Source: an uncultured Bryobacterales bacterium (GTDB lineage: Bacteria > Acidobacteriota > Terriglobia > Bryobacterales > UBA6623). Taken from it: DNA of 42,512 nucleotides. Shown here piece after piece: positions 1 to 42,512 of the stretch (within the stretch, counting starts at the first letter, position 1; every line of letters begins with the position of its first letter). Location of the stretch: NCBI GenBank assembly GCA_964405625.1, contig CAYOPA010000001.1, positions 235 through 42,746 on the forward strand. The letters run 5' to 3'. The notes below the pieces were generated by a model, which saw nothing but the letters and a program-made list of their open reading frames with translations, made no database searches and was not told the DNA's origin. The translations under genes were made by a program, and so were the position numbers.

Positions 1-2
1 GG

Positions 3-2757
3 TGGCTGGCTCTGGGCTTTGTCGCGCTGCTGGTCAACGCCGGCTGGCTGGTCGCCTTTCCGGCGCCGACGGTCTTCTACGTCGGCAACGTGCTGCTGCA
101 TGTCGGCTTGGGCGCGGGGCTTTTGGCGGCCCTGTGGCTGAGCCGCGAACCGCTGCTGCGGGAGCTGCGCCGGTCCTCGAAGCTGTCGCTTATTTTGCTG
201 TCCGTGTGCGGGCTGCTCGGGCTGGCGTTGGCTTACATCGGTGCGACCACGGCCAACTACGGCGTGGTGCTGGCCCACGCCGTCGCGGGTGTTCTCGGCG
301 CCGCGCTGCTGTGGGCCTGGCTGCGGCGAAGCGCTCCGGCGGCCTCCGGCGCGGTGGCGGCGGCGCTGGCGCTAGGGCTGTTGCTGCCTGCGGGAAGCTG
401 GCTCCGTGACCGCTACGCGCCTCGTCAGGCCGATCGCATCGAAAATCCGTTGTGGGCCCCGGCCTCGATGGACGGAGAAGGCGGCGGCCCGCAAGGCCCC
501 TTCTTTCCGTCCGCCGCCAATACGACTACCGGCAAGTTGATCCCGTCGAACTTCTTCATGGAGTCCAAGTCCTGCCAGCCCTGCCACCAGGAGATCTACG
601 AGCAGTGGGAGGCCTCGGCGCACCGCTTTTCGTCGTTCAACAACCAGTTCTACCGCAAGTCCATCGAGCACATGCAGGAGGTCGCGGGCGTTCAACAGTC
701 AAAATGGTGCGCCGGCTGCCATGACCACGCGATGTTCTTCAACGGCCGCTTTGAGACGCCGGTGATCAAGCAACTCGACACCCCGGAAGCCCACGCCGGG
801 CTGGGTTGCATGTCGTGCCACGCCATTGTCGAAGTGGCCGACTCGATGGGCAACGGCGGCTTCACCATCGAGTACCCGCCGCTGCATGACCTGGCGACGA
901 GCGACAACGCATTGATCCGCAATCTGACGAAATACGTCACCAACGTTGCGCCGGCGGCCCACAAGCGGCAGTTCCTCAAGCCTTTCATGCGCGAGGCCGA
1001 GTACTGCGCCTCGTGCCACAAGGTGCATCTGGACGTTCCGGTGAATGACTACCGCTGGATTCGCGGCTTCAACGAGTACGACTCCTGGCAGGCCAGCGGC
1101 GTCTCCGGCTTTGGGGCGCGGTCGTTCTACTATCCGGCCAAATCCGCCGACTGCGCCGATTGCCACATGCCGCTCACCCCGGCGAGCCTGGACAAGTCCG
1201 CCAAGGACGGCCACGTCCTCTCGCACCGATTCCCGGCTTCCAATACGGCGCTGCCGTATGTGAATCGCGACGACGAGCAGTTGCGCGTCGTTGAGGATTT
1301 CTTGAAGGACGACATCGTCTCGGTGGATATCTTCGCTCTGGCGCCGCTGGCTGACGATGCGGACGAACGAGCGGTTCGTCCGGCCGATGACGCCGTGCAG
1401 GCTTCCACAACCTTCGCTGTCGGCGAGGAGGCCGGCGGGCTGGCGTCGCCGATCACCCTGCGCGACGCCGGGCTGCTGGCGGCCCCGATCGACCGCGCCG
1501 CCCCAGTGATCGAGCCGGGCCGCAGCGTGCGCTCCGACGTGGTCGTGCGGACGCGCAAGGTCGGCCACTTTTTCCCCGGCGGTACGGTCGATTCGGTCGA
1601 TTGCTGGGTGGAGCTGAAGGTGCTCGACGCCTCGGGCGAGCCGATCTACTGGAGCGGCCGCGCGGAGGACGACGGGCGCGGGCCGGTGGAGCCGGGGGCG
1701 CACTTCTACCGCAACTTCATGGTGGACGAGCACGGCAACCACATCAACAAGCGCAACGCCTTCCAGACGCGCGGCTTGTTGTACGCCCGACTGATCCCGC
1801 CCGGAGCGGCCGACGTGGCGCGCTTCCGCATCGAAGTTCCGGCCGACGTCGAAGGTCCGCTGCGGCTGGAGGCGAAGGTCAACTACCGCAAGTTTTCCGA
1901 CTACTACACCAGGTATTCTTACGCCGGGCGGCCCGTCGACGAGGACCCCGCGCTATTCGCGGCCGGTTACGACGACCGCCGCTACGATTTCTCGACGGGG
2001 AACATCCCCGCCAATGTTTCCGGCGCCATCAAGAACCACATTCCCGCGCTGCCCATCACTGTTTTGGCGGAGGCCGCCGCCGAGGTCGCGCTCGGCGCGG
2101 GCGGGACCGAATGGACGAGCGAGGCGGCGCCGGACGACTATCTGCGCTGGAACGACTACGGCATCGGCCTGCTGTTGCAGGGCGACCTGCGCGGCGCCGA
2201 GCGGGCTTTTACGAAGGTGACCGAAGCAAAGCCGGACTGGGCTGACGGCTGGATCAACCGCGTGCGGACGCTGGTCGCCGAAGGCCGCCACGCCGAAGCC
2301 CGCCCGCTGGCCGAGAAGGCCCTGGAGCTCGGCCCGGACCTGGCGCGCGGGCAGTATTTCTATGCATTGACCTTGAAATCGGCGGGCGAGTATGACGCGG
2401 CCTTGGAAGCGCTGGAGAAGGCCGCGGCAGGCTTTCCGCGCGACCGGGTGGTGCTCAACGAGATCGCGCGGGTGTTGTTCTTGCAGCGCGACTACGCCCG
2501 CGCCGTCGGCTATCTGGACCGCGTGGCCGCCATCGACCCCGAAGATTTGCAAATGCAGTACACCCGCATGTTGAGTTACCGCGGCCTGGGCGACATGGAG
2601 AAAGCCGCGCAAGCCGAGACGTTGTTCCGCCGCTTCAAAGCTGACGAGTCCTCGCAAACTCGCACGGCGAGAATGCGGCGGCTGAGCCCGCACGACAACA
2701 ACGAGCGGCAGGCCATCCACGTGCACGAGTCCGCCCCTCTGCCCCGAAGGGGCCTGG

Positions 2758-2777
<20 letters not shown>
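3..2777 (+). CDS. membrane-anchored pentahaem c-type cytochrome with C-terminal TPR domain (5' end probably outside the window)
   Basis: The frame is open from nt 3 with no stop. The first listed start is GTG at 90, but the upstream codons are hydrophobic and GC3-rich, so the gene likely begins upstream of the window. About five hydrophobic TM-like segments come first. Five CxxCH haem c motifs follow (CQPCH, CAGCH, CMSCH, CASCH, CADCH). TPR-like Ala/Leu-rich repeats fill the last approx. 200 aa (AERAFTKVTEAKPDWADGW..., ALELGPDLARGQYFYAL..., AVGYLDRVAAIDPEDL...). Confidence 0.8.
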
Positions 2778-4443
<1,666 letters not shown>

Positions 4444-4458
4444 CCCCGCAGCGCTTTT

Positions 4459-5019
4459 TCAACGGATGAACTGCTTGACGTAATCCTCGCCAAGCCCGCA
4501 CTCGATGTACCACTTGCGGCACATGTCGATCTTGGTGAAGACGTCCTCGAAGCCGATGTTTTTGCCCCACGGGTCGACGTAGTTCATGATCCCGTTCACC
4601 TGGAACATGGTGATCATCTCTTCGCAGTCCTCGGGCACGACCAGGGTGTGGGTCTCGCCCGGCGGCTCGTAGACGTAGCCGCCCTCTTCGGCCACCCAGT
4701 CATGCTCCAGGTAGTACCACCTGCCCTTGAGGACATAGCCATGGACGGGCTGCGGGTGACGATGCCGCGCCAGCACGCCGGACTTGCGGACTTTCAGCAG
4801 GTTGACCCAGTAGCCCTGGCTGATGGACAGGCACAGCGGCCGGAACCAGACGCTCTCGGCCTGCGGAACCCAGACGCGGTCGTCGTCGGGCATCACCTTG
4901 CCCACGACAATCTCCGAGGCGGCGTCCTGGGGGAAGGGAAGCTGATAGGGCATCAGCCTTTCGTCTTGTTTGGGCTGCTCGTCCAAGGGCATGACGTTTT
5001 CGGGAAACCCCGGACTCAC
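4459..5019 (-). CDS. cupin, 2,4'-dihydroxyacetophenone dioxygenase-like family
   Basis: The cupin core ARHRHPQPVHGYVLKGRWYYLEHDWVAEEGGYVYEPPGETHTLVVP matches my memory of the DAD-type dioxygenase family (HRH..PVH, EP.GE.HTL). It starts at GTG 5019, with an alternative ATG at 4992. It lies 19 nt downstream of the ADH gene on the same strand. Confidence 0.65.
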   Translation of the reverse strand: MSPGFPENVMPLDEQPKQDERLMPYQLPFPQDAASEIVVGKVMPDDDRVWVPQAESVWFRPLCLSISQGYWVNLLKVRKSGVLARHRHPQPVHGYVLKGRWYYLEHDWVAEEGGYVYEPPGETHTLVVPEDCEEMITMFQVNGIMNYVDPWGKNIGFEDVFTKIDMCRKWYIECGLGEDYVKQFIR

Positions 5020-5038
5020 GTCCGGGGCTCGGTTGTTT

Positions 5039-6073
5039 TTAGGGGTTGAGAATCACCTTGGTCAGGTTCGGCTCGTGGCTGTAGAGCCGGTCAAAGAAGC
5101 TCGGGCCGTCCTGCAGCGAGCCCTTGGCGCTGATCATCGGGTCAACCTTGATCGCACCGCGGGCTAACAGCTCCAGGCAGGCAGGGTAGTCGTTGGCCGA
5201 GGCGCAGGAGCCGAAAACGGCGATCTCGCGCGTCACCACCGGCTGCAAGCCGAACTCGACCGTCTTGGCGATGTTGCCGATCAGCGTGACCGCGCCGCCC
5301 TTGCGGACACTGTCGATGCAGGTCTTGACGGTAGACGTCGCGCCGACGGCTTCCATCGCCACATCGGCGCCGCGGCCGTCGGTGAGGTCGCGCAGGGCCT
5401 GGGCCACGTCATCGCGCTTGGGATTAAAGGTGTAGTCGGCGCCAAGAGTTTTGGCGAGCTCCAGACGGTCGTCGGCCAAGTCGGCGATGGCGATTTTGCC
5501 CGCGCCGGCCGTACGCAGCGCCTGCAGGGTGAGCAGGCCGATCATGCCCGCGCCCACCACCAGCGCCGTATCGCCCAAGCTCATGGGGGTGATGTCCACG
5601 GCGTGCACGGCCACCGAAACCGGCTCCACCATGGCGGCGTGGTCGAACGACAGCCCGGCGGGCATCTTGTAGACGATGTGCTCGGGGACGCTGACGTATT
5701 CAGCGAAGGCGCCGTGGCGGCGGTACTCGTCGCAGGAGACGCCCAGCACCTGGCGGTTGTCGCACAGATTGGGCTTGCCCTTGCGGCAGTAGAAGCACTT
5801 GCCACAGGAGATCATCGAATCGAAGGTCACCCGGTCGCCTTCGGCCAGCGTCGTCACCGCGGAGCCGACCAGCGCGATCTCGCCGGCCGCTTCATGTCCC
5901 ATGATGATCGGCGGGATGCGGCGGCCCGAGGAGCCGTCAAAGCCGTGGACGTCACTGCCGCAGATGCCGCAGGAGCGCACGCGAACAAGCACCTCGTTGG
6001 GGGCGATCTCCGGCTCGGGATAATCGGCGTCAAGGCGGAACTGTTTGTACTGTTCGAGGACGAGAGCTTGCAT
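5039..6073 (-). CDS. zinc-dependent medium-chain alcohol/polyol dehydrogenase (sorbitol/threonine dehydrogenase-like)
   Basis: Catalytic zinc motif CGICGSDVH...GHEAAGE. Structural zinc cysteines CGKCFYCRKGKPNLC. Rossmann motif VVGAGMIGL. The length of 344 aa is typical for the family. Confidence 0.88.
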   Translation of the reverse strand: MQALVLEQYKQFRLDADYPEPEIAPNEVLVRVRSCGICGSDVHGFDGSSGRRIPPIIMGHEAAGEIALVGSAVTTLAEGDRVTFDSMISCGKCFYCRKGKPNLCDNRQVLGVSCDEYRRHGAFAEYVSVPEHIVYKMPAGLSFDHAAMVEPVSVAVHAVDITPMSLGDTALVVGAGMIGLLTLQALRTAGAGKIAIADLADDRLELAKTLGADYTFNPKRDDVAQALRDLTDGRGADVAMEAVGATSTVKTCIDSVRKGGAVTLIGNIAKTVEFGLQPVVTREIAVFGSCASANDYPACLELLARGAIKVDPMISAKGSLQDGPSFFDRLYSHEPNLTKVILNP

Positions 6074-6185
6074 GGCCTGAATCTGTGACTATAGCGCGCC
6101 GCGAGCCGCCGCGTCGAAGCGGGATAGACCGCCGGGTCGAGGAGCGTACGGCAAACTACCGGACGTTTACGGTCAGATCGCCGTA

Positions 6186-6434
6186 TTGTCGGCGGAAGCG
6201 GCGGCGGGTGATGCTGGAAGCGTCATGTCGCTGGTATTGGACTTCTTGGTCGCCGAGCCGGACGTTAACGAGGAGCCGCCGTCGGGCGAGCTGTTCGTCG
6301 TGGACCGGGATCTGGCGCACTTCAGCTATTCCCTCCACGAACGGCCCCACCCGGAGCTGTTGCGCGAACCGCCGCCGCCGGTCGAGCCGCGCCTGCCGCC
6401 GGAGCTGTGGACGGACTTCTTCGGGGTCTTGTGA
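6186..6434 (+). CDS. hypothetical small acidic Pro-rich protein (start uncertain; TTG 6186 or ATG 6225)
   Basis: This frame has G-rich first positions and very GC-rich third positions, which is the coding signature in this genome. The overlapping minus-strand ORF 6156-6443 has the inverse pattern and an Arg-rich product. A strong plus-strand terminator lies about 155 nt downstream. No family recognised. Confidence 0.3.
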   Translation: MSAEAAAGDAGSVMSLVLDFLVAEPDVNEEPPSGELFVVDRDLAHFSYSLHERPHPELLREPPPPVEPRLPPELWTDFFGVL

Positions 6435-6551
6435 GCATCGCATCCTCCTGCTTGGGAGTAGGCGAGATCTTGAGGGTGAATACCGTCAACGTGTGTGGTG
6501 ACACAACAAAGAACATAGAGCGCACTGGAGCTCGTCCTGGTTCGTCAAATT

Positions 6552-6815
6552 TCAGGGATTTCTAGGCGCCGGCCTGTGAGGACGTTTGACGGGAGGACGC
6601 GACTCGCGTCCTCCCGTTTTCGTTGGCGCCGCCCCTATTTGCACGGCGTCCCGGCGCTCGCGAGTTGCCGAAAGCGTTGTCTGGAGCGCTTCTCGACGGC
6701 ATTCCATCCGCTCGCGAGCGTTGATCACGAAATCTTCCCGTTGCAGGTCGCGGCGCGGCGCGCCTCCCGCCGCTGCTACAAAGCAAAGTACGAGTCCGAA
6801 GGCGAGCTTTCGCAT
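6552..6815 (-). CDS. hypothetical small secreted protein (doubtful)
   Basis: The N-terminus MRKLAFGLVLCFVAAAGGAP looks like a signal peptide. The ORF lies 48 nt downstream of the large Ig-domain gene on the same strand. GC3 is only moderate, and the C-terminal third is encoded by the plus-strand terminator hairpin, which argues against a full-length product. Confidence 0.25.
   Translation of the reverse strand: MRKLAFGLVLCFVAAAGGAPRRDLQREDFVINARERMECRREALQTTLSATRERRDAVQIGAAPTKTGGRESRPPVKRPHRPAPRNP
6589..6624 (+). terminator. intrinsic terminator (perfect 14-nt palindromic arms plus T-tract)
   Basis: ACGGGAGGACGCGA-C-TCGCGTCCTCCCGT forms a GC-rich stem of about 12-13 bp. TTTTCGTT follows on the plus strand. 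The reverse strand has no T-tract after the stem. Confidence 0.6.
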
Positions 6816-6863
6816 GCAACTCTCTTCGGCCGCGGCGGGCCGGGCTTGGCGCCGGCGCGCGCC

Positions 6864-9347
6864 TTACTGCACCACGATGTTCACCGGCGGGCTGGTTTTG
6901 CCGCCCACCGACAATGTGACGGGTACGGCCGGGCCGGGCGTGGTCCCTTCCGGCACGACGAAGTTCACCTGATAGAGCCCGGCAAATCCCGGCGCCAAGC
7001 CGGAGAACTGCACCTGAGCGGGCCGGCCGTCGACCATCGCCGTCACGGGGTTGACCGTACGGCTCAACGGGTCGACCGGGGCCTGCTGGCCTTCGGGCGC
7101 CGGCGGGTTGACGGCGCCCAGGCCCGTGCAGAAGGCGGCCAAGATGTCACCGACGCGAGCAGGCGCTTGAGCGTCCGAGGGCACAAACGAGAAGGCGTCC
7201 GTGATCGCCCCCTGGCCGGTTCCCGCTTGGTTGACCGCAAAGATCCCCGGCTGAGTGGGCGCCACCGTCACCTGCTCAGGTACGGAGGCGGCCGTGCCGC
7301 GGCGGATCTCGATGCGGTGTTGCAGATTCGGCTCGATGTCGAAGGGAATCTGCGCGTTGATCTGATTGCCGCCGGCGAAGAAGAGCTTCAGCGGCCGATC
7401 GCCCAATTTGACCTGGGAGCCGGCGAGCAGCTCGGGCAGGGGGGCTTCAGTGGCGACGACGCTGCCTTCGGCCAGGCTCTCGCCGAACAGGCTGATGAGC
7501 GAGCCGGGCGAAATCTGCGGCGCCCTTTCGAAGCTGGCGGCGTTGACCAGGCCGCCCTCGCTGACCAGCGGGACGACGGCGCCTTCGATGATCTCGATGG
7601 TCACGTCGGCCTGCGCCGGCAGGAAGCCGAGAAAAGCCGTGTAGCTGGCCCTGATCTCTCCGACGGCGGCGACGGGCTGGAAGGAGCCCGTCCAGACTCC
7701 ATCGTTCCTGTGTTGTAGGTCAACCGAAGAGCCCGGCGCCGAGAAGCGCACCTTCGCCGAAGGGCTGCTGGAGGTGAGCGGCCGCCCGCAATTGTCGACC
7801 ACCAGGGCTTCCAGGTCCAAGGGCTGGCCGCGCGGGTGGCGAATTACGGCGCCGCCCGCGGTGGGCGTCACCTGCAGGCTGCTCGTGGCGCACCCGGCCT
7901 GCTCCACCGCGCCGCCTTCCGCGCTGAGCGCCGCGCCTCCCGCGGCCTTCACCGTGGTGATCTCCACATCGGTGGAACCTCCCACGCTGAAGGCCACGGT
8001 CAACCGCTCGCGGGCCACGCCGATGGGTGTTGTGCTAAATATCGGCTGGACCCGGATCGTCTCCTGATCGCCGGGACCCAGCACGCCTCGGGTCGGGGCG
8101 AGCAGCAAACGTTCAGAGCTGTCGGACCCCTGCAACAAGGCGACATAGGTAATCGGCCTTGAGTTGAGGTTCCGGAAGGTCACGTCCTGCGAGCCGGGGC
8201 TCTGCCCGCCGGCCGCGGTGAAGACCAGGCCGTTCGTGCTGACCTCCGGGGCCAGCGGCTCGCTGGCGGGCGTCACGTTGAAGATCACCGTTACCGACTG
8301 CGGGGTCGTGCCCGGCGCGGTGACTTCGATGGATCCGAAGTAATTGCCCGCAGCCAAACCAGACGGGTTGACGGTGACCCGTAAGTCTGAGAAATCGCCT
8401 GTTCCGCCAACAACTTGGCCGCCGCGCGGCGACACGGAGAGCCAGGGGCCGCCCGACAGCGTTTCGGCCGTCGCGGTCCAGGCCATGCCGCCCGTTCCGG
8501 CGTTCTTGACCGCCACGCCTCGGTCCAGCGGACGCGGACCTCGGGCGGCGGCCCGGAATGTCAGGCCGGTGCGGTCGAGCTCGAGCTTGGGCCGCGCCAC
8601 GGCGACCGTCATGGTCACCGGAAGGACGGCGCTTTCCACGCCGTCTCCGCCGACTTCCACTGAGCCAGTGTAGGTTCCCACGGCCAGCCCCAGCGGACTG
8701 GCGAAAATTTCAAATGGCGGCGGCACGCCGTCGACGGTTCGATTCGAGCCCGGAGAGACCGTCAGCCAGCCCGTCCCGTCGTCGGTGGCGGCGCGGGCGA
8801 ATAGCACCGTCTCTGCGCGCTGTGCGACAGCAGCCCCCTCCTCGGCAGCCGCGGCAACGGAGTCCACGGCCGGCCGAAACAGAGTCAGCTTTGGCTCAAG
8901 GATTGCGGATTCGGTGGCGCCGCCCTGGTACGCGCCAAAGACTAGGTTGACCCGGTCGAGCTCGACGCCGAGGATGGGCTCCGTGCAGTTGTTGGGACAG
9001 GTGGGGCTGCCTGGGCTGATCACGTGCATCGCGACGTTGAGGGTGACAAATTCATCGGCGCCCGCCCCCACCACGCGCACTCGGACCTGGGCTTGCAAGA
9101 GCCCCTCCGATACGCCTTTTCCCACCAACCGAAGCGAGGTCGGCATGGCGCCCTGCAACGGCGACACCTCCAGCCAGCTCACGTCGTTGCTCGAACCGGC
9201 CACGGGGGCCACCGAGATCTCGAAACGCAACCCATCGATCTCGGAATCCAGCGCGACGATCTTGGTTGGGGAGTCCTCGCCGACCACGGTTTGGAGATCC
9301 ACCGACTCGACCGAGCCGCCTCCAATGTCGCCTGGGGAGAAGAGCAC
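6864..9347 (-). CDS. Ig-like/all-beta repeat protein with Solibacter-type C-terminal domain; probably the C-terminal part of a frameshifted NHL gene
   Basis: Several approx. 100-aa beta-rich modules share the signature W(L/T)..SP..G (WLEVSPLQG, WLTVSPGSN, WLSVSPRGG). The last approx. 215 aa (VNAASF...ISPGSLISLFG...NQINAQIPF...PGIFAV...FCTGLG...FSGLAPGFAGLYQVNFVVP) match my memory of TIGR03437. There is no signal peptide of its own. The first 169 nt overlap the upstream ORF in another frame. Confidence 0.8.
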   Translation of the reverse strand: MLFSPGDIGGGSVESVDLQTVVGEDSPTKIVALDSEIDGLRFEISVAPVAGSSNDVSWLEVSPLQGAMPTSLRLVGKGVSEGLLQAQVRVRVVGAGADEFVTLNVAMHVISPGSPTCPNNCTEPILGVELDRVNLVFGAYQGGATESAILEPKLTLFRPAVDSVAAAAEEGAAVAQRAETVLFARAATDDGTGWLTVSPGSNRTVDGVPPPFEIFASPLGLAVGTYTGSVEVGGDGVESAVLPVTMTVAVARPKLELDRTGLTFRAAARGPRPLDRGVAVKNAGTGGMAWTATAETLSGGPWLSVSPRGGQVVGGTGDFSDLRVTVNPSGLAAGNYFGSIEVTAPGTTPQSVTVIFNVTPASEPLAPEVSTNGLVFTAAGGQSPGSQDVTFRNLNSRPITYVALLQGSDSSERLLLAPTRGVLGPGDQETIRVQPIFSTTPIGVARERLTVAFSVGGSTDVEITTVKAAGGAALSAEGGAVEQAGCATSSLQVTPTAGGAVIRHPRGQPLDLEALVVDNCGRPLTSSSPSAKVRFSAPGSSVDLQHRNDGVWTGSFQPVAAVGEIRASYTAFLGFLPAQADVTIEIIEGAVVPLVSEGGLVNAASFERAPQISPGSLISLFGESLAEGSVVATEAPLPELLAGSQVKLGDRPLKLFFAGGNQINAQIPFDIEPNLQHRIEIRRGTAASVPEQVTVAPTQPGIFAVNQAGTGQGAITDAFSFVPSDAQAPARVGDILAAFCTGLGAVNPPAPEGQQAPVDPLSRTVNPVTAMVDGRPAQVQFSGLAPGFAGLYQVNFVVPEGTTPGPAVPVTLSVGGKTSPPVNIVVQ

Positions 9348-11308
9348 GAACTGGGCGCCTGCGCCAGCACAACCCGGACGCGGTCATTGCCCTCGTCGGC
9401 TACCAGCAGGTTCCCGAAAGGATCCACGGCCAATCCGGTAGGATTGTGCAGCGCGGCCTGCAGCGCCGGGCCGCCGTCGCCGGAGAAGGCCGCCAGACCG
9501 TTGCCGGCCACGGTCTCGATTACTCGGTTCGGCCCGACGCGGCGGATACGGTTGTTGCCCGAATCCGCGATGTAAAGCGAGCCGTCCGGGCCGACGGCGA
9601 CGCCGGTGGGAGCATGGAGCTGGGCTTCGATGGCGTTTTGTCCGTCGCCGGCGAACCCGGCCGGCCCGCTGCCCGCGAAGCGGCGAATCGTGCCGTCCGG
9701 CGTGACCACGCGGACGCGGTTGTTGCCCTCGTCGGTAATGTACACTTCTCCGCCAAGCCCCACCGCCAGGCCGCGCGGCCCGTTGAGAGAGGCCCTTGAG
9801 GCTGGCCCGTTGTCGCCGGCGCCCCCCTGGGCGCCGCTGCCGGCAAATGTGGTGATTCTTCCATCCGAGCCCACGCGGCGGACGCGATGCTCCAGCCGGT
9901 CCGTCAGCAAGAGGTTGCCGGCCATGTCAAAAACCAAGTCCGTGGGATCCAGCAGGCGCGCTTCGGTGGCCAGGATGTTGTCGACGTTGCGGACGAATCC
10001 GCCGCCCGCGATCGTTTCCGGCAAGTCCTGGGTCAACCGTGCAATCCGCAGGTTGCGGCGGTCGGCCACGAACACGTCGCCGAACTCGCTTTCGAGCACA
10101 TTGCTTGGCCCGGAAAGCCCGCGCGGGTCGATCGAATCGCTCTCGGTTTCGCCCGAATGCAGGGAGTCGATGACGCCGTCAGGCTCGATGGCGCGGATGC
10201 GGTTGCTATTGGTATCAGCGATCAGCACTCGGCCTGATGGCGCCAGGGACACGCCTTGCGGTGAATTCAGCGTGGCCAGCGGCGCGAGCCCACCGTCGCC
10301 CGTAAAGCGGAACCCGCGCGACCCGGCTAGCCGCGACAGGGTCAGATCGGGGTCCACTTGGCGCACCAAGCCGTTGCCGGAATCGGCGATGGCCAGCCGG
10401 CCGTCGAGGCTGTAGGCAATCCCCAGCGGATTGGACAGCCGGCCCCCGCGCGCCGGTTCGCCGTCGCCCGAGGATCCAGGGAAGCCGTTCCCGGCGATCA
10501 CGCCGTTCAAATTGAAGACCTGATGCCCCTCGCCGGTGCTCCAGGTGACCACGCCTCGCGGGTCCACCGCCAATCCGGCGACGCGCAACCTCGGCGCGAC
10601 GGTCGCCACGGCGGTAGGCGCGTCAGGGTGAAAGCGCTTCAGACCCCCCGCATCGGCGAACCAGACACGCCCTTCCAGGTCGACGGCGACGGCAGTGGGC
10701 GCGACGGCTTCGATCGCTGTCGAGATGAGGCCGTTGCGATCGATCCTGCGGATGCGATTGCCTGCCGTCTCGACGACATACAGGTTGCTCAGCGTATCGA
10801 ACGCAAGCTGCCGCGGCTGGTTCAACCGGGCCAGCGCGGCGCGGCCGCCGTCCCCTGCGGACCCGGCCCGGCCTGAGCCCGCGAAGGTTTCGATCACGCC
10901 GTTGGGCCGGATGCGGCGAATCCGGTGATCGGCCTCGTCCGCAACATAGACCGAGCCGTCAGCCCCCACCGCCAAGCCCGCCGGGCCGCGTAGACCGGCC
11001 GCAATGGCGGGCCCGCCGTCGCCGGAGGAGATCGCAAACCCGTTGCCGGCGAAGATCGAGACCATGCCGGAGGGGCTCAGCAGCAGGACGAGGCGGTTGC
11101 GTGAATCGGCGATGTAGAGCTGGCCCTGCGCCCCCCAGGCGACGTCGTCCACCGGCCCCAACGGGGCGTCCAACGCGGCGGTCGGGGCGCGCGGATAGAC
11201 AAACTCCTTGCCTGCCAGCGTCGTGATGACCTGTTGCGCCGGCAAGACCTGGGCAAACCATCCAGCCAAAACGGCCACGGCCAGAATCGTCCGAGAGGGG
11301 GAATACAT
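9179..11308 (-). CDS. secreted NHL-repeat beta-propeller protein; real coding in this frame probably ends near 9354
   Basis: Signal peptide MYSPSRTILAVAVLAGWFAQVLPAQQ, with GGAG 6 nt upstream of ATG 11308. At least 10 NHL-type repeats carry the signature P.G(V/L)AV...G..Y(I/V)AD..N.R(I/V)R(R/K)(I/V). The last approx. 56 aa (SSCSSPQATLEAARSSRWISKPWSARTPQPRSS...) are not protein-like and overlap the next ORF. Confidence 0.8.
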   Translation of the reverse strand: MYSPSRTILAVAVLAGWFAQVLPAQQVITTLAGKEFVYPRAPTAALDAPLGPVDDVAWGAQGQLYIADSRNRLVLLLSPSGMVSIFAGNGFAISSGDGGPAIAAGLRGPAGLAVGADGSVYVADEADHRIRRIRPNGVIETFAGSGRAGSAGDGGRAALARLNQPRQLAFDTLSNLYVVETAGNRIRRIDRNGLISTAIEAVAPTAVAVDLEGRVWFADAGGLKRFHPDAPTAVATVAPRLRVAGLAVDPRGVVTWSTGEGHQVFNLNGVIAGNGFPGSSGDGEPARGGRLSNPLGIAYSLDGRLAIADSGNGLVRQVDPDLTLSRLAGSRGFRFTGDGGLAPLATLNSPQGVSLAPSGRVLIADTNSNRIRAIEPDGVIDSLHSGETESDSIDPRGLSGPSNVLESEFGDVFVADRRNLRIARLTQDLPETIAGGGFVRNVDNILATEARLLDPTDLVFDMAGNLLLTDRLEHRVRRVGSDGRITTFAGSGAQGGAGDNGPASRASLNGPRGLAVGLGGEVYITDEGNNRVRVVTPDGTIRRFAGSGPAGFAGDGQNAIEAQLHAPTGVAVGPDGSLYIADSGNNRIRRVGPNRVIETVAGNGLAAFSGDGGPALQAALHNPTGLAVDPFGNLLVADEGNDRVRVVLAQAPSSCSSPQATLEAARSSRWISKPWSARTPQPRSSRWIPRSMGCVSRSRWPPWPVRATT

Positions 11309-11320
11309 GGCGGTCTCCAT

Positions 11321-11350
11321 TCTAGTCGAGTCTAGTCAAGTCGGCGTCAA
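11321..11350. promoter_or_regulatory. tandem 10-bp direct repeats in the divergent NHL/gnd control region
   Basis: TCTAGTCGAG TCTAGTCAAG TCGGCGTCAA. The core GTC(G/A)A recurs at 10-11 bp spacing, about one helical turn. It sits 13 nt upstream of the favoured NHL start (ATG 11308), immediately next to the alternative in-frame ATG at 11320. Function unknown. Confidence 0.3.
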
Positions 11351-11448
11351 TTCCAATGGCGATTCTTACCGCCGGAAATCCTCACGGCCGGATCGCTACA
11401 ATGGAAAACGCTCCCCAAAGCGCCTGGATCGACAAGGACTCAACTGCT

Positions 11449-12867
11449 ATGAACGACGGAAATTTCGGTATCGCCGGGCTCGGCGTCATGGGCCAGAGCC
11501 TGGCTCTCAACATTGAGCGCAACGGCTTTGAGGTGATCGCCTACAACCGCGCCGAGGAGGCGGACCTGGCCGGTAAAATGCGCGAGCGCGCGGCGGGCAA
11601 GAAGATCCATGTCACGGAGTCGATTGAGGAATTCGTCCAGAAGCTCGATAAGCCGAGGCGCGTGATGATGATGGTCACCGCCGGCGCCGGAACCGACGCC
11701 GTCATCAACGCCCTCTGCGAACACATGGAGCCCGGCGACATCATCATCGACGGCGGTAACTCGCACTTCCCCGACACCAATCGCCGCAACCGGGAGCTCC
11801 AGGAAAAGGGCTTTCACTTTGTCGGCTGCGGCGTCTCCGGCGGCGAGGAAGGCGCCCTGTGGGGACCCTCCATCATGCCGGGCGGCAACTATGAGGCCTA
11901 CGAGCGCATCGCGCCGGTGCTCGAAAAGATCGCAGCCAAGATTCCCAACGACGGTCCGTGCGTAACCTACTGCGGCCGGACCTCGGCGGGCCACTACGTC
12001 AAGATGGTCCACAACGGCATCGAGTACGGCATGATGCAGGTCATCTGCGAGGTGTACGACATCCTGCGCAAGGCCGCCGGCATGTCCACTCCGAAAATCC
12101 GCGACGTGTTCGCCGAATGGGCCGAGACGGAGCTCGGCGGCTACCTGATCGAAATCACCGCGCAGTGCCTGGGTAAGAAGGACGATCTCGATTCCGGTTG
12201 GCTGGTGGAGAAAATCCTCGATACCGCCGGCCAAAAGGGTACGGGCAAGTGGACGGCGCAGTCAGCGCTGGACTTGGGCGTGCCGATCCCGACTTTGTCG
12301 ATGGCCGTGGAGGCGCGCATGCTCTCGGGGTTGAAGCCGTTGCGCGTGGAAGCCTCCAAGATCATCGAAGGGCCGGAAAAAGAGCACGACAAGAGCCGCA
12401 AGGAGCTTGTCGAGGCCCTTTTCGGGGCAACCTACCTGTCGATCATCGCCTGCTACGCCCAAGGGCTGGCGCTGATCCAGGAAGCGTCCAAGGAGCACGA
12501 CTACGGCACGAATCTGGCCGAGGTCACGCGCATCTGGAAGGAAGGCTGCATCATCCGCTCCAAGCTGCTTGACCCCATCAAGAAGGCCTATGCCGAGGAG
12601 CCGGGCCTGTCGAACTTGATCACGCACCCCCATTTCGCCAAGATCGTCAACAATACGCTGCCCGACCTGCGTAAGGCTGTCCGCGTGGCGGCCCGCTCGG
12701 GCGTTCCCGCCACCTGCATGGGCGCTACGCTGGCTTACTTGGAGAGCTACCGCTCGGAGTTTCTGCCGGCAAATCTGCTGCAAGCGTTGCGCGACAATTT
12801 TGGGGCGCACACTTACAAGCGGCTGGACCGGGAGGGGACGTTCCACTCCGAGTGGGGCGAGAAGTAG
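11449..12867 (+). CDS. gnd: 6-phosphogluconate dehydrogenase, decarboxylating
   Basis: N-terminal NADP fold FGIAGLGVMGQSLALN. Family motifs GNSHF.DT.RR, GCGVSGGEEGA..GPSIMPGG, HYVKMVHNGIEYG.MQ and WKEGCIIRS. I prefer ATG 11449 (473 aa, typical length) over the upstream in-frame ATGs at 11356 and 11401. Confidence 0.92.
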   Translation: MNDGNFGIAGLGVMGQSLALNIERNGFEVIAYNRAEEADLAGKMRERAAGKKIHVTESIEEFVQKLDKPRRVMMMVTAGAGTDAVINALCEHMEPGDIIIDGGNSHFPDTNRRNRELQEKGFHFVGCGVSGGEEGALWGPSIMPGGNYEAYERIAPVLEKIAAKIPNDGPCVTYCGRTSAGHYVKMVHNGIEYGMMQVICEVYDILRKAAGMSTPKIRDVFAEWAETELGGYLIEITAQCLGKKDDLDSGWLVEKILDTAGQKGTGKWTAQSALDLGVPIPTLSMAVEARMLSGLKPLRVEASKIIEGPEKEHDKSRKELVEALFGATYLSIIACYAQGLALIQEASKEHDYGTNLAEVTRIWKEGCIIRSKLLDPIKKAYAEEPGLSNLITHPHFAKIVNNTLPDLRKAVRVAARSGVPATCMGATLAYLESYRSEFLPANLLQALRDNFGAHTYKRLDREGTFHSEWGEK

Positions 12868-12912
12868 CCTCTGTTGGGTCTTTGGTTGACGGCTTTGTTT
12901 TGGTAAACGTTC

Positions 12913-13800
12913 ATGGCACTCGTTCACACGCTCGCTGAATTCAAGAAAAACCACGACTACTTCGTCGGGCTCGACTCCGACGGCTGCGTCTTTGACTCGA
13001 TGGAGATCAAGCACAAGGAGTGCTTCACGCCGATGTTCGTGAAGCATTGGAAGCTGCAGGCCGCCTCCAAGTACGCCCGCGAAGTGTGGGAATTCGCGAA
13101 CCTCTACTCGGTCTCGCGCGGCATGAACCGCTTTCCGGTGCTGGTGCGCTCGCTGGAGCTGCTGGCCGACTGGCCGGCGCCGATGGCGCGGGGAATCGTG
13201 TTGCCGGACCTGCGCCCGATCAAAGAGTTCCTCAAGTCCGGGCTGCCGCCGTCGAACGCCGGGTTGACGGACTACATGAGCCAACACCCCGACCCCGTCC
13301 TCGACCAGACGATGGAATGGAGCCTAGCCGTCAACGCCATGGTCAAGGACATCGTGGAAGGCGTTCCGCCCTTCCCAAGGGTGCGCGAGTGCCTGGGAAT
13401 GATTACGGCCAAGGCGGACCTGGCGGTCGTTTCCGGCACGCCGACCGACGCGCTGTTCCGAGAATGGGAAGAGAACGAGATGCTCGAGCACCCGCGGATC
13501 ATCGCGGGCCAGGAGCTGGGCAAGAAGACCGAGCACCTGTCGGTGATGAGCGGCGGCGGCCGGTACGAGGAAGGGAAGAAGCTGATGATCGGCGACGCTC
13601 CGGGCGACCTGGAAGCCGCGCGCAAGACGGGCTGCCTGTTTTTCCCGGTCAACCCGAGCCGCGAGGAGGAGTCCTGGGAACGGCTCCATGGCGAGGCGTT
13701 GGACCGGTTCTTCGCCGGGACCTACGCGGGCGAGTACGAAGCGGCTCGCCTGGCGGAGTTCGAGAAGCTGCTACCGGAAACGCCGCCCTGGAAGCGTTAA
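12913..13800 (+). CDS. HAD-superfamily hydrolase
   Basis: HAD motif I GLDSDGCVFD, motif II VVSGTP, motif III/IV K...MIGDAPGDLEAA. Substrate not inferable. Confidence 0.75.
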   Translation: MALVHTLAEFKKNHDYFVGLDSDGCVFDSMEIKHKECFTPMFVKHWKLQAASKYAREVWEFANLYSVSRGMNRFPVLVRSLELLADWPAPMARGIVLPDLRPIKEFLKSGLPPSNAGLTDYMSQHPDPVLDQTMEWSLAVNAMVKDIVEGVPPFPRVRECLGMITAKADLAVVSGTPTDALFREWEENEMLEHPRIIAGQELGKKTEHLSVMSGGGRYEEGKKLMIGDAPGDLEAARKTGCLFFPVNPSREEESWERLHGEALDRFFAGTYAGEYEAARLAEFEKLLPETPPWKR

Positions 13801-14034
13801 GGCCGCCAGACATCCATGAGAGGTGTTTGTCAAGCGAGGAGGAGATTTGGATACCAGTCTTCCTGGGTCAGGTCTTCGAGTCGGCCGAGACGTATTCTTC
13901 GAGACTTTGAGTCGTCTGGCCGGGGCGCTCGCTCGCCAGAAGCTCATCGTCCTCGTCGCGTCAACCGCGCACAAGCGAGCCTATCGAGAGCGGGCGCGCG
14001 CTACGGGAGCCCAGGGCCTCCCGGTCGCCCTACT

Positions 14035-14853
14035 CTACTGGATCGCGTTGTGGTGCACGTCCATCTGCGGGTAGGGGATGGAGATACCGGCCTCGTCGAG
14101 AGCAACTTTGACGTTACGCGTCAGCTTTTGCTTGAGCGGGAAGAAAGCCGACGCGGGCGCCCAGACGCGGAGCTGCCAGTTGATGGACGAGTCGCCCAGC
14201 TCGAGCAGGATTACGGCCACGTCTTTGTCCGGCAAGCGGCCTTCGAGATTTTCGGCCACCTGCTTGAGTAGATCCCAAGTCTGGTCAATATCGGCTTCGT
14301 AGGCGGTGCCGACATTCACGTCGACTCGACGCGTGGCGTGGAAGGAGATGTTTTCGATGGTGGCCCCGAAGACTTCCGCGTTCGGCAGAATGAAGCGCCG
14401 GTTGTCGAACGTATCCATGCGCGTGGTGAATAACTCAATTTCGTTGATGACGCCCGTTTGCCCCGCCACGGTGACTACGTCGCCTACCTTGAACGGCCGG
14501 AAAGCCAGCAGCATGACGCCGGCAGAGAAATTTTGCAGGCTGCCCTGCAACGCTAAACCAACGGCAAAACCGGCCGCGGCGATCACCGCGGCGAATGACG
14601 TGGTATCGACGCCGAAGATTTGCAAGCACGACAGCAGCGCCAGGATGATCACCGCATAGCGCAACATGTTCGAGAAGAATCTCGCGAGCGTAACGTCAAA
14701 ACTGGTATCGTCCAGTCGTCTCTGAAGCGACCTCTTGAGCCATCCCGCGAACATCCAGGCCACAAACAGGACGACCAAGGCCCCGACAGCCTTGAGCAGG
14801 AAGTCGATGGCCGTCGTCATGTATTGCTGGGTGAGAAATTGCTCCAGATTCAT
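14035..14853 (-). CDS. small-conductance mechanosensitive channel (MscS family)
   Basis: Three N-terminal TM helices. The conserved MscS beta-domain follows: RPFKVGDVVTVAGQTGVINEIELFTTRMDTFDNRRFILPNAEVFGATIENIS. Confidence 0.88.
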   Translation of the reverse strand: MNLEQFLTQQYMTTAIDFLLKAVGALVVLFVAWMFAGWLKRSLQRRLDDTSFDVTLARFFSNMLRYAVIILALLSCLQIFGVDTTSFAAVIAAAGFAVGLALQGSLQNFSAGVMLLAFRPFKVGDVVTVAGQTGVINEIELFTTRMDTFDNRRFILPNAEVFGATIENISFHATRRVDVNVGTAYEADIDQTWDLLKQVAENLEGRLPDKDVAVILLELGDSSINWQLRVWAPASAFFPLKQKLTRNVKVALDEAGISIPYPQMDVHHNAIQ

Positions 14854-15146
14854 ATCCGATGGATCCCTCCCTGGGAATCTTGGCCCAATGATAGCAAACG
14901 GCCTTTTCTTGTCTCGGGGCGAAACAGGGAGACCGCGCCGGGAGGGAACTGTTACGTGTCCGAGAGAACAGCGACCGGTGCGGTCGCCGTGGCGCGCTTT
15001 GGGAGGTCAGCCTGGCGTTGGCGGCAATGACGGCCTACGGCGCGATAACCGCCTGGCAGTTGCGCCGTGTGGAGAATCCGATCGCACAGCGAAACTTCTG
15101 GCCGCGATTGTGATCGGGCGAAATCCGGAGCGATTCGGATTTTGAG

Positions 15147-15245
15147 GTTGTGGCGCACGGCTTTGCCGTGCAGTCGGGTCTTCGGCCCGACGAGTTACTT
15201 TGCGGGGCTCAGCCCCGCATGCACGGCAAAGCCGTGCGCCACAAC
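15147..15245. repeat. nested palindromic intergenic element, family A, copy 1
   Basis: Perfect 26-bp inverted arms: GTTGTGGCGCACGGCTTTGCCGTGCA (15147-15172) and TGCACGGCAAAGCCGTGCGCCACAAC (15220-15245). Each arm is itself a hairpin (GCACGGC-NNN-GCCGTGC). Two internal 8-bp triloop hairpins lie between them (GTCGGGTC-TTC-GGCCCGAC and TGCGGGGC-TCA-GCCCCGCA). The element starts 5 nt past the stop of the minus-strand enolase-family gene. Confidence 0.85.
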
Positions 15246-15250
15246 TACAG

Positions 15251-16495
15251 CTAGCCCCACCAGCGTTCGCCGTCGACGAGGTGCGCTTCCACGACCTCTC
15301 GGTTCAGCTCTATGCCGAGGCCCGGCTTGTCAGGCACCGTTACGAAGCCGTCCACGCACAAGGGTTTGTCGTGCAGGATCACGTCATCCATCCAGTCGCG
15401 CTGGAAGAAGACGGTCTCGCAGGCCAGGTAGTCGCGGATGGTCGAAGCCCAGTGGATCGACGCCATGCCGTTCACGATGCTGCCGGTGTTGTGGTTGGCC
15501 ATCGGCAGGAAGTACAAATCGGCCAGATCGGCCATGCGCTTGTTTTCCAGGAAGCCGCCGGAGTTGCGCAGGTCCGGGTGCAAAATCTCCACGGCGGCGT
15601 TGATGACGAAGGGCAGGGCGTCGGCGCGGCGGAACCAGTTCTCGCCCGTACAGATCGCCACCGGCGAAGCGTCGCACAGCCGACGCCAGCTCTCCGAGTA
15701 GGCTACCGGCAGCGGGTCCTCCAGAAACAGCGGCTTGATCGGCTCCAGCGCGCGGGCCAGATCAATGGCGGTGCGCAGGTCGAACTCCCAGTGCAGCCCG
15801 ATCAGAATCTCATGGTCAAAGCCGATGGCCTCGCGCATGTTCTCGTAGCCCTGGATCATACGTCTGAGCTCGGCGGAAGAGAGCAGCCGGTTGGCCGGAT
15901 CGCGGCCCGGGTCCTCGCCGGGCTTGTTCCGGATCGGTCCCACCTTGTGCTGCTTGATGCCGTTGGGCATGGCCTTGAGCTTGGCGGCCCAGTCGCGCAG
16001 ATAGGCTTTGTCGAAGTAGTCGCGCGGCGTGGAGTGGTCGTAGAGCCGCACGCGGTCGCGGAATTTGCCGCCCAGCAGCGCATGCGTGGGGTAGTTCAGC
16101 ACCTTCCCGGCCAGGTCCCACAGCGCCATCTCAATGCCGCTCATGGCGCGCTGCTGGTGGTGAGCGCTGCCGTCGGTGTAGCGGTAGCCGGTATAGAGCG
16201 CGTCAATCTGGACCGGGTCCTTCCCGATGAAAGATTCCTTGACGCCGTGGATGGCTTCACGCACGCCCAAGCCCGGCGAGCCGTAGGCTTCGGCGACGCC
16301 GTACAGGCCGGAGTCGGTTTCGATTTTGACCAGCGTGTAGGTGCGCGGCCCGTCGAGCATCATCGTCTTGATGTCGGTGATCTTGACCTTGCCGTACTCA
16401 GCCGCGGCGAGGCGGTGGTAGTCGGCAAGAAACGCAGGGGCGGCGACGGCCCCGGCGGCGGAGGCGAGGAACGATCGGCGGGATAGGCGGCTCAT
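15251..16495 (-). CDS. enolase-superfamily enzyme (mandelate racemase / galactonate dehydratase-like) with twin-arginine signal
   Basis: Tat-type N-terminus MSRLSRRSFLASAAGAVAAPAFLA, with GGAG 6 nt upstream of ATG 16495. Enolase-superfamily metal-ligand contexts are present: HWEFD, FLEDP, CTGEN. The listed upstream extension to 16585 abuts the neighbouring gene and contains its terminator. Confidence 0.8.
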   Translation of the reverse strand: MSRLSRRSFLASAAGAVAAPAFLADYHRLAAAEYGKVKITDIKTMMLDGPRTYTLVKIETDSGLYGVAEAYGSPGLGVREAIHGVKESFIGKDPVQIDALYTGYRYTDGSAHHQQRAMSGIEMALWDLAGKVLNYPTHALLGGKFRDRVRLYDHSTPRDYFDKAYLRDWAAKLKAMPNGIKQHKVGPIRNKPGEDPGRDPANRLLSSAELRRMIQGYENMREAIGFDHEILIGLHWEFDLRTAIDLARALEPIKPLFLEDPLPVAYSESWRRLCDASPVAICTGENWFRRADALPFVINAAVEILHPDLRNSGGFLENKRMADLADLYFLPMANHNTGSIVNGMASIHWASTIRDYLACETVFFQRDWMDDVILHDKPLCVDGFVTVPDKPGLGIELNREVVEAHLVDGERWWG

Positions 16496-16542
16496 TAGAA
16501 ACTCCTGCGCCATTATAGGCCGCAGAGTCCAACAAAAGGGCC

Positions 16543-16575
16543 GAAAAAACCGAACCCCGGACGTCAGTCCGGGGC
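16543..16575 (-). terminator. intrinsic terminator downstream of the transporter gene
   Basis: On the minus strand, CCCCGGAC-TGAC-GTCCGGGG (8-bp GC stem) is followed by TTCGGTTTTTTC. It begins 11 nt after the TGA at 16586-16588. Confidence 0.7.
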
Positions 16576-16585
16576 CTACTTCCAT

Positions 16586-17773
16586 TCAACCCCCCAGCCG
16601 GACCCAGCCGCGGTTGGTCATGTGGAAGCACAGCATCCCAATCAGCAGCCCCACCAGGTAGCCGTAGGGGACCGAGCTGGCAATCACTCCCACCAGCACG
16701 GCGATCAGGAAATGGGTCTTGTTCTCCACAACGTCTCGCAGCAGCCCGATCAGCAGGATCGCCTCAAACAGCAGCAAGACGCCCAAAATCGGTAGTGGAA
16801 AGACCTGCACGACCCTCTCAAAACCCGGTCCGAAGCCCACGCCCAAGATCAGGAACAGCAAGCCGTAGAGAATCACCGAGCCGCCCGTCCGGCCGCCGAA
16901 GGCGTAGTGGCCGACCATGCCGCCGGAGCCGTGGCAGGTGGGAACCCCGCCGAGAAATGGGTTGATCAGGTTCATCACCGAGTAGGTCCAGCCGATCTGT
17001 CCGGCCGTGATGCGCCGCTCGGGAAAGAAGTCCTCGGCAAGCTGGCGCGTGGCCAGCACGGAGTTGGTGATGGAGAGCGGGATCTGCGGCAGGGCCAAAA
17101 GCAGAAAGCCGGTCCAGACGTCGGCCCCCGAAGGGACCCGCCACTGTGGAAGGTGCAGGCCGGCGCCTTCCACAACCGCGAGCGGGCTGAGCTTGAATGC
17201 AAAGGCGTAAACCATGCCCAGGGCCACCAGGATCACGGCCGAGGGCATGCGCCGGCGTCCGATCAGGAACAACGTCAGCAGAAATCCCACGCCGGCGAGC
17301 CACCAGCCGGCGGGACCGTCAGCCTGGATGTAGTTGTTGAGCGCGATGCCGGCCAGTTGCAACCCCAGTCCGAACTGGATGCCGCGGACCACCGGCTTGG
17401 GCACGACGCGGTTGATCCACTCCACCATGCCGGTGGCCGTGAGGATCAGCATGCTCATGCCGATTGCCAAGCCGCCGCCGTAGAGTACCTCGCCGGGCAG
17501 TTCCTGCGCGATCACGATGGCGGCCATCGCCTTGAGCGGCTGCACCGGCATTGGCATGCGGTAACGCAGCGCGGTGGCGATCTGCATCAGGCCGAAGACC
17601 GTGAGTACGCTGGCGGCGTCGAGCCCCGAGGCCAGGATCATGCCGACAATCAGCGGCAGGTCGGTGCCCAGGTCACCGAAGGCGCCGGACCACTCGTTGC
17701 GGTCGAAGCGCAGGCGGGGGCGGGTTGCGGGATCCACGGGTCCGGAATGCGGCGGGGCCGTTGTCTGGTGCAT
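16586..17773 (-). CDS. putative sulfate/molybdate transporter (MOT1/MOT2-like, SulP-related)
   Basis: Polytopic membrane protein. The N-terminal signature EWSGAFGDLGTDLPLIVGM resembles the E.sGa.GDLGT.iP motif I recall from the MOT family. The later segment GGVPTCHGSGGMVGHYAFGGRTG is consistent with that family. Confidence 0.6.
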   Translation of the reverse strand: MHQTTAPPHSGPVDPATRPRLRFDRNEWSGAFGDLGTDLPLIVGMILASGLDAASVLTVFGLMQIATALRYRMPMPVQPLKAMAAIVIAQELPGEVLYGGGLAIGMSMLILTATGMVEWINRVVPKPVVRGIQFGLGLQLAGIALNNYIQADGPAGWWLAGVGFLLTLFLIGRRRMPSAVILVALGMVYAFAFKLSPLAVVEGAGLHLPQWRVPSGADVWTGFLLLALPQIPLSITNSVLATRQLAEDFFPERRITAGQIGWTYSVMNLINPFLGGVPTCHGSGGMVGHYAFGGRTGGSVILYGLLFLILGVGFGPGFERVVQVFPLPILGVLLLFEAILLIGLLRDVVENKTHFLIAVLVGVIASSVPYGYLVGLLIGMLCFHMTNRGWVRLGG

Positions 17774-17858
17774 TTCCGGCCTGTCGTGTCAAATTAACAT
17801 AGTCTGGTTGTCAGGCTGGCCCAGCCGCATGGAGCTTCGCCGAAGCTGTGCTAAATTC

Positions 17859-18746
17859 ATGCGCATGAGAAAGTTGACCCTGGCCCTGTTGCTGTTGTCG
17901 GCGCCCGCGTGGGCGCAACTGGAAGGCTTCGGAAAAGAAGAGCTCATCAAGTACACGGCCAAGAATCCGTTCGAGCGGTTTCCCGACGGCCGCCCGAAGG
18001 TGCCCGACAAGTACCTGGAGATGCTGAAGGATTCCTCGTCGGAGACCCTGTGGGGCCCCCTGCGCAGCGAGGGTTATGAGCACCAGTGGGTGGGCGGCTG
18101 GCAGCTTGTGCATCCGGATAAGAAGCTGGTGGGCCGCGCGTTCACGGCGGCGTTCATGCCCGTGCGCCCGGACGTGAATGAGATCATCGAGGCTGACGCC
18201 AAGGCCAAGGGCCTAGGCAAGAACAACAACCAGCGTGTGATTGACGCCTTGCAGCCCGGCGACGTGCTGGTGGTGGACATGTTCGGCAAGATCGAAGGCG
18301 GCACCTTCGCGGGCGATAACCTCTCCATGGCCATCATCACGGCCACCGGCAATGGGTATGTGATCGAAGGCGCGGTGCGCGACCTCGACGGCATCTACCC
18401 GCAGGGCAAGCCGATCTATGTGCGCGGATTCCACGTATCGGCCATCAAGGACGTGATGCTGGTGGGCATGAACATCCCCATCCGCATCGGCAATACCACG
18501 GTGATGCCGGGCGACGTGGTGGTGGGCGACCGCGAGGGCCTCACCTTCATCCCGCCCCACGTGGTGGCGAAGGCCGCCGAACGCTCCAAGATCACCGAGC
18601 TCCACGATATCTGGACCAAGGACAAGCTCTCCACCGGCAAGTGGAAGGCGAGCGAGCTCTATCCCAGCCCGTCCGACCCGGCGCTGATCAAGGAGTATGA
18701 GGATTGGCTGGCGGTCGAGAAGAAAAAGTACGGCATCGAGGACTGA
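17859..18746 (+). CDS. RraA/HMG-aldolase-fold protein with N-terminal signal peptide
   Basis: Signal peptide MRMRKLTLALLLLSAPAWA-Q. RraA-like core: GDVLVVDMFGKIEGGTFAGDNLSMAIITATGNGYVIEGAVRDLDGI...PIYVRGFHVSA. The listed start at 17574 would overlap the divergent transporter gene, so I trimmed to ATG 17859 (alternative 17865). Confidence 0.75.
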   Translation: MRMRKLTLALLLLSAPAWAQLEGFGKEELIKYTAKNPFERFPDGRPKVPDKYLEMLKDSSSETLWGPLRSEGYEHQWVGGWQLVHPDKKLVGRAFTAAFMPVRPDVNEIIEADAKAKGLGKNNNQRVIDALQPGDVLVVDMFGKIEGGTFAGDNLSMAIITATGNGYVIEGAVRDLDGIYPQGKPIYVRGFHVSAIKDVMLVGMNIPIRIGNTTVMPGDVVVGDREGLTFIPPHVVAKAAERSKITELHDIWTKDKLSTGKWKASELYPSPSDPALIKEYEDWLAVEKKKYGIED

Positions 18747-18789
18747 TGGCGCGCCTGCGTTTGGGCGCGTTGCTGAGCCGCCGCCGGAG

Positions 18790-19115
18790 ATGTATACAGC
18801 GGCGTTACCGATGGCGCTAACCGCTTACATCGTCGCGGTCGGCGACCTGATCACCGGCGAAGGCTTGGTGGGCGATGCGGCCCGCGTGCGCCCGGACGAG
18901 TCGATTGTCTTCGATCACCGCCGCTCGCACTTTGCGCGCCCGCGCTAGCGGTGTTTCGGCCGGCGCTGGACGTGGCGTTCTCGCTGACGGGCTTTGTGTG
19001 CGGCGGTTTGGCGATGGCGATGACGGGGGATCGGCTGGAGCGGAGGCTGGCGCTGGGCTTCGTGGCGACGGCGGCGTTGCTGGGCCGGGGGGCTTGGCGC
19101 GGACATGGGGATTGA
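18790..19115 (+). pseudogene. possible remnant of a membrane/permease gene split over reading frames
   Basis: Two adjacent GC3-rich, hydrophobic coding-like segments lie in different frames. One reads MALTAYIVAVGDLITGEGLVGDAARVRPDESIVFDHRRSH and ends at TAG 18946-18948. The other reads ALAVFRPALDVAFSLTGFVCGGLAMAMTGDRLERRLALGFVATAALLG and ends at TGA 19113-19115. A third short coding-like piece (MARLRLGALLS) starts at ATG 18746. Confidence 0.3.
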
Positions 19116-19133
19116 CGGCGCCCCGCGCCTTCG

Positions 19134-19658
19134 CTAACGGCGTCCGACAATGGCGCCAACGATCATCCATGCCGAGAAGTCGTACAGAATGGTCCAGACC
19201 TTCCACTCCAGCGCTACGCTCCACCACACCACGTCGCCCAAATGGATCGCCAGCGACGCGGCCGCCGCCAACAGCGCGACCGACTTCATGCGCTGCTGAA
19301 ACGATCCGGAAAACCGCGCTTCGACTAAAGCGATAAGGCCCGCGGTCAGTACGCACAGCCCGAATCCGACGGCAAAGATCGACGGGTCCATCATCGGTCG
19401 ACCCTTAACGGAAGAAACATGAATTATTGCGACCGGGCCGCGCTCATACAGCGCCGCCATCTCGGCCTCGTCGTGATTGCGTCCCGGAACGTGGTACACG
19501 CCCCGTTCGGGAAAGATTTCACGCAGTGCGGCCTGAGCGGCGGCATCGTCAGCCTGCCGCCAGCTCTGATATGGCAGAGGACTCACGCCCCAGAACAGGA
19601 ATCCCCAAAAAAAAGCCGCGATGGCGGCGAGGACGATGCGAGCGGCCGGTCGTGTCAT
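19134..19658 (-). CDS. hypothetical integral membrane protein
   Basis: 174 aa with four hydrophobic helices (IVLAAIAAFFWGFLFWGV, IFAVGFGLCVLTAGLIALV, SVALLAAAASLAIHLG, ILYDFSAWMIVGAIVG). Codon bias is good. No family recognised. Confidence 0.6.
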   Translation of the reverse strand: MTRPAARIVLAAIAAFFWGFLFWGVSPLPYQSWRQADDAAAQAALREIFPERGVYHVPGRNHDEAEMAALYERGPVAIIHVSSVKGRPMMDPSIFAVGFGLCVLTAGLIALVEARFSGSFQQRMKSVALLAAAASLAIHLGDVVWWSVALEWKVWTILYDFSAWMIVGAIVGRR

Positions 19659-19779
19659 GCGCTATCTCCTGGCGATTCAACGCAAGCGTATCGCCAGCGA
19701 CAAACCGTGTCAACTGCGAGCGGCGGCGCTTCTCTCGGCCCACCCGGAGCCGGTCGATTGAAGCGTCCATCCGTCCGCT

Positions 19780-20169
19780 ATGATGGCGAGTGCAATGTTC
19801 GAGCTCATTCGCCTGCACCACGTCTCGTTCGCCGTCCGAGATATCAACGCCTCGAAGCGCTTTTTCGGCGAGGTCCTGGGTCTGCCCGAGCTCGAGCGGC
19901 CGAACTTCAACTTCCCCGGGGCGTGGTACGCGCTCAAGGACCGTCAGCTCCATCTGATCGAGAGCCCGCTGGCCAATCGGGTGGTGGAAGGACGCATCAG
20001 CCGCGCCGACCACATCGCGTTGGAGGTGAAAGATCTGGAGCCGGTGAGGGCGCTCTTGCGCGAGCACGGCGTCGAGCTCGCCAATGGCGAGAACGACGCG
20101 CTAGGCTTCCAGCAGGTTTTCTGCCGCGACCCCGACGGCCACACGATTGAGTTTGTGAAGTACTCCTGA
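19780..20169 (+). CDS. VOC-family (glyoxalase/bleomycin resistance/dioxygenase) protein
   Basis: LHHVSFAVRDINASKRFFGEVLGL...HIALEV.DL...GFQQVFCRDPDGHTIEF is the classic paired beta-alpha-beta-beta-beta VOC pattern, with His/Glu metal-ligand positions. Confidence 0.8.
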   Translation: MMASAMFELIRLHHVSFAVRDINASKRFFGEVLGLPELERPNFNFPGAWYALKDRQLHLIESPLANRVVEGRISRADHIALEVKDLEPVRALLREHGVELANGENDALGFQQVFCRDPDGHTIEFVKYS

Positions 20170-20175
20170 GGCTAT

Positions 20176-21270
20176 TCAGCCCAGCGCCCGCTCCAGCATG
20201 GGGTAGGCCAGCGCGCCGCTCCATTGGTGGCCGCCGTCAAAATCGTCGCGTTGCAGCTTGTCTGCCGCTCCCAGCGACTCATAAACCCGGCTGATCCGCT
20301 CCCAGGCCGGACCGACCCATTCCTTGACCATGAGGCCGTCTCGCGAGCCGACCTCCCACACCGCTGGGCGCGGCGCGATCAGGCCGCCAATTTCCGGTAC
20401 GTCGCCGTACTGCAGCAGTCCCGGAATCACTTGCGCGCCGCAACTGTAGCGGCCCATCGCCCGCTCCTGCATCACGTTGAGCGCTCCGGAAGGGACCGCC
20501 GCTACGATGCGGGGCTCCAGCGCCGCCGTTAGCATCGTCATGCGGCCGCCATAAGACAGCCCCACGCAGGCGATACGCTCTGGATCAACCCGCGGCGTCT
20601 GCCGCAACAGCTCAAAGGACCACAGAGCGTCGCGCAGGTTCTCGCCGATCAGGGTCCGTCCCAACAATTGCAGCCGCACAAAGCTGACCGCGCAAGCGTC
20701 GCTGCCATAGGCTTCCTTGGAGTCCAGGCGGCGGCCGAAGGGCTGGAAGCATGGCGTTGCGACCACATAGCCCCGCTTGGCCAGTTGGCGGCCGTAGTCG
20801 TAGTTGAACTTGGAGATGTCGTCTTGCCGCTCGGGGGAATCGTCGATGCCGGCGACGGCGTCATGACCAAACGGACCGTGCCCATGTAGCGCCAGCACGG
20901 CCGGAAGTTTCGTGGAAGAGGGGCCTTTGGGCAGCAGCAGGTGGACCGGCAGCGTGGGATGGCCGTCGGCTTCCAGCAGCAGCGAACGCCGCACGTGGTT
21001 GCCCTGGTCGGATTCGTCCTCAACCGTCGTGCGCCACTCCGCCGGGGGCTGGTGCGGGCCGACGAGCTCGCTCAGCTTGGCGCGGAAGCGTCCCTGCCAG
21101 GCTCGGCACTCCTCGGCGCTCCCACCGGGGAAGCGCATCGCCAAAGGGGCTTCGGAGATTGCCTTTTGGAGCTCTCGGTGGACGTGAATCTCGCGTTGTT
21201 GGGCGCCAAGCGCGCAGGCCCCGCCCATGCCGGCGAGGCCCTGTAAAAATAATCGTCTCGGCAGGCTCAT
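20176..21270 (-). CDS. alpha/beta hydrolase (dienelactone hydrolase / acetyl-xylan-esterase-like) with Tat signal
   Basis: Tat-like N-terminus MSLPRRLFLQGLAGMGGACALGA. Nucleophile elbow VGLSYGG. Oxyanion region LALHGHG. C-terminal His context DGGHQW. Confidence 0.75.
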   Translation of the reverse strand: MSLPRRLFLQGLAGMGGACALGAQQREIHVHRELQKAISEAPLAMRFPGGSAEECRAWQGRFRAKLSELVGPHQPPAEWRTTVEDESDQGNHVRRSLLLEADGHPTLPVHLLLPKGPSSTKLPAVLALHGHGPFGHDAVAGIDDSPERQDDISKFNYDYGRQLAKRGYVVATPCFQPFGRRLDSKEAYGSDACAVSFVRLQLLGRTLIGENLRDALWSFELLRQTPRVDPERIACVGLSYGGRMTMLTAALEPRIVAAVPSGALNVMQERAMGRYSCGAQVIPGLLQYGDVPEIGGLIAPRPAVWEVGSRDGLMVKEWVGPAWERISRVYESLGAADKLQRDDFDGGHQWSGALAYPMLERALG

Positions 21271-21304
21271 TTCGAGCCCAGTCTACCAGCGCCTACCGCC
21301 GTAT

Positions 21305-22021
21305 CTACAGCGGGCGAATGTTGCGGTGGATGGCGTAGAGCGCCAGCTCCAGCCGGTCGCTGACGCCGAGCTTGTCAAAGACGTTATGCAGATGGTTCTT
21401 GACCGTCTGCTCGGAGATGAACATCCTCTCGGCGATCTCTTTGTTCTTGAATCCCTGGGCGACTAGAGCGACGATCTCGCGCTCGCGGTTGGACAGGCGA
21501 GGCTTGTCGCGGTCGCGAGGGCTGGGATCGCTGGGCGAGGCGAACTGCTGCATCACCGCCTTCGTCGTCTTGGAGTCCAGCCAGATTTCACCGCCGTGGA
21601 CTTTGCGGATGCTCTTGATGAGAAGGTCGGTGGCTGTCTGTTTCAGCACAATTCCAGAGGTGCCGTACTTCATCGCCTGCACGTACTCACCCTCATCGTC
21701 GGAGGCTGTCAGCACGATGATCTTCGTCTTGAACTTCTGATTTTGCAGCCGCTGAAGCAGCGACAGCCCGTCCAAGTTTGGCATCTTCAGGTCGAGCAGG
21801 AGTACGTCGGGCTCCAGGTCCCGCAAAATGTCTGGTACTTGAGTACCATCCTGGGCCTCGGCTACGATCTGGAAATCCGGCTCCAGTTGCAGTAGCCGGC
21901 GCAGGCCGTCGCGGAAAATGGCATGGTCGTCGGCGAGCGCGATGCTGATCATACGCGTGTCGCCTGGCGCGATCGCGCGGTCCGGGGCATCGGCTGTCGT
22001 GGGGCTGGTTTGGGCGCTCAT
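21305..22021 (-). CDS. NarL/FixJ (LuxR-type) response regulator
   Basis: Receiver domain ISIALADDHAIFRDGLRRLL...DVLLLDLKMPNLDG...IIVLTAS. LuxR HTH: LSNREREIVALVAQGFKNKEIAERMFISEQTVKNHLHNVFDKLGVSDRLELALYA. The start is uncertain: ATG 22021, ATG 21952, or the listed TTG 22060. No histidine kinase is adjacent. Confidence 0.85.
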   Translation of the reverse strand: MSAQTSPTTADAPDRAIAPGDTRMISIALADDHAIFRDGLRRLLQLEPDFQIVAEAQDGTQVPDILRDLEPDVLLLDLKMPNLDGLSLLQRLQNQKFKTKIIVLTASDDEGEYVQAMKYGTSGIVLKQTATDLLIKSIRKVHGGEIWLDSKTTKAVMQQFASPSDPSPRDRDKPRLSNREREIVALVAQGFKNKEIAERMFISEQTVKNHLHNVFDKLGVSDRLELALYAIHRNIRPL

Positions 22022-22065
22022 GAAGAACAACGTAAGGGCGCAACGACGGCCCTTAGACAACGTTT

Positions 22066-22094
22066 ATTCTAAAGTCCTATAAGTACTGTGTCAA
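22066..22094 (-). promoter_or_regulatory. candidate sigma70-type promoter for the LuxR-type regulator
   Basis: On the minus strand: TTGACA (22094-22089), a 17-nt spacer, then TAGAAT (22071-22066). It lies in the only AT-rich patch of this intergenic region. It is a near-consensus match by eye. Promoter rules for this phylum are assumed, not known. Confidence 0.45.
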
Positions 22095-22194
22095 TCAATT
22101 AAAGGGCTTAGGCGTCCACCCAAGGTCTCGGCTGACGCCCAGCCGGAGCGGCTCTCGACAGAATGGATTCGGCGGTGCTACGGTAGAAGATTGC

Positions 22195-22271
22195 AGGCCC
22201 GTAGCTCAGTTGGTTAGAGCGCTACCTTGACACGGTAGAGGTCAGCGGTTCGAGCCCGCTCGGGCCTACCA
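22195..22271 (+). tRNA. tRNA-Val(GAC): tRNA-Val (anticodon GAC)
   Basis: The cloverleaf folds by hand: acceptor AGGCCCG/CGGGCCT, D arm GCTC-AGTTGGTTA-GAGC, anticodon arm CTACC-TTGACAC-GGTAG, variable AGGTC, T arm AGCGG-TTCGAGC-CCGCT, discriminator A, encoded CCA. 77 nt. Confidence 0.93.
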
Positions 22272-22346
22272 TCCCCTCCCACGGTTTTCCGGATAGCTCT
22301 CTGGCCCGATTTCTCGGCGGAGTTGTGCGCCCTGCCGCGCCGCTCG

Positions 22347-22375
22347 TTCAAAAAGGCCCGCGGCTTGGCGATAAT
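22347..22375 (+). promoter_or_regulatory. candidate promoter of the USP gene, positioned for a leaderless or near-leaderless mRNA
   Basis: TTCAAA (22347-22352), a 17-nt spacer, then GATAAT (22370-22375). The ATG at 22382 begins 7 nt after the -10 hexamer. Confidence 0.4.
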
Positions 22376-22381
22376 GGGGGT

Positions 22382-23263
22382 ATGAAGCGGATTTGTGTCG
22401 CCACGGACTTTTCCCCAGGAGCCGATGCCGCCGTGCAGCGGGCCGTTCAGATGGCCAACGAGCACCAGGCCGAGCTGAAACTGTTGCACGCCCTCGGCGA
22501 GCCCGGCCTGGAGGTTGTGCGAATGATGCTGGGCGAAAAGGCCTCGGCTCTGACTGACGGGCTACAACGCAGCGCCGAGGAGCAACTTCGGGCCGTCGCC
22601 GCAGGGATTGAGCGCCCGGTTGAGACGAAGGTCGTTTCGGGAAGGCCTTCGAAGGTGCTTTCCGCCGAGCTCGCCGAAGGCGGCGATGACGTGATCGTCA
22701 TTGGAGCCAACGGGGAGCGGCCGATGCGCGGCTTGTGGCTCGGCAGCACCGCCGAACGGGTGATGTATCGCGCCCAACGTCCGGCTTTGGCTGTCAAGAA
22801 CCAACCGCAGGGCAATTACCGACGCGTTCTGGTTCCGGTTGACCTTTCGCCGTACTCGGCTCCGGCCATCAAGCTGGCCATGAACATGTGTCCCCACGCG
22901 GAAATCGTGGCGCTGCACGCCTACCACGTGCCCTTCGAAGGTAAGCTGCGCCTTTCTGGGGCCACCGAGGACGGGATCGAAGGATTCCGCGAGCATCAAC
23001 GCACCCAAGCGGAAGGAGAAATGGAGAACCTGTTGGAGAGCCTTGGCCGTCCCGAGCGAGTCCGCGCCAGCTTGATCCACGGCGACGCTTCGGCGGTCAT
23101 CCTGGAGCAGGAACAGGCGCTGGAGGCGGACCTGATCGTGGTCGGTCGCCAGGGCCGTTCCACTCTGGGCGAAATCCTGCTCGGCGGCGCGACTCGGCGC
23201 ATATTGGCCGATTCCAAGGCCGACGTGCTGGTGTCGGTGGTGGCGGAGTCCGACGAAAAGTAG
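22382..23263 (+). CDS. tandem-domain universal stress protein (UspA family)
   Basis: Two Usp modules. The first reads KRICVATDFSPGADAAVQRA...VIVIGANGERPMRGLWLGSTAERVM. The second reads RRVLVPVDLSPYSAPAIKLA...LIVVGRQGRSTLGEILLGGATRRIL, with the G-2x-G-9x-G(S/T) ATP-type motif. I trimmed the start to ATG 22382. Confidence 0.85.
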   Translation: MKRICVATDFSPGADAAVQRAVQMANEHQAELKLLHALGEPGLEVVRMMLGEKASALTDGLQRSAEEQLRAVAAGIERPVETKVVSGRPSKVLSAELAEGGDDVIVIGANGERPMRGLWLGSTAERVMYRAQRPALAVKNQPQGNYRRVLVPVDLSPYSAPAIKLAMNMCPHAEIVALHAYHVPFEGKLRLSGATEDGIEGFREHQRTQAEGEMENLLESLGRPERVRASLIHGDASAVILEQEQALEADLIVVGRQGRSTLGEILLGGATRRILADSKADVLVSVVAESDEK

Positions 23264-23279
23264 GCCCGGCGGGCGGCGG

Positions 23280-24458
23280 CTAAACGGCTTCGCTGTAGAT
23301 CGTTTCCGCCGCCTCGCAGGCGCCCCGCTCGCCGCGGTGTCCCAGCGCGTGCAGCGAGCTTTCCAGAGCCTGCAACAGCAGCAGCACGTTGTTGCGGGTG
23401 GCCGAGGCGCCCATCAGCCCCACCCGCAGGATCTTCCCGGCCAGCGGGCCGAAGCCGCCCAGCACCTCGATGCCGTAGTTGTGCAACAGGCGGTTCCGCA
23501 ACTCGCTCTCGTTGACGCCTTCGGGCAGAACGGGCGTGTTGATCGTCCACAGGCGGTGGTCCGGCGCCACGTGCATCTTCAGGCCCAGCGCTTCACATCC
23601 CGCCACGAAAGCGCGGTGGTTCAGCTTGTGCCGGTCATAACGCGCCTGCAAGCCCTCCTCGTCGATCAACCGCAGGGCCTCGCGCAGCGCGTAGAACATG
23701 CTGATGGGCGTGGTGTGGTGGTAGCGGTGCGAGGCGCCCCAGTACTCGTCGATCAGCTTCAAATCCAGGTACCAAGACACGCATCTGGACTTGCGCGCTC
23801 GCAGCTTGTCCAGCGCGCGCGGCGACAGCGTGATGGGAGCGAGCCCCGGAGGCGCCGACAGGCACTTTTGCGTGCCGGAGTAGGCGATGTCAATGCCGTT
23901 GACGTCCACGTGGATCGGCATGCCGCCCAGCGACGTCACACAGTCGGCGATGACCAGTGCGCCGACTTGATGCGCCGCCGCGCAGATGGCCCTGGGCGAT
24001 TGCAGGGCGCCGGTTGAGGTCTCGGCGTGGACAAAGGCGACGATCTCGGGCTTTTCGCGCTCGATGAAGGCCCGCGCCTCCTCGTCGCCGCAGACCTCGC
24101 CCCAAGGTTTTTCCAGCTTGACGACGTCGGCGCCCTGCCGTTCGCACATGTCGATCAGCCGGTCGGAAAAATAGCCGTTGTTGAAGACGGCGATCTTCGT
24201 CCCCTTTTCGACGAAGTTGACAACGGCGGCTTCCATGCCGGCCGTGCCGGTGCCCGACAGAGCCAGCGTAAACTCGTTCTGCGTGCCGAAGGGGATGCGC
24301 AGCAGCGCCGCCACGTCCGTCAGCACGCCAAAGAAAGCAGGGTCCGTGTGACCGACAATCGAGGCAGCCATCGCCAGGTAGACCCGCGGGTCGACCATGG
24401 AGGGGCCAGGCCCCATCAGCAGACGGGCGGGCGGCTGAAAGAATCGATATTCCGACAT
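23280..24458 (-). CDS. class V aminotransferase (alanine-glyoxylate / serine-pyruvate aminotransferase family)
   Basis: N-terminus LLMGPGPSMVDPRV. PLP-lysine context YSGTQKCLSAPPGLAP. Family-typical HAETSTG and RVGLMG segments. Preferred start is ATG 24458 (MSEYRF...); the listed ATG 24491 adds 11 aa. Confidence 0.85.
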   Translation of the reverse strand: MSEYRFFQPPARLLMGPGPSMVDPRVYLAMAASIVGHTDPAFFGVLTDVAALLRIPFGTQNEFTLALSGTGTAGMEAAVVNFVEKGTKIAVFNNGYFSDRLIDMCERQGADVVKLEKPWGEVCGDEEARAFIEREKPEIVAFVHAETSTGALQSPRAICAAAHQVGALVIADCVTSLGGMPIHVDVNGIDIAYSGTQKCLSAPPGLAPITLSPRALDKLRARKSRCVSWYLDLKLIDEYWGASHRYHHTTPISMFYALREALRLIDEEGLQARYDRHKLNHRAFVAGCEALGLKMHVAPDHRLWTINTPVLPEGVNESELRNRLLHNYGIEVLGGFGPLAGKILRVGLMGASATRNNVLLLLQALESSLHALGHRGERGACEAAETIYSEAV

Positions 24459-24527
24459 GGGATGAGGAGGGCTGAACCGCCACCATAGCATAGGCGGCGA
24501 GGCCGAAAATTAGGGGGCGCGATCTTC

Positions 24528-25931
24528 CTAAAACTCGAATGTCTGGGTGGCGGTCTCGCCGGGCTTGATGTCGAACGTCATGGTCTTTTCCGCCGCGCCG
24601 GGCAGGCGTACGGCGCGAACCTTGACGGTGTAACTGCCTGGCAACAACTCGAAGGATCGCGGGTTGGTGTTCTCGGCGGCGTACGTGCGTGCGCCGGCAA
24701 TATTCGCTCCGTCGGCGCTCGACACTTGGACGGCGGCGTCGATGAGAGCTGAGCCTTGGACGGCGCCGATTTGCAGCGTCCCGGTTTGGACATTTGCTTC
24801 GAGGTCCGTCCGCTGCTGGGTGTTCACCTCAACGTTCTCAAAGAGCTCCGTGGGAGAGCCGGCCACTCTCAGGAAGGTCACTGTCACGTTGTATCGACCC
24901 GGCGGCACTCGGATAGCCCTTGGGTTCGTGGCTGCTCTCTCGTAGGTCCGTGCGCCGCCGATCTGGCGGGTCTCGCCGACCGGAACCACGGAGACGCCGG
25001 CGTCTTCAAGCGCTCCATTCCGGGTGGCTTTCACCGCGACCTCACCGCTGCTAAAGTTGGCGACCTTGTCGGTGACCTTGCCGGCTTCGAGCACCACGCC
25101 CTCCAGCCGCATCTCTTCCAAACCGCGAATCCGAACGGGAGTGACGAGCACGTCGTACGCGCCGGCCTTGAGGGGGAATCTTCTGGGATTGGAACTCTCG
25201 TTCTTATAGCTTCGACCGCTCGCCACGACTTCTCCGTTCCGCAGAACTTTGATGGCGCCGTCCTCCAAGTTCCCATCGGCGACGACCTGAACTGAGAGCG
25301 TGGCGTCGCCGACCGGACTCTCGGCGGTCATGGTCTGCTGGAGGGCGGCAGAGAGCGCGGCGGCGTCTTCGGCGGTAATATACAGCCCGCCGCCGGCTTG
25401 CGCGGCGCATTCCAGCGACGAGACGTCTTCCTTTGCCACATCAAAGCCCACAATGTGCAAGACAAATTGCTGGCCCGCCTGCTTGGCGGCGCGCACGGCG
25501 GCGCAGGGATCACCGCCGCAAGTCTCCAAGCCATCGGTTACCAGCACGATTGAAGCCGGAGCCCCGGCTTTCTTTGCTTCATGGGAGGCGTGCTCGAACG
25601 CCTTGGTAATCGGCGTCATACCGACGGCGTTGAGCTTGTCGACGCGATCGGCGACGGCGCCTAGATCGCTTGAACCAGCGGGGATGATGGATTCGATGTC
25701 GCTGCATTCGCCCTTCTGGCGGTGCCCGTAGGCGACGAGGCCGAGCTTGGAGCCGGCGGGCAGCTTGCCGACAATATCGCGGACCACCTTGCGGGCGGCC
25801 TCCACTTTGGTTTCCGATCCGACCTTGCCCCACATGGAACCGGAGGCGTCCAGGATAAGGACCAAGTTGTCGGCGGCGGAGGAAAGCGGCGCGCTCAGGC
25901 ACGCCAGAAGTATCAAATAACAAAAGCGCAT
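24528..25931 (-). CDS. secreted von Willebrand factor type A (vWA) protein with three C-terminal beta-repeat modules
   Basis: Signal peptide MRFCYLILLACLSAPLSSA. MIDAS motif LILDASGSMWG plus T (GMTPI) and D (LVTDGLETCGGD). Three approx. 85-aa repeats follow, sharing G.R(S/T)Y......NPR....(L/V).(P/A)G.Y.V.V. Confidence 0.8.
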   Translation of the reverse strand: MRFCYLILLACLSAPLSSAADNLVLILDASGSMWGKVGSETKVEAARKVVRDIVGKLPAGSKLGLVAYGHRQKGECSDIESIIPAGSSDLGAVADRVDKLNAVGMTPITKAFEHASHEAKKAGAPASIVLVTDGLETCGGDPCAAVRAAKQAGQQFVLHIVGFDVAKEDVSSLECAAQAGGGLYITAEDAAALSAALQQTMTAESPVGDATLSVQVVADGNLEDGAIKVLRNGEVVASGRSYKNESSNPRRFPLKAGAYDVLVTPVRIRGLEEMRLEGVVLEAGKVTDKVANFSSGEVAVKATRNGALEDAGVSVVPVGETRQIGGARTYERAATNPRAIRVPPGRYNVTVTFLRVAGSPTELFENVEVNTQQRTDLEANVQTGTLQIGAVQGSALIDAAVQVSSADGANIAGARTYAAENTNPRSFELLPGSYTVKVRAVRLPGAAEKTMTFDIKPGETATQTFEF

Positions 25932-25954
25932 GGCGGTTGATAGATTAGCGCACC

Positions 25955-26053
25955 TTGTGGCGCACGGCTATGCCGTGCAGCGAGGCCTGCGGCCCCGCCT
26001 TTGTTTTCGCGCGAGACGGAGCCTCGCGTGCACGGCGCAGCCGTGCGTTACAA
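25955..26053. repeat. nested palindromic intergenic element, family A, copy 2
   Basis: TTGTGGCGCACGGCTATGCCGTGCA (25955-25979) and TGCACGGCGCAGCCGTGCGTTACAA (26029-26053). It has the same arm sequence and the same 99-nt four-hairpin layout as copy 1. The right arm overlaps the last two codons and the TAA of the GMC gene. Confidence 0.75.
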
Positions 26054-27736
26054 ATCCCCGCGCTTGGCCTGATCGAGGATATATTCCGAGGTTTCCAACG
26101 CCATAGCCATCATCGTCAATGTTGGGTTCTGGCACGGCGCGGATGGAAACGAAGCTCCGTCGGTGACAAAAATGTTCTTCACATCGTGAGCCTGACGGTA
26201 GCGGTTCACCACGGATTTCTTAGGGTCATTCCCCATTCGCGCGGTTCCCAGCTCGTGGGTGGCGCCGCCGGGCCAGCGCGGCTCGCCCTGCCGTGTGACC
26301 TCCTTGGCTCCGGCCGCGTGCAGCATCTCCTCGCATTTGTCGAGCATGTGTTTATACAGCTTCATCTCGTTGTCGCCCCACGAGGCGTGGATGTGCAGCG
26401 CGGGAATGCCCCAGGCGTCCTTGACGCCCGGGTCGAGCCGGACGAAGTTGTCGTATTGCGGCAGGCATTCGGCGTAGCCGGTCAGGCGGAAGGTCCAGCA
26501 GTCGTCGCGCTCGGCGACCGCTTTCTTGAAGGTCCGGCCAAATCCGGGCACGCTGGCGATGGCGCCGGGCGAATCGTAGCTGGACCCATGCGAGCCCTGC
26601 AAACCGTAACCGCGCAGGATGCCGTCGGTCATCGGGCGATCCAGGTTCAGGAAGCGCGGGACGTAAATGCCGCCCGGCCGGCGCGGCGGCCCGGACCACT
26701 TGTGCTGCTCCTTCACCGGGATCACGCCGCCGGTAGCACCGGCGATGTGGTCCATCAGGTAGTGGCCCAAGGCGCCCGAAGAGTTGCAAAACCCCTCGCC
26801 TGAGTTGAGCAGCAGGCGCGTGGATTCCAGCGTTGAGGCGCACACGATCACGACCTTGCCCGAAGCTTCACGCGCCGCCCGGGTCGCTGTGTCGATATAG
26901 GCGACGCCGTTGGCCAGTCCGGTATTTGGGTCAGTGGTGATGTGAGAGCAGACCGCGTCGGTCTGAATGGTGCAATTGCCGGACTCTTGGGCGTCGACCA
27001 GCGTGGTCCAGAGGCTGGAGAAGTAGGAATGCGTCACGCAGCCCTGCTCGCACGGGCCGCAGTAATGACAGGCCGAGCGGCCGTTGTGGTCGCGGGTGAT
27101 GATCGCCGGTCGTCCTACAGTGACGGGCAGGCCGAGCTTGGACTCGACGGCCTTCTCAAAGTACTTCTCGCCGCAGTTCATCGCCATCGGCGGCAGGAAT
27201 TCGCCGTCAGGGATCTGCGACAGCCCTTCGGCCATGCCGCTGATGCCGACGTAGCGCTCGACGCGTTTGTAGTAGGGCTCGATGTCGTCGTAGCTGAAGG
27301 GCCAGTCCTCGCCGTAGCCGTCATGGCTGGCCGGCTTGAAGTCCAGCGGACTGAGCCGCCAGCTCAGCCGGCCCCAGGTGAGCGTACGGCCGCCCAAGAT
27401 ACGCCCGCGCGTCCATTGGAAGGGTTTGCCCTTGGGAGTGGTGTAGGGGTTGGCGATGTCGTCGACGAACCACTCGTAGTTGGACTCGCGGCAGGCGTAC
27501 TTCATCGCCTGGATGGGCCGGTTGCGCGCGATCTCGGGTGAGGCGCCGCGGTACTTGAGATCAAACGGCTGGACGTGCTCGGTAAAGTCGCGCTCGGTCA
27601 CGCGCGGGCCGGCTTCGAGCACCAGCGTCTTCATGCCGGCCTCGCTCAGAGTCTTGGCGACCCAGCCGCCGGTGGCGCCGGAGCCGATGATAATGGCGTC
27701 GTAAGTCATGGTTGGGCTCGAGTCCCTGAGGGGCAT
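26048..27736 (-). CDS. GMC-family FAD-dependent oxidoreductase
   Basis: N-terminal FAD fold YDAIIIGSGATGGWVAKTLSEAGMKTLVLEAG. Length 562 aa. C-terminal GMC-type segment HELGTARMG...NIFVTDGASFPS. Alternative start ATG 27709. Confidence 0.85.
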   Translation of the reverse strand: MPLRDSSPTMTYDAIIIGSGATGGWVAKTLSEAGMKTLVLEAGPRVTERDFTEHVQPFDLKYRGASPEIARNRPIQAMKYACRESNYEWFVDDIANPYTTPKGKPFQWTRGRILGGRTLTWGRLSWRLSPLDFKPASHDGYGEDWPFSYDDIEPYYKRVERYVGISGMAEGLSQIPDGEFLPPMAMNCGEKYFEKAVESKLGLPVTVGRPAIITRDHNGRSACHYCGPCEQGCVTHSYFSSLWTTLVDAQESGNCTIQTDAVCSHITTDPNTGLANGVAYIDTATRAAREASGKVVIVCASTLESTRLLLNSGEGFCNSSGALGHYLMDHIAGATGGVIPVKEQHKWSGPPRRPGGIYVPRFLNLDRPMTDGILRGYGLQGSHGSSYDSPGAIASVPGFGRTFKKAVAERDDCWTFRLTGYAECLPQYDNFVRLDPGVKDAWGIPALHIHASWGDNEMKLYKHMLDKCEEMLHAAGAKEVTRQGEPRWPGGATHELGTARMGNDPKKSVVNRYRQAHDVKNIFVTDGASFPSAPCQNPTLTMMAMALETSEYILDQAKRGDL

Positions 27737-27799
27737 TGTCGCGCACGAGGCAGCCCGGCCACGGGGAACATAAAAAAAGCGGGTTTCCGGCCGAGGCGC

Positions 27800-27805
27800 T
27801 ATAAT
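27800..27805 (+). promoter_or_regulatory. consensus -10 hexamer upstream of the PSCyt gene
   Basis: A perfect TATAAT lies 14 nt upstream of ATG 27820, inside the 83-nt divergent intergenic region. I found no convincing -35. Confidence 0.3.
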
Positions 27806-27819
27806 GCTGTCGGAATCCC

Positions 27820-30621
27820 ATGTTACGCCTGCTTCCCGCTCTCCTTTTATTCGCCATGGCCGTCGGCGCCGCTCCGGCGCCGGAAGATGTCGAATTTTTT
27901 GAGAAGAAAGTACGGCCGATCTTTGCCGCCAAGTGTCAGATGTGCCATAGCGCGCAGATCAAGACGGCGGAGCTTGATCTGTCTTCGGCGGAGGGGTTTG
28001 TACATGGCGGTGCGAGCGGCCCGCTGGTGAACACGGAGAACCCCGCCGAGAGCAGCCTGCTGAAGGTCATCAGCTACGACGAAAAGCTCAAAATGCCGCC
28101 GATGGCGAAGCTGGCGGCTGACGAAATCGCGGCTCTGACCGAGTGGGTGGAGCGCGGCGCTCCATGGCCTGGCGCCGCCGAGGTGGCGGTGATCGAAAAG
28201 AAGGCCGCACAGGTCGCCTTTACCGCCGAGCAGAAGGCTTACTGGGCGTTCCAACCGATCGCCGATCCGGCCCCGCCGTCGGTGAAGGACGCCTCCTGGC
28301 CGCGGTCGCCGGTCGATCAGTTCGTTCTGGCCAAGATCGAAGAAAAGGGCTTGGCGCCGGAACCCGCTGCCGACAAGGCGACGCTGTTGCGCCGCGTCAC
28401 TTTCGATCTGACCGGGCTGCCGCCGACTCCGACTGAGATTGAGGCGTTTCTGGCCGACTCCTCGCCGGACGCCTTTGAGAAGGTCGTCGACCGGCTGCTG
28501 GCCTCGCCGCGCTACGGCGAGCGCTGGGGGCGTCACTGGCTGGACGTGGCGCGCTACGCCGACTCCACCGGCAATGACGAGGACCATCGCTATCCCTACG
28601 CTTGGCGCTATCGCGATTACGTGATCGAGGCGTTCAACAACGACATGCCGTTTGACCGCTTCGTGCGGGAGCAGATCGCCGGCGACCTGATGCCCGCGCC
28701 CCACGGGACCAAGGTCAACCAGCAGGGCGTAGTCGCCACCGGTTTTCTGGCGATCGGCCCCAAGGCGGTGGCGCAGCAGGACAAGACCCGGATGCTCTAC
28801 GACGTCTATGACGAGCAGGTGGACGTGGTCTCCAAGGCGTTTCTGGGCCTTACCGTCTCCTGCGCCCGCTGCCACGACCATAAGTTCGACCCGATCCTCA
28901 CCCGCGACTACTACTCGATGACGGGCTTCTTCGCCGATACCCGCAGCTTCCGCGATCCGTCCACGCACGTCTCGAAGCTGCTCTTCGTGCCGCTGGTGGA
29001 GCAGGAGGAGTGGGCCGAGTACGAGCGGCAGCAAGAAGACATCCGGCGGGCGAAGTTTGAGCTCGAGAACACGCCGGAGATTGAGGTTGAAGAGTGGGTG
29101 ACGCCTTACGTGGAGAGGCTCGCCGACTATATGCTGGCCGCGCGCCGGGTGTATGAGGACGGCGAAACGCTCGACGCAGTCGTCGCCGAAACGAGCCTGG
29201 AGAAGTACGTGCTGGAGCGCTGGGTCAAGTACCTGACGCCGGGTGACGTCGTGCGGGCGCACATGGCGGAATGGGACAAGGCGCCGAAGGCCGAGCGCGC
29301 GGCGGTGGCCGCGAAGTTTGCCGAGAGCATTCAGACCGAGCGGGAAGGGTGGCTGAAGAAGCTCCGCAACTGGCGCAAGCAGGCCAACCGACCGGCGGAA
29401 GAGATCACCATGGGCATCCCGACCAAGCCGAAGTTCGAGCCCGGTCAGAATCGCTTTTTCCACGAAGTGTACATTGCAGGCTCCGGGCCGCTGGCGTTCA
29501 AGTCCAAGGACGATCTCAAGCGCATCCTCAGGCCCGAGACCCAGGAGCTGATCGCCGAGCTCGAACAAAAGGTGGCGGAGCTCGAAGCCGACGCCATGCC
29601 GGAGCCGCCGCGCGCCAATGCGGTGGAGGATAAGCCGGCTAAGGAGCGGGTCGAGCAGCACGTCTTTATTCGCGGCGACTACTCGTCCAAGGGCGAGCCT
29701 GCCCCGAAGGCGTTTCCGGCGATTCTCGCAGGGCTCGACCAGGAGCCGGTGAAGACCGAGGGCAGCGGCCGGTTGGCGCTGGCGGAGTGGATGGGGAGCG
29801 ATCGCAATCCGCTCACCGCCCGCGTGATCGTCAACCGCGTCTGGCAGTGGCATTTCGGCGATGGGCTAGTGCGCACGCCGGACAACTTCGGCCGGATGGG
29901 CGAGGCGCCGACGCATCCGGAGCTGCTCGACTACCTGTCCAGCCGGTTTATCGACGACGGCTGGTCGATCAAGAAGCTCCACAAGCGGATGCTGTTGACT
30001 TCGACCTACCAGATGTCGAGCGCGATCAGCGAATCGAAGGCTCTCACCGACCCGGAAAACCGGCTCTTGAGCCGCTTTAACCGCCGCCGACTCGCCGTGG
30101 AGGAGCTGCGCGACGGGCTGCTCGCGGCGGACGGCTCCATCGACCTGTCGATGGGCGGTACGATGCAGGCGGGCTTTGGCACCGACGGCGAGAACTCCAC
30201 CGATCGGCTGTCGATCAATCCCGACGAGCAGATTCGGCGAACCGTCTACCTTCCGTTGCGGCGCGCGAACTTGCCTGCCTTGCTGAACCTCTATGATTTC
30301 GGCGACGCGACCACCTCGCAGGGCCGCCGCGCCGAAACGAACGTGGCGCCGCAGGCGTTGTACTTGATGAATTCCAAGTTCGTGGCGGACCGCGCGCGCG
30401 GTCTGGCGGACCGCTTGTTGGAGCGTGACGACGAGGCCTCGCGGGTGCGGCAGGCTTACCTGCGAACGCTGAACCGGGCGCCCGACGCCGAAGAGGTTGA
30501 TGTGGGCTTAACCTATATCGCCTCGGTTAAACAGAAGTTCGAGGGCGTGGAGCCTCTGGACGCCTGGCAGAGCTTCTGCCGCATTCTGCTGGCGTCGAAT
30601 GAGTTTATCTACGTGGACTAA
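27820..30621 (+). CDS. PSCyt1/DUF1549/DUF1553-type protein (planctomycete-type cytochrome-motif protein)
   Basis: Signal peptide MLRLLPALLLFAMAVGAAPA. N-terminal FFEKKVRPIFAAKCQMCH (PSCyt1-like). DUF1549-like LLRRVTFDLTGLPPT and RLLASPRYGERWGRHWLDVARYADS. A second haem-like motif, SCARCHDHKFDPI. DUF1553-like C-terminal half (NPLTARVIVNRVWQWHFG, FD..D...S...R..TNVAPQAL.LMNS). Confidence 0.9.
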   Translation: MLRLLPALLLFAMAVGAAPAPEDVEFFEKKVRPIFAAKCQMCHSAQIKTAELDLSSAEGFVHGGASGPLVNTENPAESSLLKVISYDEKLKMPPMAKLAADEIAALTEWVERGAPWPGAAEVAVIEKKAAQVAFTAEQKAYWAFQPIADPAPPSVKDASWPRSPVDQFVLAKIEEKGLAPEPAADKATLLRRVTFDLTGLPPTPTEIEAFLADSSPDAFEKVVDRLLASPRYGERWGRHWLDVARYADSTGNDEDHRYPYAWRYRDYVIEAFNNDMPFDRFVREQIAGDLMPAPHGTKVNQQGVVATGFLAIGPKAVAQQDKTRMLYDVYDEQVDVVSKAFLGLTVSCARCHDHKFDPILTRDYYSMTGFFADTRSFRDPSTHVSKLLFVPLVEQEEWAEYERQQEDIRRAKFELENTPEIEVEEWVTPYVERLADYMLAARRVYEDGETLDAVVAETSLEKYVLERWVKYLTPGDVVRAHMAEWDKAPKAERAAVAAKFAESIQTEREGWLKKLRNWRKQANRPAEEITMGIPTKPKFEPGQNRFFHEVYIAGSGPLAFKSKDDLKRILRPETQELIAELEQKVAELEADAMPEPPRANAVEDKPAKERVEQHVFIRGDYSSKGEPAPKAFPAILAGLDQEPVKTEGSGRLALAEWMGSDRNPLTARVIVNRVWQWHFGDGLVRTPDNFGRMGEAPTHPELLDYLSSRFIDDGWSIKKLHKRMLLTSTYQMSSAISESKALTDPENRLLSRFNRRRLAVEELRDGLLAADGSIDLSMGGTMQAGFGTDGENSTDRLSINPDEQIRRTVYLPLRRANLPALLNLYDFGDATTSQGRRAETNVAPQALYLMNSKFVADRARGLADRLLERDDEASRVRQAYLRTLNRAPDAEEVDVGLTYIASVKQKFEGVEPLDAWQSFCRILLASNEFIYVD

Positions 30622-30625
30622 GACG

Positions 30626-32074
30626 ATGGACCCTAAGCACAACTACAATCACCTGCTCAGCCGCAACTGGTCCAAGCCGATGTCGCGGCGGGCGCTGCTT
30701 CGCGACGGAGCTCTGGGCTTTGGAGCATTGGGCTTGGCCGGGCTGTTGGCCGAGGAATCCCGGGCGGCGCGGGTGAACCCGCTGGAACCGAAGAATCCGC
30801 ACTTCGCGCCCCGCGCCAAACAGGTTATCTTTCTGTTCATGCACGGCGGCCCGTCGTCGATTGACACGTTCGACTTCAAGCCGTACCTGCGAGAGCACGA
30901 TGGCCAGCCTTTGCCGATCAAGCGGCCGCTGGCCTTTGCCGACGACGAGCCGGGTCCGCTGATGCAGAACCAGTGGGAGTTCCGGCCCGGCGGCAAGAGC
31001 GGCATCCCGGTCAGCGATTTGTTTCCGCACGTTCGCGAGCAGGTCGATAACTTGTGCATCATCAAGTCGATGGTCGGCGAGGGCGTCGACCACGGCGCGG
31101 CGATGTTGCAGACCTTCACGGGGTCCTCGACCTTTACCCGGCCGTCGATGGGCGCGTGGACGGTCTATGGGCTGGGCTCGGAAAACCGGGACCTGCCGGG
31201 CTTCATCACCATCAAACCGGCGCTGGCGCACGGCGGAGCGAAGAATTGGTCGGCGGCGTTCCTGCCCGGCGCCTACCAGGGCACCGCGATCGGCCATTCC
31301 GGCATGAAGGTGGAGGATATCCAGGGCGAGCCGATCGAATATCTAGTGAACCAGGGCCTGTCGACCGAGCAGCAGCGCTACGAGCTCGATATGCTCCAGT
31401 CGATCAACCGCCGTCACGCAGCCATGCGCGAGCACGACCCGGACCTGGAAGCCCGCATCGAGGCGTTTGAGCTGGCCTTCCGCATGCAAGTGCAGGCGCC
31501 GGAGGCGTTTGAAGTGGAGCGCGAGCCGGAGTCGGTGAAGAAGCTCTACGGGCTGGACGACCCCAAGACCGCGGACTTCGCCTGGCAGTGCATTCTGGCC
31601 CGTCGGCTGGCTCAGCGCGGCGTGCGCTACGTGCAGTGCACGCACTCGTACAAATGGGACCAGCACTCCGATCTGGTCAACAAGCACACCGAGAACGCTT
31701 ACGAGGTGGACAAGCCGATCGCCGGTCTGCTCGCCGACCTCAAGGCCAACGGCATGCTCGATGACACGCTGGTGATCTGGGCGGGCGAGTTTGGGCGGAC
31801 GCCGGTCTCGCAGGGCGGCGACGGCCGCGATCACAACCCTTACGGCTACACTATTTGGATGGCCGGGGGCGGGACCAAGCCGGCGTTCACCTACGGCGCG
31901 ACCGACGAAATCGGCTACCACGCCGTTGAGGATCGGATGCATATCCACGATTTCCACGCCACCGTGCTGGCGCTGCTCGGCTTTGATCACGAGAAGCTGA
32001 CGTATCATTTTTCGGGCCGTGACTTCCGGCTGACTGACGTGGCCGGCCATGTCCATGAGGCGATCTTTGGGTAG
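30626..32074 (+). CDS. DUF1501 (sulfatase-fold-like) protein with Tat signal
   Basis: Tat signal MSRRALLRDGALGFGALGLAGLLA. Signature segments VIFLFMHGGPSSIDTFDFKP and WAGEFGRTP...GRDHNPYGYTIWMAGGG. The start is 4 nt after the upstream TAA. Confidence 0.9.
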   Translation: MDPKHNYNHLLSRNWSKPMSRRALLRDGALGFGALGLAGLLAEESRAARVNPLEPKNPHFAPRAKQVIFLFMHGGPSSIDTFDFKPYLREHDGQPLPIKRPLAFADDEPGPLMQNQWEFRPGGKSGIPVSDLFPHVREQVDNLCIIKSMVGEGVDHGAAMLQTFTGSSTFTRPSMGAWTVYGLGSENRDLPGFITIKPALAHGGAKNWSAAFLPGAYQGTAIGHSGMKVEDIQGEPIEYLVNQGLSTEQQRYELDMLQSINRRHAAMREHDPDLEARIEAFELAFRMQVQAPEAFEVEREPESVKKLYGLDDPKTADFAWQCILARRLAQRGVRYVQCTHSYKWDQHSDLVNKHTENAYEVDKPIAGLLADLKANGMLDDTLVIWAGEFGRTPVSQGGDGRDHNPYGYTIWMAGGGTKPAFTYGATDEIGYHAVEDRMHIHDFHATVLALLGFDHEKLTYHFSGRDFRLTDVAGHVHEAIFG

Positions 32075-32972
32075 GGCCGTAAGGCTCCTATTGCTGGGCG
32101 TCGCCGTTGTGGCGGTTGCGTTCGCGGCGCTGCCGCAGTTGCGTTTCAGAGCCGCCCTTTGGGGCGACGCAGTCGCGGGCGGCGAGGGGAGCCCCACGTT
32201 TCGGACGGCGCTCATCGAGACCGCTCCCTACCGTTACCAGAACCGCGTCCGGCGCTGGATCGGCCCACAACCGCCACAGGTTTTTATGCCGCTCCTCCCG
32301 CCCGACCCCTCGGAGGCCGAAGGGCCCGGTCCGCTGGTTGGCCGCAAGATCCTGACTGAAACCGTCTGGTCGGCTGAATTTTTGAACATCCACTACAGCC
32401 GCTTGGAAGCGGGCGAGCTCGCTCATGACGTGCACCGACATGACGATGAGGAGATCCTGGTGCCAATTTCAGGGGATGTGGAGATTCTGGGAGACATGCC
32501 GGCCGAGCGCCTCGGCCCGGGGTCGATGACCTACTACTCCGCGCAGCACCCGCACACGATTCGCGCCCTGGGGCCGGAGGCGGCGACGTACATCATGTGG
32601 CGGTGGAGCAACAGCAAAGCGAGGCCGGAGCCGCATCTGGAGCCCGGGATTTTTGACTTTCGCCGCGAGCTGGAAGAGGCTCGGGAGAAGGGTGCGGCCG
32701 GTGAAAGCGTGAAAGGCGAGGTGTTTGCCGGTGGAACTCGCTGGCTGACCTACTTGCACGCCCATCTCAGGACCCTGCCGGCAGGGGGCCGGATTCCGGC
32801 GCACGAAGACGACCACGACGCCATCCTGGTGCTCTTCAACGGTAAACTGGAGACACAGGGCGCCACGCTGGACGGGCCCGCCATCTCTTTCAATCCGGCC
32901 TTTGCCGAACATGGGATGTACAATCCAGGCCCGGAGCCGGCGCAATACCTTGCTGTGGATATGACCCCTTAA
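32049..32972 (+). CDS. membrane-anchored bicupin, paralog 1 (uncharacterised)
   Basis: N-terminal TM anchor LLLLGVAVVAVAFAAL. Cupin 1 has the metal motif HDVHRHDDEEILVPISGDVEI...HPHTIRA. Cupin 2 has IPAHEDDHDAILVLFNGKLE...FAEHGMYNPG. The start (ATG 32049 or 32055) overlaps the end of the DUF1501 gene. Confidence 0.7.
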   Translation: MSMRRSLGRAVRLLLLGVAVVAVAFAALPQLRFRAALWGDAVAGGEGSPTFRTALIETAPYRYQNRVRRWIGPQPPQVFMPLLPPDPSEAEGPGPLVGRKILTETVWSAEFLNIHYSRLEAGELAHDVHRHDDEEILVPISGDVEILGDMPAERLGPGSMTYYSAQHPHTIRALGPEAATYIMWRWSNSKARPEPHLEPGIFDFRRELEEAREKGAAGESVKGEVFAGGTRWLTYLHAHLRTLPAGGRIPAHEDDHDAILVLFNGKLETQGATLDGPAISFNPAFAEHGMYNPGPEPAQYLAVDMTP

Positions 32973-32993
32973 CTCACCGTTCGAAAAGACAAC

Positions 32994-33911
32994 ATGCGAA
33001 AGGGTTATTGGCAATATAGAGGTCTCCTAGCGCTGCTGGTGGTAGTGGCCGCCGTCGCCGTGGTCCCGGCCTTGCGATCGCGCGCCGAGCTTTGGCTGGG
33101 GGCCGCGGTCGGCGGGCCGGACGGCCCAACGTTTCGGACCGCCGCGATCGAGTCCGCTCCCTACCGCTACCAGGCGCAGCTTCGGCGTTCCTGGGGGCCG
33201 GAGGTGGAGCCGGTTACCAGCCTGCTGCCGATGCCCGGCCCGCCCAAGCCCGGCGCCCCCTGGCCGCTGCGCAAGCACATTTTGCTTTCACAAACGGTCT
33301 GGTCGGTTGACTTCTTAAACATCCACTACAGCCGGTTGGAGGAAGGCGGGCTGGCGCACGAGGTCCACCAGCATGACGACGAAGAGATGCTGATCCCGAT
33401 CTCGGGCGAAGTCGAGATCATGGGCGGCCAGCAGGCCGACCGCGTCGCTCCCGGGACGATTGCGCTCTACTACGCCGCCCAGGACCCTCACACGATCAAG
33501 GCCCTCGGACCCGGCCCCTCGACGTACTTGGCGTGGCGTTGGAAGGGTTCGGGAGGCGACCCGGAGGGCAAGCAGAAGGGCAGGATGCACGATCTCCGCC
33601 CGCTGCTGGCCGACGGGCTGGAGAAGGCTAAGGCGGGGGAGAGCGTGAAGGTCACCCTGCAGGACGGCGAGACCCGTTGGCTGGGCAGGCTGCATGTTCA
33701 GTTGCAGAGCCTGCCGGCGGGGGACTCCATTCCGGTCCGTACGGATACCCACGATGGCGTCTTAGTGCTGCTTAGCGGGACGATCGAGACCCAGGGCGAA
33801 ACGCTGACAGCGCCGGCGGTGGCGTTCAATCCCGCGTTCGCCGCACACGGCGTCCGTAATACGGGGCCGGAGCCGGCGCAGTATCTGGCCGTGGATATGT
33901 CGCCGCGATAG
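32994..33911 (+). CDS. membrane-anchored bicupin, paralog 2 (uncharacterised)
   Basis: Collinear with paralog 1 along its whole length; roughly half or more of residues look identical by eye. Shared blocks include GPTFRTAAIESAPYRYQ, TVWSVDFLNIHYSRLEEGGLAHEVHQHDDEEMLIPISGEVEI, DPHTIKALGP, and FNPAFAAHGVRNTGPEPAQYLAVDM. Confidence 0.7.
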   Translation: MRKGYWQYRGLLALLVVVAAVAVVPALRSRAELWLGAAVGGPDGPTFRTAAIESAPYRYQAQLRRSWGPEVEPVTSLLPMPGPPKPGAPWPLRKHILLSQTVWSVDFLNIHYSRLEEGGLAHEVHQHDDEEMLIPISGEVEIMGGQQADRVAPGTIALYYAAQDPHTIKALGPGPSTYLAWRWKGSGGDPEGKQKGRMHDLRPLLADGLEKAKAGESVKVTLQDGETRWLGRLHVQLQSLPAGDSIPVRTDTHDGVLVLLSGTIETQGETLTAPAVAFNPAFAAHGVRNTGPEPAQYLAVDMSPR

Positions 33912-33929
33912 GCGAGTCGGCTCGAAGGC

Positions 33930-33952
33930 CGCCTCCGCCGAGGCGATTTTCT
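33930..33952 (+). terminator. intrinsic terminator closing the PSCyt-DUF1501-bicupin unit
   Basis: CGCCTC-CGCC-GAGGCG, followed by ATTTTCTT, 19 nt after the bicupin-2 stop. It abuts the 3' end of the antisense tRNA-Cys. Confidence 0.6.
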
Positions 33953-34027
33953 TGGAGGCGCGGGCCGGACTCGAACCGGCGAGTAAAGGCTTTGCAAGCC
34001 TCTGCCTTACCGCTTGGCTACCACGCC
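33953..34027 (-). tRNA. tRNA-Cys(GCA): tRNA-Cys (anticodon GCA)
   Basis: Minus-strand cloverleaf: acceptor GGCGTGG/CCGCGCC (one G-U pair), D arm GCC-AAGCGGTAA-GGC, anticodon arm GAGGC-TTGCAAA-GCCTT, variable TACTC, T arm GCCGG-TTCGAGT-CCGGC. The discriminator is U, the known Cys identity element, and CCA is encoded. 75 nt. Confidence 0.92.
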
Positions 34028-34054
34028 GTAAGTCATACTATACGAACAATCGTG

Positions 34055-36460
34055 ATGAAAGCGCCGGTAGCGAACCTTGCGCTCCTGCTCCTGACGGCCG
34101 GTGCGTTGCAAGCGGATTCCTTTGAACAGTCCTTTGAGCGGACAGTGCGGCCCGTGCTCGAGCGCCGCTGCGTGATGTGCCACGGCGAGGCCCTCGCTCA
34201 GGCCAACGTTCGCCTCGACAATCTTTCGATTGATTTGATCGAGGATCGGCGGGCCGGCGAGACGTGGCATGACGTGCTCAACGCCCTCAATCGCGGCGAG
34301 ATGCCTCCCAAGGGCGCCCCTGGCTTGACCGTGGACGAGCGCGCCGCCGTGGTCGATTGGCTGACCGCCGAGCTTGCCAAAGCCGCCAAGGCCCGTCGCG
34401 CCAATGGCGGCCAGGTCGTGATGCGCCGGCTCAACCGCGTGGAATACCAGAACACCATGCGGGATCTGCTCGGCCTGGATGTGGACTATGTGCGCAACCT
34501 GCCTCCCGATGAGATGAGTCGGGACGGGTTCGCCAACAATGGGGCGGCGCTGCGGATCTCGGCCCTCCAGCTTGAATACTACTTGCGTGCGGCGCGCAGC
34601 GGGCTGGCGCGGGCGATTGTGGAAGGCCCGGCGCCGCCGGTGTTCACGCACAAGTCGCAAGAGACCGTCATCGACAAGGTCAACGACATCCACTGGTCCA
34701 ACCGCCTGGGCCGCACAGGGATTTTTGTAGCGCGAATGGCCGATTTCCCCGACGAGGGCGAGTTTGAGGTCCGCATCAGAGCCCGCGCCGTGTTGCCCGC
34801 TCCTGATTCGCCGTACCCGCGGATGCGCGTGCATCTCGGCTACAGGGCCGACACGGAGACGCCTCGGGGCCAAGTCGGCGCCGTGGATGTGCGCAGCGAG
34901 AAGCCGGAAGAGTTTGTGTTTCGCGGACGCATCGACGAGTTTCCGGTCCAGAGCCGCACACAGTCGAAGTATCCGGGAATGCTCGTCTGGGCGGACAATG
35001 TCTATTCCGACGGCAAGCCCGCTCCGGTAGGGCGCAAGATCACTGAAGAGGTTGACGGCAAGAAGGTCATCCGCTGGGAGTGGGACGAGGACCCAGAGTT
35101 TCCGTCGATCGTGGTGGAGTCGTTTGAGTTTCGCGCTCCCCTTTATTTGACTTGGCCGCCGCAGCATCACCGCGAGCTGATTCCCGAAACGCCGGGTTCG
35201 GCGGTCGCGGAGCCGGCCGCCGTCCACAAGGCGCTGCGCGGCTTTTTGGGCAGAGCCTACCGACGGCCGGTCGAGGAGGCTGACATCGCAACCTCGATGC
35301 GCTTCTTTGAGCGCATTCGCCCAACCGTTCCCACCTTTGAGCGGGCGATGCGCGAGGTTTACGCGATGGCGCTGGTCTCGCCGGATTTCCTGTATCGGGT
35401 GGAGGACGGTGCGCCGGGCGGCGACCAGATTGGCGACCACGAGCTCGCCTCGCGCCTGTCGTACTTCCTGTGGAGCACGATGCCGGACGAGCGGCTGCGC
35501 AAGTTGGCCGACGAGGGACGCCTGCGCGACCCGGCGACGCTGGCGTCCGAGGCCGAACGGCTGCTGGACGATCCGCGCTCGTGGTCGTTCATTAGGCAGT
35601 TCGCCGATCAGTGGCTGGACTTGGCGGGCGTGGACCGCGTCGCGGTCAACCCGAATTACTATCCGAGCTTCGATGAAGCGCTCAAGGCGGAGATGCGGCG
35701 CGAGACGCAGCATTTCTTTGGCGAGGTCCTGCGCCAGGGCCTGAGCGCGCTGAGCTTCCTGCGGACCGATTTTGCGATGCTCAACCAACCCCTGGCGGCC
35801 CACTACGGCGTCAAAGGCCCTCGGGGCGGGGAGTTTGAGCGGGTGTCGCTGAAGCCCGGCGACAGGCCCGGGGGCTTGTTGGGGCAGGGGAGCGTCCTGC
35901 TGGCGAATTCGACCGGGGAAGACTCGCATCCGATCGAGCGCGGCGTGTGGATTCGCCGGGCGCTGTTCAACGACCCGCCGGCGCCGCCGCCTCCGGCCGT
36001 GCCAAACCTGGACTCCAGCGAAGACGCCGCTTTGCTGCCGCTCAAGCGCCAGTTGGAGCTGCACCGCGACAACGCCGCTTGCGCCCATTGCCACCAGGGC
36101 ATCGATCCGTGGGGCATCGCGCTGGAGGAGATGGACGCCGTGGGCTTGATTCGCGCGACGATTCTGCGCCAAGCGGGCGACCGCGAGGAGCGCCATCCCG
36201 TCGACGCGGCCACGGTGCTGCCGGACGGCAAGCCCGTCAACGGCGTGCGCGAGCTGGCGGACTACCTGCACGCCCACAAGGACCGCGAGTTTGCCCGCGC
36301 GCTGGCGGCCAAGCTGCTGACGTATGCGCTGGGTCGGTCGCTGGAGTTTTCCGACGACGAAACGGTCGATGAGCTGACGGCGCGGTTTGTTGCGGATGGG
36401 TATCGATTGCGGGGTCTGGTTATAATGATTGCCACCAGCGAGCCTTTCCGGGGGCGCTAG
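34055..36460 (+). CDS. DUF1585/1587/1588/1592/1595-type protein (PSD/PSCyt3 architecture) with two CxxCH motifs
   Basis: Signal peptide MKAPVANLALLLLTAGALQA. N-terminal RPVLERRCVMCHGE. DUF1587-like VMRRLNRVEYQNTMRDLLGLD. DUF1588-like FLRTDFAMLNQPLAAHYGV. DUF1585-like CAHCHQGIDPWGIALEEMDAVG. The listed start at 33992 would overlap tRNA-Cys, so I trimmed to ATG 34055. Confidence 0.85.
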   Translation: MKAPVANLALLLLTAGALQADSFEQSFERTVRPVLERRCVMCHGEALAQANVRLDNLSIDLIEDRRAGETWHDVLNALNRGEMPPKGAPGLTVDERAAVVDWLTAELAKAAKARRANGGQVVMRRLNRVEYQNTMRDLLGLDVDYVRNLPPDEMSRDGFANNGAALRISALQLEYYLRAARSGLARAIVEGPAPPVFTHKSQETVIDKVNDIHWSNRLGRTGIFVARMADFPDEGEFEVRIRARAVLPAPDSPYPRMRVHLGYRADTETPRGQVGAVDVRSEKPEEFVFRGRIDEFPVQSRTQSKYPGMLVWADNVYSDGKPAPVGRKITEEVDGKKVIRWEWDEDPEFPSIVVESFEFRAPLYLTWPPQHHRELIPETPGSAVAEPAAVHKALRGFLGRAYRRPVEEADIATSMRFFERIRPTVPTFERAMREVYAMALVSPDFLYRVEDGAPGGDQIGDHELASRLSYFLWSTMPDERLRKLADEGRLRDPATLASEAERLLDDPRSWSFIRQFADQWLDLAGVDRVAVNPNYYPSFDEALKAEMRRETQHFFGEVLRQGLSALSFLRTDFAMLNQPLAAHYGVKGPRGGEFERVSLKPGDRPGGLLGQGSVLLANSTGEDSHPIERGVWIRRALFNDPPAPPPPAVPNLDSSEDAALLPLKRQLELHRDNAACAHCHQGIDPWGIALEEMDAVGLIRATILRQAGDREERHPVDAATVLPDGKPVNGVRELADYLHAHKDREFARALAAKLLTYALGRSLEFSDDETVDELTARFVADGYRLRGLVIMIATSEPFRGR

Positions 36461-36473
36461 GAGCAGATGAGTT

Positions 36474-37802
36474 TTGGCAAAGTCGTGGACCCTGAATCGT
36501 AGAACCTTCCTGCATGGGACCGGGGTGTCGTTGGCGCTGCCGTTCCTGGAAGCGATGGCGGGCGAAACAAAGCCTGTCCAGCCCAAGCGGTTTTGCGCCA
36601 TTTACTTCCCCTACGGCATCGTGGCGCGCGGCGAGGATTCGCCGGTGGCGCAGTGGAACTGGTTCCCGCAGGGGCAGGGACGCGATTTCCGATTCGGCCC
36701 GAGCCTGAAGGCGCTGGAGCCCCTGCGCCAGGATCTTACGATACTTGGCGGCCTGTCGCACCCCAAGGGCCGCAAGATGGGCGGGCACGACACGGCTGAC
36801 AACTGGCTGACCTCCACCGAGCTCAAAGCCGGCCACCTGGATAACACGGTTTCGCTCGATCAGGTTCTGGCGCAACGCTTTGGCGAGCAGACGCGCTATT
36901 CGTCGCTCGTGATTTCGACCGACGGCGGCGTGGGAGAGCCGACCCGTTCGAGCACGCTGTCGTTTAGTCGGACTGGTCAGCCGATCCCAGCCGAGCGCCA
37001 GCCGCGGCTGATCTTTGAGAGGCTGTTCGGCGCGAATTCCGCCTCGATGGCGGCGCAGCGGCAGGAGCTCAACAACTCGGCCAGTATGTTGGATCTGGTT
37101 TTGGAGCAATCCAACGCGTTGCGCGGCCGGCTGGGCAAAGTCGATCAGCAAAAGCTCGATGAGTACCTGAGCTCGGTGCGGCAGATTGAGCAGCGTGTGG
37201 AGCGCGCCGAACGCTGGCTGGATGTTCCCAAGCCCTCCGTGGACGCTTCCGGGCTTCACCTGGAGGCCGACGACACCACGCCGCGCGAGCTGATCCGGAC
37301 GATGTACGACCTGATCTATCTGGCCTTCCAGACGGATTCGACGCGCTTGGCCACCTACCAGCTCGGCAACATGAACGGGGCGACCTCGATTGCCGGCAAG
37401 TTCCCGCAACTGCTGGGCCTGGCGGATACCATGCACACGCTGGCGCACGACGCTCGCAAGGGCGACGCCGGCGCCGAGCCGCTGGGACGCTGGACGATGT
37501 TCCTGACCGAGCAGCTCGCCTACTTCATCCAGCGGCTGCGGGATACGCCGGACGGCGACGGCTCGCTGCTGGACTCGACGGCGGTGCTCTACGGCAGCAG
37601 CAATAGCCAGACCCATGTGAACGAGGACTACCCGCTGGCGCTGGCCGGCGGGCGGGCGCTGGGCTTCAACCACGGGCGCTACCTGCGCTTTGGCGAAGAG
37701 GTCCCGTTGTCAAACCTGTTCGTGACGTTGCTCGACCGGCTGGGCGCCCGCGAAGAGTCCTTTGGGGACAGCACCGGCGAGCTGACCGACGTCTTGGTCT
37801 GA
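36474..37802 (+). CDS. DUF1552 protein with Tat-like signal
   Basis: N-terminus LNRRTFLHGTGVSLALPFLEAMA is typical of DUF1552. GGLSHPKGRKMGGHDTADNWLT segment. TTG start, with AGGAG 10 nt upstream. This is the expected partner of the upstream DUF1592-type gene. Confidence 0.85.
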   Translation: MAKSWTLNRRTFLHGTGVSLALPFLEAMAGETKPVQPKRFCAIYFPYGIVARGEDSPVAQWNWFPQGQGRDFRFGPSLKALEPLRQDLTILGGLSHPKGRKMGGHDTADNWLTSTELKAGHLDNTVSLDQVLAQRFGEQTRYSSLVISTDGGVGEPTRSSTLSFSRTGQPIPAERQPRLIFERLFGANSASMAAQRQELNNSASMLDLVLEQSNALRGRLGKVDQQKLDEYLSSVRQIEQRVERAERWLDVPKPSVDASGLHLEADDTTPRELIRTMYDLIYLAFQTDSTRLATYQLGNMNGATSIAGKFPQLLGLADTMHTLAHDARKGDAGAEPLGRWTMFLTEQLAYFIQRLRDTPDGDGSLLDSTAVLYGSSNSQTHVNEDYPLALAGGRALGFNHGRYLRFGEEVPLSNLFVTLLDRLGAREESFGDSTGELTDVLV

Positions 37803-37809
37803 GCCTCTT

Positions 37810-38463
37810 TCAGCCTTTCTTGTTCCGGGGGGACTGCGTGAAAGCGCGCTGCGCCGCGCGCTCAAATTCGTCCAAGGCGTCGACGAAGAAGTGGTCCTTG
37901 GCCTCCACCCAGTCCAGGCGCTTCGGTCCGGACGCCGCCGCGAACACCTCTTCCATGCGCTCGCGCGAGCCGTGCTCGTCGTTGGTGGAGTGGATGAAAT
38001 GCTTCGGGGTGGGGCACTCGTTCAAGAATCCGAAGGTGGCGCGGTTCACCGGCGTCCCGGCGGCGATCACGGCCTCGATATCCGCGTCGGCGCAGGCGAC
38101 GCGCAGGCTCATGGAGGCGCCGAAGGAGAACCCGGCCAGCAGGAGCGGCAGGTCAGGGTAACGCTCGCGTAGGAAGCTCACCGCCGTGCGGACGTCGTCC
38201 TGCTCGCCATGTCCGTCGTCGTGCTTGCCGGAGCTTTGGCCCACGCCGCGAAAGTTAAAGCGCAACACCACGCTGCCCGCGTTGCGTGCGGCGCGGGCCA
38301 ACCGAAAGACCACCTTGTTGTGCAGCGTGCCGCCGAAGAGCGGATGGGGATGGCACACCACGGCGGCCCGCACGATCTCAATATCCTCGTCCGGCCCTTC
38401 GTGCAGCGCCTCCAGGCGGCCTGCCGGGCCGTCGAGGAAGAGGGTTTCCAGAATCCTCGCCAT
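37810..38463 (-). CDS. alpha/beta hydrolase (COG2945-like)
   Basis: VVCHPHPLFGGTLHNKVV...RFNFRGVGQSSG...LLAGFSFGASM (GxSxG-type elbow). About 217 aa. It lies 6 nt downstream of yajQ. Confidence 0.75.
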   Translation of the reverse strand: MARILETLFLDGPAGRLEALHEGPDEDIEIVRAAVVCHPHPLFGGTLHNKVVFRLARAARNAGSVVLRFNFRGVGQSSGKHDDGHGEQDDVRTAVSFLRERYPDLPLLLAGFSFGASMSLRVACADADIEAVIAAGTPVNRATFGFLNECPTPKHFIHSTNDEHGSRERMEEVFAAASGPKRLDWVEAKDHFFVDALDEFERAAQRAFTQSPRNKKG

Positions 38464-38469
38464 CAGAAC

Positions 38470-38967
38470 CTAGCGATAGTTAGTGAACTGCATGTCGATG
38501 TCGAGGTCGGCGCCGCGCAGCGAGGCCATCACGGCTTGCAAATCGTCGAGCTTGGGGCCGGTGACGCGCACCTGGTCGCCTTGAATGGAGGCTTGCACCT
38601 TCTTCAGCTTCAGGTCCTTGATGTACTTAACGATCTCTTTCGCCTTGTCGGTGGGGATGCCCTGCTGGAGCGAGATTTCCTGCACGACGCGGCCGCCGGA
38701 GGCCGGCTGAATCTTGCCGGGCGTCAGCGCCTTGATCGGCACCTTGCGCCGTACCAGCCGCTCTTGCAAGACCTCGTAAACCTGTTTGACGGTGTACTCG
38801 TCCTGCGAGCGGATCACCAGCTTGGGAGTGGATTCGTCGAGCTCGATCTCGGAATTGGTCGCCTTGAGGTCGTAGCGTTGCGCGACCTCCTTGTTGGTCT
38901 GGACGACGGCGTTCTTGACCTCAGGGAGCTCGAGCTCGGAAACGATGTCGAATGAATTCTGTGCCAT
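38470..38967 (-). CDS. yajQ: YajQ-family nucleotide (cyclic di-GMP)-binding protein
   Basis: N-terminus SFDIVSELELPEVKNAVVQTNKEVAQRYDLK. C-terminus DDLQAVMASLRGADLDIDMQFTNYR. Both match the UPF0234/YajQ family, as does the length of 165 aa. Confidence 0.88.
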   Translation of the reverse strand: MAQNSFDIVSELELPEVKNAVVQTNKEVAQRYDLKATNSEIELDESTPKLVIRSQDEYTVKQVYEVLQERLVRRKVPIKALTPGKIQPASGGRVVQEISLQQGIPTDKAKEIVKYIKDLKLKKVQASIQGDQVRVTGPKLDDLQAVMASLRGADLDIDMQFTNYR

Positions 38968-39043
38968 GGATTCCAGTTGGGCGGCGCGGTCAAGCGCCTA
39001 GCGTCCTGTCTTTGAAGTTTGTAAACAAACAAGGGGCGGTGCA

Positions 39044-39125
39044 GTATTAGCCCCGGGCTTCAGCCCGGGGGAGCTGAGAACACCGCGACGCCCTCTTACC
39101 CCGGGCTGAAGCCCGGGGCTAATAC
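39044..39125. repeat. nested palindromic intergenic element, family B
   Basis: Perfect 27-bp inverted arms: GTATTAGCCCCGGGCTTCAGCCCGGGG (39044-39070) and CCCCGGGCTGAAGCCCGGGGCTAATAC (39099-39125), separated by a 28-nt spacer. Each arm is itself an 8-bp hairpin (CCCCGGGC-NNNN-GCCCGGGG). It lies between the response-regulator stop and the yajQ start. Confidence 0.85.
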
Positions 39126-39220
39126 CTGCCGCGCGACTCTGACGCGAAAAGCCTTGCATGCTTGAGCTCCTCGGGCCCCTCTCACTCGCTCCTTGATACA
39201 CGGACTTCAGAGACAGGATA

Positions 39221-39985
39221 CTAGCGCGCCGCCGTCTCTTCGGTTTCGTGACGCTCGAGAACGCGCTGGGTGACGGCGTCGGCGAGCGTGGGCAATGCGG
39301 ACTCAAGGACCTCCAGCACGGCGGCTCGTACGGCGGCCGGATCAAGCTTCGGCGCGTTGTCGGGGCTATCCAGGGCCGACTGCACCAGCTCGTCGAAGGC
39401 CGCGTCAAACGGGTCGTCGGAGGCGGAGGCCGGAGGCGCGGGCTCCCGTTCTTCCGTGGCCGCAATCTCCGCGGGGACTTCAGCGGGCGCTTCGGCGATC
39501 GGCGTCGGCGCCTCCGCGGCCAGGGCCACGGCCTCGTCCATCACGGGCGGCTCGTCTGGCTGGATGGGCTCGCCGTGCTCGATCCGATCGTTCGCCGGTC
39601 CCGGCTTGCCGATCAACGAATGGACCGTTTCAATCAGCGAATAGGCGTCCAGCGGTTTGTGCAGCACCGCGTCGGAGCCCACGCGGGCGGCGTGGGCCGG
39701 GTCAAACGGCTCCAGCGGGCCCGCCAGCAGCACCACTTTCACCCCGGCTAGCTCGCCGGAGCCTCTGATGAACGCGCAAACCTCATAGCCGCTGGGACCG
39801 GGCATTCGCGTATCGAGCATGACCAGCGCGGGGCGGTTTTCCGCCAGATAAGCCAGCGCCTCGTCGCCGTTGGATGCGGTCTGCACCTCATGACCCTCCT
39901 GTTGAAGGATCTGTCGGCCCATGCGATGCGCATGAGGGTTATCGTCGGCGATCAGAATGAGGCTCACGGCGCGCTGCGCGACCAA
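39221..39985 (-). CDS. single-domain response regulator (receiver) with long acidic Pro/Ala-rich C-terminal tail
   Basis: Receiver motifs LILIADDNPHAHRMG...ALVMLDTRMPGPSGYEV...KVVLLAG...LHKPLD. The approx. 125-aa tail is rich in A/P/E/D, and no output domain is recognised. The start is TTG 39985 or GTG 39967. Confidence 0.8.
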   Translation of the reverse strand: MVAQRAVSLILIADDNPHAHRMGRQILQQEGHEVQTASNGDEALAYLAENRPALVMLDTRMPGPSGYEVCAFIRGSGELAGVKVVLLAGPLEPFDPAHAARVGSDAVLHKPLDAYSLIETVHSLIGKPGPANDRIEHGEPIQPDEPPVMDEAVALAAEAPTPIAEAPAEVPAEIAATEEREPAPPASASDDPFDAAFDELVQSALDSPDNAPKLDPAAVRAAVLEVLESALPTLADAVTQRVLERHETEETAAR

Positions 39986-40053
39986 CCCGGGGGGGCGTCG
40001 CGGCCTCTCATCTTAGCGCGATTACCCGCGAAAACGGAATGGGGTAAATCGGC

Positions 40054-41154
40054 TTATCGCGGGTCCGGCTGCGGTTGCTCCGGCTGCTGGCTGCGGCGGG
40101 CGTCCGGCTCGGTGTCGAGCTTGCTGTTGTCGCCGATCGGCTGGACGGAAACCTCGGCGCTCGGAGCCATGGTTCCGGAGACCTCCGCCGTCGGACGAAT
40201 GCCGGCGGGCGTGCTCGGCATCAGCGTCGTCATGGTGGGCTCGCCCATTTTGGCGGCCATGCGCAGGTCCGGGCTGGAGCCAAAAATCGTGATCGACTTT
40301 TTCAGAACGCCTTTCTCTTCAGCGCGGGCCATGTTGTAGCGCTGTACCTCGGCGGCCACCGGGTTGGTCGCGGGAATCTCGGCGTTCAGCTCTTGCAGGC
40401 GGGCGCGGGCGTCGTCGGCCCAATGGCTCAAGGGGTAGTCCCGGACGATGCGCTGGTAGGAATCGATCATCTGCTCTTCGAACTGTTCGCCCATCTTGCC
40501 ATAGGTGACGGCGAGCTCCCACAACGCTTCGTCGTTCCTGCTGAACAGCGGATAGTGATCTGACATCGCCTGCAAGCGATTCGCGCCCGAGCGGTAACTG
40601 CCCTTGGCGGTGTAGAACGAGCCGACGCGGTACTCGCCTTCGGCCAGCAGCTCCTGAACTTCCCGCAGCCGCTGTTTGGTCGGCTCGGCGAAGACGCTGT
40701 TCGGCCATTGCATTAGCAACTGCCGGCACTCCTGGTCGGCCATCACGGCGTGGGTGTTGTCACGGTCCGGCTTGACCATCTGCTCGAAGTGGATGTCGCA
40801 AACCTTCATCTGCGACTCCGCCGCCTCCTCCATCGTCGGGAAGAAGGTGATGAAGTCCTTGTACTCCGCCTCCGCCTGCGCCAGCGCGTGCCGGGTGCCC
40901 TCGCGATACCAGCTATCGGCGATGGCGAGCTTGGCCTTGGCCAGATACTCGCTGTCGGGATAGGTGTTGATCAGCGTGTTGAGCGTCAGGCGGCCGACGT
41001 CGTACTTATGTTTCTCGATGTCAAGGATGGCCTTGTCGAAGAGCACCTTGTCGGGCTGGGCGGAGTTGTTGCCGATGGGGTTGTCATACGGCGTCTTGCC
41101 GCAACCAACCAGCGCCGCCAGGGCGAAGACGAGAGACAGGTGACGATAGCTCAT
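40054..41154 (-). CDS. bamD: outer membrane protein assembly factor BamD-like TPR lipoprotein
   Basis: Lipoprotein signal MSYRHLSLVFALAALVGC (lipobox LVGC). BamD-like TPR region: YDVGRLTLNTLINTYPDSEYLAKAKLAIADSWYREG...AEYKDFITFFPT. An approx. 100-aa low-complexity C-terminal extension follows. I prefer ATG 41154 over the listed TTG 41163. Confidence 0.72.
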   Translation of the reverse strand: MSYRHLSLVFALAALVGCGKTPYDNPIGNNSAQPDKVLFDKAILDIEKHKYDVGRLTLNTLINTYPDSEYLAKAKLAIADSWYREGTRHALAQAEAEYKDFITFFPTMEEAAESQMKVCDIHFEQMVKPDRDNTHAVMADQECRQLLMQWPNSVFAEPTKQRLREVQELLAEGEYRVGSFYTAKGSYRSGANRLQAMSDHYPLFSRNDEALWELAVTYGKMGEQFEEQMIDSYQRIVRDYPLSHWADDARARLQELNAEIPATNPVAAEVQRYNMARAEEKGVLKKSITIFGSSPDLRMAAKMGEPTMTTLMPSTPAGIRPTAEVSGTMAPSAEVSVQPIGDNSKLDTEPDARRSQQPEQPQPDPR

Positions 41155-41179
41155 ACTTTGCAATGGACCTCGTGAGCCT

Positions 41180-41878
41180 TCAGACGCGCGTCAACCGCGC
41201 TTCATCGGCGAGCTTCTTCAATTCAACTACGGATCGGGTCGGGTCTGGGGTTCCAAAAATGCTGGAACCGGCTACCAGGATATCGGCGCCGGCGGCCGTG
41301 AGGGCGCCCGCGTTGTCGGCGCCGACCCCGCCGTCCACCTCGATCTTGAACTTGAATCCGCCCTGCTCGCGCAAATCCGCGAGCTCGCGGATCTTGTCGT
41401 AAGCCAAGGGCAGAAACTGCTGACCGCCGAAACCTGGGTTCACGCTCATCACCAGCACCAAGTCGACCAGGTCGAGCACATGCTCCAGCGAGCTCACCGG
41501 CGTCGCCGGGTTCAGCGCCACCCCGGCGCCGACCCCCTGGGAGCGAATGTTCTGCAGCGAGCGGTGCAGGTGCGGACAGGCTTCCTGATGAATCGTCACA
41601 ATCCCCGCGCCGGCCTCCACGAATGGAGCGACGAAGGCGTCCGGCTCCACGATCATCAGGTGGCAATCCAGCAGTAGCTTGGTCGCCTTGCGCAAGGACT
41701 CCACCACGGGAAGGCCGATGGAGATGTTCGGCACAAATCGGCCGTCCATCACATCCACGTGCAGCATCTCCACGCCCGCCCTTTCGACGGCGGATACAGC
41801 TTCGCCCAGGCGGGCGAAGTCCGCGGCGAGTATCGATGGAGCGATCTGCGTCAAAGGCCTTCGGCTGCTGTTCGCCAT
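41180..41878 (-). CDS. rpe: ribulose-phosphate 3-epimerase
   Basis: IAPSILAADFARLGE...HVDVMDGRFVPNISIG...DCHLMI...VMSVNPGFGGQ.F...VDGG. The start ATG overlaps the rdgB stop (TAATG). Confidence 0.93.
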   Translation of the reverse strand: MANSSRRPLTQIAPSILAADFARLGEAVSAVERAGVEMLHVDVMDGRFVPNISIGLPVVESLRKATKLLLDCHLMIVEPDAFVAPFVEAGAGIVTIHQEACPHLHRSLQNIRSQGVGAGVALNPATPVSSLEHVLDLVDLVLVMSVNPGFGGQQFLPLAYDKIRELADLREQGGFKFKIEVDGGVGADNAGALTAAGADILVAGSSIFGTPDPTRSVVELKKLADEARLTRV

Positions 41879-42480
41879 TATAGCGACCTGGGCGGATCGT
41901 TCAAAATCGCGCCCAGCATTGCACGGAAGGCTTTACCGCGATGGCTGTGCAGCCACTTGATCTCGGGCGGGGTTTCGGCAAAGGTCGCGCCGAGCTCGGG
42001 AAAGTGGAAATAGGGGTCGTACCCGAAGCCCCCGGAGCCCCTGGGCTCGTCCACGATCAGCCCTTCGGCTTCGCCTCGAAACGTCCCCAACAGGCGCTCG
42101 CCGCGCAGCAACGCGATCACGCAGACGTAGCGGGCGGAGCGTCCCGCGGCGGGCGCTCCGGCCAGCTTTTGCAGCAGCAGCGCGTTGTTGGCTGCGTCGT
42201 CGGCTCCAAGTCCGGCGAAGCGCGCCGAGTGGACGCCCGGGGCGCCGCCCAGCGCGTCAACTTCCAGCCCGGAGTCGTCGGCGAACAGCAAGGCTTCCGG
42301 GTCGCCCAAAGCGCGCGCATAGCAGCGCGCCTTCTGGACGGCGTTGGCCTCAAACGTTGATCCCGTCTCGGGGCAGTCGAACGGCCCGAACGGCCGCAGG
42401 TCAAACGCCGCGCCGGCGGCCTGTTGAAACTCGCGCAGCTTGCCGGGGTTGCCGGTGGCGCACCACAGCGTCGTCTTCAA
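41878..42480 (-). CDS. rdgB: non-canonical purine NTP pyrophosphatase (RdgB/HAM1 family)
   Basis: ATGNPGKLREF...ETGSTFEANA..KA...ADDSGLEVDALGGAPGVHSAR...PRGSGGFGYDP.F...FAE....K...SHRGKA. It uses a TTG start that overlaps the upstream stop (GTTGA). Confidence 0.9.
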   Translation of the reverse strand: MKTTLWCATGNPGKLREFQQAAGAAFDLRPFGPFDCPETGSTFEANAVQKARCYARALGDPEALLFADDSGLEVDALGGAPGVHSARFAGLGADDAANNALLLQKLAGAPAAGRSARYVCVIALLRGERLLGTFRGEAEGLIVDEPRGSGGFGYDPYFHFPELGATFAETPPEIKWLHSHRGKAFRAMLGAILNDPPRSL

Positions 42481-42512
42481 CGCGCGAGCGCCTCATTTTG
42501 ACCGGCGACCAA
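42477..42512 (-). CDS. 3' end of an upstream gene truncated by the window (possibly rph, by common rph-rdgB synteny)
   Basis: The open frame runs to the window edge and ends ...LVAGQNEALAR-TGA, overlapping the rdgB start. Eleven residues are too few to identify the family. The rph suggestion is synteny-based only. Confidence 0.3.
   Translation of the reverse strand: MVAGQNEALAR

What the first reader, a model, noticed from the sequence alone, without database searches (positions are those of the whole stretch)
27820..37802. Two different PVC-type haem-motif/Tat-protein gene pairs sit back to back around twin bicupins
Seen in the sequence: 27820-30621 encodes a signal-peptide protein with CQMCH near the N-terminus and CARCHDHKFDP internally (PSCyt1/DUF1549/DUF1553 layout). 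A Tat-signal DUF1501 protein starts 4 nt later. Its last 26 nt overlap the start of the first of two paralogous membrane-anchored bicupins. A hairpin plus T-tract (33930-33952) closes this four-gene unit. After an antisense tRNA-Cys comes the second pair. It consists of a CVMCH...CAHCHQGIDPWG protein of the DUF1585/1587/1588/1592/1595 type and a Tat-signal DUF1552 protein. Established knowledge: both pair types are heavily amplified, biochemically unassigned families of Planctomycetes, Verrucomicrobia and Solibacter-like Acidobacteria. Inference: both pair types are adjacent, and one is operonically coupled to metal-type cupins. This suggests a composite periplasmic redox or hydrolytic module, with the cupins as the catalytic or substrate-conditioning part. 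I know of no described function for this combination.
Basis: partly seen in the sequence, partly recalled or inferred. Interest (0 to 1): 0.7.

Follow-up and report, generated by a model that had tools for sequence, protein, structure and literature searches.

The report
Cupin add-on to a DUF1501 operon
A small group of soil Acidobacteria has attached one or two fast-evolving, membrane-anchored metal-binding cupin genes to a very conserved gene pair of unknown function. The second such pair next door is a chance neighbour found in only one species.

Summary
The sequence observation is correct.

1. The two pairs are not a unit. Their adjacency occurs only in the window and a ~98%-identical MAG contig. 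In six other cupin-bearing lineages, similarity to the window stops right after the cupins.

2. The cupin link to DUF1501 is real but narrow. In all eight lineages whose context was read, the cupin directly follows this one DUF1501 ortholog. It overlaps the DUF1501 stop by 8-38 nt in seven of them; the eighth assembly is frameshifted. The flanking genes differ among lineages. It is absent from 79 of 80 other orthologous acidobacterial loci, and from the next-closest orthologs (85-86% identity).

3. The cupins accumulate amino-acid changes about 7-10 times faster than DUF1501, but remain under purifying selection and keep an intact His3-Glu site.

4. More distant relatives with the same build sit before PMT_2-type membrane glycosyltransferases, or are fused to PhyH dioxygenases. 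None of the 32 such loci examined is near a DUF1501 gene.

Best reading: a clade-specific accessory periplasmic metalloenzyme, recruited from a glycan-related setting into a known but uncharacterised PSCyt/DUF1501 operon. It is a new variant of a known kind, of modest interest.

The parts
26048..27736 (-). GMC-family FAD oxidoreductase, transcribed divergently from g1 across an 83-nt spacer. Context gene only; probably not part of the unit.
   Evidence: Pfam GMC_oxred_N and GMC_oxred_C. Present at this position in L088, L001, L003, L004 and L086. Absent in L005 and in the cupin-less orthologous loci L093 and L094.
27800..27805 (+). TATAAT hexamer that ends 14 nt before the g1 ATG. A possible -10 box; not validated.
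   Evidence: Read directly from the sequence. The promoter scan found no full sigma-70 match.
27820..30621 (+). g1: Sec-signal protein of 933 aa with an N-terminal mono-haem cytochrome c domain (PSCyt1, CQMCH), then PSCyt2/DUF1549 (CARCHDHKFDP) and PSD1/DUF1553.
   Evidence: Pfam; motifs and hydropathy. A homologous gene (45-84% identity) lies upstream of DUF1501 in 70 of 80 acidobacterial loci and in L001, L003 and L004; 933-935-aa genes with the same domains were called in L088, L093 and L094.
30626..32074 (+). g2: Tat-signal (SRRALL) DUF1501 protein of 482 aa, probably with an alkaline-phosphatase-superfamily fold. It starts after a 4-nt spacer behind the g1 stop.
   Evidence: Pfam DUF1501 2.5e-143 and a weak Sulfatase match at 1.8e-4. 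Profile against PDB: endo-4-O-sulfatase 6s21, E 0.01. Foldseek top hits are all sulfatases, LtaS, YejM or iPGM, but the model is poor. dN/dS is about 0.04.
32049..32972 (+). g3: A-type bicupin of 307 aa. It has an N-terminal hydrophobic anchor, a conserved juxtamembrane helix (PYRYQxRxRR), a Pro-rich linker, an N-terminal barrel with an intact HxHx3E...H site, and a degenerate C-terminal barrel. It overlaps the g2 stop by 26 nt.
32994..33911 (+). g4: B-type bicupin paralogue of 305 aa, 56% identical to g3.
33930..33952 (+). Terminator-like hairpin (CGCCTC CGCC GAGGCG) followed by ATTTTCTT. It marks the likely end of the four-gene unit.
33953..34027 (-). tRNA-Cys(GCA). It lies at the point where similarity to related genomes ends.
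   Evidence: ARAGORN; Rfam, 63.6 bits. No tRNA-Cys is found in L001 or L003-L006. Similarity ends here.
34055..36460 (+). g5: signal-peptide protein of 801 aa with PSCyt1 (CVMCH), PSD3, PSD5, PSD4, PSCyt3 (CAHCHQGIDPWG) and PSD2. A neighbour, not part of the cupin unit.
   Evidence: Pfam. It shares only the cytochrome c domain with g1. It is adjacent to the cupins only in the window and L088.
36474..37802 (+). g6: Tat-signal (NRRTFL) DUF1552/HXXSHH protein of 442 aa with a TTG start. It is the partner of g5.
   Evidence: Pfam 1.1e-81; junction. No detectable relation to DUF1501 (hhalign probability 0.1%).

Best explanation
The region holds two separate operons of an uncultured Acidobacteriota bacterium. 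Its closest DUF1501 matches are mostly Bryobacterales MAGs.

Operon 1 (27820-33911) is a widespread and very conserved acidobacterial gene pair. One gene encodes a Sec-exported haem-c/DUF1549/DUF1553 protein. The other encodes a Tat-exported DUF1501 protein, probably an alkaline-phosphatase-superfamily metalloenzyme. In one small clade this pair acquired a membrane-anchored, periplasm-facing bicupin gene, joined to the DUF1501 stop codon by a short overlap. The bicupin gene was later duplicated.

The bicupin has one intact mononuclear metal site (His3-Glu) in its first barrel. Its family otherwise sits immediately upstream of PMT_2/GT-C membrane glycosyltransferases, or is fused to PhyH dioxygenases beside GT2/GT4 genes.

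The most likely role, which is inference only, is this. The bicupin is an accessory metalloenzyme working at the outer face of the inner membrane. It modifies or conditions a sugar-type or glycoconjugate substrate or product of the DUF1501 enzyme. The haem protein acts as a binding and/or electron-transfer partner.

Operon 2 (34055-37802; a PSCyt3-type protein plus DUF1552) is an unrelated paralogous system. A species-specific rearrangement at tRNA-Cys placed it beside operon 1.

Shown: the gene content, the linkage pattern, the clade restriction, the rate difference, the fold and the metal motif. Inferred: export topology, co-transcription, any physical or metabolic coupling, and the substrate class.
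For: - Domains and motifs.
- Linkage: the cupin directly follows DUF1501 on the same strand in all eight lineages examined. These are the window with L088/L089, L001/L002, L003, L004, L005, L086, L090 and L091/L092. The overlap is 8-38 nt in seven; L086 is a frameshifted assembly with a called gap of about 210 nt.
- Flanks vary. Downstream genes are a DAO-type oxidoreductase; DUF2277 then DAO and peptidase M19; a ketoacyl synthase and a UDP-glycosyltransferase; a methyltransferase and an AP_endonuc_2 protein; or tRNA-Cys and the second pair. Upstream genes are GMC or a beta-lactamase-fold protein.
- Clade restriction: among the 80 best orthologous loci in species-representative genomes, only L005 has the cupin. 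Orthologs at 85-86% identity lack it.
- Rates for the same genome pairs: dN is 0.04-0.05 for g2, 0.12-0.14 for g1 and 0.31-0.42 for the cupins. Cupin dN/dS is 0.2-0.35, still below 1.
- The metal ligands H126, H129, H131, E134, E135 and H169 are invariant, including in relatives only 24-34% identical.
- Bicupin fold: model pLDDT 74; Foldseek E about 1e-11 to Gip, BacB, OxdC, MncA and quercetinase.
- Family context: relatives with the same build lie 4 nt upstream of, or overlapping, a roughly 650-aa PMT_2 gene in eight loci. None of the 30 loci L095-L124 has a DUF1501 or PSCyt2 hit by tblastn, and neither L085 nor L087 has a called DUF1501 gene. PhyH fusions lie beside GT4 genes and other sugar-related genes.
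- Literature links PSCyt/DUF1501 genes to carbohydrate-binding modules and sulfatases (PMC5615132, PMC3542564) and DUF1501 to chitin-synthase operons (PMC5122149).
- Second pair: adjacent only in the window and L088. Similarity to other relatives ends at about 33.9 kb.
Against: - There is no transcript, protein or biochemical data.
- The cupin clade is narrow (DUF1501 at least 90% identical), so part of the conserved linkage may simply reflect recent common ancestry.
- The roughly tenfold faster protein evolution of the cupins argues against a tight, co-evolving complex with DUF1501.
- The DUF1501 model is poor (pLDDT 55) and its alkaline-phosphatase-superfamily matches are weak (E 1e-3 to 1e-2, TM-score 0.2-0.3). 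Its catalytic residues are not identified.
- The carbohydrate idea rests on guilt by association, using distant relatives (24-34% identity) and literature context.
- Haem and metal binding are untested.
- dS is saturated (about 1 or more), so the dN/dS values are rough.
Confidence: 0.55

Rival explanations
1. Both haem-motif/Tat-protein pairs and the twin bicupins form one composite periplasmic redox or hydrolytic module, with the cupins as its catalytic or substrate-conditioning centre.
For: All six genes are on the same strand within 10 kb, and all products are predicted to be exported. The same arrangement is seen in L088. A DUF1552 gene lies about 3 kb from the unit in L086.
Against: - L088 is the same species (97-99% protein identity), so it is not independent evidence.
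- In six other lineages the second pair is absent, and similarity stops right after the cupins.
- The DUF1552 gene in L086 is only 31% identical to g6 and lies on the opposite side of the unit.
- None of the 80 orthologous loci has a g5- or g6-like gene within 6 kb.
- A hairpin with a T-tract and an antisense tRNA separate the two units.
- These pair families are highly amplified; R. baltica has 41 copies of each domain (PMC2754498). Chance adjacency is therefore expected now and then.
Confidence: 0.05
2. The cupins are functionally unrelated passengers. A bicupin gene from a glycosyltransferase-linked family landed behind a strongly expressed, conserved operon. It is kept there for expression only, and perhaps acts on envelope glycans independently of g1 and g2.
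For: - The cupin is absent from 79 of 80 orthologous loci and from the 85-86% identical orthologs.
- Protein evolution is 7-10 times faster than in DUF1501.
- The wider family is linked to PMT_2 or PhyH genes, never to DUF1501.
- Reciprocal loss of the A and B copies suggests either copy is dispensable.
Against: - The stop/start overlap with DUF1501 has been kept in seven of eight lineages through several flank rearrangements. This includes L005, where both flanks differ.
- No member of this cupin clade was found anywhere else.
- The cupins are under purifying selection and keep their metal ligands.
Confidence: 0.25
3. The bicupin is not an enzyme. It is a periplasmic metal-binding or metal-buffering protein, comparable to MncA or CucA, that supplies or sequesters the metal needed by the Tat-exported DUF1501 enzyme or the haem protein.
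For: MncA (PDB 2vqa) is among the Foldseek hits. The His3-Glu site is invariant while most of the surface evolves quickly. The second barrel is degenerate. The cupins have no Tat motif, so they would fold and take up metal in the periplasm.
Against: - Similarity to MncA is generic (12% identity, TM-score about 0.4) and no better than to enzymatic bicupins.
- DUF1501 has a Tat signal, so it would normally be loaded with its cofactor in the cytoplasm. The 79 cupin-less orthologous loci evidently manage without such a helper.
- Relatives linked to glycosyltransferases or fused to PhyH point to enzymatic chemistry.
Confidence: 0.1

Closest known systems
PSCyt1/PSCyt2/PSD1 (DUF1549/DUF1553) with DUF1501 gene module of Planctomycetes, Verrucomicrobia and some Acidobacteria (Kamneva et al. 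2012, PMC3542564; He et al. 2017, PMC5615132). The original domain definition by Studholme et al. 2004 is cited there and was not read here.
   Same: The domain architecture of g1 is the same. The Tat-signal DUF1501 gene lies immediately downstream. Both products are predicted to be exported. The function is still unknown.
   Different: A membrane-anchored bicupin gene, in one or two copies, overlaps the DUF1501 stop. The variants listed by Kamneva et al. include carbohydrate-binding domains (Laminin_G_3, F5_F8_type_C) and a four-gene cluster with a weak PPC-domain protein; the paper does not mention a cupin anywhere. The organism is an acidobacterium, and this particular ortholog is unusually conserved (70-90% identity).
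PSCyt3-type (DUF1585/1587/1588/1592/1595) with DUF1552 gene pair (He et al. 2017, PMC5615132)
   Same: g5 and g6 show the canonical architecture: the full domain set, a CxxCH motif in PSCyt3, and a Tat-signal DUF1552 gene 13 nt downstream.
   Different: Nothing is unusual in the pair itself. Its position next to the other pair is specific to one species.
Membrane-anchored bicupins upstream of PMT_2/GT-C glycosyltransferases. This is an uncharacterised family identified here (P0136, P0138-P0142, P0144, P0147, P0152 and P0175; loci L095-L103).
   Same: The build is the same: transmembrane helix, conserved juxtamembrane helix, linker and bicupin, about 300 aa in all. The ligands H-x2-H-x-H-x2-EE...H are invariant. 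A C-terminal-barrel His (H288) and its partly conserved acidic motif are shared. Identity to g3 is 24-34% over the full length.
   Different: The partner gene is a roughly 650-aa PMT_2-like glycosyltransferase downstream, not a DUF1501 gene upstream. No DUF1501 or PSCyt genes are nearby.
Structurally characterised bicupins: Gip (1sq4), BacB (3h7y), (S)-ureidoglycine aminohydrolase (4e2q), AerE (5zbe), oxalate decarboxylase OxdC, MncA (2vqa) and quercetinase YxaG
   Same: Two-barrel cupin fold (Foldseek E about 1e-11, TM-score 0.4-0.7). Canonical cupin motif 1, HxHx3Ex6G, with a motif 2 His in the first barrel.
   Different: Only 8-16% identity, and no specific subfamily stands out. The second barrel lacks the metal motif. 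The N-terminal membrane anchor and juxtamembrane module have no counterpart in these structures.
Alkaline-phosphatase superfamily (S1 sulfatases, LtaS, YejM/PbgA, iPGM), as the fold class of DUF1501
   Same: There is weak sequence similarity across the sulfatase 'GL..T.VIF.SDHG' region. All the top Foldseek hits are members of this superfamily. Several His/Asp clusters are invariant.
   Different: The sulfatase DHG motif reads EFGR in DUF1501. No CxPxR or SxPxR formylglycine motif is present. Neither the nucleophile nor the metal ligands are identified. The model confidence is low.

Membership tests
PSCyt1-PSCyt2(DUF1549)-PSD1(DUF1553) proteins | Pfam PF07635, PF07583 and PF07587 all score above their gathering thresholds, in this order. 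| tested here: met
   g1 scores 35.6, 296.9 and 282.8 bits against cut-offs of 22, 29.8 and 28.5.
PSCyt1-PSCyt2(DUF1549)-PSD1(DUF1553) proteins | CxxCH motifs in PSCyt1 and PSCyt2, plus an N-terminal export signal. | tested here: met
   CQMCH at residue 39 and CARCH at 348. The hydrophobic N-terminus is MLRLLPALLLFAMAVGAAPA. Cytochrome_CBB3 also matches, at E 2.2e-6.
PSCyt1-PSCyt2(DUF1549)-PSD1(DUF1553) proteins | Covalent haem binding. | not testable with these tools
   This needs haem staining or mass spectrometry of the expressed protein.
DUF1501 (PF07394) | A full-length Pfam match above the gathering threshold. | tested here: met
   478.4 bits against a cut-off of 27, covering profile positions 1-389 of 390.
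DUF1501 (PF07394) | A twin-arginine signal, and a position immediately downstream of a PSCyt2/PSD1 gene. | tested here: met
   SRRALL at residues 20-25. A 4-nt spacer follows the g1 stop. The same order is seen in 70 of 80 orthologous loci.
Alkaline-phosphatase superfamily (as the fold of DUF1501) | The alpha/beta core of the superfamily, with a metal-binding Asp/His site and a nucleophile. | tested here: inconclusive
   Pfam Sulfatase scores E 1.8e-4, below its cut-off. Sulfatase 6s21 scores E 0.01. Every top Foldseek hit is a member of the superfamily, but with E 1e-3 to 1e-2 and TM-scores of 0.2-0.3, on a model with pLDDT 55. The nucleophile is not identified.
PSCyt3-type proteins (DUF1587/1595/1592/1588/1585) | Pfam PSD3, PSD5, PSD4, PSCyt3 and PSD2 all score above their gathering thresholds. 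| tested here: met
   g5 scores 79.4, 57.7, 150.2, 94 and 78.7 bits, all above the cut-offs. PSCyt1 scores 28.6 bits.
DUF1552 / HXXSHH (PF07586) | A Pfam match above the gathering threshold, a Tat signal, and a position downstream of a PSCyt3 gene. | tested here: met
   275.2 bits against a cut-off of 30. NRRTFL motif. The start lies 13 nt after the g5 stop.
Cupin superfamily, bicupin architecture | Two beta-barrel cupin domains in one chain. | tested here: met
   The AlphaFold2 model shows barrels at residues 101-186 and 200-304. Foldseek aligns 212-228 columns to known bicupins at E about 1e-11. Pfam Cupin_2 is above its cut-off. A profile search of PDB sequences hits both halves.
Cupin superfamily, metal-binding type | Motif 1, G(x)5HxH(x)3-4E(x)6G, and the motif 2 His. 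| tested here: met
   The N-terminal barrel reads H129-R-H131-DDE-E135-ILVPIS-G142, with H169 in motif 2. All are invariant in 17 sequences that go down to 24% identity. The C-terminal barrel lacks motif 1. Actual metal content is untested.
   The adjacency occurs only in the window and in L088, which is the same species. It is absent in L001, L003, L004, L005, L090 and L091 and in all 80 orthologous loci.
DUF1501-linked bicupin (the unit proposed here) | The cupin lies immediately downstream of the DUF1501 ortholog wherever the cupin clade occurs. | tested here: met
   This holds in 8 of 8 lineages whose context was read, with overlaps of 8-38 nt in seven; L086 is a frameshifted assembly.
DUF1501-linked bicupin (the unit proposed here) | Co-transcription and physical or functional interaction with g1 or g2. 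| not testable with these tools
   This needs RNA-seq or RT-PCR, pull-downs or AlphaFold-Multimer, and mutants.
MncA-type Tat-exported periplasmic bicupin | A twin-arginine signal on the cupin. | tested here: not met
   The first 60 residues of g3 and g4 contain no RR motif. A strongly hydrophobic anchor is present instead.

The most novel reading that the evidence does not exclude
The bicupin is a true third subunit or coupled enzyme of this DUF1549/1553-DUF1501 system. Its evolutionary origin, in a family wired to polyprenyl-phosphate-dependent GT-C glycosyltransferases and to PhyH dioxygenases, would then indicate that the enigmatic, massively amplified PSCyt/DUF1501 systems act on membrane-proximal glycans or glycolipids. 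This small acidobacterial clade would offer a tractable way into their biochemistry.
Probability: 0.2. Interest if true: 0.6.

Novelty: new variant of a known kind. Interest (0 to 1): 0.35.

Why it matters
The DUF1549/1553-DUF1501 and DUF158x/159x-DUF1552 pairs are among the most amplified gene families of unknown function in Planctomycetes, Verrucomicrobia and Acidobacteria. R. baltica alone has 41 copies of each domain. No biochemical activity has been assigned to them in more than 20 years.

An accessory gene with a recognisable catalytic fold, tightly joined to one highly conserved ortholog, offers a small but concrete handle. Expressing g1, g2 and the cupin together could test for a complex and a metal. 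The family's link to glycosyltransferases also suggests a substrate class to try.

The result also corrects the tempting idea that the two pair types cooperate. Here their adjacency is a rearrangement accident, so it should not be used as functional evidence.

Tried and rejected
- NCBIfam gave no hits for any of the six proteins.
- Sequence searches of the PDB with single DUF1501 and DUF1552 sequences found nothing meaningful.
- The first genome-contig scan, with the cupin profile, found nothing because the peptide patterns were too strict. It missed L005, which was recovered later through the DUF1501 scan.
- The DUF1501 AlphaFold2 model was poor (pLDDT 55) because only homologs at least 72% identical could be supplied. 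Its Foldseek result is therefore only suggestive.
- hhalign found no relation between DUF1501 and DUF1552.
- A combined alignment of near and distant cupins was too divergent for a metagenome scan. The distant set alone worked.
- Rfam found only the two tRNAs, with no riboswitch or leader. The repeat search showed only the g3/g4 paralogy, and no island-type direct repeats around tRNA-Cys.
- GMC oxidoreductase was considered as a conserved partner and rejected. It is absent next to the unit in L005 and in the cupin-less outgroup loci L093 and L094.
- A regulatory or anti-sigma role for the anchored cupin was considered and rejected, because only about 10 residues would face the cytoplasm.
- Literature searches for any functional assignment of DUF1501, DUF1549, DUF1553 or DUF1552, or for a cupin linked to these pairs, found none.

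Full report
OBSERVATION

Pfam confirms every domain call.

- g1 (27820-30621, 933 aa): PSCyt1, PSCyt2/DUF1549 (E 1.2e-88) and PSD1/DUF1553 (E 2.8e-84).
- g2 (30626-32074, 482 aa): DUF1501 (E 2.5e-143).
- g3 (32049-32972) and g4 (32994-33911): Cupin_2.
- g5 (34055-36460): PSCyt1, PSD3, PSD5, PSD4, PSCyt3 and PSD2.
- g6 (36474-37802): DUF1552/HXXSHH (E 1.1e-81).

NCBIfam names none of them. The CxxCH motifs, the Tat motifs (SRRALL in g2, NRRTFL in g6) and the strongly hydrophobic N-termini of the cupins were verified. So were the gene junctions: a 4-nt spacer between g1 and g2, a 26-nt overlap between g2 and g3, a 21-nt spacer between g3 and g4, and a TTG start for g6 13 nt after the g5 stop. 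The hairpin with its T-tract lies at 33930-33952 and the antisense tRNA-Cys at 33953-34027. The only correction concerns g5. The mechanical ORF that starts at 33992 overlaps the tRNA, and the real start is the ATG at 34055.

THE CUPINS

g3 and g4 are 56% identical. An AlphaFold2 model of g3 (pLDDT 74) has these parts:

- a long N-terminal helix (transmembrane plus juxtamembrane);
- a disordered proline-rich linker;
- two beta-barrels.

Foldseek matches bicupins in general at E about 1e-11 and 8-16% identity: Gip, BacB, ureidoglycine aminohydrolase, AerE, OxdC, MncA and quercetinase. No subfamily stands out.

The first barrel carries the canonical HxH(x)3E(x)6G motif plus the motif 2 His. These residues (H126, H129, H131, E134, E135, H169) are invariant. 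The second barrel lacks the motif.

WHO CARRIES THIS, AND WHERE

The closest DUF1501 relatives come from Acidobacteriota MAGs, mostly Bryobacterales, Blastocatellia and Terriglobia.

The cupin clade itself is tiny. Eleven 90%-identity clusters were found among 5.8 billion, and three 50%-identity clusters among 1.84 billion representatives.

The genomic context was read for eight lineages: the window with L088/L089, L001/L002, L003, L004, L005, L086, L090 and L091/L092. In every one the cupin directly follows the same DUF1501 ortholog on the same strand. It overlaps the DUF1501 stop by 8-38 nt in seven of them. The eighth, L086, is a low-coverage, frameshifted assembly in which the two genes are called about 210 nt apart.

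The flanks differ among these lineages.

- Downstream: a DAO-type oxidoreductase; or DUF2277, DAO and peptidase M19; or a ketoacyl synthase and a UDP-glycosyltransferase; or a methyltransferase and an AP_endonuc_2 barrel; or, in the window, tRNA-Cys and the second pair.
- Upstream: a GMC oxidoreductase in most lineages, but a beta-lactamase-fold gene in L005.

The pair without the cupin is widespread. More than 592 relatives of g2 were found in species-representative genomes. The 80 best are 70-90% identical to g2, and 70 of them have a g1-like gene upstream. Only one of the 80 (L005, 90% identical) has the cupin. Orthologs at 85-86% identity lack it too (L093 and L094). In those loci the gene that follows DUF1501 varies. 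The cupin is therefore a single, recent acquisition by a clade in which DUF1501 is at least 90% identical.

A neighbour-joining tree places the g3/g4 duplication after the split from L005. Reciprocal loss followed. L090 kept the A type; L003, L004 and L091 kept the B type; only the window's species and L001 kept both. Bootstrap support is 70% and 87%.

EVOLUTIONARY RATES

For the same genome pairs, dN is 0.04-0.05 for g2, 0.12-0.14 for g1 and 0.31-0.42 for the cupins. The corresponding dN/dS values are about 0.04, about 0.13 and 0.2-0.35. dS is near saturation, so the ratios are rough. The cupins are real genes under selection, but far less constrained than their partners.

THE SECOND PAIR

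g5 and g6 form a textbook PSCyt3-type/DUF1552 pair. They are adjacent to the cupins only in the window and in L088, a contig of the same species (97-99% protein identity).

In L001, L003, L004, L005, L090 and L091, all similarity to the window stops at about 33.9 kb, exactly at the hairpin and tRNA-Cys. None of L001 or L003-L006 has a tRNA-Cys there. L086 has a DUF1552 gene nearby, but it lies upstream and is only 31% identical to g6, so it is a different paralogue.

g1 and g5 share only the roughly 85-residue cytochrome c domain. g2 and g6 are unrelated at the profile level. The back-to-back arrangement is therefore a species-specific rearrangement that joined two members of highly amplified families. 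It is not a module.

WHERE THE CUPIN CAME FROM

A full HMMER search found 857 relatives at E no greater than 1e-3.

The next tier consists of about eleven clusters of proteins 299-319 aa long and 24-34% identical to g3. They have the same build (anchor, juxtamembrane helix, linker, bicupin) and the same invariant ligands. In eight loci (L095-L100, L102, L103) such a gene lies 4 nt upstream of, or overlaps, a roughly 650-aa PMT_2-type (GT-C) membrane glycosyltransferase. A GT2 or GT4 gene is sometimes nearby.

A further tier consists of PhyH-bicupin fusion proteins. L085 has a GT4 gene next door; L087 has ATP-grasp and PhyH genes beside it and a GT4 gene a few kb away.

None of these loci carries DUF1501 or PSCyt2. 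The 30 loci L095-L124 were checked by tblastn, and L085 and L087 by their Pfam gene tables. The DUF1501 linkage is thus a derived recruitment.

WHAT DUF1501 IS

DUF1501 has no close relative among solved structures. There are weak, mutually consistent hints of an alkaline-phosphatase-superfamily fold.

- Pfam Sulfatase matches at E 1.8e-4.
- The profile matches sulfatase 6s21 at E 0.01, over the 'GL..T.VIF.SDHG' region. This region reads 'GMLDDTLVIWAGEFGR' in g2.
- All the top Foldseek hits are sulfatases, LtaS, YejM/PbgA or iPGM. The model is poor, though (pLDDT 55; E 1e-3 to 1e-2).
- Several His/Asp clusters are invariant.

LITERATURE

The PSCyt/DUF1501 module and the two pair types are described, and their function is explicitly stated to be unknown (PMC3542564, PMC5615132, PMC2754498). 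Those papers note carbohydrate-binding modules in some PSCyt proteins and frequent sulfatase genes nearby. In Proteobacteria, DUF1501 also occurs with DUF1800 beside bacterial chitin-synthase and sugar-epimerase genes (PMC5122149). No paper in the library mentions a cupin in this setting.

MECHANISM (INFERENCE)

All four products of operon 1 are predicted to face the periplasm. g1 uses a Sec signal, g2 a Tat signal, and g3 and g4 a signal anchor.

The most economical reading has three parts. A conserved haem-c scaffold works with an alkaline-phosphatase-like metalloenzyme on a periplasmic ester or glycan substrate. In one clade, a membrane-tethered mononuclear-metal bicupin acts as an accessory on the substrate or product. 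That bicupin comes from a family that otherwise works alongside lipid-linked-sugar glycosyltransferases. Because it would be exported unfolded, it would acquire its metal in the periplasm.

Its fast evolution, and the fact that one of the two copies has repeatedly been lost, argue that it is peripheral rather than the catalytic core.

Rivals are a mere expression passenger (confidence about 0.25), a metal-handling protein (about 0.1) and the original six-gene composite (about 0.05).

VERDICT

This is a new, narrowly distributed variant of a known but uncharacterised system. Interest is 0.35. It is useful mainly as an experimental handle, and as a caution against reading function into the adjacency of amplified paralogues.

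Noticed in passing
window 30626-32074; loci L005-L084: This DUF1501 ortholog is unusually conserved. The 80 best of more than 592 relatives in species-representative genomes are 70-90% identical across several acidobacterial classes, and dN/dS is about 0.04. Its partner g1 is only 45-84% identical. This suggests a core, strongly constrained enzymatic role for this one paralogue among many.
   Followed up: partly
L095:1731-4533; L097-L100, L102, L103 (cupin, then a gene of about 650 aa): An uncharacterised family of membrane-anchored bicupins about 300 aa long (24-34% identical to g3). It lies 4 nt upstream of, or overlaps, a PMT_2/GT-C-type membrane glycosyltransferase in eight metagenomic loci, with variable upstream genes. 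This conserved gene pair did not turn up in the literature searches run here.
   Followed up: partly
L085:8001-9653; L087:5362-6852; L108:1283-3409; L109:3423-5114: Fusion proteins of 496-708 aa, with a PhyH (Fe/2-oxoglutarate dioxygenase) domain followed by the same bicupin module. One is from the planctomycete Neorhodopirellula lusitana. L085 has a GT4 gene next door; L087 has ATP-grasp and PhyH genes beside it and a GT4 gene a few kb away. The neighbours of L108 and L109 were not examined.
   Followed up: partly
L059:8042-8938; L078:7495-8802; L017:6155-7069: In the cupin-less orthologous loci, the gene after DUF1501 is a COX15/CtaA-like protein in about 10 loci and a GlcF-like CCG/4Fe-4S protein in 11 loci. 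A Tat-signal AP_endonuc_2 TIM-barrel protein recurs a few kb downstream. No single third partner is conserved.
   Followed up: partly
window 32049-33911 compared with L001, L003, L004, L090, L091, L005: The cupin duplication predates the split of most of the clade and was followed by reciprocal loss of the A or B copy. The cupins accumulate amino-acid changes 7-10 times faster than the overlapping DUF1501 gene.
   Followed up: yes
window 27800-27819 and 34028-34054: A perfect TATAAT ends 14 nt before the g1 ATG. The g5 ATG is only 27 nt from the 5' end of the antisense tRNA-Cys, so any g5 promoter must overlap the tRNA gene. Very short leaders are therefore possible for both operons.
   Followed up: no
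L019, L021, L023, L040, L046, L054: Contigs from MAGs labelled Heliobacteriaceae, Heliomicrobium, Gammaproteobacteria or Aminicenantes carry copies of this acidobacterial DUF1501 that are 72-75% identical overall (up to 78% over the best segment). These are probably mis-binned or mislabelled contigs.
   Followed up: no
window 90-4443: An 895-aa protein with multihaem cytochrome signatures (Cytochrome_C554, c7 and MtrC-like) plus TPR repeats overlaps the start of a 561-aa FG-GAP/ASPIC-UnbV protein. This may be an extracellular electron-transfer or adhesion pair, unrelated to the finding.
   Followed up: no
L086 (ENA ERZ2606016, NODE_2172, coverage 2.4): In this low-coverage assembly of a clade member, the GMC, DUF1501 and cupin genes are each split by frameshifts. 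Its gene calls (226-aa cupin, 448-aa DUF1501) are artefactually short.
   Followed up: yes
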